Positions 1 to 64,000 of a DNA stretch of 64,000 nt are shown in pieces. How positions within the stretch are numbered: position 1 is the stretch's first letter; each line of letters starts with the position of its first letter. Source of the DNA: Bacteroidota bacterium (GTDB lineage Bacteria > Bacteroidota > Bacteroidia > Bacteroidales > JAAUTT01); assembly GCA_030706405.1 (NCBI GenBank), contig JAUZOO010000004.1, forward strand, positions 246,765 through 310,764. Reading direction: 5' to 3'. The notes below the pieces were generated by a model. The model did not search any database. It saw nothing but the letters and a program-made list of their open reading frames with translations, and was not told the DNA's origin. A program made the translations under genes and the position numbers.

Positions 1-2
1 AC

Positions 3-1361
3 AAGTTAGGAATTATGGTTTGGCAGGACATGCCCTCACCCAACTCATACACCTCTATCAACCCGCCGGCAATTGATGAAGCTGAGTTTCATTCCGAACT
101 GATGACCATGGTAAAAAAGCACTGGAACAGTCCATGCATTGTTACGTGGGTAATTTTTAACGAAGGACAGGGCGAACACAATGCCCCAACATTAGTTAAC
201 GAAGTAAGCACACTGGATCCTTCGCGGTTGGTAAACGAATCCAGTGGATGGGAGCACCAAGGATCGGGCAATATTCTGGACACCCACAGTTACCCACCCC
301 CTGCATGTCCGTCCAGTACAACACAAGCTTTGGCCTGTGGAGAATTTGGAGGTATCGGTTATGTAATCCCAGGTCATATTTGGAAGGAAGCTCCTACCTA
401 CGTTATGGTAGACAGCAAAGACAAATTCATGACCATGTATGATAATTTCACCACCGACCTCACTAATTTCAAAACAAACAATGGGTTAAGTGCTGCCGTT
501 TATACCGAAATAACCGATGTTGAAAGTGAGCTTAACGGCTTAACGACTTATGACCGGGCCGTTATAAAACCCGACATTGACAAGCTCAAAGCCTCTAACA
601 CCAAGGCAATCAACCAAAATTTATTTCTGACGGATGTATTACCAACTTCGGAAACACAGGGACACATATGGAAATACACAACCAATGCACAGGATGCCTC
701 GTCGCCCGACTGGAATAGCATTACCTTTAGCAACAACAACTGGATTTGGGGAACAGGCGGCTTTGGGACTCAAGGTACTCCCGGAAGCGTGATCCGAACA
801 ATATGGAACACCTCTGACATCTGGATGCGTCAAACTTTCTCGTTAGGCAATCTGTCTCCGGAAGCAAGGGACAGCCTTATCCTGCGGGTTCATCACGACG
901 AAAACTGCGAGATATACATAAACGGCATTTTAGCCACCTCTTTAGACGGATATACTACATCCTACACATTAGTTCCTTTATCGCAGGATGCCAAAAATCT
1001 GTTTAAAGCAAATTCCGAGAATGTCATTGCTGTGCATTGCCACCAGACCGCGGGAGGTCAATACATTGATGTTGGCATTTCGCTATTAAGCTTTCAGTCG
1101 AGGAAATATGTAGGCGTTAGCACTGTAAAAGGGGCAAAAGCTCTCGAAATCTTTCCCAACCCAACCACAGACACGATACAAATTAAGGGATTTAACAATC
1201 GGGCATTCTCTGCCCATGTAGTAAATCTTTCCGGCGTCGACCAAAATTGCCACACTCACAGCAACGGCGAGATTAATGTTTCTAACTTAAAACCAGGCGT
1301 CTATTTAATCCAGGCCAAGGCTAGCGGCGAAACCTTCTGCTCTCAATTTGTAAAACTGTAG
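3..1361 (+). CDS. Glycoside hydrolase (GH2-like TIM-barrel, C-terminal part) with a CBM-like beta-sandwich and a T9SS C-terminal sorting domain. The 5' end is cut by the window edge.
   Basis: The frame stays open to nt 3. GH2-type motifs are CIVTWVIFNEGQGE, DTHSYP and CGEFGGIG. The middle region WKYTT..DWNSITFSNNNWIWGTGGFG looks CBM-like. The last ~80 aa (LEIFPNPTTDTIQI...GVYLIQAKASGETFCSQFVKL) fit the Por/T9SS CTD pattern. Confidence 0.75.
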   Translation, partial: KLGIMVWQDMPSPNSYTSINPPAIDEAEFHSELMTMVKKHWNSPCIVTWVIFNEGQGEHNAPTLVNEVSTLDPSRLVNESSGWEHQGSGNILDTHSYPPPACPSSTTQALACGEFGGIGYVIPGHIWKEAPTYVMVDSKDKFMTMYDNFTTDLTNFKTNNGLSAAVYTEITDVESELNGLTTYDRAVIKPDIDKLKASNTKAINQNLFLTDVLPTSETQGHIWKYTTNAQDASSPDWNSITFSNNNWIWGTGGFGTQGTPGSVIRTIWNTSDIWMRQTFSLGNLSPEARDSLILRVHHDENCEIYINGILATSLDGYTTSYTLVPLSQDAKNLFKANSENVIAVHCHQTAGGQYIDVGISLLSFQSRKYVGVSTVKGAKALEIFPNPTTDTIQIKGFNNRAFSAHVVNLSGVDQNCHTHSNGEINVSNLKPGVYLIQAKASGETFCSQFVKL

Positions 1362-1379
1362 TCTGTAACCCAAGCCTTT

Positions 1380-1427
1380 CTTTTGAAGAACCTGTTGTTA
1401 CTTTTGCTAAAACAGGTTCTTCAAAAG
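1380..1427. terminator. Strong hairpin between convergent genes (putative bidirectional terminator)
   Basis: 17-bp perfect inverted repeat cttttgaagaacctgtt / aacaggttcttcaaaag with a 14-nt loop. There is no clean U-tract. Confidence 0.55.
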
Positions 1428-1457
1428 ATAATGCTAACCTTTATCAACAGAGCTGTA

Positions 1458-4400
1458 TTATCCTCCCAACTCAGCCATTAAAGAATTCTCCAGTACTTTC
1501 CAATAACGAGAAAGCTCATTGGACAGCCCAACAATCCGATAAGCTTCGGCTACACGGATCGTTTCGTGCAACATCACCAGGTAAAGGCGTATATCATAAT
1601 CAACTCCGTTCCGATAACCGATTGGCAGGGATCGAAAATAATCCAGAGAAGCCCGTGAAACCTCGGCTAACTTTTGAAGCAAAGCCTCTCCCCTCTTTTG
1701 TTCTCCGGCTGCCAGGTATAGCTCGGCCAAAGCCGGCACCTGATGATCAAATGCGACTCGTTCGTTAGGAAGGATTGTCATAATTTTATCCAACACATCA
1801 ACGGCCTTTTGCTTTTTGCCTTCAGCCAGAAGCGCACAGGCTAAATCTGCGAATTTACTGCGCAACGCCACAACCGACAGCGTGTAGATATGCGTATTAT
1901 CGAGATAAACCTTTGGATTGGCAAGCGACGTCCACGAGAAACGTTTCATCAATTTCTGATACTGCAAATCCGTATCCATCAAACCTATGTTCGATTCATC
2001 CCGGGCGTCGGCTCGGTACGGCACTAACCGGAATGCATACCCATCGGGTTGAAGATACTGGTTAATGCCAAGTTCCGTTGGCACCTGCATAGAGGCAAAA
2101 TATACCGGCCGCTCCCAATTATTCGATGCCAAAATATCGATCAACACAAGGTCATCCATCCGAAGGTCAGATCCCTTTATCGTTAGATGAACCGAATCGA
2201 CACTTTTCAATTGTTTATCGGTACGCAAAGCTCCAGACTTCAGCGCATTTACACGGTTAACCCTCAGTTCAACCTTTCGGGAAGGAATATAATTAAACAT
2301 CTTTCCGCCCTGCGAACTCACTTTGGCGCGGGCATCGTCGCTCCCGGCAAAGGCCAGAAGATCATTCACGTCCACCGCGCTATCGGTACGCTCCATAACC
2401 GGCAGGTACGTGCGCTTACCACTTACAAGCTTCTCTTCGGAAAGTGTCATTTTAAGCCCGGGACTATTATGCGACGGCTTTCGCATCTGGTTCACATACC
2501 AGTCGGCACTGAGGTACGGGAGCAATACAATACGCACATCACGACGGATGCCTTCTACCTCCTGCGCGTACCAAAGCGGATAGGTATCGTTATCGGCATT
2601 GGTAAATAAGATGGCATTCGGAGCACACGATTCGAGATAGTTTCGGGCATATTCGAGTACGGCATATCGTCCGGAGCGGTCGTGGTCGTCCCAGTTTTGA
2701 ACCGTCATCAGCACCGGAACGCCCAGCGAGACAGTCGAAGCCACTCCTACGGCCCAACCGGTGTTTAACTTTACCTTCCGAACCAGGAAATCGGCCAGCC
2801 ACATCACCCCAAGGCCAATCCATACGGCAAACGCATAAAACGAACCCACATAAACATAATCGCGTTCGCGTGGCGTGACCGGCACTTCGTTCAAAAAAAC
2901 AACGATGGCGATACCGGTAAAGAAAAACAAAAGCCCCAGCACCAAAAAATTCCGCAAGTTCGAACGATAATGAAAGAAAAAGCCAAACATCCCAAGCAAT
3001 AATGGCAAACAATAATAGACATTGTGTCCGGGATTGGTTTTCAGGTTAGCCGGAAGTTTATCCTGCGCGCCAAGCCTGGCATTATCAAGAAACGGAATCC
3101 CTGAAATCCAGTTTCCGTAAAGCACGTTTCCGTGACCGAGAATATCATTCTGTCGACCGACAAAATTCCACATGAAATAACGGAAATACATAAAGCCCAG
3201 CTGGTACCTCAAAAAGAACCGAAGATTTTCCCCAAAAGTTGGCAACATTATCTGCTGAGTCTGTCCATTAGGCGAGGTTACGGAATACGGCTTCCCCCTG
3301 AACGAAACCCATTGTTTATAAGCTTCGGCATCGCCCGGAGTAAGGCTCGCCATACGTGGGAAAAGCATCAGCGTATTGGCATCAAAAACATAATCGGGAT
3401 TTAAAGGCATGGTAACGTATTTCCCGTTAAACCGCTCATAACTGCTGCGGTCTTTCGTATCTATCACCGGCGAAGCGAACGAATTGCCATAAAATAACGG
3501 CCGACTGCCGTACTGCTCGCGGTTCAGATAATTTTCAAGAGCAAACGGGTCTTCGGGATTACCCATATCCACCGGAGGATTGTCGTGCGAACGGATAATT
3601 ATCAGGCTATACGACGAAAAGCCCAGCATAACAAGCGACAGGTAAATAATTCCGTTATACAGCAGCACTTTCCCTTTACGCCGAAAGTAATAGAGCCCCA
3701 AACCAATAACAGCTACAATGACAGCTCCGCCAATCGCGAAACCTGAATTATAGGGAAGATTCAGACTATTTACCGAGAAAAACTCAATCCACGAAAAAAA
3801 GATAGGAATACCGGGAATGAGTACATAAAGAATACCGCCCAGAATGGCCGAGCCAATCGCAATAGCAATGAATGCGTTCGTCCATGTAAGCGGATGCTTT
3901 TTAAGATAGTACAACAGTACAATTGCCGGAATGGCTAATAAATTGAGCAGGTGTACGCCAATGGCCAGTCCTACGAGATAAGCAATGAGCAACAACCACC
4001 GTTCAGAACCGGGCATGTCGGCATTCTCCTCCCATTTGAGGGCCAGCCAGAAGACCGCTGCCGTAAATAACGATGAAAGCGCATACACCTCGGTTTCGAC
4101 AGCCGAAAACCAAAACGAATCGGACACCGCATAAGCCATTGAGCCCGCCAAACCCGAGAAGAGCACCAGTATTTTCTGCCGGTTTGTGACCTCGCCTGAG
4201 GCGGGCAATAACTTGCGGGCAAACCACGTGATGGTCCAAAACAAAAACATGATGGTTAGCCCGCTGGCAATTGCCGACAGGGCATTGCTCAACCAAACCT
4301 CGCGGGCAGGATTTCCGCCGGCAAACAGCATAGCAACGTGCCCCAACAGGGTAAACATCGGCGCTCCCGACGGATGACATACTTCCAGACCTTTGGCACA

Positions 4401-4538
4401 CGACAGGAACTCGCCGCAATCCCAAAAACTCACGGTAGGTTCTAATGTTGCCAGGTATATAAACGACGAAAGCAGGAATACCGCTACTCCTGCCAGATTG
4501 TTCCAACGGCGAAAATTAATCGAATGGTTCATGAGCAT
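1458..4538 (-). CDS. DUF2723 / GT117-like polytopic membrane protein (PMT-like glycosyltransferase family) with a TPR-like C-terminus
   Basis: 1026-aa ORF. The N-terminal half has many hydrophobic helices and the SFWDCGEF...HPSGAPMF motif typical of DUF2723. The C-terminus is helical-repeat. Confidence 0.75.
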   Translation of the reverse strand: MLMNHSINFRRWNNLAGVAVFLLSSFIYLATLEPTVSFWDCGEFLSCAKGLEVCHPSGAPMFTLLGHVAMLFAGGNPAREVWLSNALSAIASGLTIMFLFWTITWFARKLLPASGEVTNRQKILVLFSGLAGSMAYAVSDSFWFSAVETEVYALSSLFTAAVFWLALKWEENADMPGSERWLLLIAYLVGLAIGVHLLNLLAIPAIVLLYYLKKHPLTWTNAFIAIAIGSAILGGILYVLIPGIPIFFSWIEFFSVNSLNLPYNSGFAIGGAVIVAVIGLGLYYFRRKGKVLLYNGIIYLSLVMLGFSSYSLIIIRSHDNPPVDMGNPEDPFALENYLNREQYGSRPLFYGNSFASPVIDTKDRSSYERFNGKYVTMPLNPDYVFDANTLMLFPRMASLTPGDAEAYKQWVSFRGKPYSVTSPNGQTQQIMLPTFGENLRFFLRYQLGFMYFRYFMWNFVGRQNDILGHGNVLYGNWISGIPFLDNARLGAQDKLPANLKTNPGHNVYYCLPLLLGMFGFFFHYRSNLRNFLVLGLLFFFTGIAIVVFLNEVPVTPRERDYVYVGSFYAFAVWIGLGVMWLADFLVRKVKLNTGWAVGVASTVSLGVPVLMTVQNWDDHDRSGRYAVLEYARNYLESCAPNAILFTNADNDTYPLWYAQEVEGIRRDVRIVLLPYLSADWYVNQMRKPSHNSPGLKMTLSEEKLVSGKRTYLPVMERTDSAVDVNDLLAFAGSDDARAKVSSQGGKMFNYIPSRKVELRVNRVNALKSGALRTDKQLKSVDSVHLTIKGSDLRMDDLVLIDILASNNWERPVYFASMQVPTELGINQYLQPDGYAFRLVPYRADARDESNIGLMDTDLQYQKLMKRFSWTSLANPKVYLDNTHIYTLSVVALRSKFADLACALLAEGKKQKAVDVLDKIMTILPNERVAFDHQVPALAELYLAAGEQKRGEALLQKLAEVSRASLDYFRSLPIGYRNGVDYDIRLYLVMLHETIRVAEAYRIVGLSNELSRYWKVLENSLMAELGG

Positions 4539-4602
4539 ACTTTTTTATTTCAGTACACTCGTTGGTGAAAAGGTTCACATAAGAAAGAAGCCTATGCTTC
4601 CT

Positions 4603-4634
4603 AAAACAAAATGGGCGAAGTTTTCACTTCGCCC
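4603..4634 (-). terminator. Rho-independent terminator after the RES gene
   Basis: Stem gggcgaagt/acttcgccc (9 bp, loop tttc). On the minus strand it is followed by TTTTGTTTT. Confidence 0.7.
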
Positions 4635-4688
4635 AACGTACTGCGTTTATATCTTGTTGGTACAATCTACGGTCATCTGAGGATTATT

Positions 4689-5540
4689 TTAACAAATTTT
4701 CCATACAAATCTAGAATTAAATGCACCCAATTCATTTGAATAGTGCGTATTAATCACCAAAGGCTCCCCATTTTGAATTGTATATTTAAATACTGCAGCT
4801 TCTCGAAGTTCCATATATTCCTCTACTGCTGATGGCAATAATGCAAAATTTCTTCCTTGATAATCTGTCCGAACACTTGGATAACATATCCCATTTAACT
4901 TCTCATTTAGAACATAATCTGTATAAATTGAACTGATTTTATAATCATGATGATTGTTGATATTTGCTTTTGCAAACTCATTTGAAAAGAAGGATAACAA
5001 ATTTTGGTAATTTTCTTCATTTAGTTCTGTATCCTGAATCTTTTGAACCCATAATTCAAATCTATTTTTTAATTCATCGACTGTAAAATAGTTCTCACTA
5101 AAACAAATATCTGCAACTTCAAAATCATCTATTACGATCCAACGACCGACTGTCATTGTAGTTTCAAAATTAGACTTTGATATATTGCGAAATTGTTCTA
5201 CTAATTCTGAAAATAATACTATTGTCGGATGTTTGATATCCCTAGTCGGAGAAGAGCCATAGAACATTGATTGAAAAGGTCTATTAGCTCTCCCATATTT
5301 GTCAATTTTTTCAATATCTGTTCGATAACTTATTTCACATTCAGAAGAAAACATGCGTCCTTCATGACTGATTCTACCTCTCTCTATAATTTCTCCCTTT
5401 TTAATTATTGAAGTCAATATTGGAAGTCTAATCCCATTTTTATGAAGTGTATAAATAATTTTATCACGTGAGACATGCTGTAAATCTGTATTCTTTAATA
5501 ATTGTATGAATTCTTGAAATGTCATGTATGATGTTGTCAT
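4689..5540 (-). CDS. RES domain-containing protein (NAD+-targeting toxin family)
   Basis: 283 aa. Candidate R-E-S triad: GRANRPFQSMFYGS (Arg), VLFSELVEQF (Glu), GICYPSVRTDYQGRNFALLP (Ser). The gene is very AT-rich compared with its flanks. Confidence 0.7.
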   Translation of the reverse strand: MTTSYMTFQEFIQLLKNTDLQHVSRDKIIYTLHKNGIRLPILTSIIKKGEIIERGRISHEGRMFSSECEISYRTDIEKIDKYGRANRPFQSMFYGSSPTRDIKHPTIVLFSELVEQFRNISKSNFETTMTVGRWIVIDDFEVADICFSENYFTVDELKNRFELWVQKIQDTELNEENYQNLLSFFSNEFAKANINNHHDYKISSIYTDYVLNEKLNGICYPSVRTDYQGRNFALLPSAVEEYMELREAAVFKYTIQNGEPLVINTHYSNELGAFNSRFVWKIC

Positions 5541-5589
5541 TTATCATTTTGCAGCCAACGGGTGGCGGTATGTGCTTTTTAAATCCTAT

Positions 5590-6183
5590 TCATTTTAACC
5601 CCAATTTTCTGTTTTCTTTTAATAATCCTATTGATTCTTTCAATCTATTAAGGATTGTTTCTTCTCTTTTGGCGTTAGTAATCCAAAGTATATAATGTCG
5701 TTTATAAGTCTGGGCAAGATTATTGAAATTTGTCAATGCAGGTTCATTTTCAGATAATGCTCTTAGGATAAAATCTGGAACCTGAAATTCTTTTTTTTCT
5801 CCATCTTTTTTTGACCCATTACTTTCCCAATCAACTCTTCCCGTTTTTAAGTAAATATCAATTTTTTCTAGTCCTGCTTCTGTCATTTTACCTTTTTCTA
5901 TCAACGAAAGCACTATTTTTTTATTTAAATCCGACCATTGGGAAATATTAGTTCTCGGTGTAAATTTTCTCACATATTGGTCAACGTCCACTTTTTTTAT
6001 AATACTATCAATCCATCCAAAACACAGTGCTTCTTCCAGAGCTTCAGTATATTTTATGCATCCAATATTTTTTTGTTTTCTATAAAATATCATCCAAATG
6101 CCAATACTTTCATTATGATTCTTCTCTAACCAATTTCGAAAAGATTCTCTACTGTTAAAATATATATGCTCAAGTTCTCTCAT
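5590..6183 (-). CDS. YdeI/OmpD-associated (OmdA, DUF1801-related) family protein
   Basis: 197 aa. N-terminus FRNWLEKNH..GIWMIFYRK...EALCFGWIDS and C-terminus YILWITNAKREETILNRLKESIGLL match the YdeI-family pattern. AT-rich; 49 nt upstream of the RES gene on the same strand. Confidence 0.7.
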   Translation of the reverse strand: MRELEHIYFNSRESFRNWLEKNHNESIGIWMIFYRKQKNIGCIKYTEALEEALCFGWIDSIIKKVDVDQYVRKFTPRTNISQWSDLNKKIVLSLIEKGKMTEAGLEKIDIYLKTGRVDWESNGSKKDGEKKEFQVPDFILRALSENEPALTNFNNLAQTYKRHYILWITNAKREETILNRLKESIGLLKENRKLGLK

Positions 6184-6587
6184 CTCGGTCTTTTTAGCAT
6201 TGCCGGTAACATCTCAGTAATCGCATTGTTATTATATCTGCATTATCCTAAATGTTCGCCGTACTAAATTAGTGTTATTCCCCAATGTTGTTTATCTTTT
6301 TGTTAAAAAATAGAAAATATTTACCCGTTCTATACCTCAGATATTACTGGCAAATCGGGGCTTTATCATCATATTTCAGCCTTTTTCAGCCATCACCCAA
6401 CAAAAAGTTATTAACAACCTACCCTTTAGCCGATTGACCTTTTAAATTTTTTACTATTTTGCCTTACGATTAAATATTCGCTGTTTCCCTTTTAAACACG
6501 GGCAGCGATGATGTTAAACAAATTAAGTACTGGCTATATGGCAATTATCTAAATAAATCAATTTATCAACATTCAAAATTTCAAAGT

Positions 6588-6971
6588 ATGGCAATTAAAT
6601 TTAAAGTTATTGAAAGAGGTCAGCCAGGAGTAGCTGGCGGTGGCGAGAAAAAGTTCTATGCCAACCCTGTTATGGATGGCGAATTATCGCTAAATGATCT
6701 GACCAAGTCGATCGAAAAAATTTGTACGGTAAGCGGTGCCGACATCCGTGCCGTGTTGTATGCCTTAGTGGATGTTTCGGTGGATAGCCTCTCTGATGGC
6801 ACCATTGTCCGCCTGGGCGATCTTGGCAGCTTGCGCGTAAGCCTCAGCTCCGAGGGCAAGGCTAAAGCCGAAGAAGTATCGGCTGCGGCAATAAAAAACG
6901 CCAGCGTAATTTTTACCCCCAGCACCCGCATTAGAGACATGCTTGCTTCGGCAAAATTCAAAAAAGAATAG
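6588..6971 (+). CDS. HU-related histone-like DNA-binding protein (Bacteroides HU_HIG type)
   Basis: 127 aa. The pattern MAIKFKV..R..PG..GG..KFYA...G.lsL.DL...I....T.s.aDi.aVL..L fits the Bacteroidota-specific HU-related family. Confidence 0.8.
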   Translation: MAIKFKVIERGQPGVAGGGEKKFYANPVMDGELSLNDLTKSIEKICTVSGADIRAVLYALVDVSVDSLSDGTIVRLGDLGSLRVSLSSEGKAKAEEVSAAAIKNASVIFTPSTRIRDMLASAKFKKE

Positions 6972-6973
6972 AG

Positions 6974-7020
6974 TCCCGTTTCCATGCTTAGGAAATTTAT
7001 TTTCCTAAGCACGGGATTTT
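6974..7020 (+). terminator. Intrinsic terminator of the HU-like gene
   Basis: Outer stem tcccgt/acggga plus inner stem gcttagg/cctaagc (13 bp in total, with a 6-nt internal loop), followed by TTTT. Confidence 0.65.
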
Positions 7021-7110
7021 AATTCCCTGCGCATCCGATTAAAATCCCCTAAGCATCCGATTATATTTTCCTGCGCACAAAAAAATATTCCCTGCGCAGG
7101 CGATTGCTAT
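7001..7110. repeat. Five tandem ~22-bp degenerate repeats (core CCTAAGCA / CCTGCGCA, then ~YCCGATTA)
   Basis: Core octamers start at 7004, 7026, 7048, 7070 and 7091, giving spacings of 22, 22, 22 and 21 bp. An inverted copy TGCTTAGG lies at 6985-6992. Confidence 0.85.
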
Positions 7111-7302
7111 CTTTAAATTTAGCTGCTCTTTTTCTTAGATTTCCCAATAACTTTCCCTCAGCAGAAAGACCTCCAGCAGGCAGATCACTGGCGTTAACCA
7201 ACGCATCTAATGATTAAAAATCAGAACAATAAACACCTCGAACTTGTTCTAGTAAAACTCAATTACATTACGCATAGTTTACTAATTTAAACGAAACTAC
7301 CC

Positions 7303-7626
7303 ATGGACTTAAGCACGAAGAAATGCAAACCTTGCGAAGGCGGCGTTGCCCCTTTAAATGAAAAAGAGGTGGCTGAATTTAAAAGCCTCCTCCCGGACGA
7401 CTGGACTGTCTCAGAAAACAGTAAAATAGCAAAAACCTTTTTATTTGTAAACTACCGTCACACCATAGACTTTGTAAATAAGGTGGCTGCTCTGGCCGAG
7501 GAAGAAGGGCATCATCCGGATCTGCATGTTTATTATGGCAAAGTTGTTGTCGAATTATGGACTCATTCCATTAACGGATTATCGGAAAATGATTTCATTC
7601 TCGCATCCAAAATTGAAAGACTATAA
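7303..7626 (+). CDS. phhB: Pterin-4-alpha-carbinolamine dehydratase
   Basis: 107 aa. Has the N-terminal KCKPCEGG..PL motif and the EEGHHPDL...V.V.L.TH signature of the PCD/DCoH family. Confidence 0.85.
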   Translation: MDLSTKKCKPCEGGVAPLNEKEVAEFKSLLPDDWTVSENSKIAKTFLFVNYRHTIDFVNKVAALAEEEGHHPDLHVYYGKVVVELWTHSINGLSENDFILASKIERL

Positions 7627-7658
7627 TACCTGCCGGATGAATATTACACATTGGCTTT

Positions 7659-7703
7659 AAAGCGAGAAAGCTGAAATACTTGGTATTTCAGCTTTCTCGC
7701 TTT
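7659..7703. terminator. Bidirectional terminator hairpin between phhB and purF
   Basis: 21-bp perfect stem aaagcgagaaagctgaaatac / gtatttcagctttctcgcttt with a 3-nt loop. The stem ends are A/T-rich on both sides. Confidence 0.8.
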
Positions 7704-7741
7704 ATCTCAGTACCCGTTACCGAATACTTTTGTCTTATATT

Positions 7742-9643
7742 TTAATACGCCCTGCGGTCGCGGCCTTCAACATAGTTGATAAACGATTTGTTAGCCACAT
7801 TGTTTCCACCGGGTGTTGGGTAATTACCGGTAAAATACCAGTCGCCAGTATCGTTAGGACAAGCTATGTGCAAGTTATCAACGGTCTGATAAATAACATC
7901 GAGTTCGGCCTTGGTTTCAGAAGTACGCAGCATCGAAGCTATTTTCTTCGAAATCTGCTCCGGCGAAAACGGCTCATAAATAGCCTTTACGTGATTTTCT
8001 ATCTGTCCCTTAGGCAGGCTTTGCGATTCCTTGCAACGCTTATAAACTTCGTTGATAACATTCGTTTTCCCGGTATCCTTAAGCAATGCGATAGCCGCCT
8101 GAAAAGCAATAAAATCGCCCAACTTGGCCATATCAATGCCATAACAGTCGGGGTAACGAATTTGTGGCGACGACGAAACGATCACGATTTTCTTAGGCTC
8201 CAGACGGTCGAGAATCTTTATAATACTCTGTTTTAACGTTGTACCACGAACGATAGAGTCATCAATAATCACGAGGTTGTCAACGCCTTTTTCGAGCGAA
8301 TCGTAAGTAATGTCATACACATGTCCAACGAGGTTGTTACGGCCTTTATCCTGGGTAATAAAAGTACGAAGCTTGGCATCCTTAATGGCTACTTTTTCAA
8401 TCCGGAATTTCTCGTTCATAATGGTATCGAGCAATTCGGGGGTAAGGTTGTTTCCGGCATCGAGGATACGCCGTTTTTTACGCTTGTTCAGGTAACTATC
8501 GGCACCTTCCACCATTCCGTAGAAAGCCGATTCGGCCGTGTTGGGTATAAACGAAAATACGGTATGGGAAACGTCGTAATCAACCGATTTAAGAATATCG
8601 GGGATAAGCAGCTCACCAAGCTTTTTGCGTTCGCGATAGATATCGCTGTCGCTGCCGCGCGAAAAATAGATACGCTCAAACGAGCAGGATTTACGAGGTT
8701 TCGAATCGCGAACCTGTTCGAGGGTAACGTTGCCGTTTTTCTTTATGATAAGGGCGTGTCCGGGCGTCAATTCCTTAACATCCGAAGCTTTTAAGTTAAA
8801 TGCAGTTTGAATAACCGGGCGTTCGGAAGCAACTACAGCCACTTCGTCGTCGTGATAATAAAATGCAGGGCGAATGCCCCATGGGTCGCGGCATACGAAA
8901 GCGTCGCCATGGCCCATGATACCGGCAATGGCATATCCGCCGTCCCACCGTTTGCTCGATTCTTTAAGTATCGAACCCACGTTCAAATTTTCGGCTATCA
9001 GTTTGGTTATTTCGTCATTTTCTTTGCCTTCGGACTTAAACTTGTCAAAAAGTTTCTGCACCTGACGATCCTGAAAATGTCCAACATTTTCGAGTACGGT
9101 AACTGTATCGGAAAAATCTTTAGGGTGCTGACCAAGAGCTACAAGCACATCAAAAAGCTCATCGACATTGGTAAGGTTAAAGTTACCGGCAAGTGCCAGG
9201 TTACGGGTTTTCCAGTTATTTACACGAAGTACCGGGTGAACGTTATTAATGCTGTTGTTGCCGAAAGTGCCGTAACGAAGGTGGCCGAGATAAATTTCTG
9301 CAGCAAACGGAAGATGGCTTTTGGCAGCGCTGGCATCGTCCATAATTCCGGGATGAGCTTTGGTTACTTCATCAAAATCATGGTATATTTTTCTGAAGAT
9401 ATGATCGATAGAATTCTCTTCGATCGAACGGTGCCGGTGAATATATTCGTTTCCGGGATCAGTGTCAAATTTAAGACTTACCAGTCCTGCGCCGTCCTGT
9501 CCGCGGTTGCGTTGTTTTTCCATCAACAGGTACAGCTTTTGCAAGCCATACATCCAAGTTCCATATTTCAACTGGTAATACTCTAGGGGCTTTAGCAGCC
9601 TAACCATGGCAATACCGCAATCATGCTCCAACGCATCGGTCAT
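7742..9643 (-). CDS. purF: Amidophosphoribosyltransferase (long Bacteroidota form)
   Basis: 633 aa. Has the N-terminal nucleophile context HDCGIAMV (Ntn amidotransferase) and the PRTase motif LVIIDDSIVRGTT. Confidence 0.9.
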   Translation of the reverse strand: MTDALEHDCGIAMVRLLKPLEYYQLKYGTWMYGLQKLYLLMEKQRNRGQDGAGLVSLKFDTDPGNEYIHRHRSIEENSIDHIFRKIYHDFDEVTKAHPGIMDDASAAKSHLPFAAEIYLGHLRYGTFGNNSINNVHPVLRVNNWKTRNLALAGNFNLTNVDELFDVLVALGQHPKDFSDTVTVLENVGHFQDRQVQKLFDKFKSEGKENDEITKLIAENLNVGSILKESSKRWDGGYAIAGIMGHGDAFVCRDPWGIRPAFYYHDDEVAVVASERPVIQTAFNLKASDVKELTPGHALIIKKNGNVTLEQVRDSKPRKSCSFERIYFSRGSDSDIYRERKKLGELLIPDILKSVDYDVSHTVFSFIPNTAESAFYGMVEGADSYLNKRKKRRILDAGNNLTPELLDTIMNEKFRIEKVAIKDAKLRTFITQDKGRNNLVGHVYDITYDSLEKGVDNLVIIDDSIVRGTTLKQSIIKILDRLEPKKIVIVSSSPQIRYPDCYGIDMAKLGDFIAFQAAIALLKDTGKTNVINEVYKRCKESQSLPKGQIENHVKAIYEPFSPEQISKKIASMLRTSETKAELDVIYQTVDNLHIACPNDTGDWYFTGNYPTPGGNNVANKSFINYVEGRDRRAY

Positions 9644-9658
9644 CTGAAATCCTTCTTT

Positions 9659-10120
9659 TTAAAGTTTTGTATAATCTATATCCGTTTTAACTATAATGGC
9701 CTCGGGGAAGAGCGATTCCAGCTGCATTTTCACCCGTAAAGCATCGGTACGTGTGCGAAAATCGCCCACATACACTTTCCAGTCCGGTTCTTCGTATTTT
9801 ACGTACGCTTCCAGTCCGGAATAGCTGTTTAAAAATTTCGATTTGGTATCAAAGGCCCGTTTTCGGGCATCCTGACTGCTTTTAGAAAATATCTTTACAC
9901 GAAAACCGGGCATAGATTTTTTCAGGGCATTTCGTTCGGCAACCTTATTCAAAAGATCGCCGATGCGTTCGTCCTGTATAATTTGGACTTTACCCTGCGA
10001 TTTTACCGGTTGTTCGAGTTGGCTAATGATAGCCGGCTGTTTTGCTGTGGACGTAGTTTGGGAGTGGGAATAAAGTGGAAGGCAAAACACCAGAATACTG
10101 ATCGTTATTAGACGCTTCAT
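9659..10120 (-). CDS. SPOR domain-containing protein (secreted)
   Basis: 153 aa. Signal peptide MKRLITISILVFCLPLYSHS. The C-terminus GFRVKIFS...AYVKYEEPDWKVYVGDF.TR.DA is SPOR-like. Confidence 0.7.
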   Translation of the reverse strand: MKRLITISILVFCLPLYSHSQTTSTAKQPAIISQLEQPVKSQGKVQIIQDERIGDLLNKVAERNALKKSMPGFRVKIFSKSSQDARKRAFDTKSKFLNSYSGLEAYVKYEEPDWKVYVGDFRTRTDALRVKMQLESLFPEAIIVKTDIDYTKL

Positions 10121-10214
10121 ACGTTAAGCTATTCTTCAGATTTCCGACGCAAAATTAATTAAAATATTTAATGATGCCGTAAGTAAATTGGATAACGGAA
10201 AGTTAATTTCGCAG

Positions 10215-10679
10215 TTATCGAACCAGCTTGTAGTCCTCAACTTTTACGGTTTTAGCATAGATAAACGATCGCACTTTAACTGTGCCGTTCATCCGTAAAT
10301 CGGTTTTGCTATTAAAAAAACGCATGGCCGATAGCAGCCCTCCGTTCAGATTGGTAAGCTCAACCGTAACATTCACGGGGTATTCCTTAGTCGATTTACC
10401 AGCAATCACTAAATCGTTTATTTGTTTTATCCGGCCAATTTCGGTCCCATTGGACGTCAGTTTCATATCGGCATTCTTAATTTTAAGCTTAAAGCTATTC
10501 GGATTTTCGATAGGTACTGTAACTTCAAGGTTTATGGCGTTATTTTCCATTCCCTTAAAAGAAACGTTCCGAACACTCCCTACTTTAAGACGTTCGATCT
10601 TGGAACATCCCGAAGTTGCTGCCAAAACAAGGGCAAGTATCAAAATAGTTGCAAATACGCTTATCGACCTAAATTTCAT
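10215..10679 (-). CDS. LEA_2 (NDR1/HIN1-like) family lipoprotein
   Basis: 154 aa. Has the lipobox LAATSGC and a beta-sandwich LEA14-like pattern (V.V.NPN.F.L.I...D..L..NG..IG). Confidence 0.6.
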   Translation of the reverse strand: MKFRSISVFATILILALVLAATSGCSKIERLKVGSVRNVSFKGMENNAINLEVTVPIENPNSFKLKIKNADMKLTSNGTEIGRIKQINDLVIAGKSTKEYPVNVTVELTNLNGGLLSAMRFFNSKTDLRMNGTVKVRSFIYAKTVKVEDYKLVR

Positions 10680-10865
10680 AAATTTACCGTTATAAGAAGG
10701 TTTAAATTCGAGGCAAAGAACGCAAAAAGTCTTTATAAAATTGCGCCTTGACAGGTTTTTATGATATCAATCAGGTTTAATTTTTTGGCAATGAAGCAGA
10801 AAAGCCCGAATTTCGAAATTTGTATAATGACCTCCTTAATTTAATCATCACAAAAAACTATACCA

Positions 10866-12908
10866 ATGAATGCCAGATTGTTGTTATTCGCACTATTCAT
10901 CGCTTGGACAAGTAATTTTATCCAGGCACAAATTCAAAATCCCATGAGCAACATCGATAATCAAACCCTTAAAAGCACTGTCAGTTCCCTGATATCAAAG
11001 TTTCCTCAGGCCAATGCAACCGACGTAACTAGCGGCGTTGAACAGGTTGCGCGTTTCTGGAATAACTCCGACGGAACTAAAGAAGAATTCGCCGCCTTTT
11101 GCCGCGAGAATTACCAGCCAGATGAAACTGCCAGAAAAGCGGTTCTTGAAAAAGTCTCGCGGAACATGGAAATCCTCAACGGTTACAACAACCTTATTTC
11201 ATTGGGTTTGAAAGAACCGCTGCACATGAACCGCGGGCCGGTTAGCAGCATCGACCAGATGTTTGGCGGGTACGAACCGGCGAGCCATGTGAGCGAAGAT
11301 TTCTTTAAAAACAAAATAGCTTTTTTCATACTGCTCAACTTTAAATTTTATTCGTTGTCCGAAAAGACAGCACAAGGCGCAACGTGGAGCCGCGAACAAT
11401 GGGCTATGGCACGTCTTGGCGAACTGTCGAAATCGCGCATCCCCGGCGAACTGTACCTAAAATTTGGCGATGTAAACACTCAGGCCGATTCGTACATCTC
11501 GGAATACAATATCTTCATGGGCAACCTCATAAACAACAAACAGGAGCATTTGTTTCCGGCAGATATGAAACTCATTTCTCACTGGGGGCTTCGTGACGAA
11601 CTGAAAGCCAACTACAACACGCCTAATGGCCTCGAAAAACAACGGATGATTTATACCGTGATGAACCGCATCATCAATCAGGATATTCCTTCGCAGGTAA
11701 TCAATTCCGGAAAATATAACTGGAATCCGTTATCCAACACAGTACTGGCCAATGGAACGGAAATTGCTGTTTCGCCGGAGCCGGACACCCGTTACGAATG
11801 GCTACTCAATAACTTCAAGGCTTTAAAAGCGATGGACGCATACAACCCGTTCTTCCCGACTTATATCCAGAGCAAGTTCGAAAGCGAGATGGAGATTCCG
11901 CAACAGGATATCGAAAAGCTTTTTATCGCGTTGGTAAGCTCGCCCGAAGTTAAGCAGGTGGCATCTGTCATCAAAAAACGATTAGGCCGCAAACTCGAGC
12001 CGTTCGACATCTGGTACGACGGATTTAAACCGCGCGGAGGCATCAACCAGGCTGAACTCGACCAGACTATTAGGATCAAATACCCCGACAGCAAAGCATT
12101 TGAAAAAGACATCCCCAATATATTAATGAAGCTGGGTTTTAAACCCGACAAAGCGGCCTATATCGCTTCCAAAATACAGGTGGATGCGGCTCGTGGTTCC
12201 GGACATGCATGGGGAGCTCAGATGAAAGGCGACAAAGCGCATCTGCGTACCCGAATCAGCGAATCGGGCATGGATTACAAAGGTTTTAATATTGCGATGC
12301 ACGAGCTGGGACATAATGTAGAACAAACCCTCACACTCTATGACATCGATCATTACCTGCTTAACGGCGTACCCAACACTGCCTTCACCGAAGCCTTGGC
12401 TTTCATCTTTCAGAAACGAGACCTTGACATCCTTGGTATAAAAGACAACAGCCCCGACAAATACGACATGATGGCGCTCGATATTTTCTGGTCAAATTAC
12501 GAAATCATGGGCGTTTCGCTGGTTGATATGAACGTATGGAAATGGCTCTACCAACACCCCGAAGCCAACAAGCACGAGTTAAAAGAAGCGGTTATTCAAA
12601 TAGCCAAAGACGTCTGGAACAAATATTATGCTGATGTATTTGGAATAAAAGACCAAGCTATACTGGCTGTTTATTCTCATATGATTGACAATCCGTTGTA
12701 TCTTTCAGCCTACCCTATTGGCTATCTCATCGATTTTCAAATTGAGAAACAAATTCAAGGCAAAGACTTTGCCAGCGAAATCATGAGAATCTACGGGAAA
12801 GGCCGAATTGTACCGCAATTATGGATGGAAGCCGCTACAGGTTCCGAAATATCCAACCAGTCCCTACTCGACGCTGTTGTTCTTGCACTAAAAAATTTAA
12901 AACAATAA
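10866..12908 (+). CDS. Secreted zinc metallopeptidase (HExxH, gluzincin-like); family not resolved
   Basis: 680 aa. Has the signal peptide MNARLLLFALFIAWTSNFIQAQ and a single HExxH motif in AMHELGHNVEQ. Confidence 0.55.
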   Translation: MNARLLLFALFIAWTSNFIQAQIQNPMSNIDNQTLKSTVSSLISKFPQANATDVTSGVEQVARFWNNSDGTKEEFAAFCRENYQPDETARKAVLEKVSRNMEILNGYNNLISLGLKEPLHMNRGPVSSIDQMFGGYEPASHVSEDFFKNKIAFFILLNFKFYSLSEKTAQGATWSREQWAMARLGELSKSRIPGELYLKFGDVNTQADSYISEYNIFMGNLINNKQEHLFPADMKLISHWGLRDELKANYNTPNGLEKQRMIYTVMNRIINQDIPSQVINSGKYNWNPLSNTVLANGTEIAVSPEPDTRYEWLLNNFKALKAMDAYNPFFPTYIQSKFESEMEIPQQDIEKLFIALVSSPEVKQVASVIKKRLGRKLEPFDIWYDGFKPRGGINQAELDQTIRIKYPDSKAFEKDIPNILMKLGFKPDKAAYIASKIQVDAARGSGHAWGAQMKGDKAHLRTRISESGMDYKGFNIAMHELGHNVEQTLTLYDIDHYLLNGVPNTAFTEALAFIFQKRDLDILGIKDNSPDKYDMMALDIFWSNYEIMGVSLVDMNVWKWLYQHPEANKHELKEAVIQIAKDVWNKYYADVFGIKDQAILAVYSHMIDNPLYLSAYPIGYLIDFQIEKQIQGKDFASEIMRIYGKGRIVPQLWMEAATGSEISNQSLLDAVVLALKNLKQ

Positions 12909-12971
12909 AAAAAGCGGCGCCTCAACAATTTGTTGGGGCCACCGCTCGTGCTATATAATGAAGCTTAGGGT

Positions 12972-13856
12972 CTATTGAGTTACAATCACCAGATATTTTG
13001 AGGCACTCCAGAACTTTTCCTGATTGGTGATTTTGAGTTTTTCAGTTACGCCTTTAGCGTTGGTCTGAAGTTCATAAGAATCCGCAGGATGAGTAGATAC
13101 AATCTGAATTTTCTTGCTGTTCAACGGAATTTCCGAAAGTTGGCGTATGTCGACTTTCGTGAATTTAGAATTATCAAAATTTTGTTTTACTTTTTGAGTG
13201 CTGCTGAACAATCCCCCGGCTTTGGTAATAATATTATCGAGCGTAAGCTGTTTTTTGGTACCAACTACGTAATAAGCCGTATTTAACGAGACTGTTTTTT
13301 CTTCAACGGTTGTCTGTAACTGAGCTTTTTCAGCCTTCAGGCTCGAGCGCTCGGTTTTTAGGGTGTCAACAGTGGCATTCAACGAAGCAACAGAGAAGTT
13401 GAGCTTGGCCAAATCTTGTTTCAATGCGGCAATTTCTGTATCTTTTTCAGCAATCTGGGTATTCAGCTGAGCTACCATCTTTTCGAACTCGGCAATCTTA
13501 ACCTTCGATTGCTTTAGCTGTTTGTTCAAACGGGCAATTTCGCTTTTATTCTTATTCATCAAATCGTTGATAAGTTTAATATCATCGTTGATGCGAGCAC
13601 GAACATCCGCGTTCATTTCCTTATTATTCGACGACTTTTCAGATATAATCGCTTCCTTTTGTTTGATTACCGTAAGGTTACTTTCTATCTGATTAAGCGA
13701 TTGAAGCATCTCGTTAATCGACGAATCTTTTACAGAAGTTTCTTTCATCAGCGATTGAACCTGGGTGTTTAACCGGGCAATCTCTTGCTTTTCTTTCTGA
13801 TTGCAACCAAACGTTGCAAAAACTAATAACAGGGCCAGATAATAAATTGATTTCAT
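12972..13856 (-). CDS. Coiled-coil lipoprotein, function unknown
   Basis: The start is moved to the ATG at 13856 (MKSIYYLALLLVFATFGCNQ, a lipobox). The central ~200 aa are heptad-like and K/E/Q/L-rich. The ORF-track N-terminal extension has no signal-peptide logic. Confidence 0.6.
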   Translation of the reverse strand: MKSIYYLALLLVFATFGCNQKEKQEIARLNTQVQSLMKETSVKDSSINEMLQSLNQIESNLTVIKQKEAIISEKSSNNKEMNADVRARINDDIKLINDLMNKNKSEIARLNKQLKQSKVKIAEFEKMVAQLNTQIAEKDTEIAALKQDLAKLNFSVASLNATVDTLKTERSSLKAEKAQLQTTVEEKTVSLNTAYYVVGTKKQLTLDNIITKAGGLFSSTQKVKQNFDNSKFTKVDIRQLSEIPLNSKKIQIVSTHPADSYELQTNAKGVTEKLKITNQEKFWSASKYLVIVTQ

Positions 13857-14031
13857 AATGTGTGTTTTTTTATTCGTTAATAACCCATTTTCATGCCATG
13901 CTAATAAATTACGCACAAGCAATTATTAACAAGTAAATTACGAAAAAAATACAAATTTATCACTATGAAATAATGTAGAAAAAATCCCCACAGCGCGAAT
14001 TTGTATTCCAACCCCACGGCCCTAAAAGAAG

Positions 14032-14055
14032 AAAGCCAGACGGATGCCTGGCTTT
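14032..14055 (-). terminator. Terminator after pnp
   Basis: Stem aaagccag/ctggcttt. On the minus strand it is followed by TTTCTTCTTTT. Confidence 0.6.
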
Positions 14056-14076
14056 CACATTATAATAACGTTAAAA

Positions 14077-16212
14077 TTATTCTTCTTTATGAGTTCTTTC
14101 CGGACGAGGAAGAAGCACTTTACGCGAAAGCTTCATCTTACCTGTCTTCTTGTCAACATCAAGCAGTTTAACTTCGATTTCGTCACCTTCTTTCAGAACA
14201 CCTTCAAGGGTTTGAATGTGTTTCCAGTCAACTTCCGAAATATGAAGAAGTCCGTCTTTGCCGGGAAGAATTTCGATGAAAGCACCAAAAGCAAGGATCG
14301 ACTTCACTTTACCTCTGTAAACTTTGCCAATTTCGGGCATTTCAACAATTGCATTGATACGGGCTAATGCTGCATCGATTGAATGTTTATTGTCTGCCGA
14401 AATATCGATTACGCCACGGTTATCTACTTCTTCGATAACAACGGTTGCTCCGGTAGTATTCTGAATTTCCTGGATAATCTTACCGCCGGTTCCAATTACG
14501 GCACCAATCATTTCCTTAGGAATGGTCAATTGGATGATGCGTGGAGCATGCGGTTTGAGGTCAGCATTCGGAGTTGCAATACATTCGGTAATCTTACCAA
14601 GGATGTGCATACGGCCTTTGCGGGCTTGTTCAAGGGCACTGGCAAGAATTTCATACGAAAGTCCGTCAACTTTGATGTCCATCTGGGTAGCAGTAATACC
14701 TTTTTCGGTACCTGTTACCTTAAAGTCCATATCGCCGAGGTGGTCTTCGTCTCCGAGAATATCTGAAAGAATTGCGTATTTACCAGTTTTAGAGTCAGAA
14801 ATTAACCCCATGGCAATACCCGAAACAGGAGCCTTAATTTTCACACCGGCATCCATCAGAGCAAGCGTTCCTGCACAAACAGTAGCCATCGACGACGAAC
14901 CGTTCGATTCAAGAATGTCAGATACTACGCGAATTGCATAAGGATTACCTTCGGTTGGGATCATCGGTTTCAAAGCGCGCAGAGCGAGGTTACCGTGTCC
15001 GATTTCGCGACGGCTGATACCTCTCGATGCTTTAGCTTCACCGGTTGAAAACGGAGGAAAATTATAGTGAAGGGTAAATTTTTCGCTTCCACGGAACAAC
15101 ACTTCGTCAACTTGTTTTTCGTCCATCTTGGTACCTAGGGTAACGGTAGTCAGCGACTGGGTTTCACCACGGGTAAACAAGGCAGAACCATGAGCAGCCG
15201 GCAAAAAGTCAACTTCGCAGGAAATAGGACGGATTTGGTCGGTTTTACGACCGTCGAGACGGATTCCCTCATCGAGAATCATATTACGCATCGCCTCTTT
15301 TTCAACATCGTGGTAGTAACGAGCTACTAATGCTTTTTTAGCTTCGCGTTCTTCTTCCGGAATTGTTTCGAGGTATTCATTTTTAATAGCTTCGAAAGCA
15401 TCGGTACGTTCGTGCTTGCCTTGTTGCGATTTGGCAACTGCATAAACTTTATCGTAAGTGGCAGCTTTAACGGCAGCGCGAAGATCTTCGTCATTAACTT
15501 CGTGGCAGTAAGTAGCTTTTTCAGTCTTACCAACCATTTCCATCAATTCAATTTGAGCCTGGCAGTGTTTTTTAATTTCGGCATGGGCAACTTTCAATGC
15601 TTCGAGCATTTCGGCTTCCGAAATTTCTTTCATTTCGCCTTCTACCATCATGATATTATCATAGGTAGCGGCAACCATCAAGTCTATATCCGCTTTTGCT
15701 AGTTCTTCAAAAGTAGGGTTAATAACAAACTGTCCGTCGATACGGGCAACCCTTACTTCGGAAATAGGTCCGTGGAACGGAACGTCAGAAACAGCCAAAG
15801 CAGCCGATGCGGCAAGACCGGCAAGAGCGTCGGGCATGACTTGTTTATCGGCAGAAATAAGGTTTACCGTAACAAAAGTTTCGGCATGATAATCGTCAGG
15901 AAAGAGGGGACGTAAAGCACGGTCAATCAGGCGAGCTACGAGAATTTCAGCATCTGAAGGCTTGGATTCGCGTTTCATAAAACCGCCGGGAAAACGACCT
16001 GCAGCGGCAAATTTTTCTTTATATTCAACCGAAAGAGGCATGAAATCGACGTCTGCTTTGGCATCTTTAGCGGTAACCACAGTTGCAAGCAACATGGTTT
16101 TTCCACATCTTAACACCACAGAACCGTTAGCTTGTTTTGCAAGCTTTCCGGTTTCAAGAACGATTGTCCTTCCGTCACCTAAATCAATAGATTTCTCAAA
16201 TACCTTAAACAT
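14077..16212 (-). CDS. pnp: Polyribonucleotide nucleotidyltransferase (PNPase)
   Basis: 711 aa. Has two RNase PH-like halves, the [12 protein letters not shown] motif, a KH domain ([10 protein letters not shown]) and a C-terminal S1 domain ([15 protein letters not shown]). Confidence 0.95.
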
Positions 16213-16257
16213 AATTCGTTATATTAGAATGGAATAAATATGACCTTATAGAATAAG

Positions 16258-16286
16258 AAAAAAGGCAATTAAAAATTGCCTTTTTT
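16258..16286 (-). terminator. rpsO terminator / pnp leader hairpin
   Basis: Stem ggcaatt/aattgcc flanked by an A6 run and a T6 run, lying between rpsO and pnp. Confidence 0.65.
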
Positions 16287-16300
16287 CTGTTAAATCTTTC

Positions 16301-16570
16301 TTATTTACGCAGATTCAACGCTTTAAGTATTTCGCGGTATCTTTCGATATCTTTGCTTTTAAGATAATCGAGCAATCTGCGGCGTTTTCCTACCAACTTT
16401 AAAAGAGCCAGCTGAGTGCTATAATCTTTTTTATTGCTGCGCAAGTGTTCGGTCAAATGAGTAATCCTGAAAGAAAACAAGGCAATTTGAGATTCAGGTG
16501 AGCCAGTGTTGGTATCAGTGCTACCGTACTGATTAAAAAGTTCTTTCTTCTTTTCTGCTGTTAAATACAT
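16301..16570 (-). CDS. rpsO: 30S ribosomal protein S15
   Basis: Start taken at the ATG at 16570 (MYLTAEKKKELF..., 89 aa, the typical S15 length). Carries the motif GSPESQIALFSFRITHLTEHL..NKKD. Confidence 0.93.
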   Translation of the reverse strand: MYLTAEKKKELFNQYGSTDTNTGSPESQIALFSFRITHLTEHLRSNKKDYSTQLALLKLVGKRRRLLDYLKSKDIERYREILKALNLRK

Positions 16571-16728
16571 CGTATCAATGTTTTGTTCGTTCACATTCTG
16601 TTTTAAGACTTGCAAAAGTAATCAGTTTTTTCAAATATTCAATAATGATATTTAAAAAATGTTATCGAATTAACTTATTGTCACTTACTTTATTTTAAAG
16701 AAAGCTAATCTGCTGAATCTCCAAAATT

Positions 16729-17997
16729 TCATTTTCTGCAGATTAGTTTTGAACCAATAGCACATTCAAGGCAACGCTTTTTTTCGCAATACTCGTTTTT
16801 CAACTGCAATAGAGCTTGCGAGTCGAAAGCATTCGATGCATTTACTCCTAGTTCAGCCCAGCCCGTTATTACCGAATTAGTCTCGGCGTCCAACGATTCG
16901 AGCAGTTGCATGGCCCTATCCTGAAATTGCGGCAAGCCGAGTTTTTTTGCATACACAAAATAAAACGGAATGACAGTATTTATTAGTATCGTACAGGCTG
17001 AATTTCGACCTAAGGATTTTGACTTAAGCTGCGATTCGTCCCCAAATGTATAATGCACTTTCCAATAGTCAGAAATATTGGCAGTTAGCATTTCAATTAA
17101 GGTTTCAGATTCCGCAGCATCTATTATACTGGAAAAAAACGACGGGTTTCGGTGCAGGAAGGCTGCAAATTGAGCCAGACGTATCGTTGGAAAATTGCCC
17201 GGACGAAGTCGTAAAAACTTCCAGAGATGCGTGTCGATTGGCGTAAGGTCATATTTTGCCCGTAAAAAGTTATATTCTGATTTTAGTTTCCGGTAATATT
17301 CATCATCGCTATAATCGTCGTGCAGAAACCCGGCTTGACCGAACAACAAAGCTTCGATTTGAGTTATGTCATGACTACATTTCTTTACTATAATATATGG
17401 AGTGACATTAGCCAAGGCTTCAAAAGGAAGGGAATTGACATGAAACCCAAAACTTCGGGCTATTTGCCGAAAAAAGATTTCCTCCCAGTCATTATTGGTC
17501 TTTTCTAACTGGTTAAGAATAGATGTTGTCCGCGATTCGAGACGTTCAATGCCCAGTTTGCTGAGCCATGAAGAAATGATAAACGGGTCTATAACTGCGA
17601 TTTGTCCTGCACAGGGTATCCACAACGGCTGGACCAGCAAGGAATTATAATTGTGCCAGTACGCGGAGTCAAAGGCTAATTCGATGGTTTGAAGTTTTCG
17701 GCCTTTGGAGGTATAGACCGAACCGTCGTTCTGTGCGGTAACGTGCAGGATAACATTGTCGAAAGCCGGATTTTTGTCGTGTCCGTGGAGGTTCCAATCA
17801 GTGGCTTTGCGGTGAATTTCGGCATTACCGGCCCAAACGGTTTCGCCTATCTTAATTTTGGTGTTGAAAAAATCTGGACCAGCATCAACATTCCGTTCGC
17901 CGGGATGTAAAACCTCAATTTTCTCTCCATCTGCAAAAAGTTCGTTGGGGTTATACAGTTTGTACTGCCACAAAAAAGAAAGAAAGTCCTCTGTCAT
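16729..17997 (-). CDS. DUF2851 family protein
   Basis: Start taken at the ATG at 17997 (MTEDFLSFLWQYKLY, a typical DUF2851 N-terminus); the track ORF begins at an upstream TTG. Has a C-terminal Cys cluster CEKKRCLECAIG. Confidence 0.75.
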   Translation of the reverse strand: MTEDFLSFLWQYKLYNPNELFADGEKIEVLHPGERNVDAGPDFFNTKIKIGETVWAGNAEIHRKATDWNLHGHDKNPAFDNVILHVTAQNDGSVYTSKGRKLQTIELAFDSAYWHNYNSLLVQPLWIPCAGQIAVIDPFIISSWLSKLGIERLESRTTSILNQLEKTNNDWEEIFFRQIARSFGFHVNSLPFEALANVTPYIIVKKCSHDITQIEALLFGQAGFLHDDYSDDEYYRKLKSEYNFLRAKYDLTPIDTHLWKFLRLRPGNFPTIRLAQFAAFLHRNPSFFSSIIDAAESETLIEMLTANISDYWKVHYTFGDESQLKSKSLGRNSACTILINTVIPFYFVYAKKLGLPQFQDRAMQLLESLDAETNSVITGWAELGVNASNAFDSQALLQLKNEYCEKKRCLECAIGSKLICRK

Positions 17998-18088
17998 CGG
18001 GGAAATTTTAAGTAAGGGGTTGCTAAACAAATATATAAAAAGTCCCCTAAACCCAAAACTTTATGACAGAAACAAATACGAACGGATA

Positions 18089-18925
18089 TTATTTTACCAC
18101 TTCATATTGAGCTAATAGTTCGCTCATTTCCTGTTGAACTTCGAGCGCTTTTTCGCGGGCTACTTCTGCAAATTTTTCCGTTTTATCGGCATAAATAATA
18201 GCGCGTGACGAGTTAACGATAAGTCCGCATTTAGCGTTGAAACCGTATTTAGCCACATCGGCAAGGCTTCCGCCCTGAGCGCCAACACCCGGAATTAACA
18301 AGAAATGTTCGGGAACAATCTTACGGACATTGGTTAGCATTTCGGCACGGGTAGCGCCAACTACATACATCAGGCTTTCGGAAGTGCCCCACTCCTGCGA
18401 TTTCTGCAAAACGTTTTCGAAAAGTTTAATGCCTTTTTCTTTATCAACAGTTTGTTGAAAATCGTCGGCACCGGCATTGGATGTTAAAGCGAGGATTATG
18501 ACCCATTTCCCGGGATAACCGAAGAACGGCGTTACCGAATCGGAGCCCATGTATGGCGAAACGGTGATGGAGTCGAAATTCATCTTTTCAAAAAATGTCT
18601 GAGCGTACATTTTCGAAGTATTGCCAATATCGCCACGTTTGGCATCGGCAATGATGAATATTTCGGGATATTTTTCGCGGATATAGTTGACTGTTTTTTC
18701 GAGCGTTATCCAGCCTTCAGCACCCTGAGTCTCGTAAAAAGCAAGGTTCGGTTTATAGGCAATGGTATAATCGGCAGTGGCATCGATAATTTGCCTGTTA
18801 AATTCGAATACCGGATTTTCGCAAGCCAAAAGATGTTGTGGAATCTTGGTTACATCGGTATCGAGGCCTACGCAAAGGAAACTGCGTTTTTTCTGTATCT
18901 GCTGGAATAATTGCTCTGAAGTCAT
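18089..18925 (-). CDS. pyrF: Orotidine 5'-phosphate decarboxylase (type 2)
   Basis: 278 aa. Motifs [20 protein letters not shown] and PGVGAQGG. Confidence 0.9.
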
Positions 18926-18943
18926 GGTAAATAATTTTCCGGA

Positions 18944-20029
18944 TTAAAGGTTGCTTTCTTTGAGGCGTTCGGCGTTTTCGGCCATCTGAAGTTTATCGAT
19001 AAACTCCTGGATATCGCCATCCATAATGGATGGAAGGTTATAAACCGTATGGTTGATACGGTGGTCGGTTACGCGGCCTTGCGGATAATTATAGGTACGG
19101 ATTTTTGCCGAACGGTCGCCGGTAGAAACAAGCGTTTTACGGTGCGACGCAATTTCGTCGATATATTTTTGATACTCGATGTTGTATAAACGGGTACGAA
19201 GTTCGACCAAGGCTTTTTCGAAGTTTTTAATCTGCGACTTTTCGTCCTGGCATTGTACCACAATTCCGGACGGGATGTGGGTAAGACGAATAGCCGAATA
19301 CGTAGTATTTACCGACTGTCCGCCAGGGCCTGATGAGCAGAAGGTATCTTTACGGATATCGTTCATGCTGAGTTCTACGTCAAACTCATCGGCTTCGGGA
19401 AGTGCGGCAACGGTAGCGGCCGAAGTATGGATACGTCCCTGGGTTTCGGTTTTGGGGACACGCTGTACACGGTGTACGCCCGACTCGTATTTTAAGGTGC
19501 CATAGACTTTATCGCCCGACACTTTCATGATAATTTCCTTGTAACCACCAACGGTACCTTCCGAAATACTGGTTACTTCAACCTTCCAGCCTTTATTTTC
19601 GCAATATTTGGTGTACATACGGTAGAGGTCGCCGGCGAAAATACTGGCTTCGTCACCACCGGTACCGGCACGGATTTCGAGAATGGTATTTTTATCGTCC
19701 TGAGGATCGGCAGGGAGCAACAGCAGTTTAATCTGTTCTTCGAGCGGCTCAACTTTGGAGGAAAGCTCTTCCACTTCCATCTTGGCCATGTCGCGCATTT
19801 CTTCGTCAGTCTCGTTTGCCATCATTTCACGGGCTTCATCGAGGTTGCTGATAACATTTTTGTATTCTTCCAAAGTCGCAATAATCGGCTCAAGGTCGCG
19901 ATATTCCTTGTTCAGCTTTACAAAACGTTTTACATCGGCAATAACTTCCGGGTCGGTAAGCTGCTGAGCAACTTCTTCGAAACGGATTTTCACGCCTTCG
20001 AGGCGTTCTAATATGGCATTGTTACTCAT
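18944..20029 (-). CDS. prfA: Peptide chain release factor 1
   Basis: 361 aa. Has the GGQ motif ([11 protein letters not shown]), a PxT-type recognition tripeptide ([13 protein letters not shown]), and needs no frameshift. Confidence 0.93.
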
Positions 20030-20090
20030 GCTGGTTTCCTCAGTATAAAATTTGGGAGTGCAAAATTAATAAATGAATCGACGATACCTA

Positions 20091-21260
20091 TTAATATACA
20101 AATTCGCCGAACTCACTCCGGATGGTAAGTTTTTTGTTTTCTGCAGCTTCACAGCGGCCTACTATCTGGGCGTCGATACCGAACGATTGGGAAATGGCAA
20201 TGACCTGTTCGGCTACTTCGGGCGATACATAAACTTCGTAACGGTGCCCCATGTTGAAGACTTTGTACATTTCGGCCCACGATGTACCCGATTGTTCGTG
20301 AATGATGCGGAACAACGGAGGTACAGGGAACAGGTTATCTTTAGTGATGTGAAGGTTATCAACAAAGTGCATCACCTTGGTTTGGGCGCCGCCCGAGCAA
20401 TGGACCATTCCGTGGATATGCGGACGCAACTCGGTCAACAGTTTTTTTACCACCGGGGCATAGGTGCGGGTTGGCGATAAAACCAACTTTCCGGCATCGA
20501 TACCAAGTTCTTCAATTTTATCGGTCAGACCGTAATTGCCCGAATAAACCAAGTCGGGAGCTATGGAGTTATCGAAACTTTCGGGATATTTTTTTGCCAG
20601 ATAATGGGCAAATACATCATGACGGGCAGAAGTCAACCCGTTGCTGCCCATGCCGCCATTGTATTCTTTTTCGTAAGATGCTTTTCCCGATGAGGCCAGG
20701 CCTACGATAATATCACCGGCTGCAATATGGTCGTTGGAAATGACATCGCTGCGTTTGATACGACAGGTGACGGTTGAGTCTACAATGATGGTACGGACAA
20801 GGTCGCCCACATCGGCAGTTTCGCCACCGGCCGAATAGATGTTCATGCCGTACGAGCGCAGTTCTTCGAGCAGTTCTTCGGTTCCGTTGATGATGGCCGC
20901 GATCACCTCGCCTGGCACTAGGTTTTTATTTCTACCAATTGTGGAAGATATCAAAATATTATCGACAGCGCCCACGCAAAGTAGGTCGTCGATGTTCATA
21001 ATCAGCGCATCCTGGGCAATGCCTCGCCACACGCTAAGGTCGCCGGTTTCCTTCCAGTACATATAGGCCAGCGACGACTTGGTCCCTGCCCCATCGGCAT
21101 GCATGATATTACAATACTCCGGGTCGTTAGCCAACACGTCGGGCAAAATTTTACAAAATGCTTTTGGGAACAGACCTTTATCGATATTCTTGATGGCGTT
21201 GTGGACATCTTCTTTAGACGCTGAAACGCCGCGCTGCATGTACCTGGAATCGTTGTTCAT
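20091..21260 (-). CDS. purM: Phosphoribosylformylglycinamidine cyclo-ligase (AIR synthase)
   Basis: 389 aa. Motifs MHADGAGTKS and AGGETADVG are typical of the PurM/AIRS family. Confidence 0.85.
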   Translation of the reverse strand: MNNDSRYMQRGVSASKEDVHNAIKNIDKGLFPKAFCKILPDVLANDPEYCNIMHADGAGTKSSLAYMYWKETGDLSVWRGIAQDALIMNIDDLLCVGAVDNILISSTIGRNKNLVPGEVIAAIINGTEELLEELRSYGMNIYSAGGETADVGDLVRTIIVDSTVTCRIKRSDVISNDHIAAGDIIVGLASSGKASYEKEYNGGMGSNGLTSARHDVFAHYLAKKYPESFDNSIAPDLVYSGNYGLTDKIEELGIDAGKLVLSPTRTYAPVVKKLLTELRPHIHGMVHCSGGAQTKVMHFVDNLHITKDNLFPVPPLFRIIHEQSGTSWAEMYKVFNMGHRYEVYVSPEVAEQVIAISQSFGIDAQIVGRCEAAENKKLTIRSEFGEFVY

Positions 21261-21311
21261 TGAAACTTTATAGGTTAACTGGCTGCAAAATTAGGAAATG
21301 TAGAAGGATAA

Positions 21312-21344
21312 AAAAAATCCCTCTCGGTTCGGAGAGGGATTTTT
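21312..21344 (-). terminator. Terminator after the OmpA-family gene
   Basis: Stem atccctct.../...agagggat flanked by an A8 run and a T5 run. Confidence 0.7.
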
Positions 21345-21352
21345 AATCCGGA

Positions 21353-23344
21353 TTATTTCTTTTTATAATCTGTTCGTAATACTTTAAATTCCGTACGACG
21401 GTTAATCTGGTGCGCTACGTCCTGAAGCGCAGCATCAGGTAACGCCCCTATAAAAGCTTCGTTAAGCACATCTCCTTCTTTAAGAAAATTATGTTGTTCG
21501 GACAGTTTTTTATCCACTACTTTCGGCACGGTTTTCCCATAGCCTTTGGCCACCAAACGCTCAGCAGCAATTCCCTTTTCAACCAAGTAATTAACAACCG
21601 ATTGTGCACGCTTCTGCGAAAGCACCAGGTTGTCGGCTTCGTTACCGCGGGCGTCGGAATGCGACATCAGCTCAATGGTGATATTGGGATTATCGTTAAG
21701 CGTTTCAACCAACTTGTCGAGTGCCACCATCGATTCTGGGCGCAAATCCCATTTGGCAAAATCGTAAAAAATGTTTGGAAGTTCAATTGGTTTAGCAATA
21801 GACACCATGGCAATGGACACTTTAAAGTCGCGGCTTTTATCTATCCCCTTAGTCGTTTGGCGATCTTTACCATTAAGATAGCCGTCCTTCGATGCTATAA
21901 AAACATAATCCGTATTAGGTTTTAAATTTAGGTTCAGATTTCCATCCTTATCCGTTTTTAAATCGTATGTAAGTCCGTCGCTGCTGATGACTTTTACGTT
22001 AACATCAGCAAGGGGTTTATTGCTTTTTTCTTCAATAATTTTAGCAGAAGCGCTGAATTTAACGGGAGGAAGAAAGAATGCATAAATATCATCGTCGTTA
22101 CGCGGGGAACGGCTCGAAGATAAATAACCTTTCTCTTGCTCGTCCTGAAAAATAATTCCAAAATCGTCGGCATTTGAATTTATCGGATAGCCCATATTTT
22201 CAACTTTCCAAGAGTTATTGGGTTGAGGTGTTGCTTTAAAAATATCCAACCCGCCCATTCCGGTCATTCCGTTAGAAGAAAAATATAACGTTCCATCGGC
22301 ATGTACATAAGGGAACATCTCATCGCCGGAAGTATTTATCTGCGGACCAAGATTTACAGGTTTTCCCCAATCGTCGCCTTTGGAAGAGCGGGTAACTTTC
22401 CAAATATCTTTACCGCCTTTGCCTCCCGGCATATCGGATGTAAAATATAGGGTAAGTTCATCGGGTGAGATTGCAGGATGAGCCACAACAATGCTATCCT
22501 TAGCTATATCGATAGGCTTTTCACTAGTCCATTCCTCACCTTGCTGGGTAGCTTCCATAATTTGGCAGCCATATATGGTATTCTTCGCCCTTTTGCAACG
22601 GGTAAAGTACATAGTTTTAAAATCTTTCGAAAAGCAGGGAGAGCCCTCGTCAAACTCTGTATTTACCGTTCCTTTCACCAATACAGGTTTGCTCCATGTT
22701 CCCTTTTTATCAATCTTTGAAACATAAATATCGGCAGAAAGCTGGCCAGTTGCACCATGAATCGCCTTACCTGTAGAGCCTTCCCGCGAAGAGGTAAAAT
22801 AAACCACACTGTAATCAGCAGCTCCGTAAGCCGGACAATAATCCCTGCTTTTGGAGTTAAAAAACCTCATATTCTCTACGGTATACCCGTTTTGATTGCT
22901 CATCCAAGACTGAGCCTGTTCGCAGGAACGAATGCCTTCATCAGCACGGGCATCACCCGGGAATTTCGTTTTATACTTTTTAAAATTATCCTTAGCAGCT
23001 TCATACTTCAAATTCATTTTTTGAGCCTGAGCCAAAAAATATAAAGCCTTAGCCGTTGTATCCTTGCTGAGTGATTTAACATACCACAACTCGGCCTTCA
23101 CAGGCTCATTTACCAGCCGGTAACATTCTGCAATTTTAAACAATATTTCAGCCTTAGTTTTCCCCGACTTATCACTTTGTTGAGAAAGACTGCTATAGGA
23201 AGTTCTGTAAAGATCGGCTGCCGTATAATATTCACAGGCCTTAAAGGCATCCTCTGCTTTTATGAAATCGCGGGATTGCGCCAAAACAGTTTCTGTAAGT
23301 ACAAATAATGCACTAAAAGCGAGTACAATATTACAGATTTTCAT
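21353..23344 (-). CDS. OmpA-family outer-membrane/peptidoglycan-associated protein with TPR, PD40/WD40-like and CarboxypepD_reg-like regions
   Basis: 663 aa. Has the signal peptide MKICNIVLAFSALFVLTETVLAQ and a C-terminal OmpA_C motif (NIFYDFAKWDLR...LSQKRAQSVVNYL...NRRTEFKV). Confidence 0.85.
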   Translation of the reverse strand: MKICNIVLAFSALFVLTETVLAQSRDFIKAEDAFKACEYYTAADLYRTSYSSLSQQSDKSGKTKAEILFKIAECYRLVNEPVKAELWYVKSLSKDTTAKALYFLAQAQKMNLKYEAAKDNFKKYKTKFPGDARADEGIRSCEQAQSWMSNQNGYTVENMRFFNSKSRDYCPAYGAADYSVVYFTSSREGSTGKAIHGATGQLSADIYVSKIDKKGTWSKPVLVKGTVNTEFDEGSPCFSKDFKTMYFTRCKRAKNTIYGCQIMEATQQGEEWTSEKPIDIAKDSIVVAHPAISPDELTLYFTSDMPGGKGGKDIWKVTRSSKGDDWGKPVNLGPQINTSGDEMFPYVHADGTLYFSSNGMTGMGGLDIFKATPQPNNSWKVENMGYPINSNADDFGIIFQDEQEKGYLSSSRSPRNDDDIYAFFLPPVKFSASAKIIEEKSNKPLADVNVKVISSDGLTYDLKTDKDGNLNLNLKPNTDYVFIASKDGYLNGKDRQTTKGIDKSRDFKVSIAMVSIAKPIELPNIFYDFAKWDLRPESMVALDKLVETLNDNPNITIELMSHSDARGNEADNLVLSQKRAQSVVNYLVEKGIAAERLVAKGYGKTVPKVVDKKLSEQHNFLKEGDVLNEAFIGALPDAALQDVAHQINRRTEFKVLRTDYKKK

Positions 23345-23419
23345 GTATCAGAATTTGCGGGTTTATAGTATAAAGCGTAAAATTAATTATTTTATTTCAT
23401 TGTGTTACAAAAAAACAAA

Positions 23420-23445
23420 AAAGGGAAGGCTTGCACCTTCCCTTT
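23420..23445 (-). terminator. Terminator after glnA
   Basis: Stem aaagggaagg/ccttcccttt. On the minus strand it is followed by a long T-run. Confidence 0.75.
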
Positions 23446-23467
23446 GTATATAGAACAATTTAACTGA

Positions 23468-25657
23468 CTATCTGGTGAACAACAGTTCTCTGTATTTAGG
23501 CAGCGTCCACATTTCGTTATCAACGATAAGCTCAAGCTTGTCAATATGATAGCGAATTTCTTCGAAGAATGGAAACACTTTTTCAGAATAAGCGAGTGCT
23601 TTTTCGCGGCCATCAGGAAGTTTGTTAACAACCTTGCGAGCTTCAACCATTTCGTGAACTTTAGCTTTGATGGTAGAAATATGGTTACCCACTTTCTTTA
23701 TCAGCTCCAGACGGGCACAAGCCAATTCATTAAATTCTGCTTCTGAGAACAGTTCTTTAATACCTTGTACGTTCTTAATTAACGCTGTTTGGTAATCAAC
23801 AGCTACAGGAACGATATGATTTAAAGCGAGATCGCCAAGTACACGAGCTTCGATCTGAATCTTCTTGGTATAAGTTTCCCATTTAATTTCGGTACGGGCA
23901 TGAAGTTCTTTCTCGCTCAATACGCCGGTCTTCTTAAACAGGTTAATAGATTGTTCGCTGATGTAAGAATCGAACATTTTAACAGGGTTACGTTCAACAT
24001 CGAGACCACGTTTAGCGGCTTCAACCTGCCATTCTTCGCTATAACCATTACCGTCGAAACGAACATCTTTCGATTCGATGATGTATTTGCGCAATACCTG
24101 GAAGATAGCTTCGTCTTTCTTAACACCTTTAGCGATAATAGCATCAACTTCTACCTTAAATTCGAGCAACTGAGCAGCAAGCGCGGTATTCAGTGCACAC
24201 ATGGCAGCAGAACAGTTAGCTGAAGAACCTACGGCACGGAATTCAAAACGGTTACCGGTGAAAGCAAACGGAGACGTACGGTTACGGTCAGTGTTGTCAA
24301 GAAGAATTTCAGGAATGCGTCCGATGTCAAGTTTGATTTCGGTTTTCTCGTCCGGGGTCATCTTCTGGTCAGTAACCTTTTCTTCGATCTGATCAAGCAT
24401 CTTGGTCAGATAAGTTCCAAGAAATGCAGAGATGATGCAAGGAGGAGCTTCGTTAGCACCCAAACGGTGTGCATTGTTTGCCGAAGCAATAGAAGCCTTA
24501 AGCAAAGGAGCATTTTTATGAACAGCGACCAATGTATTTACAAGGAAAGTAAGGAACTGAAGGTTGCTTTTTGGATTTTTGCCAGGAGAAAGCAAGTTTA
24601 CACCTGTATCCGTACAAACTGACCAGTTGTTGTGTTTTCCAGAACCGTTTACTCCTCCAAAAGGTTTTTCGTGAAGCAGACATGCGAAGTTATGGCGACG
24701 AGCAATATTACGCATAAGAGTCATAACCAAAAGGTTGTGATCTACAGCAAGATTAGCTTCTTCGTAAACCGGAGCAAGTTCATATTGGTTAGGAGCAACC
24801 TCGTTATGGCGGGTTTTTACCGGAATACCTAATTTCCACGATTCGAATTCAAGTTCTTTCATGAATTCCTGAACACGGGGAGGAATAGCACCAAAATATT
24901 GATCTTCTAATTGTTGATTTTTTGAAGATTCGTGCCCCATCAGGGTACGTTCGGTAAGAACTAAGTCAGGACGGGCTTCATAAAGAGCTTCGTCAACCAA
25001 GAAGTATTCCTGTTCCCAACCAAGGTTAGCGGTTACTTTCTGAACATCTTTGTCGAAATAATGACAAACTTCAACAGCAGCTTTATCCAAAGCATTTAAA
25101 GCCTTTAATAAAGGAGTTTTGTAGTCGAGAACTTCGCCTGTATAAGATATGAAGATAGTCGGAATACAAAGTGTATCATCAAGGATAAATGCAGGAGATG
25201 AAGGATCCCATGCGGTATAACCACGAGCCTCAAAAGTTGCACGAATACCGCCACTTGGGAAGCTAGATGCATCTGGTTCCTGCTGAACCAATAATTTACC
25301 AGAGAAGCTTTCAATTACCGAACCATTTCCGGCAGGGTCTGCAAAAGCATCGTGTTTTTCGGCAGTACCACCTGTTAAAGGTTGGAACCAGTGTGTATAA
25401 TGGGTTGCGCCCAGTTCAATAGCCCACGATTTCATTCCTGCAGCTACCTGGTCGGCAATCTTACGGTCGATTCGTTGACCCTTATCAATAGCAGCTATAA
25501 CTGCCTGATAAGCTTCTTTTGACAGATATTTCTGCATTTTAGCCCTGTCAAAAACTAATTTTCCAAAATATTCGGAAGTTTTTTCCTTAGGAGCATCAGC
25601 AACAACAGGTTTCCTGCCAATTGCAGTCTCCAATGCTTTAAATCTTAATGTCGCCAT
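23468..25657 (-). CDS. glnA: Glutamine synthetase type III
   Basis: The 729-aa length and overall sequence pattern (..HYTHWFQPLTG.., ..NGSGKHNNWS..) are characteristic of GSIII/GlnN in Bacteroidota. Confidence 0.9.
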   Translation of the reverse strand: MATLRFKALETAIGRKPVVADAPKEKTSEYFGKLVFDRAKMQKYLSKEAYQAVIAAIDKGQRIDRKIADQVAAGMKSWAIELGATHYTHWFQPLTGGTAEKHDAFADPAGNGSVIESFSGKLLVQQEPDASSFPSGGIRATFEARGYTAWDPSSPAFILDDTLCIPTIFISYTGEVLDYKTPLLKALNALDKAAVEVCHYFDKDVQKVTANLGWEQEYFLVDEALYEARPDLVLTERTLMGHESSKNQQLEDQYFGAIPPRVQEFMKELEFESWKLGIPVKTRHNEVAPNQYELAPVYEEANLAVDHNLLVMTLMRNIARRHNFACLLHEKPFGGVNGSGKHNNWSVCTDTGVNLLSPGKNPKSNLQFLTFLVNTLVAVHKNAPLLKASIASANNAHRLGANEAPPCIISAFLGTYLTKMLDQIEEKVTDQKMTPDEKTEIKLDIGRIPEILLDNTDRNRTSPFAFTGNRFEFRAVGSSANCSAAMCALNTALAAQLLEFKVEVDAIIAKGVKKDEAIFQVLRKYIIESKDVRFDGNGYSEEWQVEAAKRGLDVERNPVKMFDSYISEQSINLFKKTGVLSEKELHARTEIKWETYTKKIQIEARVLGDLALNHIVPVAVDYQTALIKNVQGIKELFSEAEFNELACARLELIKKVGNHISTIKAKVHEMVEARKVVNKLPDGREKALAYSEKVFPFFEEIRYHIDKLELIVDNEMWTLPKYRELLFTR

Positions 25658-25694
25658 ATTATTTTACGTTAATTGTGATTTTTATTTGCCGTTA

Positions 25695-25702
25695 CAAAAA
25701 TA
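25695..25702 (-). promoter_or_regulatory. Candidate Bacteroidota -7 box for glnA
   Basis: Minus-strand TATTTTTG matches TAnnTTTG, 37 nt upstream of the glnA ATG. Confidence 0.3.
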
Positions 25703-26028
25703 TTCAATTTCACAAATTAACCCCCATATTTCTATGTTTTTTTAATGAAAATTAACATTTATTTTACAGTTACCCTCTTTTTTGAGGAACAATGATTTAA
25801 TATTTATATTTTCAATATTAATAAACAACAGATTCTACGGGAGTTTCGTCTTTTTTAGAATGAACCGATAAATTTACAACATTTCGTAATGCAACAGCAA
25901 AAAACAACAATAAAGTTCCCTTAAAAAATAAAAAATAGCGCAAAAGCCCTAAAAAAAAGACTCTATTTTAGATTTATCGCAAAAAATCATTTTCCATAAC
26001 GCTTTCTCCAACCAGAGCGGTCTTACTA

Positions 26029-26613
26029 TTACTTACTGTAATTTCGGAAATGAGCCACCTCTTTCGATGCAAGCTTCACCTTCTCATACCAAGCTTCGCC
26101 ATATTTTCGCACCAACGGTTCGCGTAAAAACACATACAAAGGGACGTTTGTCTTTTTTCCACAAGTCAAAGCAGGAGAACAGATATCCCACTCATGATAA
26201 TTCAACGCTTCGAAATCGGCATATTTTGTAATCCGAATGGGATACAGATGGCACGAGACAGGTTTCTGAAAAGTAATTACGCCTGCCTCAAAAGCTTTCT
26301 CAATAGCGCATTTGGTAACTCCATTTTCAAAAACAACATAAACACATTCTTCTCCATTTACCAAAGGAGTAACTTTATCGCCATCGCTATCGATTACCGA
26401 CGTTCCTTGAACCTCAACGGCTTCAACCCCTTCTATTCTCATAAACAGCTTAACTTCCGGGAAAATACGATCAAGCGCATCAACTTCTTCATCATCGAGC
26501 GGAGCTCCGGAATCCCCATGCACGCAACAAGCACCTTTGCACTTATCCAAGTCGCACACAAATTTCTTTTCAAAAATATCGAAACTTAATATGGTATTAT
26601 CAATCTGTAGCAT
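26029..26613 (-). CDS. DUF3109 family Cys-rich protein
   Basis: 194 aa. Has the N-terminal motif CDLDKCKGACCVHGDSGAPL, conserved later Cys residues (VSCHLYPIR), and the typical DUF3109 layout. Confidence 0.7.
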   Translation of the reverse strand: MLQIDNTILSFDIFEKKFVCDLDKCKGACCVHGDSGAPLDDEEVDALDRIFPEVKLFMRIEGVEAVEVQGTSVIDSDGDKVTPLVNGEECVYVVFENGVTKCAIEKAFEAGVITFQKPVSCHLYPIRITKYADFEALNYHEWDICSPALTCGKKTNVPLYVFLREPLVRKYGEAWYEKVKLASKEVAHFRNYSK

Positions 26614-26722
26614 GGCTTAACCTCACAATAAATTGCCGCGAAGATAGCCTTTTGAAATAAAATTACCCAATTAACCTGTTTAGCCAACCTATTTTACATG
26701 AATAAAGCCGGAATTTCCGGCT

Positions 26723-27226
26723 TTATTCATAATCTTTAAGTGTATCCATTAATTTTTTTCTCGTAAAAAATATTCGGCTTTTCACCGTACCAAGTTTAAG
26801 ATCAAGCTTCTGAGCAATCTCCTTATACTTATACCCTTCGGTATGCATCTTAAAAGGGACTTTAAAATCGTCGCTCAGACCGTCAATTACTTTATTAATT
26901 TCCTGTGCAGAATAGGCCGAATCGGGCGCAACATTCACATTGTCGCTATTCTGACTAAGAAAATATAAATCTTTAGTATTATCAAAAGCCGTATTTTGAC
27001 GGACATTCCTACGATAATTATTAATAAAGGTATTTTTCATAATCGTATACGTCCATGCCTTCAAATTTGTGTATTGAACAAATTGTTCTCTGTAAACAAG
27101 AGCTTTATACATAGTCTCTTGAAGTAAATCCTTGGCATCTTCCCTGTTGGACGTCAAACTCAGGGCAAAACGGGCTAGCTTATCTTCGAGACTTATGAGC
27201 TGATGGTTAAATTCAATTGCTGTCAT
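26723..27226 (-). CDS. ECF-type RNA polymerase sigma-70 factor
   Basis: 167 aa. Region 2 is DAKDLLQETMYKALVYREQF....LKAWTYTIMKNTFINNYRR. Region 4 is an HTH, YKEIAQKLDLKLGTVKSRIFFTRKKL. Confidence 0.85.
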   Translation of the reverse strand: MTAIEFNHQLISLEDKLARFALSLTSNREDAKDLLQETMYKALVYREQFVQYTNLKAWTYTIMKNTFINNYRRNVRQNTAFDNTKDLYFLSQNSDNVNVAPDSAYSAQEINKVIDGLSDDFKVPFKMHTEGYKYKEIAQKLDLKLGTVKSRIFFTRKKLMDTLKDYE

Positions 27227-27573
27227 AGTCGTCTGTTTTAACGTTATTTTTATTTAAAACAAATCTAAATAAAAATAAGAAATTTGCAAAATTTTTAGTC
27301 AAATTTTTATTTTTATTTATACTAATTTTAAATAACATCCATATACAAATAATTGCATATGAAGTATTTAAATTAAACTTAAAATATTACTACTAATATC
27401 TAGGGCAATTATCGGATCTTAAGATGCATCGTAATAAACACGTGTTAAAGCAGAGTGAATATTCCTAAATGACTGAATATAACCGACAATATCAACGCGC
27501 TTCAATTATAAAAATTTAATTATCAGGAAAAGCTGAAACGGAAAAGCGCAAAACGAAGGTTTGTTAAAAAACA

Positions 27574-27608
27574 AAAAAGCCGTCAAACGGAATGCTTGAC
27601 GGCTTTTT
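27574..27608 (-). terminator. Terminator after the MerR/B12 regulator gene
   Basis: Stem aaaaagccgtcaa/ttgacggcttttt with a 9-nt loop. A U-tract follows on the minus strand. Confidence 0.8.
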
Positions 27609-27624
27609 GGGATAAATTTGATTG

Positions 27625-28503
27625 CTATTTAAGCTTTGCAAGCAATTCTTTAAAATGATCCGGTGATTTAACCTTAATGATGTTGGTAACCCGTTTAATT
27701 TCGAGTTTCAAAACCACATCTCCAAATACAAATATTTTTTGCTTTTTAAAGGTCTTGGACAATTGAACGATGTAATCACTGATCGAGATGTCTTGCAGTG
27801 TGGTTACAAACGAAGTAAATAAGTATTCGGCATTATGGGCATTCTGGATCTGAACCAAATCGCCAAATGGCACTGATTGTCCAAGATAAACCGGTGCAAA
27901 GCCATACTTTCTGAGCAAATAAGTATAGTAAAGCAACCCGATTTCATGATATTCGCCTTCGGGTAAAAATAATACAACCTTTGGTCCGGTTGAAGTCGTC
28001 CCAAGTGCATCGATTGCAGCAAACAACCTACGACGGATAATATTAGAGACAAAATGCTCCTGAGCTGAATTAACCCTTCCGGTTTGCCAAAGTACTCCAA
28101 TCTTACCGAGGAATGGATAAACGACCTTGGTAATAGCTTCGTCAAAGCCAAGCTGATCTACCAAACCATCCAAAACTGATACAAATTTGGATTCGTTTAG
28201 TTCTACCATAGATACAATTAATCCTTCAATCTGGCTATCAGAATTTGAAATATCATTCGACAGCTGTAGTATCCGATCTTTCATTTCCTCATCGTTAAGC
28301 ATAGCGATTTTGGAAATCTTCAATCCATTGTGATTCAATAGCGAGACGTTCAATAATCGTTTTAAATCCTCGTCGGAATAAACACGAATATTAGTAACAG
28401 TCCGCTGAGGGGTAACCAACCGGTATCTTTTTTCCCAAATTCGGATGGTGTGAGCTTGTATCCCCGACAATTTCTCCAAGTCCTTAATAGAATATTGTGC
28501 CAT
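27625..28503 (-). CDS. MerR-family regulator with a cobalamin-binding domain (CarH/LitR-like)
   Basis: 292 aa. Has the MerR HTH YSIKDLEKLSGIQAHTIRIWEKRY, a W-x9-EH motif (WQTGRVNSAQEH), and a B12-binding ExHxxG motif (PEGEYHEIGLL) in a Rossmann-like C-terminus. Confidence 0.75.
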   Translation of the reverse strand: MAQYSIKDLEKLSGIQAHTIRIWEKRYRLVTPQRTVTNIRVYSDEDLKRLLNVSLLNHNGLKISKIAMLNDEEMKDRILQLSNDISNSDSQIEGLIVSMVELNESKFVSVLDGLVDQLGFDEAITKVVYPFLGKIGVLWQTGRVNSAQEHFVSNIIRRRLFAAIDALGTTSTGPKVVLFLPEGEYHEIGLLYYTYLLRKYGFAPVYLGQSVPFGDLVQIQNAHNAEYLFTSFVTTLQDISISDYIVQLSKTFKKQKIFVFGDVVLKLEIKRVTNIIKVKSPDHFKELLAKLK

Positions 28504-28617
28504 GGGTTTTGTTTAAAATTGTTAAATTGTTAAATACTAATTTTCGACCGATGTTCATTTTAGCACTGTATTTATTTGGAAATATACTAAATAAATTTCA
28601 AACATGCAATAGTATGT

Positions 28618-29259
28618 TCATTTTTTTCTAAGCATCATTAAACCGTCGCGTATAGGCAAAATCACCTTTTCGACCCTATTATCGGAGCTTATCCAATCAT
28701 TAAATTTTTTTATTCCTTTGGTCGAATAATCATTTGAATTTTCCTGTTCAAGTACTTTTCCGTTCCAAAGAACATTGTCGGCAAAGATAAAACCTCCAGG
28801 ACGCACCTTGTCGAAAACAACAGTATAATAGTCGAGATACTGACTTTTATCGCCATCGATAAAAACAAGGTCAAAAAACTCCTCGAACGCAGGTACTATA
28901 TCGCAAGCGTCGCCCACGTGAAGGGTAATCTTTTGTTTAAGGCCGGCCCTTTCGAAAAACTGTAAGGGTATATCAATAAGCTCGTCGTTTATTTCGATGG
29001 TATGAAGGTGTCCGTCTTTTGGCATTCCTTGCGCAAGACAAATCGCTGAATAGCCTGCAAAAGTACCAATTTCAAGAATTCGTCGCGGACGAAGCATGTA
29101 ACTTAGCATTCGTAATATCTGACCTTGCAAATGACCGGATACCATGCGAGGATGTATAAGCTTAAGGTGTGCTACCCGGTTAAGTTCATATAAAATTTTA
29201 TCTTCAGGGTCAATATGTTCAAGGATGTATTGTTCTAAATCTTTGTCAAGTTCTGTCAT
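28618..29259 (-). CDS. Class I SAM-dependent O-methyltransferase (family 3, caffeoyl-CoA OMT-like)
   Basis: 213 aa. Has the motif ILEIGTFAGYSAICLA (SAM-binding GxGxG-like) and ..FIDGDK..Y. Confidence 0.8.
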   Translation of the reverse strand: MTELDKDLEQYILEHIDPEDKILYELNRVAHLKLIHPRMVSGHLQGQILRMLSYMLRPRRILEIGTFAGYSAICLAQGMPKDGHLHTIEINDELIDIPLQFFERAGLKQKITLHVGDACDIVPAFEEFFDLVFIDGDKSQYLDYYTVVFDKVRPGGFIFADNVLWNGKVLEQENSNDYSTKGIKKFNDWISSDNRVEKVILPIRDGLMMLRKK

Positions 29260-29265
29260 TGGTAT

Positions 29266-30486
29266 TTATTTGTATATAAGCGTCGACATCTGGTCTTTGT
29301 TGAGTATTTCGTTGGCTATTTGCATCAATTCCGATGCCGTAACCACCTCTATTTTAGCAAAAATTTCTTCAAGGCTGTCAACCCTGTCGTAAACCAGGTA
29401 GCTTTTCCCGATGGAAAGCATTTGATTTTCATTACTTTCAAATGATATTGCAAGTTGTCCCATAATTTGTTGGCGGGCTTTTTTCAACTGCATGGTCCCA
29501 AGCGGCTTATTTCGCAGATTATCGAATTCTTTTTCGATTATCTCCATACATTTTTCGAGATACTCTTTGTCGCTACTGAAATAAACGGAGAAGAGCCCGG
29601 TGTCGGAATACGGATTGTAGGAAGATTCTACATTATAGGAATAACCTCTACGCTCGCGAAGGGCAAGATTTAAGCGTGAAACCATGCCAGGGCCGCCTAT
29701 AATATTAGAAAGCAGATGTACTCCCATTCGGCGTGGATCATTAAGGCTATAGCCCAAATTTCCGATTATCGCATGCACCTGATGGGTATGCTTTTTTAAT
29801 GCAAGGTTGAAGGGTTGATAGGAGTTAAAGAGAACACGCTCGCTTTCGCGAATGTTGACGGGCACACTGCCAAAATATTTCTCAAATAAATACACCAGTT
29901 TATTAAAAGGAATATTTCCAACAGAAGCAAACACCATCTGGTCGGTGTTATATTTCCGACGGATAAACGAAAGAATATCGCTTTGTTTTATTTTTTTAAG
30001 CTGCCGGGCTGTTCCCAAAATATTACGACCTAACGGATGATTTTGAAAAAAATGTTCTTCATAATCGTCGAAAATAAATTCCGAAGGACTGTCTTTGTAT
30101 GAATTTATTTCGTCGAGGATAACAGCTCGCTCGCTATCCATCGCCTTTTCGGGAAACGTGGAGTTAAAAACAATGTCGCTAAACAATTCAACAGTCCGTG
30201 GGTAATAGTCTTTCAGAAATGAAGCTTGAATACAAGTATCTTCTTTGGAAGTATAGGCATTAAGTTCTCCGCCAACATCCTCCAAGCGGGACAATACATG
30301 GAAGGCTTTTCGTTTTTGTGTTCCTTTAAAAAATAGATGTTCAATGAAATGAGCCATTCCACATTCATTTTTATCCTCATCGCGCGAGCCAATGTTGATA
30401 AAAAAACCGCAATGCGCAACAGGAGATTCGGCCTGTACATGAATTAGCTTTATTCCATTAGATAAGACGTGTGTTTTAAAATCCAT
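29266..30486 (-). CDS. M16-family (pitrilysin/insulinase-like) zinc peptidase
   Basis: Start taken at the ATG at 30486 (MDFKTHVLSNGIKL). Has the inverted zinc motif HxxEH in GMAHFIEHLFFKGT. Confidence 0.85.
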   Translation of the reverse strand: MDFKTHVLSNGIKLIHVQAESPVAHCGFFINIGSRDEDKNECGMAHFIEHLFFKGTQKRKAFHVLSRLEDVGGELNAYTSKEDTCIQASFLKDYYPRTVELFSDIVFNSTFPEKAMDSERAVILDEINSYKDSPSEFIFDDYEEHFFQNHPLGRNILGTARQLKKIKQSDILSFIRRKYNTDQMVFASVGNIPFNKLVYLFEKYFGSVPVNIRESERVLFNSYQPFNLALKKHTHQVHAIIGNLGYSLNDPRRMGVHLLSNIIGGPGMVSRLNLALRERRGYSYNVESSYNPYSDTGLFSVYFSSDKEYLEKCMEIIEKEFDNLRNKPLGTMQLKKARQQIMGQLAISFESNENQMLSIGKSYLVYDRVDSLEEIFAKIEVVTASELMQIANEILNKDQMSTLIYK

Positions 30487-30580
30487 GCTTAACAAAGTGA
30501 GCCACAAAGGTAACAAAGAAATGGAAAGAGGAAGAAGAAGAAAAAAATGAAACTTTTTTCAATTTTTTCTACAGGACTTC

Positions 30581-30610
30581 TTGCAGGTTTAAAAACTTTA
30601 TCTACCTTTG
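30581..30610 (+). promoter_or_regulatory. Bacteroidota sigma-A-type promoter of tRNA-Phe (TTG ... TAnnTTTG)
   Basis: TTG at 30581-30583 and TACCTTTG at 30603-30610, about 19 nt apart. The tRNA 5' end lies 18 nt downstream of the -7 box. Confidence 0.55.
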
Positions 30611-30627
30611 CACACGCAATTGAGAAC

Positions 30628-30700
<73 letters not shown>

Positions 30701-30704
30701 CTCG

Positions 30705-30738
30705 AAACCCCGCAAACATCAAGTTTAGCGGGGTTTTT
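30705..30738 (+). terminator. Terminator after tRNA-Phe
   Basis: Stem aaaccccgc/gcggggttt, followed by TTTTT. Confidence 0.7.
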
Positions 30739-30805
30739 GCTTTATAGCCTAACAAAAATGCCAGGAATTTATCCTGGCATTTTTGTTGTAAATACATTTT
30801 AGTAT

Positions 30806-32431
30806 TTATTGGTTTAGAAACCATCTGGGGTCACCCGCAGTAAGCCTGCCAGCAAAGCCAGTATCTTTAAATTTAAAATTTCCATTAATGGGATCTGTAA
30901 ACAACGCTGTAGAAGCTCCTGAGTAAGCCGAAAGGCTACCCATTATCGAAACGGAACCTGTTGTTGCGTTATTGTCTTTAAAGTCGTTTGTGTAATACGA
31001 GCCCGAAATAGTCTTTGTCGAAGCACTACTAACGCGAATCCCCTCAGTCCATGCGGTTGGCGTGCTACCAAAAATGCTATTCCTAACTACAACCCCGTTT
31101 GTTACCGTACCAGAAGCGCCATAATCAATAAAATAACGGAGTGAAGAGTTGGTTGTGTTTGCATTTATCTGGTTAAACGTACAGTTTATCACCGATACAG
31201 AGCTTGAGGCGTTGGGTGTATGCACAATAAGAGAACCTCCAAAATTATAAATTGAACTATTCTTAAAGGTTATATTATTGATTGTAGCAGTTGCAACATT
31301 ATTGTTAACTATTGCATAGATGCTAACATTTCCAATATCCCAGATGCGACAACCAGAGAAGGTTAAAGCGCCTATAGCTTTTGTTCCGGTTGTGCTCTGA
31401 AGCCTGAACGGAGTATTTCCAATATTACGAATTACACAATTCTTAAATAATATTTCCCCAACCGAACATGCTCCGCTTTGGTTAAACAGGTAGTTTGATT
31501 TAACCCCGCCGCTTGAACCGGTAGTAGTACCATCAGTATACCCGGAAAACTCGATATTTTCGAAACGAACAAAATTAAGCGACGTTGTAGGCAGCGTTAA
31601 CATATTTAACCCTGCGGCAGCTCCCTGCATGCAAATTATTGGCAGATTAATAGAATCCAAGCCTCTTATCTTTATATTTTTAGGAATGGTATAAGCTGCT
31701 GTTCCTATTGAATACACACCGGGTTTGAGCACTACAACCGCGCTGTCTTTTGTTATTGCGGTTAGGGTTGAGAGCAGCCCACTACCTCCCGACAAGAAAT
31801 AGTCTCCTTCCAACAAAACATTTACAGTACCACGAAGAATGTCGTTATTGTAAATTTTAACAGCGTATGAGCCATTGGGAATACTTGCACAAACCTTTGA
31901 CCCCGTCACCTTTTCGGAAGCACTGATATCTAAAGAAATATCCGACTTTCCGGAGGCACTAAACACCAATTTAGTAGCATTAGCCGCAGGCAACCAGTTT
32001 ATTGTAGCGGTTCCCTGATCTGTCATAGCCGAAGAATATCCCAAAAAGATATTTTCTGGAGGAGTTTTAAAAGTAAGCGTCTGGTTGTATTTCGAATCCT
32101 TTTTAGGATCGCTGGCATTTGCCTTTACCCTTGCCGAATAGCGAGTGTTTCCGGCAAGTTCGATGGTATAAGAATTCGTAGTAAGAGAATCTGTTTCAAT
32201 AATATTTGTGAACGAAAGACTGTCCTTACTAATCTGAAGGGTGTACGAAGTCGCACTATCAATAGGGTTCCAAGTTATAGTTGCTACGGTTTTAGTGAGT
32301 GAAACCGCAAATCCTACAGGACGGAATAAATAAGGTACTTCCAGAGTTGCTGTATCTTTTTTGCATGACATAAAACTTAGCAAAAAGCCTATTATTAAAC
32401 TAATTGCTAATATTATTTTTTTTGTTTTCAT
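30806..32431 (-). CDS. PUL-associated surface lipoprotein: N-terminal Fn3/Ig-like domains plus a right-handed parallel beta-helix (DUF4957/DUF5123-like)
   Basis: 541 aa. Has the lipobox LSFMSCKKD. The C-terminal half has PbH1-like coils repeating every ~25-30 aa (FENIEFSGY, FKNCVIRNIGN, FSGCRIWDIGN, ITFKNSSIYNFGG, VINCTFNQI, VVVRNSIFGS). Confidence 0.65.
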   Translation of the reverse strand: MKTKKIILAISLIIGFLLSFMSCKKDTATLEVPYLFRPVGFAVSLTKTVATITWNPIDSATSYTLQISKDSLSFTNIIETDSLTTNSYTIELAGNTRYSARVKANASDPKKDSKYNQTLTFKTPPENIFLGYSSAMTDQGTATINWLPAANATKLVFSASGKSDISLDISASEKVTGSKVCASIPNGSYAVKIYNNDILRGTVNVLLEGDYFLSGGSGLLSTLTAITKDSAVVVLKPGVYSIGTAAYTIPKNIKIRGLDSINLPIICMQGAAAGLNMLTLPTTSLNFVRFENIEFSGYTDGTTTGSSGGVKSNYLFNQSGACSVGEILFKNCVIRNIGNTPFRLQSTTGTKAIGALTFSGCRIWDIGNVSIYAIVNNNVATATINNITFKNSSIYNFGGSLIVHTPNASSSVSVINCTFNQINANTTNSSLRYFIDYGASGTVTNGVVVRNSIFGSTPTAWTEGIRVSSASTKTISGSYYTNDFKDNNATTGSVSIMGSLSAYSGASTALFTDPINGNFKFKDTGFAGRLTAGDPRWFLNQ

Positions 32432-32532
32432 AAGTCCACATTATTAAAGGTTATTGGAATGAAACATTCAGAGAATAGAGCCTAAAAAACAAAAAGGTCT
32501 ATTTTAAGAATGTTTCACGCCCATAGAACTGA

Positions 32533-34368
32533 TTAGTTATTATATCCGTAATCATTCGACAGTTTACCCTGGCTACTACTAATAACAATAGACATGATTG
32601 GGAGTAATTGTCGTTGGTCAGGATTTCCAAGATAGATGCTGTTTATCCAGGTGTCATTAAGCCGTAAGATAGAGCTAGCGGTACTTTGCGCCCACAACAC
32701 TTTAGTCCAACCTCCGGTAGGGTCTGAAACTGTCTTATCTATAGTTTCCCCACGCTTTAATCCATAAATAATGAGGCCTTTTTCTCCGGTACTGGCATCT
32801 TTAACGTAGCTCTTTGTATAAACATATTGAGGCACATTTGCATATTGACCTATACCATCTCTAAGATTTGCCATTTTAATTTTGGCAGAGTCTAACCTGG
32901 TTTTTAATTCTCCCCAGCGAATCAGGTCGTATTTACGAATATTTTCGCCGCAAAGTTCGAAAGCTCGCTCTCTTTTAAGGTTTTCGAGATTGAGAGGAAG
33001 GTCGTAGCTTGACACCGTATTAACTGGTTTTCCAAATGCTCTGCGACGTACCATATTAAAGTAATTCTGCCCGTCTGTGCCTCCCAGATAGAGATCTGCT
33101 TCGGCATACATCAACAAAACGTCGGCGTAACGAAGAACGATTGGAGATATGCCATCGTCAGTTCCGGGAACCTTTAATTTACTCCATTCTGCCCTCCATT
33201 TCCCAAACTGAATTGTAGTAATATTTGTCAGGGTTTGCTGAATTACAGAGTTGGTATAATCGACCTGATATGGTAAAGCTGTAACATTCTTACGAGTGTC
33301 GGCATCATTGTAATCGTAATAAAAACTTGGCATAATATTTTCGTTACCTCCCAAAGCAACTGAGGTATATTTGTTATCTGCCGCATGTTTTTGACCGAAC
33401 CAATAAAGCATTCGACCACGAACACCTATATTATAAGGAAGTTCAAAAATAGCTTCACGCCCATGAGTTTCAATATCTTGACATTGCTCGTAAAAAATAG
33501 TTCTGAAAGAATCGGCCAGAGAATACCTGCCGGCAGCTATAATGGCTTTACATTCGTCGCGAGCTATCGTATAAAAATTTCGCCGTGTAGCTTCATCTTT
33601 AAACGTATACCGAATTACAGCCTGTCTGGTAACTGAATCGGGATGCATCGCATAACCTGCGGCAGACAAGCACATACGGGCACGAAGGCCACGTACGGCA
33701 TCTTTGCTTAGTCGTTTTACAGTAGCAGTATGAGTTGTTCCTGCATCGAACATCAGGTTTTCGGATTCTCCAAGGTCAGCAATAATTTGTGTATAAATAG
33801 TAGCCCTTGGGGTTTTAGCTATGTACATATTACTTTGATTAAGCGGCTCGGTACGAAAAGGAACATCTCCCCACCATTTTATCAAGTCGTAATAAAAAAA
33901 CGCACGCAACGTAAGTGCTTCGCCAAGTAAATCGCCCATCACTGAACCTGGAGTAGGACTTCCATATTTCCGAATACCTGCAATACATAGATTAGCCCGT
34001 TCGATTCCCGAATAAATACGACTCCACGGATTAGCATCGTCAGAGTTGTTATATCCATCGGCAAGATCGGAATTGGTGCTATAAAGCGGAATAAGGTCGT
34101 CGGACTTGGAAGAAACTAAAACCGTATTACCGGTTGCGCCGGGACGAAACTCGCAATCCGTATTTTCTCCCATTTGGAGCCACAATCTATTTCGATACGA
34201 GTTGTTATCGCCAAAGACATTGTAAATACCCATAATCGCACTTTCGGCAAGTGAAGCATCGCTAAAAACAACGTCATCGGAATAGGTTGACTGCGATTTT
34301 ACCTCTAAATAATCTTTACAAGAGGATAAAAGCAGTACGGAAATTATAATAAAGAATATCTGTTTCAT
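32533..34368 (-). CDS. susD: SusD/RagB-family nutrient-binding outer-membrane lipoprotein
   Basis: 611 aa. Has the lipobox LLLSSCKDY and a typical SusD pattern (..RAFFYYDLIKWWGDVP.., ..LLMYAEA.., ..ERAFELCGE..R..DL.RW). Lies directly downstream of susC. Confidence 0.9.
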   Translation of the reverse strand: MKQIFFIIISVLLLSSCKDYLEVKSQSTYSDDVVFSDASLAESAIMGIYNVFGDNNSYRNRLWLQMGENTDCEFRPGATGNTVLVSSKSDDLIPLYSTNSDLADGYNNSDDANPWSRIYSGIERANLCIAGIRKYGSPTPGSVMGDLLGEALTLRAFFYYDLIKWWGDVPFRTEPLNQSNMYIAKTPRATIYTQIIADLGESENLMFDAGTTHTATVKRLSKDAVRGLRARMCLSAAGYAMHPDSVTRQAVIRYTFKDEATRRNFYTIARDECKAIIAAGRYSLADSFRTIFYEQCQDIETHGREAIFELPYNIGVRGRMLYWFGQKHAADNKYTSVALGGNENIMPSFYYDYNDADTRKNVTALPYQVDYTNSVIQQTLTNITTIQFGKWRAEWSKLKVPGTDDGISPIVLRYADVLLMYAEADLYLGGTDGQNYFNMVRRRAFGKPVNTVSSYDLPLNLENLKRERAFELCGENIRKYDLIRWGELKTRLDSAKIKMANLRDGIGQYANVPQYVYTKSYVKDASTGEKGLIIYGLKRGETIDKTVSDPTGGWTKVLWAQSTASSILRLNDTWINSIYLGNPDQRQLLPIMSIVISSSQGKLSNDYGYNN

Positions 34369-34380
34369 GTTTGTATCGAT

Positions 34381-37300
34381 TTAAAAGGTTAAGTTAACTC
34401 CAAAGTTATAAGCCCGGCTGCGTGGATATGCCGAATAATCAACACCTGGTGTTAACGGCGTGCTACGACGAGTATCTACTTCGGGGTCATATCCCGAATA
34501 TTTAGTCCATACAAATAGATTATAGGCCGAAACATAGAAGCGTAGTTGCTGAACGTACAGTTTTGTCATCCATTTTTTAGGAAGGGTATAGCCAAGCGTT
34601 ACGTTATTCAACCTGAGAAACGAGCCATCTTCTACCGCCCAAGAATGGAAGACGTATTTACCCAATCCGGGAGACCATATTTTAGCATTTGCATTTAAAG
34701 CATCCAGGGCTGTAGCGTCTGTCAACCTGGCTCCTGTTGTTGGGTCAACATTATTCCAACGGTTTGAAGAATTTACTACCGAAAGCATATTACGGTATGT
34801 ATATTTATTAGCTGTAGTAAATTCTATTTTATTGGCATTGTAGATGTCATTTCCATAAACCCAGTTAAAATTAGCAGAGAAGTCAAACCCTTTAAAGTAG
34901 CCAGAGATAACAAAACCTCCCGTATGTTTTGGCATGGCATTTCCTATAACCTGGCGGTCATTCGGAGATATCACACTATCGCCATTAAGATCTCTGAGTT
35001 TAAGAGCTCCTGGCCCCCACGAAGAGCCATCTATTGAGGAGTTGTCGGGAGTTTGAACAGATTTATTATTCAACTTCCAGGCAGAACCATTCCATGTAAA
35101 ATCTTTGGTTGAATACATGCCGTCGGTAACATAACCATACATTTGGCCTACCGGCTTACCAACGGTTACCAGATAATCAGTTGACGCCTGGGCATCACTG
35201 GTCCATGCCGAGTTACCCGTAATAGAGCTCAACCCACCTAAATCGTCTACTTTATTCCTGTTAAAGCTAATATTAAACGATAAATTAAGTCGAAAATCTT
35301 TAGTATCAACAACGGCAGCATCGAGGGTAAGCTCAATCCCTCTGTTTGAAGTTTTTCCTAAGTTTCTAAGCTGAGTAGAATAGCCAACACCGGTTATCGG
35401 GAAATTAATCAACAAATCTTTGGTTTTATTTTGATAGACTTCGAAAGTTCCGTTTAATCGGTTGTTAAAAACACCAAAGTCTAAACCAAGGTTTTGGGTA
35501 ACGGTTGTTTCCCATTTCAGATCAGCATTCGTCATTGTGCTACTTGGAGCCAGGTATGACGAAGCAAGCGAAGTTGGCAAATAGGTAGTGGAGGTTACAG
35601 GGTAACTCTGTCTAAACATAAAACCCGGAATTCTATTATTACCTGCTGTTCCAAAGCTCGCCCTTAACTTTAAGTTAGACAACCACTCGGATGTGCCTGA
35701 CATAAAATTCTCCTGTGAGATACGCCATGCTACAGCTGCGGAAGGGAAATACCCCCAACGTTTACCAGGTCCGAATTTACCGGAACCATCTGCACGAAAT
35801 GTTGCATTAACAAGATACTTACCTTTATAGTCATAGTTGAAACGTCCAAAATACGACAACATTTTGTCGTCTGGCGAATAATAATTCGTAGCACTAACAG
35901 CTACGCCTTGAGAGGTAAATGCCCAAGCCTGATTAGATGTAAAAAATTTCGGATAAGCGTCAACAATATTAGTTAAAGTATTAGCTTTTTTAACAATAGC
36001 TTCCTCTCCAACCATCAATCCAACATTATGACTTCCTATTTTCTTATTAAAATTTAAAATATTGGCATTTCTAAATCCCGAATTAATAATATTCTGCAAT
36101 TGAGCAGCCGGTTGATTTTTAACAGGTGCATCTCCGTTGGTCACATAATAAGTAGATAGCCCGTAAAACCGATTGTCAACCCCGTTAGTGTTATCTATAG
36201 CTATTTCGGAGCGAAAAGAAATTTCTTTGGTTATTTGAGCGGTAGCATCGGCACTTAAATTAAGAATTTTAGTTCGTTGAAGCCTGTCGTTATCGGGGAT
36301 AGTCACAAACGGCGAATACAAACTACTGCCACTTTCCGGATCATCATCCGGTGCCGACATATTTTTTAATGGAATCGGCGTATATATAACGGCATTCTTC
36401 AGACGGGAGTCACTTGTCGATTTTTCCGTACCGGTAACGTCGTTTGCTCCTCCTCCGTTTATTTTAGTATCGGAATACCGAACAGCAAAATTCATTTTTA
36501 ACCATGACAATGGCGCTGAGTTAACTTTCAGGTTAAGATTATCGCGTGAAAAGGAGGAACCTAGCATGATAGCTTTGTCATCCATTCGGGTATAGCTGGC
36601 ATTAAAGTTTGCCGAAGAAGTTCCTCCGCTAACACTTATACTATGATTTTGAGTTGTTCCGGTTCGGCCAAAAACTTCATCTTGCCAGTTAGTTCCATTC
36701 ATATATTTATACAGACCAATATCGTCGTAACTTCCAAAATATGGCTCATATTGACTGGATACCTTATTTTGTAAAACAGCCTGTTCGTATTGCCATTTTG
36801 CAAATTCATAAGGGCTAAATACATCCAATTTTTTCGTTACTTTTTTTACGGAATAATATCCACTGTAATTAACCGTAAGTTTACCTTCCTTGGCAGATTT
36901 GGTAGTAATAATTACTACCCCATTAGCACCTCGTGACCCGTATATAGCGGTGGAAGACGCATCTTTCAACACATCGACCGATTGAATATCGGTAGGAGGA
37001 ATATTTGACAGGTTATCAACCGGAAAACCATCGACAATATATAATGGTGTATTATCCTGTGTAATGGAACCACCTCCACGAACACGAATTTTTATAGCAG
37101 CATCCGGCGATCCTTCCGTAGTAGTAACCTGTACGCCGGCCAATTTACCTGTTAATGCTTCTGCTACAGAAGCTACTGGAACATCTTTCAACTTTTCACC
37201 CGAAATCGATGTTATCGAACCGGTAAGATCCTTCCGCTTTGAAGTTCCGTACCCAATTACAACTACTTCGTCGAGGGTTTTGGATTCAGCGATCAGCCCG

Positions 37301-37623
37301 ACTGTGAGTTGAGTTTGTCCCCTAAGGGCAATTTTCTGAGGTTCATATCCTACATACGAAAATTTAAGCGTGACATCAGAAGAGCTTACACTTATTTTGA
37401 ATTTCCCTTCAATATCAGTTACAGTGCCTGAAGTCGACCCTTCGACCATAACACTTACGCCTGGTAAAGTTTCTCCCGATTTGGCATCGGAGACGGTCCC
37501 TGTCACGTCTACCTTTTGAGCAAACGTAAGCTGGATATTAAAAAATGCCAAGCATAACAAAATCAAGAGAAACCTTGTTTGTTTGCTTCGCATTCTGCGT
37601 TTTTGGAGCAAATTTTTCAACAT
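34381..37623 (-). CDS. susC: SusC-family TonB-dependent transporter
   Basis: 1080 aa. Has a CarboxypepD_reg N-terminus (VTGTVSDAKSGETLPGVSVMVEGS), a plug with the TonB-box region (DEVVVIGYGT), and a C-terminal beta-barrel ending ..FGVNLTF. An alternative start is the ATG at 37593. Confidence 0.93.
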   Translation of the reverse strand: MLKNLLQKRRMRSKQTRFLLILLCLAFFNIQLTFAQKVDVTGTVSDAKSGETLPGVSVMVEGSTSGTVTDIEGKFKISVSSSDVTLKFSYVGYEPQKIALRGQTQLTVGLIAESKTLDEVVVIGYGTSKRKDLTGSITSISGEKLKDVPVASVAEALTGKLAGVQVTTTEGSPDAAIKIRVRGGGSITQDNTPLYIVDGFPVDNLSNIPPTDIQSVDVLKDASSTAIYGSRGANGVVIITTKSAKEGKLTVNYSGYYSVKKVTKKLDVFSPYEFAKWQYEQAVLQNKVSSQYEPYFGSYDDIGLYKYMNGTNWQDEVFGRTGTTQNHSISVSGGTSSANFNASYTRMDDKAIMLGSSFSRDNLNLKVNSAPLSWLKMNFAVRYSDTKINGGGANDVTGTEKSTSDSRLKNAVIYTPIPLKNMSAPDDDPESGSSLYSPFVTIPDNDRLQRTKILNLSADATAQITKEISFRSEIAIDNTNGVDNRFYGLSTYYVTNGDAPVKNQPAAQLQNIINSGFRNANILNFNKKIGSHNVGLMVGEEAIVKKANTLTNIVDAYPKFFTSNQAWAFTSQGVAVSATNYYSPDDKMLSYFGRFNYDYKGKYLVNATFRADGSGKFGPGKRWGYFPSAAVAWRISQENFMSGTSEWLSNLKLRASFGTAGNNRIPGFMFRQSYPVTSTTYLPTSLASSYLAPSSTMTNADLKWETTVTQNLGLDFGVFNNRLNGTFEVYQNKTKDLLINFPITGVGYSTQLRNLGKTSNRGIELTLDAAVVDTKDFRLNLSFNISFNRNKVDDLGGLSSITGNSAWTSDAQASTDYLVTVGKPVGQMYGYVTDGMYSTKDFTWNGSAWKLNNKSVQTPDNSSIDGSSWGPGALKLRDLNGDSVISPNDRQVIGNAMPKHTGGFVISGYFKGFDFSANFNWVYGNDIYNANKIEFTTANKYTYRNMLSVVNSSNRWNNVDPTTGARLTDATALDALNANAKIWSPGLGKYVFHSWAVEDGSFLRLNNVTLGYTLPKKWMTKLYVQQLRFYVSAYNLFVWTKYSGYDPEVDTRRSTPLTPGVDYSAYPRSRAYNFGVNLTF

Positions 37624-38193
37624 AGTTTTGGTATTAGTGTTAGTAAAATTTCTATTTAGATTGAATTAGTATTTCTTAACTAGGAGCCTAAATAATTCCT
37701 TAGGAAGAAGAAAGGGACTGCCCTTATTGACCGAGTTGTCTACCCAAGTTGGTAATGGAAAGTTTAGCATAGTTTTAGTCATAAAATGTTTAATTAGACA
37801 GGAGTATACCTCATTATAAATTTATTCGGCTTAGGGAAGGGATTATGTAAATAATATCCCGACCAGAAAAACGAGTGCGATAACCAGTCCGATAATGGAG
37901 AGGATTATATAAAAGGTAATTCGTCGTAGTTTTTGGTCAATTTCACTCATAGCCCAATGGTTAAAAACTATCGAAAAGATACTGAAAACGGCAGGAAATG
38001 GGCTGTTCTAAATTCCCAAACAACAGGGGTATTTTTCCCAAAACGGCTAAATCATCCCAAAATAGAGCTCCTAATGTAACTTTCTACGAAAATACGCTGC
38101 ACCGCTATTAAATGAAGACAGCCGGATGCTGAGCTCTATGCCCAACGTCCGGCTGTTAATTTACACCAAACACTATCTTAAAGAAATCCGAAA

Positions 38194-41100
38194 TTACGTT
38201 CTATCTCTAGACCCAGCATATTCGGAGGCATTCATACCATATTGCTGGCGGAAGCATTTTCGAAAATGAGAAAGGTCGCGAAACCCGACAGCATAGGCAA
38301 CCTCGGACACCGTCATAACATTTTGAGTAAGAAGTTGAGCGGCGCGTTTCAGTCGTATGTTACGAATAAACTCTTTGACAGTCATATCGGTCAAAGCCGA
38401 AATTTTACGATAAAGCTGCATACGACTGGTTCCTACTGCCGCGGCAAACCTTTCTATATCGAGGTCGGGGTCGTCAATATTTTTTTCAATGATGTCGATA
38501 ACTTTCTGAAGGAACCGTTCATCAGGAGAAGTTATAGTCACATTGCTAGGCTTAAGCACCATTTCGCTGGTATATTTTTCGCGCAACGATTTGCGCAATG
38601 ACAGCAGGTTTTCGACCTTGGTTTCGAGAATTACCGGGTCGAAAGGTTTGGTAATATAATCGTCGGCACCAGTTTCAAGTCCTTCAATTTCGCTATTACG
38701 CGAATTTAATGCAGTTAGCAATATTACCGGGATGTGCGAGGTACGGTCGTCCTTTTTTAGCTTTTTGCACAATTCTTTACCGTTAAGCACAGGCATCAGC
38801 ACATCGGAGATGATGATGTCGGGTATCAGTTTCAGGGCAAGTTGCCAACCTTCTTTTCCGTCTGTAGCTTCATGCACCTGGTAGTGTATTTCAAAGTGGC
38901 TGCGAATAAAATATCTCACATCGGCATTATCCTCTACAATTAACAGGATATTGCGCGAGTCTGTATCCAACGTATTAATTTCAACATCTTCGGCATGAGT
39001 AGCAACTTCGTTGATGTCCTGATAAGATGCACTTGTAGGAAGGACTTTGGCATCGGTTTCAAAGGGCAGACGAACCGTAAATTTTGTCCCTTTACCCGGC
39101 TCACTCGATACGTAAATATACCCGTTATGCAGTTTAACCAGTTCTTTTACAAGTGCCAGGCCAATACCTGTTCCTGTTTGATTTTGGGTATTATCTCCCT
39201 GAAAAAAGCGGGTAAATACTTTATGTATATTCTTCTCAGGAATACCCAAACCGGTATCGGAAACCACAAGTTCAACCACAGTTGTATGAGCTTCGCCTTC
39301 TTCTATTGTTTCCTCTTGAGCATCTTTCACAGCATCCAGACAAAGCTCTACGGTTCCGTTTTTTTCAGTAAACTTAAAAGCGTTAGTAAGCAGGTTGTTA
39401 ATAATTTTTTCGAGTTTATCGGCATCAAACCAAACCTCTATTTTTGATTCTGGAAGTTTTACGCGAAACTCTATGCCTTTTTCTGCGGATATAGATGTGA
39501 AAGATAAAGCTATGTCATGCACAAAAGAGACGATCTCCCCTTCTTTCAGCTCAAGTTTCAGACTACCGGCTTCGAGCTTGCGGTAATCGAGCAACTGATT
39601 GATGAGCGTTAACAACTGCTTGGTATTACGGTGCATTATTTCGAGCATATTCCGCGACTCATTTTCCGGAAGTTTCTGGTTAAGCATCTTTTCCAACGGC
39701 CCAATAATCAATGTTAAGGGCGTACGAATTTCGTGCGAAATATTGGTAAAAAACCGAAATTTCATCATGTCTAGCTCGTGCAGCTTACGGGTTCTCAAAC
39801 GTTCAAACAAGAGCTGATGCTTAAGCCGTTCTTTATTGACCAACAAATAAACCAGGACAGACACTGCCGCTCCCAATAACATGAGTACCAACAATTTAAA
39901 CCACCAAGTTAACCAAAAAGGAGGAAGTATATTTATTTTCAATTCAATACCTTTTTCATTCCAGACATTATCGTTGTTGGAGGCTTTAAGGCAAAAGACA
40001 TAACTTCCGGGGTTCAGGTTCGTGTAGGTAGCCGAATGCTGTGTTCCTACATCATTCCATTGTTCTTCAAACCCCCTTAGCCGGTATTTGTACCGATTTT
40101 TTCCCGGCTGGGTAAAATTTAGTGAGGCAAACTCAATCGTTATAACATTTTGATCATAAAGCAATTTAACAGTTTTAGCTTCTGAAATACATTCCTTAAG
40201 AATCGCGCTTCGACTGTCGAGTACAGGCACCGGTTGGTTAAATACACGAAATCCGGTAAACACGAGGGGCGGGATGTAAGGATTATCTTTTATTTCCCGT
40301 GGTGAAAAAATATTAAACCCAGAAATTCCTCCAAACAGCATTTCTCCGTTTGGTGTTTTTAACGATGACCCGTAAGTAAATTGATTGTTCTGCAATCCAT
40401 CAAGTCTGTCGAACAGACGGCACGCCCCGGTCTCGGGATTAAAGCGGGTAAGCCCATTAGCCGTACTGAGCCATAACATTCTATCGTCGTCCTGTTGGAT
40501 ACAGAGAACCTGGTTATTGGCTATACCATCCTTTTCGGAATAATACTTCAGGCTCCCCTTGTCTTTATTATACAATGCCAACCCTTTATCGATTGTGGCA
40601 ATCCATATACGCCCTTTACTGTCCTGGCAAAAGGCTCTTGTTCGTTCCTGAAAATGTTTTACTTTTCCTGACAAGGGTTCATACACCACCATATCGGCTT
40701 CTCCTCCAATCCATAAATTGTGCTGTCTGTCTTCATTTATCCAGAATATAGGCTGGTTTCCGGAGATATGATTGTAGTGAATAAAATTTTTGGTTTTTGG
40801 GTTAAATAGCTCCAGTCCTTTAAATGTCCCGGTCCATATCTGGCCTTTGCTATCGCGAAATAACGTCCATATACGATTGTCTATAAGCGACGAAGCCTTT
40901 TCACTATTATGAGAGAAATGGGTTAAGCGGCCCGTTTGAAGGTTCATCACATCAATACCTCCCATAAACGTTCCAATCCAAAGGTTTCCTGTGCCGTCAT
41001 CCATAAAAGCCTTGATGCAGTTTTTGGATATAGAATTAGGATTTGTGTCGCTGTGCATAAGGTAGCGGAATGTTCCGGTCTTACGGTCGAAAATATTGAT

Positions 41101-42252
41101 TCCTCCCCGCTCGGTGCCAACCCATATATCTCCTTTTGGGTCAATCCAGAATGCATAAACTTCGTTATCATTAAGGTAGCGTCCCTGTTCCGGGAGAGCC
41201 CGATAATGCTTAAAAAACTGGGCTTCGCGGGTGTAGTGTGATATTCCCCCTCTTGTTCCAAGCCAAATATCACCTTTGACATCCTGATAAATATCGAGAA
41301 TTGAATTGTGCCCAAGACTATTTAATTCCCTGTCATCATGAAAGATGCTATTAATAGAATTCCGGTTTTTATTAAAAACATATAGTCCACCACGTGAACC
41401 AATCCAGTACAGACCCTGCCTGTCGCGAAAAACAGTACGAATTGTTGAGCAGCGTTCATTGGTGGCATCGACAACAAAATTCGAAGCCTGCATGGTTAAA
41501 GGGTCGACAATTATTAACCCGGAATTATATGTCCCAATCCAAAGTTTCCCATCAGTATCTTCAAAGATATCGTGAATTTCATCGGTTTGTCGGTTGTTCA
41601 ATGGCAACGACACATGCTGTACCCGATTGGTTTTACAATTCAACAGGTCTAGTCCGGCATTTGTTCCTATCCAGAGGTTTCCTCTTTTGTCAAAATGTAA
41701 AACGTGCACATAGTTATAAATAGACGCCGCTGCCCCGGGATTTAATGTAATTTGTCTGATTTCTTTTCCTGAGGTTGGATCAAAAACCTGCACGCCTTTA
41801 TCACAACCAATCCACAGTAGTCCTTTTTTATCTTCAGCAATAGAATTAACGGAGTATCCATAGGCCTTTTTCGTGCCCCAACGGACATAATAATGTTCGA
41901 ACGTTTCCTTTTGTCGGTTAAAGCGGTTAAGTCCGCCATTCTCCATACCCACCCACAAGTTCTTTTTCGAATCCTCAAAAATAACCCGAACCAGTTGTCC
42001 CAAAAGGCTGGAGCGATAATCCGGATCATTTTTAAAAACGGTAAACTTGTAACCATCAAACCTGTCGAGCCCCTGACTGGTACCAAACCAGAGCCATCCT
42101 TTCGAATCCTGAAATACACAATGGACAATATTATTGGATAGCCCGTTTTCCTGCGTAAAATTTTCGAAACTGGGACTAAATTGCTGTGCCCGTGCCCCTA
42201 CTATTTTCAGGATACTTATCAGCAGGATAATACACACACTCCTTCGGGTCAT
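38194..42252 (-). CDS. Hybrid two-component system sensor/regulator (HTCS): beta-propeller repeats, Y_Y_Y, TM, HisKA, HATPase, REC and AraC HTH
   Basis: 1352 aa. Has many LW(I/F)GT propeller repeats, the H-box FFTNISHEIRTPLT, an ATPase G-boxes region (DTGLGI..GTGIGL), a receiver (ILLIVEDN...IISDVLMP) and a C-terminal AraC-type HTH. Confidence 0.92.
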   Translation of the reverse strand: MTRRSVCIILLISILKIVGARAQQFSPSFENFTQENGLSNNIVHCVFQDSKGWLWFGTSQGLDRFDGYKFTVFKNDPDYRSSLLGQLVRVIFEDSKKNLWVGMENGGLNRFNRQKETFEHYYVRWGTKKAYGYSVNSIAEDKKGLLWIGCDKGVQVFDPTSGKEIRQITLNPGAAASIYNYVHVLHFDKRGNLWIGTNAGLDLLNCKTNRVQHVSLPLNNRQTDEIHDIFEDTDGKLWIGTYNSGLIIVDPLTMQASNFVVDATNERCSTIRTVFRDRQGLYWIGSRGGLYVFNKNRNSINSIFHDDRELNSLGHNSILDIYQDVKGDIWLGTRGGISHYTREAQFFKHYRALPEQGRYLNDNEVYAFWIDPKGDIWVGTERGGINIFDRKTGTFRYLMHSDTNPNSISKNCIKAFMDDGTGNLWIGTFMGGIDVMNLQTGRLTHFSHNSEKASSLIDNRIWTLFRDSKGQIWTGTFKGLELFNPKTKNFIHYNHISGNQPIFWINEDRQHNLWIGGEADMVVYEPLSGKVKHFQERTRAFCQDSKGRIWIATIDKGLALYNKDKGSLKYYSEKDGIANNQVLCIQQDDDRMLWLSTANGLTRFNPETGACRLFDRLDGLQNNQFTYGSSLKTPNGEMLFGGISGFNIFSPREIKDNPYIPPLVFTGFRVFNQPVPVLDSRSAILKECISEAKTVKLLYDQNVITIEFASLNFTQPGKNRYKYRLRGFEEQWNDVGTQHSATYTNLNPGSYVFCLKASNNDNVWNEKGIELKINILPPFWLTWWFKLLVLMLLGAAVSVLVYLLVNKERLKHQLLFERLRTRKLHELDMMKFRFFTNISHEIRTPLTLIIGPLEKMLNQKLPENESRNMLEIMHRNTKQLLTLINQLLDYRKLEAGSLKLELKEGEIVSFVHDIALSFTSISAEKGIEFRVKLPESKIEVWFDADKLEKIINNLLTNAFKFTEKNGTVELCLDAVKDAQEETIEEGEAHTTVVELVVSDTGLGIPEKNIHKVFTRFFQGDNTQNQTGTGIGLALVKELVKLHNGYIYVSSEPGKGTKFTVRLPFETDAKVLPTSASYQDINEVATHAEDVEINTLDTDSRNILLIVEDNADVRYFIRSHFEIHYQVHEATDGKEGWQLALKLIPDIIISDVLMPVLNGKELCKKLKKDDRTSHIPVILLTALNSRNSEIEGLETGADDYITKPFDPVILETKVENLLSLRKSLREKYTSEMVLKPSNVTITSPDERFLQKVIDIIEKNIDDPDLDIERFAAAVGTSRMQLYRKISALTDMTVKEFIRNIRLKRAAQLLTQNVMTVSEVAYAVGFRDLSHFRKCFRQQYGMNASEYAGSRDRT

Positions 42253-42353
42253 GCTTAGTCAATTAGTTGTAGAATAGCAAAATGAGTTATAAATATAGCC
42301 CCTTATTGTTAAACAACGAAGAAAATCATTGATTTTAGTGCACTTCCCCCAAT

Positions 42354-42388
42354 AAAAAATCCGTTACACAAGGTTTGCAAAACGGATT
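42354..42388 (-). terminator. Terminator after lpxH
   Basis: Stem aatccgtt/aacggatt. On the minus strand it is followed by TTTTTTATT. Confidence 0.6.
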
Positions 42389-42428
42389 AGATATTTATTC
42401 GTCTATCTGTGTCAATAAAATTGTTGGG

Positions 42429-43253
42429 TTACATCCTCACGATGCCCAGAGAATCCCATTCGCTCTTATCCCGAAAAGACAGGAGTTCCATACTTTCACC
42501 ATCAAATACCGCATAAGTACGGGCCGAAATCCATTCGCCGGTATTAAATAACCGTGCATGCCCGTTCAGGTCAATGTCCATAGGTACATGCCGATGCCCA
42601 AAAACAAAATAATCTACATGTTTTTGGGTTAAATATTCTTTAGCAAACAAAATGTTAAATTCTTTGTCAATCCCGTGAAAGGTATCGGTTATACCCTTGG
42701 AATAACGGCTATGTTTTGACCATACATGGCCTAAAGCGTACGTTATGTTAGGATGAATCATCGAGAACCAGAACTGAAGAAATTTACTATGAAACATTCC
42801 TCTCAGGAACTTGTAACCGTTATCGCCCGGACCAATGCCATCGCCATGCCCTACAACAAACACTCGATCGTTAATCTGAATTTCGATAGGATTATAAAAA
42901 ACCTCTACACCGATTTCTTTGGGCAGATAATCGAACACCCATACATCGTGATTTCCTGTAAAAAAATATACAGGAATGCCGCTATCGGTAAGTTCGCATA
43001 GCTTACCTAAAAAGCGAACAAACCCACGTGCCGCAACCTTTTTATACTCATACCAATAATCAAAAATATCCCCACACAGGAAGAGCGCACCGGCATCTGC
43101 TTTTATCTGATCAAGCCATTGAACGATGATCTTTTCACGACGAGTACTTTTATCGTAAGGATAAAGTCCCAGGTGAAAATCGGAAGCAAAATAAGCCTTC
43201 TTAGTTTCCGGAAGGACTAGTCTGCGTACTGGTTGTATTATCTGCTTTGTCAA
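42429..43253 (-). CDS. lpxH: UDP-2,3-diacylglucosamine diphosphatase
   Basis: 274 aa. Calcineurin-like motifs are FASDFHLG, CGDIFDYW, TGNHDVW and FGHRHVP. The only plausible start is the TTG at 43253, which overlaps the upstream gene by 53 nt. Confidence 0.8.
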   Translation of the reverse strand: MTKQIIQPVRRLVLPETKKAYFASDFHLGLYPYDKSTRREKIIVQWLDQIKADAGALFLCGDIFDYWYEYKKVAARGFVRFLGKLCELTDSGIPVYFFTGNHDVWVFDYLPKEIGVEVFYNPIEIQINDRVFVVGHGDGIGPGDNGYKFLRGMFHSKFLQFWFSMIHPNITYALGHVWSKHSRYSKGITDTFHGIDKEFNILFAKEYLTQKHVDYFVFGHRHVPMDIDLNGHARLFNTGEWISARTYAVFDGESMELLSFRDKSEWDSLGIVRM

Positions 43254-44406
43254 ATATTTCAGCTAATTTGTTACTTAATTCTTCTCCTCGCAAATCCTTG
43301 GCAATAATCACTCCCTTATCATCAATAAGATAGGTTGCCGGCACTTTCTTAACCGTGTAATGCTTAAAAATTGGAGACTCCCATACTTTAAGGTCGCTTA
43401 CCTGTGTCCACCACAAACCGTCTTCGCGGATAGCGGTAATCCAGGCATCTTTTGATTTGTCGAGCGAAACCTGGTAAATTTCAAACCCTTTATAATTGTA
43501 TTTCCGGTAGAGGGCTGGGAAGTTTGCATTTTCAGCACGCGAAGGTTTGTCCCACGAAGCCCAGAAATCGAGCAAAACATATTTTCCCTTGAAAGACGAC
43601 AGTCTTACCGTATCGCCGCGAAATGTCGGCAGGGCAATGTCCGGGGCTTTAGCTCCCATTTCCGAGAGCATACGTTCCATATCGCTTACCCGTTGTTGCT
43701 CAATCATCTCTTTCACATTGGCATGCAACGAGTTTACATAAGGTGCATTCGGGAATTTTTTATACATTATCGAATCGACACGAGAGAAGTATTTAAAATC
43801 CTCAACTTTGTAAAATATAAACGAATTTTTATTAACCTGCTGATAAAGAGCCATTAAACTAGCAAACGACGATGAATGTTTCTCAATAAAATCAATTGAA
43901 AACTTACGCTGGCCTTCCAAAATCTGTTCATAATTCATTGTAAGAACATTGCGAATATTGGCTATGTTTTTATTATTAAGAAACTGCTGATAGATATGAT
44001 TCAGAGAATCCACACTGGCCTGGGTTTTGGCAAGTTTCTGAGACAATTGTTGCGCAAATTTCGACTCGTCTGAACCATTAACCGAATAGGTATAAAACAA
44101 GCTGTCGGCACGGCCTGTGATTTTAATCCGGTCGCCGGGTTCGATAATCAATGTAATCGGGCGGTCATTACCTACCCAAAGTGTAAAAAACGATGTGTAT
44201 TGAATATCCCGTTTAAACTTGAACGACCCTGACTTATCGAGCATTACCGAGTCAATTTTGCCATCGTTCTTAACTGTTAATTCCTGAAAATAGACATATT
44301 CGGATTTAGCTTTCTCCAGTTTTCCTTTAACCACAATTTTCGGACCCGATTGTTTACACGAGTAAACCAGAACACTGAGTAATAAAATAGAAACAAACTT
44401 ATTCAT
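43201..44406 (-). CDS. TlpA/AhpC-TSA-like thioredoxin-fold lipoprotein (DUF4369-type N-terminus) lacking the CXXC motif
   Basis: Start taken at the ATG at 44406 (MNKFVSILLLSVLVYSCKQ, a lipobox). The C-terminal thioredoxin-fold region reads GKYVLLDFWASWDKPSRAE where WCxPC is expected. Confidence 0.75.
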   Translation of the reverse strand: MNKFVSILLLSVLVYSCKQSGPKIVVKGKLEKAKSEYVYFQELTVKNDGKIDSVMLDKSGSFKFKRDIQYTSFFTLWVGNDRPITLIIEPGDRIKITGRADSLFYTYSVNGSDESKFAQQLSQKLAKTQASVDSLNHIYQQFLNNKNIANIRNVLTMNYEQILEGQRKFSIDFIEKHSSSFASLMALYQQVNKNSFIFYKVEDFKYFSRVDSIMYKKFPNAPYVNSLHANVKEMIEQQRVSDMERMLSEMGAKAPDIALPTFRGDTVRLSSFKGKYVLLDFWASWDKPSRAENANFPALYRKYNYKGFEIYQVSLDKSKDAWITAIREDGLWWTQVSDLKVWESPIFKHYTVKKVPATYLIDDKGVIIAKDLRGEELSNKLAEIFDKADNTTSTQTSPSGN

Positions 44407-44768
44407 AAAATATTTAAAAAAGGTAGTGGCGAATATACGTAATTTTGATTTACAAACGGCATAGTGCATGTTTGTTGAAACCGTACAATAAAACCCAGGT
44501 ATAAATTCGTCACATAAAATCCGTTGTTTGTCAAATGTTCTCAACGTAGAAAAAAAATCCTTCTACATTTGAGCCACACAACAAAACTAGATTTTCAACC
44601 GACCCATTGCTAGACCCATATATATCGATTCATTAAGAATCATTACATTTTTAGATTTAAGTACAGGTTCACAAGTTGCTTCCCGAATACCGGGGGCAAC
44701 TTGCCGGGCCGAAAATGTTTTTCCATCCGTGTTTTACGCTCCCATTTCTATAACGATATAATAAAAAA

Positions 44769-44802
44769 AGTCATCTGTACTGACTATGCAGCACAGATGA
44801 CT
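44769..44802. terminator. Terminator after tatA (symmetrical A/T flanks)
   Basis: Stem agtcatctgt/acagatgact with a 14-nt loop, an A7 run upstream and a T5 run downstream. Confidence 0.75.
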
Positions 44803-44828
44803 TTTTGTGTATTTTAGGGAAGGAATTA

Positions 44829-45032
44829 TTATTTATTTTCAGAAACAGGCTTACTGGTATTGTCCGTTTTTTCGTCTTCTACTTTCGAAGCCTTTTTAAA
44901 TTCCTTGATACCTTCTCCCAAGCCTTTCATAAGTTCCGGAATTTTTTTGCCCCCGAATAACAGAACAAGCACTAAAATAATAAGAAGCCATTCGGTGCCT
45001 CCGGGCATGCTGAGTACAATAAAGTTAGTCAT
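44829..45032 (-). CDS. tatA: Twin-arginine translocase subunit TatA/E
   Basis: Has the motif [38 protein letters not shown]. An alternative and perhaps better start is the ATG at 45008 (MPGGTEW...). Confidence 0.85.
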
Positions 45033-45121
45033 ACAATAATGTTTTATTGGTCACAAATATAGATAATTATTAATCGACAGTTATTAATTACGGAGGATAT
45101 TTTATCAATATACTCTGGCTT

Positions 45122-45871
45122 TTAAATTTTAAAATTTACCGATATTGTAGATTGTATAGAAACCGGCCGCCCTGCCCTTTTGGCTGGCCGCCACCGGGGC
45201 AATACACTGATTACTCTTACGGCCTCCCGGTCGAGTAAAGGAGTAACCCCGCTAAGAATCTTAACATCCTGAATATCTCCATTTTTGGTAATCATAAACT
45301 GAATAACCACGCTTCCCTGAAGCCTAGTACGGCGAGCAGCTTCCGGATAATGGGTGTTTTTACTGATAAACTGTTTCAATTCTCCGGCAACAAACATAGG
45401 CATTTCGTCTACATCCGAGAGGTAATAAGTACTGTCGGGGTTAGCCATGGGATCGTTTCCTTTGGGAGAAGTTCCTTTAGCCTTGGCATCGGCAACACTA
45501 TCTACAGGCAAAATAATTGGCTTTTCCTCAGGTTTAGGCTTTGGCTTTTCATCCTTGGTTGAATCGATAACAATATTCTCCGATTTGGGGGGAAGCATCT
45601 TTTTCATCGGAGGGAAAGTTGGCGGAGGTGGAATATTAAAATCTTTCAGGTCCGAAAGCTGAACTATTTCAGCCGTAACCGATTTATCCGAATCTCTGTT
45701 TAAAAACAGGTCGGCATTATAAACTACAAACATTACAATGATTGGGAGAAGAAAGCATACATATCCCAGTATTACCCCACGAACGAGGTATTTATGGGAA
45801 TACTTGCGGAGATCATATGCTCCGTATTCTTTATTCCGGTTTTCAAATAATATTTCATCAAAACCACGCAT
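45122..45871 (-). CDS. tonB: Energy transducer TonB
   Basis: 249 aa. Has an N-terminal TM anchor, a Pro/Lys-rich spacer (PPPPTFPPMKKMLPPK...KPKPKPEEKP) and a C-terminal TonB_C domain (YPEAARRTRLQGSVVIQFMI.KNG). Confidence 0.85.
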   Translation of the reverse strand: MRGFDEILFENRNKEYGAYDLRKYSHKYLVRGVILGYVCFLLPIIVMFVVYNADLFLNRDSDKSVTAEIVQLSDLKDFNIPPPPTFPPMKKMLPPKSENIVIDSTKDEKPKPKPEEKPIILPVDSVADAKAKGTSPKGNDPMANPDSTYYLSDVDEMPMFVAGELKQFISKNTHYPEAARRTRLQGSVVIQFMITKNGDIQDVKILSGVTPLLDREAVRVISVLPRWRPAKRAGRPVSIQSTISVNFKI

Positions 45872-46042
45872 GCAATTCCCTTTTCAATCTGAGCGGACGA
45901 ATTTAGCTAAAACATTGAGCCCTTATCTTTCTTTAACATTTTTTAAGGCAAAAGGTATACCAAAACTAGCGAATATTTCAAAATCAACCTCTCCTCTTTC
46001 AAAATTAAACAAATTCATAATCAACTATATAATACGGAAACC

Positions 46043-47401
46043 TCAGGAAGATTTCACCGAAACTTTAACTTCTTTTCGATTTAAGCGGGTTGCGGCGACA
46101 ATCATAATCAGCGACATAGCAGCCAGTACGCTGAAAGCCCCTTTAAAACCGGGAATTCCACCACCCAAACTGGCAGCAAGCGCACCTACCAAGGCAGCAC
46201 TAACCAATTGCCCGATACTCATAAAAATAGTCAAAACGCCCTGACCAGAAGCCCGGTCGTCGTCTGAAGTTTCGTGATTTACGATGTACCGCAACGGAGC
46301 TCCCAAAACGGCCGCAAGACCAGTGCCCAGAATCACTTCTGAAATATAAAAACCGGTCTTGGTATCTGCAACCTTCCAGATGCCAACCAATCCGAAAAAG
46401 ACCAGAACCGTGCCTAAAATAAGAATAATCCGTGCGCCAAACTTATCAAGCATCCGCCCAGCCACAGGAGCGCCAACGAACAACGCTGCAACGAGTGGAA
46501 TCAACGAGAAACTAGCGGCAGAATCGCTCAACCCGAATGCCGATCGGACATAACCGGGAATAAACATCACGCCTACTTCGCCAAGCCCAGCGCCAAACGA
46601 AATTAAATATGCAATAATCAATTGCCGGGAACGGAACAACCCGGTATTAATGGTTGGTGATCCGCTTTTTTTCTGCGACATGATAAACAAAGGCAGTAAA
46701 CCCAGCGACACAGTCAGCAACGGAAATACCCGCACCGACGATACAGAGGCAACAAAATTCTTCGTATCAATCATATTTATAGAGAATGAAAACAATCCGA
46801 GTATCACCAAAAGAAGTGACATTCCCAGCCAATCGAACTTTACGTTTTCTTCCATCTGCTTTGAAGGAACAATTGTTAACGCCCCAATAATCAAAGCAAC
46901 CGACATTGGCAGATTCAGAATAAAAATCCAGTGCCAGCTCAACATCAGCAATAATCCGCCAATAACCGGACCTACGATAAATGCCAGTCCAAAAACGGCA
47001 CCGATGAAGCCCAAAGCCCGGCCTTGCTTTTCTTTAGGAAATGTATCGCCGATAACGGCCGATGCTACAGGAAGAAAACCGCCCGCGCCAAGACCCTGAA
47101 TTCCCCTGCCCACTAAAACCTGATCGAACTGACCAGATAGCACGATAACCAACGACCCTAATGCAAATAAAAATACTGATGATATATAGATAATCCTCCG
47201 TCCGTACAAATCAGACAATTTCGAGAGCACCGGTGTTGAAAGAATATTCGTCAATACATATATATTAATGACCCAGGCGATTTGTCGCGGCGACACCGCA
47301 AAAGCTTTTTGAATAGCAGGCATTGCCGGCCCCAGAATGGCAATATCGAGTGCGCCCATAAGAACCCCGAAAAACAGAAGTACCAAAAGTCGTTTATTCA
47401 T
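46043..47401 (-). CDS. MFS transporter (drug:H+ antiporter-like)
   Basis: 452 aa and highly hydrophobic. Has an MFS motif-A-like sequence, LSKLSDLYGRRIIY. Confidence 0.8.
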   Translation of the reverse strand: MNKRLLVLLFFGVLMGALDIAILGPAMPAIQKAFAVSPRQIAWVINIYVLTNILSTPVLSKLSDLYGRRIIYISSVFLFALGSLVIVLSGQFDQVLVGRGIQGLGAGGFLPVASAVIGDTFPKEKQGRALGFIGAVFGLAFIVGPVIGGLLLMLSWHWIFILNLPMSVALIIGALTIVPSKQMEENVKFDWLGMSLLLVILGLFSFSINMIDTKNFVASVSSVRVFPLLTVSLGLLPLFIMSQKKSGSPTINTGLFRSRQLIIAYLISFGAGLGEVGVMFIPGYVRSAFGLSDSAASFSLIPLVAALFVGAPVAGRMLDKFGARIILILGTVLVFFGLVGIWKVADTKTGFYISEVILGTGLAAVLGAPLRYIVNHETSDDDRASGQGVLTIFMSIGQLVSAALVGALAASLGGGIPGFKGAFSVLAAMSLIMIVAATRLNRKEVKVSVKSS

Positions 47402-47560
47402 TGATGTGTATTATTTTTCAAGCAACAAATGTAATTGGAAAGTGTTTAGTAAACGAGTTTTCTATTTTTAAGATCGAAAATAAAACACTCATATGAAATT
47501 GAAATTACATTGACGAATGCTATTTACGAAACTAAAAAATAAGGAGCCGGATAAAATCCA

Positions 47561-47568
47561 TAAATTTG
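47561..47568 (+). promoter_or_regulatory. Candidate -7 box of the HMA-AraC regulator gene, embedded in an inverted repeat
   Basis: TAAATTTG matches TAnnTTTG. It lies inside GGATAAA-N13-TTTATCC (47549-47575), 17 nt before the ATG. No clear -33 TTG was seen. Confidence 0.3.
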
Positions 47569-47584
47569 TTTATCCTAAAAAACG

Positions 47585-48148
47585 ATGATGACGATTTACA
47601 TCAAAAATATGGTTTGTAACCGCTGTATCATGGTGGTACGGGACGAATTTGAGAAATTTGGCTACACGCCTGTAAACGTCCGGTTGGGTGAGGTAGAAAC
47701 GACTGCAGATATTTCTCCGGAAAAGATGCAGGAAATTAGCAAACGGCTGCAAACTCTGGGATTTGAAATTATCGACAACCAGCAAAGTCAAATCATCGAA
47801 AAGATAAAAACAGGGATTATTCAACTGGTGCATTACAGCAATGAGGTACCGAACATCAATCTTTCGGAATACATTTCCAATCAAGTACATAAAGACTACC
47901 ACTACCTAAGCAACCTGTTCTCCGAAATTGAAGGAACAACCATCGAAAAATACATCATCAACCAAAAAATTGAGCGCGTAAAGGAACTGCTCGTTTACGG
48001 AGAGCTTACCCTGAGCGAAATTGCCGATAAGCTGGGATACAGTAGTGTGGCTTATCTCTCCAACCAGTTTAAAAAAGTTACAGGCTTAACTCCGAGCCAC
48101 TTTAAACAAGTGAAGGATCAAAAGCGCACGCCCCTTGACGAGGTGTAA
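47585..48148 (+). CDS. AraC-family transcriptional regulator with an N-terminal HMA-like (MxCxxC) metal-binding domain
   Basis: 187 aa. The N-terminus IYIKNMVCNRCIMVVRDEFEKFGY...LQTLGFEI resembles a ferredoxin-like heavy-metal-associated fold. The C-terminus has an AraC HTH (LSEIADKLGYSSVAYLSNQFKKVTGLTPSHF). Confidence 0.75.
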   Translation: MMTIYIKNMVCNRCIMVVRDEFEKFGYTPVNVRLGEVETTADISPEKMQEISKRLQTLGFEIIDNQQSQIIEKIKTGIIQLVHYSNEVPNINLSEYISNQVHKDYHYLSNLFSEIEGTTIEKYIINQKIERVKELLVYGELTLSEIADKLGYSSVAYLSNQFKKVTGLTPSHFKQVKDQKRTPLDEV

Positions 48149-48209
48149 AACCAGTAAATCTTACAAACTAATCTAAAAATTACACAACAACGCGCTGCTC
48201 TATAAGCCT

Positions 48210-48217
48210 TACCTTTG
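48210..48217 (+). promoter_or_regulatory. Candidate -7 box for copA
   Basis: TACCTTTG matches TAnnTTTG, 17 nt upstream of the copA ATG. Confidence 0.4.
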
Positions 48218-48234
48218 AGGAAAAGATTTAAACA

Positions 48235-50478
48235 ATGGGAACAATCCTCAAAAAAAGCTTTCCGGTAACCGGAATGAGTTGCGCCTCTTGCGCCCTCAGT
48301 GCTGAAAATCAGCTTAAAGAGCAGAAGGGAGTGCTGAAGGCATCCGTCAACATAGCCAATTCGATGGCCTTGGTAGAATTTTCGCCAGAAGATGTTACCG
48401 CTACCGACCTTAGGGTAGCCATCCTGTCCATTGGTTTCGATTTACTCATTAATGAAGAGGAAGAAGAAGCTGAACATTTAGAAGACCTGCATCAACAACA
48501 ATATAAATCGCTATTAAGGAATACAGCATGGGCTTCCGCGTTTTCGCTTCCAGTGGTTATTATCGCCATGTTTCTGATGAATATTCCGAATGTGAACTGG
48601 ATCATGCTTGTGCTTACAACACCAGTGCTACTCATTTTCGGCCGCCGGTTCTTTGTCAACGCCTTTAAACTGGCCCTGCTCCGTAAGGCCAACATGGACA
48701 CACTGGTAGCACTAAGTACCGGCATCGCTTACCTGTTCAGCCTTTTTAACACATTATATCCCGAATTTTGGCACAGCCGCGGTGTGCATCCTCATGTGTA
48801 TTTCGAAGCATCAGCCGTGGTAATATCCTTTATTCTTCTGGGAAAACTACTCGAAGAACGGGCTAATTCGAATACGTCATCGGCCATTAAAAAACTAATC
48901 GGGCTACAACCTAAAACCGTAACCATCCTTTACGATAACGGAGATGAAGCGTCGATACCGGTTTCGCAGGTGAAGCCCGGCGACAGACTTTTAGTTAAAC
49001 CCGGCGACAAAATTCCGGTTGACGGCGAAATCACTTCTGGCTCATCGTTTATCGACGAAAGTACCATCACCGGCGAATCGTTGCCTATCGAAAAAGAGAT
49101 TGGCGCCAAAGTATTTGCCGGAACTCAAAACCAGAAAGGAAGCTTTGCCTTTACGGCTCAAAAAGTTGGAAACGAAACCATTCTTGCGCAAATCATAAAA
49201 ATGGTACAACAGGCGCAGGGAAGCAAAGCTCCGGTGCAAAAGCTCGTCGACAAGATCGCCGGAATATTTGTGCCGACTATCATCATTATCTCGTTGCTCA
49301 GCTTCTCGCTATGGATGATTTTCGGCGGAGACAATGCTCTCACTCAGGCTTTGCTGGCCATGGTTACGGTGCTGGTTATAGCCTGCCCGTGCGCGCTGGG
49401 ACTTGCTACGCCTACAGCCATCATGGTGGGCATGGGTAAAGGTGCCGAAAACGGAATACTGATAAAAGATGCCGAGAGCCTCGAACTGGCCCATAAAATC
49501 AACGCCATCATCCTCGACAAAACCGGCACCATCACCGAAGGCAAACCCGAAATTACCGATATTGTATGGCTTGTTCCGGAACCGAAAAGGACCGAACTTA
49601 CACAACTATTGCTGTCTATCGAATCACAATCCGAGCATCCACTTGCCGAAGCCGTTATCAATGCTTTTGACAAAACCGACAGCTTCGTTCATGCAGATAA
49701 ATTTGAAAGTATCACCGGCAAAGGAGTTGTAGCTACTTATCAGGACAACGTTTACCTCGTGGGCAACAATAAACTGCTGGAAGATTTTAGTGTTGATATA
49801 CCAGAATCTGACAGAAAACAAATTGACTTATGGCAGGAAGATGCCAAAACGGTGATCGCATTTGTCTGCAACAAGGAACTTATGGCCATCTTTGCCATTG
49901 CCGACAAGATTAAAGACACGTCGACCCAGGCAATCCGCGAACTACAGGAGCAGGGCATCGAAGTTTTCATGCTCACTGGCGACAATGTTCAAACTGCGAA
50001 AGCCGTAGCTCATAGAGTTGACTTAAATAACTTTAAAGCGGAGGTTATGCCTTCGGACAAGGCCGACTTTATCAAAGAATTACAACATCAAGGGAAAGTA
50101 GTAGCCATGGTTGGCGACGGCATCAACGATTCGCACGCCTTGGCTCAGGCCGACGTGAGCATTGCCATGGGCAAAGGTTCCGACATTGCCATCGACGTGG
50201 CTAAAATGACCATCATATCGTCCGATCTGTTGCTTATCCCAAAAGCTATAAAGCTATCAAGGCTTACCGTGCGGACGATTCACCAGAACCTATTCTGGGC
50301 GTTTATTTATAACCTCATCGGCATTCCAATTGCTGCCGGGATACTCTATCCGATATGGGGCTTTATGCTAAACCCGATGATTGCCGGGGCTGCGATGGCT
50401 TTCAGCTCGGTATCGGTAGTCAGCAATAGCCTTCGATTAAAAACAAAAAGGCTACGAAGCAACGAGGGAACAAAGTAA
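48235..50478 (+). CDS. copA: Copper-translocating P1B-type ATPase
   Basis: 747 aa. Has the N-terminal HMA motif GMSCASC, the transmembrane CPC motif (IACPCALGLATP), the phosphorylation site DKTGTIT, and GDGINDS. Confidence 0.93.
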   Translation: MGTILKKSFPVTGMSCASCALSAENQLKEQKGVLKASVNIANSMALVEFSPEDVTATDLRVAILSIGFDLLINEEEEEAEHLEDLHQQQYKSLLRNTAWASAFSLPVVIIAMFLMNIPNVNWIMLVLTTPVLLIFGRRFFVNAFKLALLRKANMDTLVALSTGIAYLFSLFNTLYPEFWHSRGVHPHVYFEASAVVISFILLGKLLEERANSNTSSAIKKLIGLQPKTVTILYDNGDEASIPVSQVKPGDRLLVKPGDKIPVDGEITSGSSFIDESTITGESLPIEKEIGAKVFAGTQNQKGSFAFTAQKVGNETILAQIIKMVQQAQGSKAPVQKLVDKIAGIFVPTIIIISLLSFSLWMIFGGDNALTQALLAMVTVLVIACPCALGLATPTAIMVGMGKGAENGILIKDAESLELAHKINAIILDKTGTITEGKPEITDIVWLVPEPKRTELTQLLLSIESQSEHPLAEAVINAFDKTDSFVHADKFESITGKGVVATYQDNVYLVGNNKLLEDFSVDIPESDRKQIDLWQEDAKTVIAFVCNKELMAIFAIADKIKDTSTQAIRELQEQGIEVFMLTGDNVQTAKAVAHRVDLNNFKAEVMPSDKADFIKELQHQGKVVAMVGDGINDSHALAQADVSIAMGKGSDIAIDVAKMTIISSDLLLIPKAIKLSRLTVRTIHQNLFWAFIYNLIGIPIAAGILYPIWGFMLNPMIAGAAMAFSSVSVVSNSLRLKTKRLRSNEGTK

Positions 50479-50520
50479 CATCTCGTCACCTAACAGCATA
50501 ATCACTTAATAACTTAAAAT

Positions 50521-50730
50521 ATGTCAACACTAAAATTCAAAACCACCATCAATTGCTCCGGCTGTATTGACAAAGCTTCACCTTTTTTAAACAATACAAA
50601 TGGCATTGACAAATGGGGTGTAGAACTCACTAATCCCCAGAAAATACTGACTGTTGAAACCTCAACACTTTCAGAAAACGACATTATTCAAGGGCTTACC
50701 AAATTGGGATTTAAAGTAGAAAAGCTTTAA
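50521..50730 (+). CDS. copZ: Heavy-metal-associated domain protein (CopZ-like chaperone)
   Basis: 69 aa with the CxxC motif in TTINCSGCIDKA and a size consistent with a beta-alpha-beta-beta-alpha-beta fold. Confidence 0.7.
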   Translation: MSTLKFKTTINCSGCIDKASPFLNNTNGIDKWGVELTNPQKILTVETSTLSENDIIQGLTKLGFKVEKL

Positions 50731-50767
50731 TATCCAACAATGCCTCAGAAAAAAGGTTGCTAAAAAC

Positions 50768-50806
50768 AAAATTGCGCAATGATAATTAATTCATCTGCGC
50801 AATTTT
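50768..50806. terminator. Bidirectional terminator between copZ and dsbD
   Basis: Stem aaattgcgca/tgcgcaattt with a 17-nt loop and A/T runs on both sides. Confidence 0.65.
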
Positions 50807-50831
50807 GCGTTGGCTTTTGTAGACTCTGCGG

Positions 50832-52886
50832 TTATTTTTTTCGAAAAACTTTAATTCCTCCATCCAAAAACTTCACAAAATCTTCGGCATTATAATCTGC
50901 ACCCTGCGGAGAAGCTAAAAGGTTACCGTTGGTATCGAGCAATACATAAAACGGTTGTGAGTTTGAATTAAACCGCGAAGCCTGAAAATCGCTCCACTTG
51001 TTGCCTATCGTCCGCACCGTCTTTCCGCTAAATTTAGAAGTAAACTGCTCGTTGGCGGGAAGCTCTGTCTTATCATCTACATACAATTGAATCAGTACAT
51101 AGTCGTTACTCAGTCGTTTCAGCACCTCCTTATCCGACCAAACGTCGGCCTCCATCTTACGGCAATTCACGCAGGCATGACCGGTAAAATCGATCATCAC
51201 CGGCTTATTTACCTTCTTGGCATAAGCCAGGCCTTCGTCATAATCAAAAAAGGCATCGAGATTTAGCGGAGCATGAAATAAGTCTCCGTATTTTTTAAAT
51301 TGATGTTCTCCGGTGTTTTTATTCAAACTGCTGGTATAAAGGTCAAAATCCTGGGTTTGCTGAGGAGGCAAAAATGCCGCAATAGACCGTAGCGGAGCGC
51401 CCCACAATCCGGGAATCATATACATGGTGAATGCTAAAACGATGATCGCCCCAAACAACCTGAACACCGAAATTCCGGAAAGATCGGCATCATGGGCAAA
51501 TTTAAGTTTTCCCAACAGGTACAACCCGAGAAGTCCAAAGATGACGATCCACAATACGAGAAACACCTCGCGGTCGAACCAATTCCAATGGTAGGCCAGA
51601 TCAACGTTTGAGAGAAATTTAAGGGCAAGCGCCAATTCCAGAAATCCCAACACGACTTTAACACTATTAAGCCATCCGCCGGATTTAGGCAAATTGCTCA
51701 TCCATGATGGGAACATGGCAAACAACGCAAACGGGATGGACAAAGCCAGTGCAAAACCAAACATTCCAACGGCAGGCCCCATGTATTGCCCCATGGTGGC
51801 AGCCTGTACCAGCAAGGTTCCGATAATAGGTCCCGTACACGAAAATGACACCAATGCTAATGTAGCAGCCATAAAGAATATCCCCACCAAACCGCTTTTA
51901 TCGGCCTGAGCATCGGTTTTATTTACCCACGACGAAGGCAAGGTGATTTCAAAAGCCCCCAGGAACGAAGCAGCAAAAACAATCAGCAGCAAAAAAAACA
52001 GGAAGTTAAAGACGCCGTTTGTAGACAGGCTATTCAATGCATCGGCACCGAATAAGACCGTTACCACAAGTCCCACACCAACATAGATGACGATGATCGA
52101 CAATCCATATAGCATTGCTTTACCAACAGCGCGGCCTTTGGGAGCAGACGATTTAGTAAAATAACTAACGGTAAGCGGCAACATGGGAAAGATACAAGGC
52201 ATCAAAAAAGCCGCAAATCCGCCCAACAAGCCAGCAAGAAATATAGCCCAGAGCGATTTCGTCCCGGCTTTTCCGGCAGTCGTAGACTTGGCTACAATTA
52301 AAGTATCTTTTTTTGTTGCTTTCAGCGAATCAGCAGTAGAAGTTAAACTCTTCGCAATAACGCCAGTAATGGCCCCGGCCTTTTGTACTTCCTTTACAGA
52401 AGCCGAAGGTTGTTCGACCGCCTGTGCTACCTGTTCATTTTTAACGGCAAAGCTAAACGGCACTTCGTCCGGAGGAAGGCATTGAACATCGTTACAAACC
52501 ATAAATTCCAACGAACCTTTAATAATAGTTGTGGTCGTTTTTAGTTTTACCTTTTGTACAAATACAGCCTTCTTCTCAAAATAGGCAATATTCATGTTGA
52601 ATGCCTTTTCAAAGGCTTTTACCGGTTTAAGGATTTCTTTCACCTTTCCATCCAGCTCATAATCGGCCGACGGCACAAATTTGAACGACGTTGGAATTGG
52701 CCCTCCCGATTCGATAAACTGCGAATAAAGATGCCACCCGTTGTCGATAGTAGCCGTAATCGTAAGCTCGGCTTCCTGCTTTCCAACATTCTTACTGGTA
52801 AAACCCCAAGTTACATGATGTTCTATTTGCGCACGGCAAAGCACCGACACAAAAATCAACAGTATAACAACAAAACCTTTTTTCAT
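50832..52886 (-). CDS. dsbD: Thiol:disulfide interchange protein DsbD (N-terminal domain, DsbD TM core and C-terminal thioredoxin)
   Basis: Start taken at the ATG at 52886 (MKKGFVVILLIFVSVLCRAQ). Has TM-core Cys residues (FLMPCIFPMLP, SFSCTGPIIG) and a C-terminal thioredoxin CxxC (FTGHACVNCRKME). Confidence 0.88.
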   Translation of the reverse strand: MKKGFVVILLIFVSVLCRAQIEHHVTWGFTSKNVGKQEAELTITATIDNGWHLYSQFIESGGPIPTSFKFVPSADYELDGKVKEILKPVKAFEKAFNMNIAYFEKKAVFVQKVKLKTTTTIIKGSLEFMVCNDVQCLPPDEVPFSFAVKNEQVAQAVEQPSASVKEVQKAGAITGVIAKSLTSTADSLKATKKDTLIVAKSTTAGKAGTKSLWAIFLAGLLGGFAAFLMPCIFPMLPLTVSYFTKSSAPKGRAVGKAMLYGLSIIVIYVGVGLVVTVLFGADALNSLSTNGVFNFLFFLLLIVFAASFLGAFEITLPSSWVNKTDAQADKSGLVGIFFMAATLALVSFSCTGPIIGTLLVQAATMGQYMGPAVGMFGFALALSIPFALFAMFPSWMSNLPKSGGWLNSVKVVLGFLELALALKFLSNVDLAYHWNWFDREVFLVLWIVIFGLLGLYLLGKLKFAHDADLSGISVFRLFGAIIVLAFTMYMIPGLWGAPLRSIAAFLPPQQTQDFDLYTSSLNKNTGEHQFKKYGDLFHAPLNLDAFFDYDEGLAYAKKVNKPVMIDFTGHACVNCRKMEADVWSDKEVLKRLSNDYVLIQLYVDDKTELPANEQFTSKFSGKTVRTIGNKWSDFQASRFNSNSQPFYVLLDTNGNLLASPQGADYNAEDFVKFLDGGIKVFRKK

Positions 52887-53181
52887 ACTAATTATCAATA
52901 CTTATAAACTTTATTCACAAAACAATCTCACAAAAAGCATTTAGATTTATTTGAAACTTAAAAACCACAAACGCCTTCAATTGTTTATGCAATGTAGCAC
53001 TAAAATTTAATTTGGATGAATGTGTTTTCTCAGGAAAAACTACGAAACCCATTGTGCTGTGATATTCACGCTGAAATATCTAAAAAAATAAAGCCCCTCT
53101 ATAAAAATAGAGAGGCAAATATTTTTCGGTTTACTTTAGCATAACGTCCTATTTAAAATAGGAAGAGAGAGGTTTGTCGAA

Positions 53182-53260
53182 ACTTACTTCTGAATTATCG
53201 CCTATCGTATAACTTGCTTCTATACCTATCACTTGCTTCTGGTTGCGACTGATTGCTTCT
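53182..53260. repeat. Four direct copies of a 10-mer ACTT(G/A)CTTCT (the last reads GATTGCTTCT)
   Basis: Copies lie at 53182-53191 (acttacttct), 53212-53221, 53231-53240 (both acttgcttct) and 53251-53260 (gattgcttct). A weaker acttgtttc lies at 53278-53286. Confidence 0.8.
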
Positions 53261-53391
53261 GAATAAACACCTAACTGACTTGTTTCATGTATTTATACCA
53301 TTGAGGAGTAAAAAGTAACCCTCCCAATTGCAATTTTTTACAAAAAAATTCACAACATCAAACAAACAGTTAATATACAACCACATACACC

Positions 53392-53946
53392 CTACCCCAC
53401 AACCTCTTTCTGCGATATTTTCAACAGCTCATTAGTGGTTTTCCAATTTCGGGTAGTTGCCACAACGTTTAATTTAGCTTCTATAAAACTATTCGTCAAT
53501 TTTGTTTTTCCATATCCATTGGGGCAATATAAATAAAGAGCTTCTTCGGTTATAGCAACGTCTTCGTCATCGGACTTTCGCATTAAAATATCCACACAAT
53601 CAACCATTACAGGGCGGGAAGCCAGAAATGTAACATGTAAATACCGAGCATCTTTTGACTGCTCGTTTTTAAAAGGATTATTCGTTATAATCCGTTCAAG
53701 CGTTTCAACAGTCAAAACAATGACTGGGACTTGAAATCCAAACTGATTTAGTATCTGATTGGAAATTTTCGTAGTTAATTCATAAGATTCATACCTGTCA
53801 TCCTGGAATATAACATTTCCACTTTGAATGTATGTCTGTACATTCCTAAAACCAAGATATTCGTACATTTTACGCAACGCATCCATTGCTATAATCTTCT
53901 GACCACTAACGTTAATACCCCGAAGTATTGAAATATAGGTCATCAT
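53392..53946 (-). CDS. DUF1697 family protein
   Basis: 184 aa. The N-terminus M(M)TYISILRGINVSGQKIIAMDALRKMYE..GF.NV.TYIQSGNVIF is typical of DUF1697. Its start overlaps the crcB stop codon (ATGA). Confidence 0.75.
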   Translation of the reverse strand: MMTYISILRGINVSGQKIIAMDALRKMYEYLGFRNVQTYIQSGNVIFQDDRYESYELTTKISNQILNQFGFQVPVIVLTVETLERIITNNPFKNEQSKDARYLHVTFLASRPVMVDCVDILMRKSDDEDVAITEEALYLYCPNGYGKTKLTNSFIEAKLNVVATTRNWKTTNELLKISQKEVVG

Positions 53947-54314
53947 GAATTTACCAATAAACTACCCAGGTATGTTGCCAGCAACCCAAGCATTACGCTT
54001 AATCCGGTGTATAAAGCCACATAAACAAAAGCCCCGTCGCGAAGCATCCCTAAATTGTCGTTGGCAAAAGTAGAAAACGTGGTGTATCCCCCGCAAAAAC
54101 CAACAGTAAGAAACATCCGGAGCTCTGTCGACATTAAATTTCCGCGTTCCGCCAAGCCGTAAAACAACCCTATCAAAAAACAACCAAGAATATTCACAAT
54201 TAACGTTCCGTACGGAAACGAAACCGGCAAGTATTTATGAATAGACAAGGAGGTAAGGTACCGGGCAATGCTACCCAGAAATCCTCCAGAGCCAATAATG
54301 AGGAGCAGTTTCAT
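53943..54314 (-). CDS. crcB: Fluoride ion channel CrcB/FluC
   Basis: 123 aa with four TM segments. Motifs are GGFLGSIARY, GTLIVNILGCFLIG and GFCGGYTTFSTF. Confidence 0.9.
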   Translation of the reverse strand: MKLLLIIGSGGFLGSIARYLTSLSIHKYLPVSFPYGTLIVNILGCFLIGLFYGLAERGNLMSTELRMFLTVGFCGGYTTFSTFANDNLGMLRDGAFVYVALYTGLSVMLGLLATYLGSLLVNS

Positions 54315-54335
54315 TGCAATGATCTATTAATATGC

Positions 54336-54343
54336 CAAAGGTA
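54336..54343 (-). promoter_or_regulatory. Candidate -7 box for crcB
   Basis: Minus-strand TACCTTTG matches TAnnTTTG, with 21 nt between the box and the crcB ATG. Confidence 0.35.
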
Positions 54344-54406
54344 AAATATTAAAAGATAAAAGATACTCCGTATTTTTTAGAGAAATCCTGGCAGTATTAA
54401 AAAAGA

Positions 54407-54439
54407 ACACCCTTCCCCCGGAAACCAGGAGAAGGGTGT
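54407..54439 (-). terminator. Terminator after groEL
   Basis: Stem acacccttc/gaagggtgt plus extra GC pairs. On the minus strand it is followed by TCTTTTTT. Confidence 0.8.
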
Positions 54440-54459
54440 AATATATAGGATTGCATGAA

Positions 54460-56106
<1,647 letters not shown>

Positions 56107-56130
56107 TTATAATTTTAGGTTATACACTAA

Positions 56131-56409
56131 TTAAATAACAGCAAGAATGTCGGACTGACGCATGATGAGGTAGTCTTTGCCGTCGATGTTAAGTTCGGTT
56201 CCGGCATACTTTCCGTATAATACGATGTCGCCTACCTTAACTTCCATTTTGTCGTCTTTGGTGCCAGGACCGGCAGCAACAACTGTTCCTCTCTGGGGTT
56301 TTTCTTTAGCTGTGTCCGGAATGAAGATTCCGCTTGCTGTTTTTTCTTCGGCCTGAGTAGGTTCAACGAGCACCCTGTCGGCTAATGGTTTAATTTTTAC
56401 TTCTGCCAT
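56131..56409 (-). CDS. groS: Co-chaperonin GroES
   Basis: 92 aa. Reads [12 protein letters not shown]...[24 protein letters not shown], and sits directly upstream of groEL. Confidence 0.95.
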
Positions 56410-56605
56410 TTTAATATCTATTAAAGGTTAAACATTCTTTTGTTTTATGTGGGATTCCTTTTCACATATTGTGCCAAAGCCTAAATTGCGGATTTGAGGC
56501 TTAAATGTACGACATTTTTTCAGTTTGAGCTTTGCCATAGAAACGAACGTTCCGGCAATAAATGCCAAGTTTACAGGAAGTAGGTAAAGAAAGGGATGAA
56601 AACAA

Positions 56606-56638
56606 AAAGTGTCAGTACGAATGACATACTGACACTTT
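56606..56638 (-). terminator. Terminator after secG
   Basis: 12-bp stem aaagtgtcagta/tactgacacttt with a 9-nt loop. A U-rich tract follows on the minus strand. Confidence 0.8.
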
Positions 56639-56660
56639 AAGGAATCTATTTTGCTTGTAA

Positions 56661-57038
56661 TTATTTCTTTTCGCTCTTATCTCCGGCGTTTTGTTGATTA
56701 GATGCCGGAGCTGATTTTTTACCGGCAGGAGCTGCGTTAGGAAAGCTTGGCAAAGCTTTAGGATCGGCAGAGTTCTTCACCTGTTCTTCAATAGCTGATT
56801 TTTTAGCACCTTCTTCGCGAGGAATAGTAATCGAAGCCAGAAGGCAAAGGACGAGAAGGGCTGATGCCAATGTCCAGGTTGCTTTTTCAAGAAAATCGGC
56901 GGTTTTACGAACGCCCATAAATTGGTTAGAAGCTGCAAATGACGATGTCAATCCTCCACCTTTGGAGTTCTGAACCAGAACAATCAGAATGAGAAGGATA
57001 CAAACGATAACGATGAATACAGAGAGAACAATATACAT
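56661..57038 (-). CDS. secG: Preprotein translocase subunit SecG
   Basis: 125 aa. Has the motif LILIVLVQNSKGGGL.., a second TM helix, and a low-complexity tail. Confidence 0.85.
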   Translation of the reverse strand: MYIVLSVFIVIVCILLILIVLVQNSKGGGLTSSFAASNQFMGVRKTADFLEKATWTLASALLVLCLLASITIPREEGAKKSAIEEQVKNSADPKALPSFPNAAPAGKKSAPASNQQNAGDKSEKK

Positions 57039-57055
57039 AAATATCTGTTTTATAA

Positions 57056-58093
57056 TTATTTTAAATGATTTCGGAGTTCTTCTACCCGACTGGCAAAGAA
57101 AGTGCTTTTTTCGGGAAATTTCAAAATTAATTTCTCGTAAACTGCAATGGCCTTGTCATAAAGTTTTTGACTGGTATAGATCATTGCCAAGGTTTCTGTG
57201 GCAAGGCCGTCGTTTTCCTTTACACTTTCGGCCGAAATATCTTCGCGGTGTTCGGTCAGATCCAGACGGTTTGGCGTAAAAGACGGGTTTTCATCTATGA
57301 ACTTATCGATAAGCGCAAACGGGTCTGGTCCAACGACCTCTTCCGGCTCTTCAAAAGACAGAAAATCGTCATCAAATTCGAGCTCAAATTCGGCGGTTAT
57401 GTCAGCCAAGTCTTCGGCAATCCGTTGAGCTGCATCTTTAGGTTTTTGATCGGCTAAAGCAGACTCAAGGTTGTAACTGTTATATGTATATTCAGGAACA
57501 AACTCGGGTTTGCTGCTCTTCGGTTCTGGTTCTTTTTCGATTACATGCTCCTCAGCAATTGGCTTTTCATCTTCCATCGGAGAGACTGTTCCCAGAGTTT
57601 CCGGTTGGGCTGGTGGCTCAACAATACTTTCCGATCCTATAGGCTTTTCTTCAACAACAGGCGGAGTCTCTTCCAAAGGTTCTGCCGAAATTTCCGGTTC
57701 TACTTCAGAAATAGATTTGTCAATTGGTTGATTCGATACGCTTGTTATAACAGGCTCTTCCTGTAAAGGCTTTGGTTCAATCTCGGAGATAATTACTGCC
57801 GGTTCGGATGTAACCGGAGCTTGCAAAGTTGTTTCCGGTGTAGTTACTAGTTGTTCTGCGGAAAGCTCATGGACAAAGTTAAACAGCGCCCGGCGGTCGG
57901 CAATATATAGTGCCGATTCTTTCAGCTGTTCGTCAAACTGTTCCTGATAAAATTTCTTCAGGTTATAGAGCAGCAAAAAATGCGCCGACTGAAAAAACGG
58001 GAATTCGCGTACCAATCCGAGAAGGTCCTGGCGATCGTCGGGGAGCATCAACTGCGGATGCCTGATTAATGATAAGAGCCGGTCTTTATTCAT
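57056..58093 (-). CDS. Hypothetical protein with an acidic, Pro/Glu-rich centre and a C-terminal TPR-like motif
   Basis: Start taken at the ATG at 58093 (MNKDRLLSLIRHP), 13 nt after the upstream stop codon. The C-terminus LAMIYTSQKLYDKAIAVYEKLILKFPEK is TPR-like. No family was recognised. Confidence 0.55.
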   Translation of the reverse strand: MNKDRLLSLIRHPQLMLPDDRQDLLGLVREFPFFQSAHFLLLYNLKKFYQEQFDEQLKESALYIADRRALFNFVHELSAEQLVTTPETTLQAPVTSEPAVIISEIEPKPLQEEPVITSVSNQPIDKSISEVEPEISAEPLEETPPVVEEKPIGSESIVEPPAQPETLGTVSPMEDEKPIAEEHVIEKEPEPKSSKPEFVPEYTYNSYNLESALADQKPKDAAQRIAEDLADITAEFELEFDDDFLSFEEPEEVVGPDPFALIDKFIDENPSFTPNRLDLTEHREDISAESVKENDGLATETLAMIYTSQKLYDKAIAVYEKLILKFPEKSTFFASRVEELRNHLK

Positions 58094-58106
58094 AAGAGAA
58101 AGGAGT

Positions 58107-58658
58107 TTACCAGTTAACAAACGCTTTGTTAAATATATCCTGCACCAGATTATCAACAATCCCATCGAGTTCGGAAGCTTCTACGGATTCCAGGTTTTTA
58201 TCGGAAGAATAGTCAATATAGCGGCTAAATTGTTCGTCAAAGTCTTGTTTTGAATCCTTGGTGTTGGTATATTTTACTTTGATAGTAACGGTAAGCCGGT
58301 TAATGGGGGTAGAAACTATCTGTCCGGTTTGTGCGGCACCTTTTGGTTCAGTTGTATAGGATGTGATGGAACCATCAAAAACAACATCGCCGGAGCTGTT
58401 GCCTGATATTTTCAGGCTGGTTTGTGACAGGATTTTATCTTTAAGTTTCTCCGTTAGCTTTTGGGCCAGTAACGGCTGTACCAGCGAAGCCCTGTTCTGA
58501 AAATGCAATACAGCAGCTGTTTTGATATCGGGAGAAATAGACGCCCCGGTTGTAGAGTATTTGGCTTGCACGCCAACCAAACGGCAGCCCCCCATGGTTA
58601 TTGCGAGCAAAATTAAGGGGATAATTATGATACTTTTTTGAATTTTAATCTGATTCAT
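58107..58658 (-). CDS. lptE: LptE-like LPS-assembly lipoprotein
   Basis: 183 aa with the lipobox AITMGGC. The size and the context (sigma-54 activator, lipoprotein, hypothetical, secG) match the conserved Bacteroidota cluster. Sequence-level assignment is weak. Confidence 0.5.
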   Translation of the reverse strand: MNQIKIQKSIIIIPLILLAITMGGCRLVGVQAKYSTTGASISPDIKTAAVLHFQNRASLVQPLLAQKLTEKLKDKILSQTSLKISGNSSGDVVFDGSITSYTTEPKGAAQTGQIVSTPINRLTVTIKVKYTNTKDSKQDFDEQFSRYIDYSSDKNLESVEASELDGIVDNLVQDIFNKAFVNW

Positions 58659-58687
58659 GGTCCTAAAGTAAATGCTCTTAATAAAAT

Positions 58688-59920
58688 TTATTCGAGGTTA
58701 TGTTCTTTTATTTTTCGGTACAGCGTTCTTTCCGAGATTCCGAGTTCGTTGGCCGCGAGTTTACGTTTCCCCGCATGTTTATCGAGGGCTTTTTTTATCA
58801 GTTCAACTTCTTTGTCGGTGAGGGATAGCGATTCTTCAAAAACTTCTTCGGTATCCTGTATCGTTACAGCCTCGGGCCGTTTTATTTCGATGGTCTTCGA
58901 ATTTGCTTTGGGCGCTACTATCGGATTATTGTTATTGCCGTAAAGTTTTTCGATAATTTCAGCATGGTCCTCATGGATTTCGGTATTGTCCATGCCTTTT
59001 TGCATGAGGTCGTGAACTAACTTTTTAAGGTCGTTCATATCATTCTTCATGTCGAACAGAATCTTATAAAGGATTTCGCGTTCCGACGAGAAGCTTTTTT
59101 GTTCCTCCGGATTGAATATTGCCGGCAGTTTTACCGGGTTGTAATCCGGCAGGTATTTAGTTAATGTTACAGAGTTAATGTTACGGTTGGTTTCGATTAC
59201 CGAAATCTGCTCTGCAATATTTTTTAACTGACGGATATTACCCGGCCATTCGTACGAACTTAGCATGTGCAGTGCTTCGTCGTCGAGCTGAATGGGCGGC
59301 ATGCGGTATTTTTCGGCAAAGTCGAGCGCAAATTTGCGAAACAGCAGGCTGATGTCTTCAGACCTGTCGCGTAATGGCGGAATAAAGATTGGTACGGTGT
59401 TAAGTCGATAGTATAAATCTTCGCGAAATTTGCCGTTTTGAATGGCTTTTTCAACATTTACGTTGGTGGCGGCAATAACCCGCACGTTCGTTTTCTGCAC
59501 TTTTGAAGAACCCACGCGGATAAATTCGCCGGTTTCGAGCACACGCAACAAGCGTACCTGAGTGGCCAATGGAAGGTCGGCAACTTCGTCGAGAAAGATT
59601 GTCCCGCCGCTGGCTACTTCAAAATAACCTTTCCGGCTTTCAGACGCACCGGTAAACGAACCTTTCTCGTGTCCAAAAAGTTCGGAGTCGATGGTGCCCT
59701 CGGGAATAGCCCCGCAGTTTACGGCAATATACGAACCGTGTTTGCGCGAACTAAACTGGTGAATAATTTGTGGAAACACTTCTTTCCCTACGCCGCTTTC
59801 GCCGGTTATCAGCACCGACAAATCGGTAGGAGCAACCTGTACGGCTATGTCAATTGCCCGGTTCAACCCAAAAGCATTGCCTATAATGCCAAACCGTTGC
59901 TTAACTTTTTGTACTTCCAT
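58688..59920 (-). CDS. Sigma-54 interaction domain transcriptional activator (AAA+ plus Fis-type HTH, no N-terminal sensor domain)
   Basis: 410 aa. Has Walker A GESGVGKE, the GAFTGA-type loop EKGSFTGA, Walker B TIFLDEV, and a C-terminal HTH (LAANELGISERTLYRKIKEH). The AAA+ core begins within ~10 aa of the N-terminus. Confidence 0.88.
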   Translation of the reverse strand: MEVQKVKQRFGIIGNAFGLNRAIDIAVQVAPTDLSVLITGESGVGKEVFPQIIHQFSSRKHGSYIAVNCGAIPEGTIDSELFGHEKGSFTGASESRKGYFEVASGGTIFLDEVADLPLATQVRLLRVLETGEFIRVGSSKVQKTNVRVIAATNVNVEKAIQNGKFREDLYYRLNTVPIFIPPLRDRSEDISLLFRKFALDFAEKYRMPPIQLDDEALHMLSSYEWPGNIRQLKNIAEQISVIETNRNINSVTLTKYLPDYNPVKLPAIFNPEEQKSFSSEREILYKILFDMKNDMNDLKKLVHDLMQKGMDNTEIHEDHAEIIEKLYGNNNNPIVAPKANSKTIEIKRPEAVTIQDTEEVFEESLSLTDKEVELIKKALDKHAGKRKLAANELGISERTLYRKIKEHNLE

Positions 59921-60070
59921 TTTCGCAGTATCCGGAAATTTTAATTAAAATGTATGACAAAAATACAATTTATAGACTGACAAAATTGCAAACCTGTAGA
60001 TTTTTTAACGTTTTTATCCGTTACGAAATTTACTCCGCGGCCTTCGTTTGTATTGTCTTTAGGTATAATA

Positions 60071-60267
60071 TCCCTTTACGGGGAAGTATCGCCTGACTTT
60101 CCGAGAACGTCTCCCAAGGTTGGGAAACCTCGCCCGGTTTTTTTGTTGCCACATCCCACACTTGGGATATGCCGCCTGATTTTTTTCTTGACGATCCACC
60201 ATGAGGGAAACCTTGCCTGACTTTTTTTAGATGCTCCACCACCGTGGAGGCCCTGCCTGACTTTTTT
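60071..60267. repeat. Tandem array of at least 5 units of ~41 bp: short hairpin, then GCCTGA core, then a T5-7 run
   Basis: GCCTGA/GCCCGG cores lie at 60091, 60132, 60174, 60215 and 60255, giving spacings of 41, 42, 41 and 40 bp. Hairpins are tcccaaggttggga (60112-125), atcccacacttgggat (60153-168) and ctccaccaccgtggag (60234-249), with weaker ones at 60071-084 and 60195-208. Confidence 0.85.
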
Positions 60268-60396
60268 GACGCCGACTTTACGGTTGGAGACGACTCATTT
60301 TTAAATTATAGCTCGTACTAAACGGTTTGTCTATTTTTATCATAACAGATAAAACACTTTTGTCTATTTTTGGACTCTAAACAAACTATTTCTGTC

Positions 60397-61152
60397 ATGC
60401 TCAAATTCGCAGGAATCATCCCAGCCCGCTATGCCTCCACCCGGTTTCCGGGCAAACCGTTGGTTGAAATCAATGGTAAAACCATGATTCATCGGGTATA
60501 TCTTCAAGCAACCAAAGTTCTTGAACATGTTTGTGTGGCTACCGACGATGCCCGCATCGAAAAAGAAGTAAAGCGCTTTGGCGGCAGGGTTGTAATGACC
60601 TCACCTAACCATCAGAGCGGCACCGACCGTTGTGCCGAGGCGGCAGCTAACCTTCGGAAGGAATTGGGGATCAATTTCGATGTAATTATTAACATACAGG
60701 GCGACGAGCCATTTATTCAGCCCGAGCAGCTTCGAAAGCTAATGTCGTGCTTCAACAATCCCGAAACGCAGATTGCCACGCTTGTAAAACCGCTTCATAA
60801 TATCGACGACATACTCAACCCTAATCACGTAAAGGTGGTGCTGAACAAAGATAACCGGGCGATGTATTTCAGCCGCTCGCCGATTCCGTATATCCGCGGA
60901 AAAGAAACAGCTTCGTGGGCAGATTGCCATCAGTATTTTAAACACCTCGGCATTTATGCTTACCGCACCGAAGTGCTCAACGATGTTACCCGGTTAAGCC
61001 AAAGCAGCCTCGAAATTGCCGAATCGCTCGAACAACTTCGATGGCTCGAAAACGGCCTCTGCATTGCTGTTGAAAAAACCGATTTCGAAAGTGTCGCCAT
61101 CGACACTCCTGAAGATTTGGAAAAATTGAAAGGAATTGAGTTTGTCGATTAA
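60397..61152 (+). CDS. kdsB: 3-deoxy-manno-octulosonate cytidylyltransferase (CMP-Kdo synthetase)
   Basis: Start taken at the ATG at 60397 (MLKFAGIIPARYASTRFPGKPL); the track ORF begins at an upstream TTG. Has the motif NIQGDEPFI. Confidence 0.9.
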   Translation: MLKFAGIIPARYASTRFPGKPLVEINGKTMIHRVYLQATKVLEHVCVATDDARIEKEVKRFGGRVVMTSPNHQSGTDRCAEAAANLRKELGINFDVIINIQGDEPFIQPEQLRKLMSCFNNPETQIATLVKPLHNIDDILNPNHVKVVLNKDNRAMYFSRSPIPYIRGKETASWADCHQYFKHLGIYAYRTEVLNDVTRLSQSSLEIAESLEQLRWLENGLCIAVEKTDFESVAIDTPEDLEKLKGIEFVD

Positions 61153-61167
61153 TAACTGTTTGCCGCA

Positions 61168-61203
61168 AAAATAGCCATTGAGAATTGCACTCAATGGCTA
61201 TTT
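61168..61203. terminator. Bidirectional terminator between kdsB and the OMP gene
   Basis: Stem aaatagccattgag/ctcaatggctattt with a 7-nt loop. Confidence 0.75.
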
Positions 61204-61229
61204 CGTTTTATCAGAGTGGCGAGTTGCTT

Positions 61230-63668
61230 TTACATGATACCTTTTTTAGAAGCAGATTCAGTTTCAGTATCTGAGTCGCGCTGACGATCCAGCTTCTTAC
61301 CTTCCTTCCCGCTGTTGAAATTAAAGGTTAACCGTACATTTAAGATGCGGTCGTAGTTTATCCACCCATTTTGGGTTTGAATAACATTGTTGGTGATAAC
61401 TGAAGTCCTTTGAAATGTATATTTCGACAACCATGGATTAAGTACATAAGCCGTAATATTCACCTTTTTAGTGATGGGTTTATAGAATCCGGTTACAAAG
61501 TCGAAGTTACGTTCGGTTTTGGTCTGGTGGTTTATATCGGGAGCGTTGTAGTTATACTGAACAAATACTACCCATTCTTTAGGCAGAATAAACTGCGACG
61601 AAAGGTTTAATCTCCACGAGGTGCGGTTTGAAGCTTCAATGCCATAATCGGGATCTGCTTTTGTTTCGCGTTTAAAATAGGTGTACGAAGGGTTGATCGT
61701 CCACCATTTGGCAAAGGCAAGTGTTCCGGAGAGGGTAACCCCGTATTCGAGTTCGCGGCTAACATTGAGGTATTTTTGAACTAAAGTGCCATTATCCGTT
61801 AAATTGACCTGCTGTATACCTTCGGTGATAAAGCTCACGTACGGGCGATAGCTTACATACATTGGGCCCATCAGCTGGATACGGTGTGTAAACTCGAGCT
61901 TATTGATATAGGCCGGGGTCAAATCCTTATTACCTATCGTGGCATTAAAATTATCCTGCTTTACATTAAAGGGGCTTACCTGACTCATGCCCGGACGCTG
62001 TACGGAGCGACGGTAATTAAACCGCAGGGTTTGTTTTTGCCCGAGTTTATATTGTATCGAAGCAAAAGGCAGGAAGCTCGAATAGCTACTGTTGCTTTTC
62101 CCGTTATGCGAGATGTTAAGATCCGAAAATTCATACCGCAAACCCGACTGGAGGTTTAGCTTACCAACCGTCCAGGCGATGTTCCCATAAATGCTGTGAC
62201 GGTCTTCATTGTAATGAATATCGTCCGAAGTTTTGGACACATTTTCGTCGAACGTGTTGTGTATGCGGCTAAAGTTGAGATTGTAGCCACCCGAAGCTTT
62301 AAGTTTATCGGTAAAGGGATGGGTATAGTCGGCTTTAAATGAAAACTGACGGCGGCTATTGTTGGTTCCCTGTTCTCTCTTGTTTAAGCTTGAATAAATA
62401 TAAGCCTGAGTAAACGTAGAATCGTTATAGTTGGCGAGACTTTCCGAATTATTAATGCCATAATAACTTTCGAGGGTCAGTTCCTGATCCTTCTTTGCAA
62501 ATTTATGCTTGTAGAAAAGCGAATAGTCGTTGTTCCAATTTTTGCTGTCTTCGCTCGAAATAGTATGAGAATATGGTGTTGCGGTAGGCGAGGGAAGAAA
62601 TGTGTTTAAAGAATTGAGTTCGTCGTTATTCTTCATTTTGGGGCGAACCGAACTATAGAAGTTAAGCATATCATTATCGCTTAAAAACCAGTCGGCTCCA
62701 TAGTTAAAGCCGCCCCACTGATTGTCCGATTTCCCATTCTGGTGTTGGGTAAGGGAGTCAATTTTCAGTCCGTTAACAAGATCCTCACGAAACACTTCAT
62801 TGTTTATACTCCATTTGCTCATGCCATAGTAGCCCGAAACGAAGAACCTGAATTTCTTAACATAATAGTCGATACTGGCATTGTCGTTGAAAAAAAAGTT
62901 GTTCGATACTGTGGGAGATTCGAGACTTATGCGACCGCTGATTCCGCGTTCAATGTTCTTTTTCATGATGATATTGATGACGGCATCCACATCGGCATCG
63001 TATTTCACGCCGGGATTGGTAATAACCTCAATCTTATCGATAAGGTTCGGGTTTATCTGTTGGAGATAAGATTGGTCCACGCGTTTGCCATTAACCTGAA
63101 ACAGGATATTGTTACTGCCCGCCAGAGTTACTGCATTAGTCCGGTAATCGACGGTAATTTCGGGCAACTGACGTAATAGGTCGAGTCCTGACTGGGCTAT
63201 AGCTGCCGATTTTTCTTTAATGGTGTAAATGGTTTTGTCGTCATCCATTTGCCCGGTAATTTTATAGGCTGTAACGCTGGCTTCTTTAAGCATTGTCGAT
63301 GCAGGAATCAGATTTGTAGTGCCAAAAGTTACGTTTGGCTTCAATAGCGAAACCTGAACATCGGAGATCATTTGTTTTTGATAGCTCATACCTGAGATGC
63401 GGAGTGCATAACGCCCATATCCAATGTTGCTCAGAATGTATTTCCCGTTAATATCAGTGAGGCTTGTTGCCAAAACTGTGGAGTCTTTTTCGCGCAGGAG
63501 TTCCACCCTAGCAGCCGGAATGGCTTTATACGTTTCGGCATCGGTTACCGTGCCTTCAATTTTGCCGGTATTCGCAGCATTCACCGGTATGCCGAGCAAT
63601 AGCATACATCCGAATGCCGATCCGGTAAACCATTTTTTACAATTGATGATTAAGCTTAAAGATTTCAT
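61230..63668 (-). CDS. Outer-membrane beta-barrel family protein / TonB-dependent receptor-like (CarboxypepD_reg N-terminus)
   Basis: 812 aa with a signal peptide. Has the N-terminus GKIEGTVTDAETYKAIPAARVEL, a plug-like region, and a long region of alternating beta-strand pattern ending in an aromatic-rich barrel. Confidence 0.75.
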   Translation of the reverse strand: MKSLSLIINCKKWFTGSAFGCMLLLGIPVNAANTGKIEGTVTDAETYKAIPAARVELLREKDSTVLATSLTDINGKYILSNIGYGRYALRISGMSYQKQMISDVQVSLLKPNVTFGTTNLIPASTMLKEASVTAYKITGQMDDDKTIYTIKEKSAAIAQSGLDLLRQLPEITVDYRTNAVTLAGSNNILFQVNGKRVDQSYLQQINPNLIDKIEVITNPGVKYDADVDAVINIIMKKNIERGISGRISLESPTVSNNFFFNDNASIDYYVKKFRFFVSGYYGMSKWSINNEVFREDLVNGLKIDSLTQHQNGKSDNQWGGFNYGADWFLSDNDMLNFYSSVRPKMKNNDELNSLNTFLPSPTATPYSHTISSEDSKNWNNDYSLFYKHKFAKKDQELTLESYYGINNSESLANYNDSTFTQAYIYSSLNKREQGTNNSRRQFSFKADYTHPFTDKLKASGGYNLNFSRIHNTFDENVSKTSDDIHYNEDRHSIYGNIAWTVGKLNLQSGLRYEFSDLNISHNGKSNSSYSSFLPFASIQYKLGQKQTLRFNYRRSVQRPGMSQVSPFNVKQDNFNATIGNKDLTPAYINKLEFTHRIQLMGPMYVSYRPYVSFITEGIQQVNLTDNGTLVQKYLNVSRELEYGVTLSGTLAFAKWWTINPSYTYFKRETKADPDYGIEASNRTSWRLNLSSQFILPKEWVVFVQYNYNAPDINHQTKTERNFDFVTGFYKPITKKVNITAYVLNPWLSKYTFQRTSVITNNVIQTQNGWINYDRILNVRLTFNFNSGKEGKKLDRQRDSDTETESASKKGIM

Positions 63669-64000
63669 TTTTGATTTGTTTGAAATTTATCTGTTTTTAT
63701 ATTAGTGTACTATTGTAATAATACACTGCAAATGTAAATTTAAAATTTTAACGACAAATACTTTTAAAAAAAATATTACCCATATTAAATTTTTCATCCG
63801 GGCCATCACAACATAGACTATGTTTAACCGAAAGCTAAATTACAAAACGCATTTTTCAATAAAATCTTTTTCCGGCCAATCCCCTATTTCGGAAGATGAA
63901 TGCCTAAAAAAAGAGTGCAAAATGTACAGCCTCACGATTGGCAGTTATGACGAATCAGCCATGAATTAGTTACACGTCCTCTAAATATTTTGAAGTAACT

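Follow-up and report, generated by a model that had tools for sequence, protein, structure and literature searches.

For a long time, RES enzymes were known solely as the toxin half of Xre-RES pairs. What, then, is a RES gene doing in an islet that holds no Xre/DUF2384 antitoxin gene, and how does it relate to the YdeI-like gene beside it? An earlier reading of the letters alone had allowed for a fused or self-regulated RES toxin, a YdeI-like protein serving as a non-canonical antidote, or a non-toxic RES paralogue. We addressed these questions in the window, meaning the whole 64 kb stretch of Bacteroidota DNA that was analysed, and in loci from relatives (numbered L001, L005 and so on where they must be told apart). 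We lean towards the view that two integron-type cassettes lie side by side; one would encode a self-controlled, stand-alone RES defence enzyme that cleaves NAD+, the other an unrelated YdeI-like neighbour. The relevant features are listed below in window coordinates.

1458..4538, minus strand: TMEM260-like (DUF2723) gene, one boundary of the slot that holds the islet
4602..4635, minus strand: intrinsic terminator-like hairpin and T-run, separating the TMEM260-like gene from the RES gene
4627..4688, minus strand: RES-cassette 3' tail, with the candidate junction CG|TTGGGCGAAG (4638-4627) at its end
4689..5540, minus strand: RES-domain gene (Pfam RES), an ORF of 283 aa from the first ATG
5549..5560, minus strand: YdeI/RES inter-cassette junction, CG|TTGGCTGCAA, 24 nt upstream of the RES ATG (Met6)
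5590..6183, minus strand: YdeI/OmdA-family gene, 197 aa (Pfam OmdA), an independent cassette
6200..6210, minus strand: G|TTACCGGCAA, an R'-type half-site forming the YdeI-cassette 5' junction, 17 nt ahead of the YdeI ATG
6211..6587, no strand: AT-rich (0.32) non-coding stretch from the YdeI cassette to a divergent HU-HIG gene
7742..9643, minus strand: PurF-like amidotransferase gene, 633 aa, the other slot boundary

Composition and setting of the islet

The sharp shift in composition described by the sequence-only reading was borne out. The segment 4640-6600 is the GC low of the whole 64 kb (0.30 vs a mean of 0.42). Similarly, the 1.5-kb windows starting at 4601-5101 form the minimum of the profile, with GC of 0.306-0.311 (mean 0.417, sd 0.033). 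By part, GC is 0.300 in the RES gene, 0.298 in the YdeI-like gene and 0.324 in the non-coding DNA at 6184-6587; all remaining window ORFs of at least 100 aa lie between 0.35 and 0.49. The third codon position is also an outlier, with GC3 of 0.20 (RES gene) and 0.22 (YdeI-like gene) vs 0.48-0.53 in neighbouring genes. Note that the G+C contents of 53% and 60% first given for the flanks were overestimates, since each flanking gene measured 48.4%.

The two islet genes are co-oriented, as stated earlier. Their quoted spacing of 49 nt holds only for the first RES ATG and becomes 64 nt with a start at Met6. This ATG, at position 5525, is probably the true start and gives 278 aa; the NCBI record and all homologs start there too. 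The islet was also said to have its own terminator. A hairpin is indeed present on the minus strand at 4635-4612, with a 10-bp stem (6 G-C pairs) followed by TTTTGTTTT, and the surrounding 111 nt have a fold z of -3.4. However, its ownership by the islet is not supported; because the hairpin is G+C-rich and overlaps a candidate cassette junction, it is assignable to neither islet nor host. Searches of the islet returned 0 Rfam families and 0 PADLOC matches, and sigma-70-type promoter matches within it were at chance level. No Bacteroidetes TAnnTTTG motif lies upstream of the RES gene or the YdeI-like gene, and no direct or inverted repeats marking a transposon or island flank the islet. In the stretch 6211..6587, neither an attC or attI site nor a promoter or RNA family could be recognised, and no DNA in any fetched locus matched it. 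An exact look-up of the adjacent HU-HIG protein gave no match.

The genomic slot is variable. In the closest relative it is empty, the PurF-like gene lying directly upstream of the TMEM260-like gene with a 157-nt gap. At L107, where the PurF-like protein is 81.5% identical, the slot is filled by a TonB-dependent receptor gene. Thus, with the slot empty or carrying other cargo in the closest relatives, the proposal of a compositionally foreign, non-core islet holds. The islet proteins have closer relatives elsewhere (84% and 94% aa identity) than the host genes do (63%), and relatives of the islet genes sit in DNA of 0.26-0.33 GC. A comparison with 80 metagenome loci was uninformative: they carry TMEM260-like relatives (47% identity or less), and none had a neighbour in common with the window.

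Cassette boundaries in relatives and in the window

The nearest RES homolog, 84% identical in amino acid sequence (L005/L006), is followed on its 3' side by an attC-like site of 139 nt, TGCTGGTAAC...GTTACCAGCA. Its bottom strand folds at -26.5 kcal/mol (z = -5.9), forming an R stem, a 4-nt one-sided bulge and a 20-bp L stem. The L005 cassette starts at AAACG|TTACCAGCAA, 29 nt before the ATG, and this 29-nt 5' leader and an 8-nt 3' tail are all that flank the ORF inside the cassette. Repeat arrays also harbour other RES homologs, both in Tenacibaculum finnmarkense and on a contig from a metagenome. The Tenacibaculum array comprises 10 or more repeats; two strains of this species share homology only over repeat-RES-repeat, and the same RES cassette has different neighbours in each. 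L001 consists of an array of at least seven spacer repeats, each ending CGTTA; whole spacers fold as long hairpins, for which fold windows of 126 nt were too narrow and gave no signal. Attachment-site-like elements are also present at L106 and L108. Hence, attC-like cassette arrays are shown in Tenacibaculum and other low-GC Bacteroidota.

The window junctions match this pattern. At the 5' end of the YdeI cassette, L105 reads ACG|TTAGTTGG and L106 reads ACG|TTTACCGG, and the homology of three other YdeI contexts starts at this point. The YdeI block of 650 nt, with 90-95% DNA identity to L103-L106, is confined to 5566/5570-6209/6219. YdeI homology therefore stops at 5566-5570, and RES homology begins at 5528. 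The start of the RES cassette, CCG|TTGGCTG at 33 nt before the ATG in the window, compares with CCG|TTGGCAG at 32 nt in Tenacibaculum. At the other end, L005 homology ends 7 nt past the RES stop codon, at the start of the R'' box of L005, and the GC profile turns host-like in the RES cassette 3' tail. The two 5' junctions, GTTACCGGCAA and CGTTGGCTGCAA, thus show the G|TT cassette boundary, with the proviso that the window junction motifs were partly defined after being seen. The third junction, at the RES 3' end, is weak because its motif has 3 matches vs 1.1 expected.

Neither window gene is followed by an intact attC site. The YdeI attC is reduced to a stub (5561-5589), with no hairpin in 5520-5600, and the RES 3' tail (4627..4688) has no intact attC and no significant fold; a geometry scan found no credible match after either gene. 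One geometry match, at 4498-4665, was attributed to chance, since it pairs a box downstream of the RES gene with part of the conserved TMEM260 coding region and draws its energy mainly from the terminator. A similar background match occurs at 7873-8060. There is no recombinase within 4 kb of the islet. Among 10 further candidate window ORFs, none of the 8 with a Pfam match is a recombinase, and 2 matched nothing.

We considered whether the relatives' repeat modules might instead be REP/BIME-like or terminator-bearing repeats, with the islet arriving by homologous or illegitimate recombination. Such an origin would predict little of what is seen at the repeat ends, which are conserved (...AAC, GTT...) while the inner stems vary yet still pair. 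It also sits poorly with homology breakpoints that coincide exactly with G|TT in several comparisons made independently: for YdeI in 4 contexts, for L108 vs L109, and for the L106 repeats, where one copy of the preceding repeat parts from the other directly after GAAACGTT. Nor does it account for arrays of single ORFs that share one orientation and have short leaders (25-33 nt), or for the strain-specific neighbours of one cassette. We therefore regard it as unlikely, even though no integron integrase was seen in the window or in the fetched DNA of relatives, the window has no intact palindrome, and the Tenacibaculum repeats hold an internal terminator-like hairpin. Departures from canonical attC sites add to that side: those at L001 are longer (about 240 nt), and no extrahelical base appears in the MFE fold at L005. 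Integrons are, in addition, reported to be very rare in complete Bacteroidetes genomes (PMC9024848).

Our data largely establish that the islet core (about 4637-6210, 1.6 kb) comprises two independent integron-type single-ORF cassettes. The relatives resemble integron cassettes in their co-oriented single-ORF units, each followed by an imperfect ...AAC / GTT... palindrome, and in their G|TT breakpoints. Both window cassettes would have been imported from low-GC Bacteroidota into the variable slot between the PurF-like and TMEM260-like genes. Each gene appears to retain its G|TT 5' junction, and the attC sites would since have shrunk to short stubs. Given these stubs and the lack of a detected integrase, the pair is probably immobilised. 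A cluster of at least two attC sites lacking an integrase is reportedly termed a CALIN (Cury et al. 2016; Neron et al. 2022). The window is CALIN-like in having two adjacent cassettes with no integrase nearby; since only stubs remain of its attC sites, it would fall short of that definition. The islet has the look of cassettes stranded without an integrase. If, as we suggest only tentatively, such RES cassettes spread among Bacteroidota, attC-type arrays would be common in Flavobacteriia and other Bacteroidota, where integrons are thought nearly absent, and 'fossil' cassettes with collapsed attC sites would be left behind in integrase-free genomes.

A stand-alone family of RES enzymes

The product of the downstream gene is a genuine RES-domain protein, as had been supposed. 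Pfam RES (PF08808) scores 26.4 bits against a cut-off of 23.2, covering only residues 195-243 (model positions 95-143 of 157). An AlphaFold model has a pLDDT of 95.1 and, in a Foldseek search of the PDB, its sole significant matches were to the RES toxin NatT (E 1.8e-5), consistent with a RES (ADP-ribosyltransferase-like) fold. The global TM-score for these matches is only 0.33-0.37. Profile searches of the PDB, using HMMs of 34 and 73 members and one single member, reached no solved RES toxin. Hence, our mapping of catalytic residues reflects motif order and spacing rather than residue-level superposition. The NatT active site comprises R23/R82/Y93/S184/N193, with R186 as phosphate ligand (PMC11535050). 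Residue order and spacing in the window family agree with this set, and the predicted catalytic residues, numbered from the first ATG, are R54, R84, Y94, E112, S222, R224 and N231. Among 73 diverse members, R54, R84, Y94 and E112 are present in all 73, S222 in 71 and N231 in 69. The three RES motifs quoted earlier are thus real, with R84, E112 and S222 invariant or nearly so across the family. The phosphate-ligand position, R224, is R/K in only 57 of the 73 and, because of this variability, phosphorolysis, hydrolysis and ADP-ribosyl transfer are all conceivable chemistries.

Two elements extend the protein beyond the catalytic core. A two-helix hairpin (residues 8-17 and 25-34) lies in the roughly 40 residues that precede the first RES-core strands, which carry the invariant R54. 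The suggestion of an HTH-like N-terminal module of about 70 aa was therefore mistaken in both length and kind, there being two helices and no HTH family match. The RES core itself exceeds the Pfam model by about 55 residues; three helices (155-212) occupy the unmatched stretch. Between the window gene and its L005 homolog, dN/dS is 0.09 at a dS of 0.89.

The window protein belongs to a distinct RES family of about 300 aa. Members have roughly 270-330 aa and come mainly from Bacteroidota; they fall into no fewer than 325 clusters at E < 1e-30, a figure that rises to as many as about 2500 at E < 1e-3. Pfam RES was matched in 66 of the 73 diverse members (E up to 10; best E 9.7e-9). The family is barely detectable with Pfam and absent from PADLOC. 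DnaA_N matches in two or three members (E about 1e-3) were judged not meaningful. Searches of viral structures (BFVD) gave only uncharacterised proteins with a TM of about 0.3, and mobile-element collections gave one weak phage match (24% identity, E 6e-4) and no plasmid match.

No partner gene is conserved alongside this enzyme of about 280 aa. The earlier observation that a canonical antitoxin is lacking extends beyond the window, as no neighbour family recurs among 22 RES-family loci. A small Xre-type (HTH_3) gene lies upstream at 2 of 19 RES loci; both lack DUF2384, and they do not cluster together in all-against-all comparison of neighbours. In the nearest relatives the mobile unit is the RES ORF alone, so that no antitoxin can travel along. 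Some RES loci carry Old/GajA-like ATPase, GmrSD, reverse-transcriptase or PDC-M19A genes. By contrast with defence islands, the surroundings of the RES gene in the window and of several homologs are made up of housekeeping genes.

Two known systems invite comparison. Like the toxins of Xre-RES type II systems (MbcA-MbcT, ParS-ParT, P. putida Xre-Res, NatR-NatT), the window protein has a RES fold and the same order and spacing of the active site. Unlike them, it has an extra N-terminal hairpin and a longer RES core, its sequence profiles reach no solved toxin, and no upstream Xre/DUF2384 antitoxin is found in the window or in relatives. The second comparison is with aRES, stand-alone RES proteins from Enterobacteria that act against phage and cleave NAD+ to ADPR-1P (Osterman et al., bioRxiv 2026, 10.64898/2026.01.28.702374). 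Both are RES-domain proteins with no operonic partner, a conserved R/E/S set and extra non-catalytic sequence fused to the core, and part of the window family adjoins defence genes. However, aRES proteins are defined by PF18870 plus RES (hhsearch probability >80%) and a length of 300-600 aa (10.64898/2026.01.28.702374). PF18870 was found in none of 34 or 73 window family members, nor in longer members, at the sensitivity of HMMER, where the aRES authors used hhsearch. The window protein, at 278-283 aa, falls below the length range, and its additions differ, being about 40 residues before the RES core and a core that extends beyond the Pfam model. For the mainly Bacteroidota family, a defence role is predicted. 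The locus points to a second, structurally different family of stand-alone RES proteins besides aRES.

Candidate functions of the two proteins

Of the three options set out at the start, a self-regulated RES toxin is the most likely and, by analogy with aRES, the most likely function is that of a self-controlled phage-defence NAD+ phosphorylase. The protein would be an NAD+ phosphorylase or NADase, inactive alone and held in check by its own additional elements. Phage infection, or some other trigger, would switch it on and NAD+ would be depleted; the infected cell would then stop growing, as with aRES. Carriage of defence genes on integron cassettes has precedent in the literature. With only one ORF in the mobile unit, control has to be built into the enzyme itself, making it a compact model for how RES activity is switched off and on. 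On this analogy, the islet would hold not a new toxin-antidote pair but a variant of the solo RES defence proteins. PADLOC has no model for the protein, it lacks PF18870 and it lies in a housekeeping neighbourhood, all of which speak against a defence function. More tentatively, and with some doubt on our part, Bacteroidota may harbour undescribed antitoxin-free RES NAD+ phosphorylases, borne as single-gene cassettes and acting in phage-triggered abortive infection, in which the N-terminal hairpin and core helices would form a new module for sensing and auto-inhibition, taking the place of PF18870 in aRES.

Strict conservation of the catalytic residues and strong purifying selection make us doubt a benign role, in which an active RES-fold enzyme would be neither growth-arresting toxin nor defence but ADP-ribosyltransferase or NAD-metabolising cassette cargo. 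Characterised RES enzymes are all growth-inhibitory or defensive, and the present family is patchy, AT-rich and cassette-borne, in part beside the Old/GajA-like, GmrSD, reverse-transcriptase and PDC-M19A genes noted above. We rate the benign role improbable, while recognising that it would suit the lack of an antitoxin or of any sign of lethality, the placement of several homologs among housekeeping genes, the variable phosphate-ligand position and the 0 PADLOC matches. It also has a precedent, as ParT-type RES proteins are established ADP-ribosyltransferases.

Returning to a self-controlled defence enzyme, two further alternatives fare much worse. An intact ORF that keeps all catalytic residues, a very confident structure model and the low dN/dS over a dS of 0.89 make it very improbable that the RES gene is a silenced or inactivated relic, decaying and without current function, as the degraded attC and the lack of a Bacteroidetes-type promoter motif upstream of either gene might suggest. 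Scarcely tenable at all is a functional two-gene module in which the YdeI-like protein neutralises a RES toxin, an idea prompted by two adjacent, co-oriented genes, 49-64 nt apart with no terminator between them, that share the same unusual composition: YdeI homologs are missing within 4-5 kb at all 22 RES-family loci and from the genes called at the two Tenacibaculum RES loci, no RES gene accompanies YdeI proteins of 86-92% identity at four loci, and each gene forms a homology block of its own, the two blocks being parted by a cassette junction.

The histories of the two genes differ in other ways. Synonymous divergence from their nearest relatives differs five-fold, with dS of 0.89 for RES and 0.17 for YdeI. 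Family sizes are also unlike, with more than 6000 YdeI-like homologs, hundreds of them above 70% identity, vs 66 matches for the RES family in the same database. The toxin-antidote pairing via YdeI is thus close to refuted, and a tempting but wrong annotation, YdeI as RES antidote, is removed. We conclude that the YdeI-like gene belongs to an unrelated cassette whose place upstream is a coincidence, and that it may be co-transcribed with the RES gene.

The YdeI-like protein itself is assigned to its family by a match to Pfam OmdA (PF13376), which scores 54.9 bits (cut-off 25.6) over the full model, positions 1-60 of 60. Sequence searches of the PDB found no solved relative. The nearest homolog has 94% aa identity, dN/dS against relatives is 0.19-0.21, and PF28474 (DUF8412) is recorded for all listed YdeI-like homologs.

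Composition and setting of the islet

Our starting point was an AT-rich islet holding two reverse-strand genes, encoding a RES-domain protein (4689-5540) and a YdeI/OmdA-family protein (5590-6183). GC content is 0.300 in the RES gene, 0.298 in the YdeI-like gene and 0.324 in the non-coding DNA at 6184-6587. The equivalent value is 0.484 for both flanking genes, TMEM260-like (1458-4538) and HU-HIG (6588-6971). The lowest 1.5-kb windows of the 64 kb coincide with the islet (0.306; mean 0.417, sd 0.033). Similarly, GC3 is 0.20-0.22 in the islet genes versus 0.48-0.53 in neighbouring genes, and all other ORFs of at least 100 aa have a GC content of 0.35-0.49. The sharp shift described in the sequence-only reading is thus real, and the strongest in the window, but its hand counts for the flanks (53% and 60%) were too high; both are 48.4%. 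Note that moderately low-GC stretches occur at 25300-27400, 43600-43800 and 52300-52900 (about 0.34-0.37 in 1.5-kb windows). These hold small ORFs, for instance 26723-27226 (GC 0.35) and 53392-53946 (GC 0.36), and the islet is more extreme than all three.

Where the sequence-only reading placed a terminator, the islet genes are followed by a terminator-like hairpin and T-run at 4635-4612 on the reverse strand (local fold z = -3.4). The YdeI-like protein matches Pfam OmdA (54.9 bits, cut-off 25.6). The NCBI record and all homologs begin the RES protein at Met6 (ATG at 5525, 278 aa), most probably the true start. We found no Xre/DUF2384 gene, PADLOC match or Rfam family in the islet, and the canonical antitoxin is absent, as the sequence-only reading had stated.

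The TMEM260-like gene's nearest relative, at 63% identity, has a 633-aa PurF-like gene directly upstream, on the same strand and 157 nt away. In a second relative, L107, a TonB-dependent receptor gene lies between the TMEM260-like gene and the PurF-like gene, the latter 81.5% identical to window 7742-9643. In the window, the corresponding interval of about 3.2 kb contains genes for pterin-4a-carbinolamine dehydratase (7303-7626, forward strand) and HU-HIG (6588-6971, forward strand), then the YdeI-like and RES genes. Since the contents of the interval differ among relatives, the slot is variable and the islet is not core. This agrees with the earlier suggestion; the slot is empty in one relative and holds other cargo in L107, both of them distant. 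The HU-HIG (PF18291, 122 bits) and dehydratase genes, at 6588-7626 on the opposite strand, have host-like GC (0.48 and 0.41) and are absent from the slot in both relatives examined. For the nearest relatives of both islet genes, surrounding DNA has a GC content of 0.26-0.33, with matching gene composition. The RES-family gene is lower in GC than its own locus in 16 of 19 loci.

Cassette-like units in relatives and in the window

DNA homology between the islet and its relatives falls in gene-sized blocks. Four YdeI contexts match window 5566/5570-6209/6219 at 90-95% identity, and 4682-5528 is 83.6% identical to the RES homolog loci L005/L006. In all the YdeI contexts, identity sets in at G|TTACCGG, G|TTAGTTGG or G|TTTACCGG, some 26 nt ahead of the ATG, and stops about 25 nt past the stop codon. 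In one of them, L106, two upstream repeat copies diverge exactly after GAAACGTT. In L005/L006, AAACG|TTACCAGCAA precedes the RES ORF, 29 nt before the ATG, and 8 nt past the stop codon lies CTGCTGGTAAC-ACGTGGTT...AACCACG-GAAACG|TTACCAGCAAG. This element is 139 nt long and its end boxes are complementary at 10/10 positions. In the fold of its bottom strand (-26.5 kcal/mol, z = -5.9, 0/200 shuffles), an R stem of 11 bp is followed by a 4-nt bulge on one side, an L stem of 20 bp and a variable loop.

Two further settings are arrays. Locus L001 (RES homolog, 55% identity) is a run of co-oriented small ORFs with at least seven spacer repeats, each ending in an invariant CGTTA beyond which sequences diverge. 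Whole spacers form long hairpins with terminal stems of 25-27 bp (z = -3.9, -2.2 and -0.7); stem sequences vary between spacers yet keep pairing. In Tenacibaculum finnmarkense (locus GC 0.26; RES homolog 54% identity), the RES gene sits among at least ten arrayed repeats, each 140-157 nt long and extending from CAAC-ACCGTATATAAT to ATATAC-AAAAACG|TT. Between two strains, 95.5% identity spans exactly repeat-RES-repeat, and downstream genes differ.

Several other features of these loci were recorded. The Tenacibaculum loci are L108 1-9163 (GCA_021390725.1) and L109 (GCA_021206045.1). Each repeat contains a terminator-like hairpin (GAAAATCCTTAGGGATTTTC) between co-oriented small ORFs, which include a Gp49/HTH (HigBA-like) pair; the literature searched held no paper linking Tenacibaculum with integrons. 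Tandem-repeat tracts of period 97-99 nt lie inside this array at L108 343-999 (5-6 copies) and 5406-5771 (3-4 copies), the latter just upstream of the RES cassette. In L106, at least 12 tandem copies of a 21-nt unit (4323-4679) overlap a 154-aa ORF directly upstream of the YdeI cassette, which suggests that they encode a 7-residue motif repeated along the protein. Ichthyenterobacterium magnum (L016) has, upstream of its RES homolog, two copies of a 262-nt palindromic element (960-1221 and 2996-3257) with perfectly complementary ends (GGGGTTAAAC...GTTTAACCCC; -40 kcal/mol). It may be one more lineage-specific element of attC-like or REP-like type.

The relatives' loci bear the hallmarks of integron cassettes in their attC-like palindromes, AAC/GTT ends and G|TT crossover, and in their co-oriented single ORFs of shuffled order. 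They differ in the unusual length of the L001 elements. Because of that length, and because neither IntI nor extrahelical bases were demonstrated, we use the term 'integron-type cassettes' with this caveat. According to IntegronFinder 2.0, integrons are very rare in complete Bacteroidetes genomes, and CALINs, integrase-less attC clusters, are regarded as degraded integrons (PMC9024848).

Three junction-like sites, all on the reverse strand, were identified in the window:

6210-6200, reverse strand: GTTACCGGCAA, 17 nt before the YdeI ATG
5560-5549, reverse strand: CGTTGGCTGCAA, 24 nt before the RES ATG
4638-4627, reverse strand: CGTTGGGCGAAG, after the RES gene, where composition turns host-like; a weak site

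The motif GTTRSSNGCAA, partly derived from these same sites, has five matches in the window against 0.92 expected. The Tenacibaculum RES cassette starts CCG|TTGGCAG, 32 nt before the ATG; the window has CCG|TTGGCTG, 33 nt before the ATG. Obtained after the motif was defined, the Tenacibaculum junction is independent support for that of the window. For both window cassettes, homology with relatives ends at the start of the relatives' attC R'' box. Note that the 11-mer GTTACCGGCAA recurs at 9182-9192 (forward strand), inside the PurF-like gene, with about 0.03 expected per 64 kb; this may be chance, or it may mark a secondary site of recombination.

No significant hairpin is left after either window cassette, and an objective geometry scan returned no credible attC. 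Candidate window ORFs tested included no tyrosine recombinase: eight of ten ORFs of recombinase size match housekeeping-type families and two have no Pfam match. Unlike integron cassettes, the window now presents no credible attC and, among the ORFs tested, no integrase; it is ordinary housekeeping chromosome. The most economical account is capture of two cassettes, their stranding, and collapse of their palindromes; the interior of each attC hairpin would have been deleted. We consider it likely that both islet genes arrived as cassette-type units.

The YdeI-like gene and other neighbours of RES genes

The YdeI-like protein had been put forward as a non-canonical antidote of the RES enzyme. 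Searches with it (tBLASTn/BLASTP) against all ORFs of 22 RES-family loci gave no match, and loci encoding 86-92% identical YdeI copies held no RES gene. In these loci neither gene's relatives co-occur with the other, and the proposal is refuted. All-against-all clustering of RES-locus neighbours revealed no recurring family, duplicate loci of the same genome excepted. Same-strand genes directly adjoining RES genes are mutually unrelated and mostly without a Pfam match; they include an Old-like ATPase, a DUF4365 protein and a carboxyl transferase. Upstream of the RES relative with the highest identity (84%) is an unrelated 161-aa gene, and a small HTH_3 gene without DUF2384 adjoins the RES gene in only 2 of 19 loci (L007 and L014). 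We conclude that the RES family has no conserved partner gene in the loci compared.

The HTH_3 (Xre-type) genes lie directly upstream, at L007 3612-3980 and L014 3332-3751. The L007 protein scores 25.0 with the 'antitoxin Xre-like HTH' model, just under the cut-off of 25.8. A regulator or antitoxin may have been gained in certain branches of the family.

The YdeI-like family is very large and strongly conserved, with more than 6000 matches and hundreds above 70% identity. For the YdeI-like gene, dN/dS is 0.19-0.21 against L103 and L106; for the RES gene it is 0.09 against L005. These ratios indicate purifying selection on both. Synonymous distances to the nearest known relatives are five-fold apart (RES 0.89, YdeI 0.17), which fits separate histories but depends on the relatives sampled. 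Named YdeI matches come from Bacteroidales, Ignavibacteria, Delongbacteria, Lentimicrobiaceae and others, and the block of about 650 nt (window 5566-6219) keeps 90-95% nucleotide identity across the unrelated contexts L103, L104, L105 and L106. Such conservation over a wide range suggests frequent cassette-mediated transfer.

The RES protein and its proposed function

The RES assignment holds: Pfam RES scores 26.4 bits (cut-off 23.2), at residues 195-243 only. Because Pfam positions 95-143 alone align there, the N-terminal two thirds of the domain must exceed the model by about 55 residues. Among 5.8 billion proteins searched, only 66 relatives turned up, all of about 275-320 aa, the named ones from Bacteroidota. 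When 1.84 billion cluster representatives were searched exhaustively with a profile, 2499 matched at E < 1e-3, the weak tail of which may contain other RES proteins, and 325 at E < 1e-30. The best 150 are nearly all 270-330 aa and align over their full length, so these proteins form a family of their own, about 300 aa long. Of 73 diverse members, 66 match Pfam RES.

The AlphaFold model, of very high confidence (pLDDT 95.1, pTM 0.91), has N-terminal helices at 8-17 and 25-34 and then a beta-rich core; three more helices lie within 155-212. The sequence-only reading had envisaged an HTH-like N-terminal extension of about 70 aa; the region is only about 40 aa, two helices, and without an HTH match in the family. 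Foldseek against the PDB gave significant matches only to two entries for NatT (E 1.8e-5 and 7.7e-5; probability 1.00), with a global TM-score of only 0.33-0.37. NatT is a RES-domain NAD+ phosphorylase toxin of P. aeruginosa, with conserved active site residues R23, R82, Y93, S184 and N193, and R186 among the phosphate ligands (PMC11535050). Sequence profiles of our family reach no solved RES toxin, and the family is therefore highly divergent. R54, R84, Y94, E112 and W134 are invariant in 73 members, S222 is present in 71/73 and N231 in 69/73, and the R224 position is R or K in 57/73. Active-site order and spacing agree: R82 to Y93 in NatT (+11) compares with R84 to Y94 (+10), and S184, R186, N193 (+2, +9) with S222, R224, N231 (+2, +9). 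At the sequence level, the catalytic set is intact and constrained.

The mobile unit of L005 is the RES ORF plus only 29 and 8 nt of non-coding DNA, so no antitoxin is carried. Since there is no antitoxin, this is not a Xre-RES toxin-antitoxin system. In our estimate the islet very probably encodes an active enzyme of the RES fold that has no dedicated antitoxin. Such an enzyme would have to be harmless when made, and is therefore probably auto-inhibited by family-specific parts, presumably the hairpin at its N-terminus together with the additional residues in the RES core. A signal would then activate it, leading to cleavage of NAD+ (perhaps NADP+) and growth arrest.

There is a precedent. 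The aRES are stand-alone RES proteins of defence islands, non-toxic until infection, which deplete NAD+ to nicotinamide and ADPR-1P and protect against phage (10.64898/2026.01.28.702374). By analogy, our family may work in the same way. It departs from the definition of aRES on two counts: at HMMER sensitivity none of 73 members has PF18870, and the islet protein is shorter than 300 aa. We regard the family as a second stand-alone RES architecture, spread among Bacteroidota on cassettes of a single gene. The solo-RES family deserves follow-up, as do the cassette arrays, which occur in a phylum regarded as almost integron-free. Integron cassettes carry phage-defence genes (10.1101/2024.07.02.601719; PMC12614218). 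Some RES homolog loci hold Old/GajA-like ATPases, GmrSD, a reverse transcriptase, PDC-M19A or HigBA-type pairs, and others housekeeping genes; this context only partially backs a defence role. Phage defence by NAD+ depletion is a tentative proposal for the physiological role, drawn from the aRES parallel.

Individual family members vary. The homolog at L017 4001-4594 (uncultured Bacteroidales MAG, 55% identity) has a called ORF of only 197 aa that matches residues 6-149, but tBLASTn covers residues 6-281; the gene is probably frameshifted or interrupted. Members P0310 (562 aa) and P0313 (446 aa) have 150-250 extra residues without a Pfam match, N-terminal in P0310, which may be alternative sensor domains on the same RES core.

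Follow-up and report, generated by a model that had tools for sequence, protein, structure and literature searches.

The spacer between a sigma-54 activator gene (bEBP) and the divergently oriented kdsB contains a locus- and lineage-specific minisatellite of five solid copies, possibly six. The analysis covered the whole stretch of 64,000 nucleotides (the window), in which the array occupies 204 bp (60068-60271) and consists of five head-to-tail units of 40 to 42 bp each, with the formula TCC-N8-GGA-N6-GCC(T/C)G(A/G)-T-run. Our preferred reading, which we hold tentatively, is that a lineage-specific minisatellite has come to lie in a promoter spacer and that any function it has would most likely be exerted at the level of DNA.

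The Array and Its Units

The 41-bp tandem array is real. A pattern scan of the window for TCC-N8-GGA-N6-GCCYGR returned exact matches at 60071, 60112, 60154, 60195, and 60235, and when up to one mismatch was allowed there were six matches where 0.51 were expected, namely the five of the array and one at 8760, a count that no shuffle reached. A 21-nt degenerate pattern of the unit likewise matched six times, against 0.20 expected, and TRF assigned the array a period of 40 with a score of 104. A minisatellite is recognized by at least three head-to-tail copies of one unit above chance, and here there are five. The cores (GCCTGA or GCCCGG; Table 1) are 41, 42, 41, and 40 bp apart. Their positions and the 40- to 42-bp period are as an earlier, sequence-only reading of this DNA had given them, as are the ATG codons of the two flanking genes. 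That reading also placed a run of five to seven T residues after each core, which holds for four cores (T6-7) and fails for unit 1, where there is TTT only.

Table 1. Coordinates of the array units and of the features around them (CM, covariance model)
Feature	Position	Strand	Description	CM score
Sigma-54 activator gene (bEBP)	58688-59920	-	AAA+ domain and HTH_8, without receiver domain; ATG at 59920; reads away from array	
Promoter/operator-like block beside bEBP gene, outside array	59951-59991	-	Conserved; TGACAAAAATACAA ... CTGACAAAATTGCAA; TAnnTTTG box 59965-59958	
Left flank of extra DNA	59992-60067		AT-rich; not in relative L088; no detectable unit	
Spurious 70-aa ORF	60030-60242	-	Overlaps array	
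Unit 1	60068-60108	+	TCCCT-ttac-GGGGA, 5 pairs (one T.G); GCCTGA 60091; TTT only	39.3 bits
Unit 2	60109-60150	+	TCCCA-aggt-TGGGA; GCCCGG 60132; T7 60138-60144	41.3 bits
Unit 3	60151-60191	+	ATCCCA-cact-TGGGAT; GCCTGA 60174; T7 60180-60186	44 bits
Unit 4	60192-60231	+	Broken palindrome TCCACCATGAGGGA, 3 pairs only; GCCTGA 60215; T7 60222-60228	39.2 bits
Unit 5	60232-60271	+	CTCCAC-cacc-GTGGAG, inner pairs changed on both sides; GCCTGA 60255; T6 60262-60267	42.7 bits
Candidate unit 6 (degenerate)	60272-60312	+	CCGACT-ttac-GGTTGG, TCA replaces GCCTGA; T5 60298-60302	By eye only
TAnnTTTG (-7-type) box	60365-60372	+	25 nt before kdsB ATG; 94 bp downstream of unit 5; conserved in L081, L088, and L212	
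kdsB (CMP-Kdo synthetase)	60397-61152	+	ATG at 60397; reads away from array	

Pairwise identity among the units ranges from 48 to 70%. Within each unit, a conserved part of about 20 nt shows 70 to 80% identity, and the variable part, also of about 20 nt, is itself related from unit to unit. These properties distinguish the array from a CRISPR array, in which near-identical repeats of 23 to 47 nt alternate with unique spacers of 26 to 72 nt; the repeat/spacer structure is wrong for one, as the sequence-only reading had stated. A coding repeat or pseudogene was rejected as well, because the periods are not multiples of 3 and the 70-aa open reading frame on the minus strand is without a homologue: in a database of 5.8 billion sequences, no protein has as many as three 5-residue words in common with it. 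The earlier description of this frame as an artefact is thus borne out.

A sixth unit directly downstream of unit 5 is plausible. By eye, it has CTTTACGG in common with unit 1 and forms a hairpin of six pairs of its own. Degenerate units had been proposed on both sides of the array. The right one is this candidate, while the left one, at about 60033, is unsupported, and neither was detected by covariance model (E > 10), PWM (negative scores), or nhmmer.

Position Relative to Predicted Promoters

Promoters were assigned from consensus boxes only. Perfect Bacteroidetes-type TAnnTTTG boxes occur at just two places in the spacer, 59965 on the minus strand and 60365 on the plus strand, and are 103 and 94 bp away from the array. 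By this assignment, each of the two predicted core promoters has the array some 100 bp upstream of it. The array occupies the middle of approximately 370 bp of extra DNA that separates the promoters, where it is bordered by nonrepeat stretches of some 76 and 89 bp. This position upstream of both predicted promoters argues against an RNA product, and the array is probably not transcribed. Neither strand showed a promoter box ahead of the array, and a terminator scan found no terminator after it.

The neighboring genes code for LptE, bEBP, KdsB, and a TonB-type receptor, and their order is conserved on the chromosomes of relatives. Because one neighbor is an HTH_8 activator, the units might be regarded as an enhancer (UAS) array for it. 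The TCC-N8-GGA form would fit, since the UAS of NifA, TGT-N10-ACA, also has 3-bp half-sites. Against this, a search of 59921-60396 for a -24/-12 promoter (TGGCAC-N5-TTGCW) with up to two mismatches gave no match, and relatives whose activator is 83 to 85% identical are without the sites. For these two reasons the neighboring activator is not an obvious partner of the array, and a sigma-54 promoter or enhancer was rejected for want of the -24/-12 element. We consider it highly improbable that the array is such an enhancer or, in a related proposal discussed below, a plasmid-type centromere.

Distribution in Relatives and Databases

The array is shared by one relative, L081, whose KdsB is 96% identical and whose 963-bp contig starts inside unit 5. 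It is missing from 17 loci of other relatives (L001-L005, L020, L082-L088, and L212-L215). A covariance-model search of 23 relatives' loci found no array, and a combined pattern and model search across L001-L088 and L212-L215 found none except in L081. Where measured (L001-L005, L020, P0002, and P0003), the KdsB proteins of array-less relatives are 51 to 76% identical, and the bEBP proteins of array-less relatives are 61 to 85% identical. These relatives keep the SecG-hyp-LptE-bEBP<>kdsB order, with spacers of 70 to 350 bp and unrelated content. Longer bEBP homologues (P0122, P0131, and P0208) are assembly duplications and not read-through of an array. Because relatives exist without the array, any function it has is dispensable.

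The sequence-only reading had raised the question of whether the units belong to a dispersed family. For the 64-kb window such a family was rejected, since self-BLAST, covariance-model, nhmmer, and PWM searches of it turned up neither the units nor their flanks at any other place. Of the relatives examined, only the closest, L081, shares the array. A metagenome scan for the unit yielded, among at least 120 matches listed, only single and unrelated ones, with no array of this family. One of the metagenome loci (L151) contains an exact 14-mer of unit 5, which lies inside a 633-aa low-complexity open reading frame and was taken as a chance match. Viral contigs scanned for two adjacent cores gave three matches, all unrelated and none an array of this family, and the array has no plasmid or phage similarity. 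Judged from these searches, the array appears to be specific to one narrow, uncultured Bacteroidota lineage.

Signs of Constraint and Possible Helical Phasing

Several observations suit a functionless minisatellite that arose by slippage or unequal crossover and was kept since a promoter spacer tolerates insertions. Across lineages, this one included, the bEBP-kdsB spacer measures between 70 and 476 bp, and it holds different filler DNA in each related lineage, and the array itself is dispensable in the sense given above. Neighboring units are more similar than nonneighboring ones (identity of 0.61 versus 0.53), as tandem duplication predicts. The terminal candidate unit 6 evolves fast, differing from L081 at 8 of 41 positions, and the thermodynamics of the hairpins, described below, are unremarkable.

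However, divergence along the unit is uneven. The 13 invariant columns fall into four clusters (TCC, GGA, GCC.G, and TTT; runs test, P = 0.006), and the rate variance is strong when compared with an equal-rate star-tree simulation (P = 0.0006), although this constraint signal carries some ascertainment bias because the units were recognized by their own conserved blocks. In addition, the 3' half of unit 5 (27 nt) is identical in L081 (0/27 differences), while 31 of 251 third codon positions of kdsB differ, a neutral rate of about 12% (P = 0.03). The GC content inside the array is also about 0.5, in an AT-rich spacer of 0.27 to 0.32. Weighing both sides, we regard purely neutral filler as a possible but doubtful account of the array.

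The geometry of the conserved blocks was examined in relation to the DNA helix. The conservation profile has its strongest harmonic at 10.25 bp, a signal that is not significant (P = 0.16 with the block structure kept and P = 0.056 over all harmonics). Measured from center to center, the T-tracts are separated by 42, 42, 39.5, and 35.5 bp (R = 0.74 for a helix of 10.5 bp per turn), a spacing that places them at multiples of the helical repeat, as in phased A-tract DNA. A static bend from the T-tracts, which the sequence-only reading had offered as an alternative to a selected structure, is therefore geometrically possible as judged from their spacing. If 18 degrees per tract is assumed from the A-tract literature, the predicted bend would be about 45 to 67 degrees, which is modest, with one T-tract per four turns.

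Pairing within the Units

A different interpretation is that the units act as a plus-strand structured RNA or as single-stranded DNA, in the form of mini-hairpins strung together, with a single-stranded GCCUGA and a U-run after each of them. As RNA, such a chain could titrate a protein or form a long leader of kdsB. The hairpin sequences quoted in the sequence-only reading are correct, with five to six pairs in units 1, 2, 3, and 5 and three only in unit 4. Minimum-free-energy folding yields the mini-hairpin in units 2, 3, 5, and 6, and 8 of 10 inner palindrome cells are paired. The stem of unit 5 has been kept through changes on both sides, and, by eye, unit 6 and its version in L081 remain paired as well (G.T to A-T and C-G to T.G). 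Complementary changes at the two inner palindrome positions, as in unit 5, are not expected of a protein site and fit a hairpin better. Moreover, the T.G pairs in units 1 and 6 pair in the plus-strand sense only and would be tolerable only as plus-strand RNA or single-stranded DNA. The raised GC content and the conserved, single-stranded GCCUGA point in the same direction.

The statistical evidence for pairing is weaker than the claim that compensatory changes favor a selected structure. Over the five units, 92% of cells are paired versus 80% in shuffles, and 19 of 500 shuffles reach the observed value; the covariation score is matched by 30 of 500, and with five sequences there are changes on both sides at two pairs only. 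The stability of the unit hairpins does not exceed that of dinucleotide shuffles (z of +0.1 to -1.6). For the whole region, the plus-strand fold gave a z-score of -1.0, which like the unit values is insignificant, and the minus-strand fold gave one of -2.3. Templated (quasipalindrome) mutation can, in any case, yield compensatory-looking changes without selection, which counts against the RNA reading. So do the promoter and terminator results above and the relatives without the array. Searches with Rfam covariance models on both strands of 59000-61500 gave no match up to E = 10, so a known RNA family was rejected; together with the lack of plasmid or phage similarity, this agrees with the earlier statement that the array is not a described element. 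On balance, an RNA or single-stranded DNA element seems improbable.

Termination does not explain the units either. In an intrinsic terminator, the U-run begins 0 to 2 nt after a GC-rich stem, whereas here the T-run begins 12 to 13 nt after it (the 17 to 18 nt given in the sequence-only reading proved too long). The terminator scan flagged one alternative hairpin only, in unit 2, and its count was not above that in shuffles. The conclusion that this is not a canonical terminator array stands on both grounds. DnaA boxes, a CsrA-type GGA sponge, and a preQ1-like fold were considered by eye and rejected, because their motifs are inconsistent across units, and a pseudoknot between the loop and the downstream spacer is found in unit 2 only (AGGTT/AACCT), with no recurrence.

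How the Array Might Have Arisen and Might Act

Under our preferred reading of a lineage-specific minisatellite, the spacer takes in filler DNA that differs from one related lineage to the next, and tandem duplication there, by slippage or unequal exchange, would most likely have given rise to the array. If it is functional, it would most likely act as double-stranded DNA rather than as RNA, with the so-called hairpin being a palindromic DNA site and not an RNA stem. The invariant TCC and GGA would constitute an inverted pair with centers 11 bp apart and, together with GCC.G and the T-tract, would recur about once per helical turn. Because the unit measures approximately four turns and its invariant blocks fall about once per turn, each unit would show the same face of the helix. 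Such an arrangement may suit a repeated operator-like candidate site for a dimeric or oligomerizing DNA-binding protein, and/or the phased T-tracts may give a modest planar bend. With a protein site or with a bend, the array could adjust the activity of one flanking promoter or of both.

A stronger version of this idea is that the array represents a regulatory innovation of this one lineage, either as phased bipartite sites (the TCC-N8-GGA palindrome, then GCCTGA and the T-tract) that share one face of the helix and are occupied by an oligomeric protein or else as a plus-strand multi-hairpin RNA that titrates a GCCUGA-recognizing protein. We consider it unlikely. If the protein version were true, an oligomer between the LPS gene kdsB and the activator gene would couple or insulate both promoters.

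Comparison with Known Repeat Systems

The array looks like an ordinary bacterial minisatellite. Like bacterial minisatellites and VNTRs (e.g., the mycobacterial MIRU, with units of 40 to 100 bp), it is made of imperfect head-to-tail copies, here of 40 to 42 bp, and is intergenic and lineage restricted. It differs from such families in that it is a single locus within the 64 kb and lies between divergent promoters, not inside an operon.

Short palindromes are also repeated in intergenic DNA by REP/BIME and STAR-type elements, which are dispersed, high-copy repeats made of short GC-rich palindromes or direct repeats at intervals of about 40 bp, and REP clusters usually alternate in orientation. 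The array resembles them in its short imperfect palindromes and in its GC content, which is above that of its surroundings, and it differs in that no other copy was seen in the 64-kb window. It likewise resembles phased A/T-tract curved DNA, with T5-7 tracts on one strand roughly 100 to 300 bp upstream of two promoters; the difference is that the array has one tract per four turns, not one per turn, and a modest predicted bend.

A further possibility is that the approximately 370 bp of extra DNA is a MITE-like insertion, in which the array is the internal repeat module of a nonautonomous mobile element and the nonrepeat flanks are its unique leader and tail. Pneumococcal BOX elements have been named as comparable. 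A closer precedent comes from Porphyromonas gingivalis, also of the Bacteroidales, in which MITEPgRS (with a 41-nt tandem Repeat C) and BrickBuilt (with 23-nt repeats) are always intergenic, carry IS5-type terminal inverted repeats, and are present as 10 to 20 dispersed copies per genome (PMC2575886, PMC4596501). The likeness extends to the Bacteroidota host, the intergenic location, the internal tandem repeats, and the nonrepeat flanks, and the unit length of Repeat C equals, by its published description, that of the array. The L081 contig also breaks inside the array, and a 15-nt inverted repeat with 13 of 15 matches (60012-60026 and 60340-60354) brackets it. Nevertheless, this inverted repeat is at chance level, being equaled or surpassed in 33% of shuffles, and near the array there is no IS5-type GAGACYNTTGCA (terminal inverted repeat GAGAC..TTGCA) and no target-site duplication was seen. 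Nor, unlike MITEPgRS and BrickBuilt, did the units or flanks recur elsewhere in the 64 kb, and the searches of relatives' loci, viral contigs, and, among the matches listed, the metagenome were silent as described. A MITE was rejected on the evidence of the terminal repeats, and the mobile-element reading as a whole has, in our estimation, little probability.

A geometrical parallel is sopC of plasmid F, which consists of 12 repeats of 43 bp, and in every one of them SopB binds a 16-bp inverted repeat (PMC3177203). Both are tandem arrays of units of about four helical turns, each with a short inverted repeat (TCC-N8-GGA in all five units of the array) and with sites on the same face of the helix. 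This parallel underlies the centromere proposal mentioned above, which meets several objections. sopC is plasmid-borne, has sopAB beside it, and is built of near-identical repeats, whereas the array is chromosomal, in a conserved gene order, has units 48 to 70% identical, and has no parA/parB-type partition genes next to it.

Implications

If the array is neutral, it would mainly be of practical use as a potential strain marker and would illustrate how repeats of this kind interrupt short-read assemblies, as evidenced by the L081 contig, which ends inside the array. Functional or neutral, it bears on no long-standing open question. If the units are functional sites, however, they would be a clear example of a promoter spacer that gained a new multisite cis-element by tandem duplication within one lineage. 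On one side of this element is an LPS gene that is essential, and on the other is the gene for a sigma-54 activator, a protein with poorly known targets that is conserved throughout the Bacteroidota.

Structure of the array

Imperfect intergenic minisatellites with a palindromic core are a well-known kind of element in bacteria. In this uncultured Bacteroidota, the array between the sigma-54 activator gene (bEBP) and the CMP-Kdo synthetase gene kdsB is a minisatellite specific to its locus and lineage. It has five solid 41-bp units in head-to-tail order (U1 to U5), lying within ~370 bp of extra promoter-spacer DNA. The units occupy the middle of a 476-bp ATG-to-ATG spacer, with start-to-start spacings of 41, 42, 41, and 40 bp (TRF assigns a period of 40), and have a GC content of ~0.5, versus 0.27 to 0.32 in the flanking spacer. 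All five share TCC-N8-GGA-N6-GCC(T/C)G(A/G). A search of the 64-kb window with this 26-nt pattern returned five exact matches, every one within the array, and six with at most one mismatch, against 0.51 expected; no shuffle reached six.

The sequence-only reading of this DNA was correct in its core coordinates, hairpin sequences, gene starts, and 70-aa ORF. It also placed a T5-7 run after each core, 17 to 18 nt past the stem; four of the five units do carry T6-7, but U1 has only TTT, and the runs actually start 12 to 13 nt past the stem. The degenerate units that it proposed on either flank went undetected by a covariance model, a PWM, and nhmmer, although by eye one stretch (U6) is unit-like, with CTTTACGG in common with U1, a 6-pair hairpin (CCGACT/GGTTGG), and a T5 run.

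Elsewhere in the window (7015 to 7077), TRF reports a 22-bp unit, GATTATAATTCCCTGCGCATCC, in 2.9 copies with 73% matches.

Coordinates of the array, its neighboring genes, and the direct-repeat block in relatives
Feature	Position	Strand	Remark
bEBP (sigma-54 activator gene)	58688-59920	minus	
kdsB	ATG 60397	plus	
U1	60068-60108		T-run only TTT
U2	60109-60150		
U3	60151-60191		
U4	60192-60231		hairpin broken, 3 pairs
U5	60232-60271		
U6	60272-60312		sixth-unit candidate, by eye
Direct-repeat block, L082	2806-2845		
Direct-repeat block, L088	410-450		
Direct-repeat block, L213	~1068-1105	minus	
Direct-repeat block, L212	~2180-2222	minus	

Constraint and pairing across the units

Statistics on pairing, conservation, and geometry are based on the five units, whose pairwise identity is 48 to 70% (0.61 for adjacent versus 0.53 for nonadjacent units). 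The 13 invariant columns form four groups, TCC, GGA, GCC.G, and TTT (P = 0.006 in a runs test), and the variance in conservation exceeds that of an equal-rate star-tree simulation (P = 0.0006). In the closest relative, L081, the 3' 27 nt of U5 are unchanged, versus differences at 31 of 251 kdsB third codon positions (P = 0.03); U6 differs at 8 of 41 positions and the promoter flank at 4 of 84. The clustered invariant columns, the unchanged 3' end of U5, and the raised GC content argue for position-specific constraint on the units, on small numbers and with some ascertainment bias.

In the 5-pair stem, 92% of cells are paired, versus 80% in column shuffles (19/500), and the covariation score is 0.30, versus 0.12 (30/500 shuffles), with changes on both sides in two pairs. 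This signal comes mainly from U5, where TCCAC/GTGGA stands against TCCCA/TGGGA. By visual inspection, further changes in U6 and its counterpart in L081 also leave the stem paired; these include T.G pairs, which would be tolerated only in the plus-strand sense. The unit stems are thermodynamically ordinary (z-scores of +0.1 to -1.6), the whole region folds with z-scores of -1.0 (plus strand) and -2.3 (minus strand), and Rfam gave no match on either strand. The covarying hairpin put forward in the sequence-only reading is thus suggestive (P of about 0.04 to 0.06) but depends on very few independent events. A plus-strand RNA would explain why changes are compensatory and why T.G pairs occur; however, it lacks a promoter, a terminator, and excess stability, and we regard it as quite improbable.

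Distribution of the unit

None of the libraries searched contains a detectable relative of the unit, which is therefore not a described element; the sequence-only reading had not recognized it as one either. Nor was any plasmid or phage similarity of the array found. When metagenome contigs were scanned for the single-unit pattern, at least 120 matches resulted, those listed being all single and unrelated; a two-adjacent-core scan of viral contigs gave three, all unrelated sequences.

Neither units nor flanks have a second copy elsewhere in the 64-kb window. The one homologous array, which is truncated, is in L081, a 963-bp JGI contig with a 96% identical KdsB. This contig starts inside U5 and is colinear on into kdsB, indicating that the array is inherited in that lineage and that it breaks short-read assembly. 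A MITE-type repeat module has good Bacteroidales precedent in MITEPgRS and BrickBuilt, the former containing 41-nt tandem repeats (PMC2575886, PMC4596501), equal in length to the 41-bp units here. However, the array fails the TIR test and is single copy in the window, and a module of this type is quite unlikely.

All other relatives examined keep the gene order SecG-hypothetical-LptE-bEBP<>kdsB and lack the units in their spacers (70 to 350 bp); their activators are 61 to 85% identical and their KdsB proteins, where measured, 51 to 76%. Filler DNA differs lineage by lineage among them, and the bEBP-kdsB promoter spacer is a hot spot for such lineage-specific filler. Pure neutral filler would account for the dispensability of the array but explains its uneven conservation less well, and we consider this reading somewhat doubtful.

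Several observations concern the relatives and scan matches themselves. A different lineage-specific insert occupies the same spacer in L082 (2895 to 2990; the same in L085, 1835 to 1925), with GGCATAAG palindromes in two direct and two inverted copies (GGCATAAGG ... GGCATAAGG ... CTTATGCC ... CTTATGCC); it resembles a set of clustered regulator sites. In L213, the AT-rich spacer of 350 bp contains a lone GC-rich hairpin (CCCGCC-catt-GGCGGG; ~895 to 925, minus strand), with GCCTG before it. Three bEBP homologues (P0122, P0131, and P0208; 533 to 543 aa) are ~130 aa overlong, with an internal segment duplicated, most likely as assembly artifacts of metagenome contigs. Among the matches of the metagenome pattern scan, the 31-mer TCCTCGTGAGAGGATGCGCMGCCTGATTTTT recurs in at least 10 soil-metagenome contigs (L117, L123, L126, L132, L158, L181, L190, L195, L200, and L205), following a stop codon in L123 (158 to 188); Rfam gave no match at the six loci scanned. 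Unrelated to the array, the 31-mer probably represents a conserved hairpin at gene ends in a single soil lineage.

Promoters and conserved spacer blocks

Only two perfect TAnnTTTG (Bacteroidetes-type -7) boxes occur in the spacer, at 59965 (minus strand, 45 nt before the activator ATG) and 60365 (plus strand, 25 nt before the kdsB ATG), and the blocks holding them are conserved in relatives without the array. The array thus lies upstream of both predicted, divergent core promoters, by 103 bp on the bEBP side and 94 bp on the kdsB side, and judging from the consensus boxes, its DNA should be transcribed from neither. A sigma-54 enhancer or a sopC-like centromere is highly improbable, as the spacer has no -24/-12 element and there are no partition genes.

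The sole part of the spacer conserved across relatives is a direct-repeat block at 59951 to 59991 (TGACAAAAATACAA, then 9 nt on CTGACAAAATTRCAA), which contains the minus-strand box. Lineage-specific extra DNA lies on its bEBP side in L212 and on its kdsB side in the window, L082, and L213, so the block may serve as a shared operator and not just as the bEBP promoter. Just upstream of kdsB, TTTGTCTATTTTT is present twice, 33 bp apart (60326 to 60338 and 60359 to 60371), the first copy with an imperfect box (TATTTTTA) and the second with the perfect one. Both copies are conserved in L081 and may represent a duplicated promoter.

Helical geometry and a possible cis-element

The conserved clusters are centered at columns 5, 16, 26, and 33.5, with 11 bp between the TCC and GGA centers. 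In the conservation profile, the harmonic at 10.25 bp is the strongest (P = 0.003 by column shuffle, 0.056 with any harmonic allowed, and 0.16 with blocks preserved). Gaps between T-tract centers are 42, 42, 39.5, and 35.5 bp, for a resultant of 0.74 at 10.5 bp per turn. If each T-tract bent the DNA by the literature value of ~18 degrees, the net array bend would be ~45 to 67 degrees.

It is unlikely that the array controls kdsB or the activator as a phased site of protein assembly or as a multi-hairpin RNA. We tentatively rank first the reading of a DNA-level cis-element, because the array lies outside both predicted transcription units, its clusters of invariant positions recur about every helical turn, two 3-bp blocks form an inverted pair one turn apart, and four-turn units place all sites on one face. 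Such an element could consist of repeated operator-like sites, a phased bend, or both.
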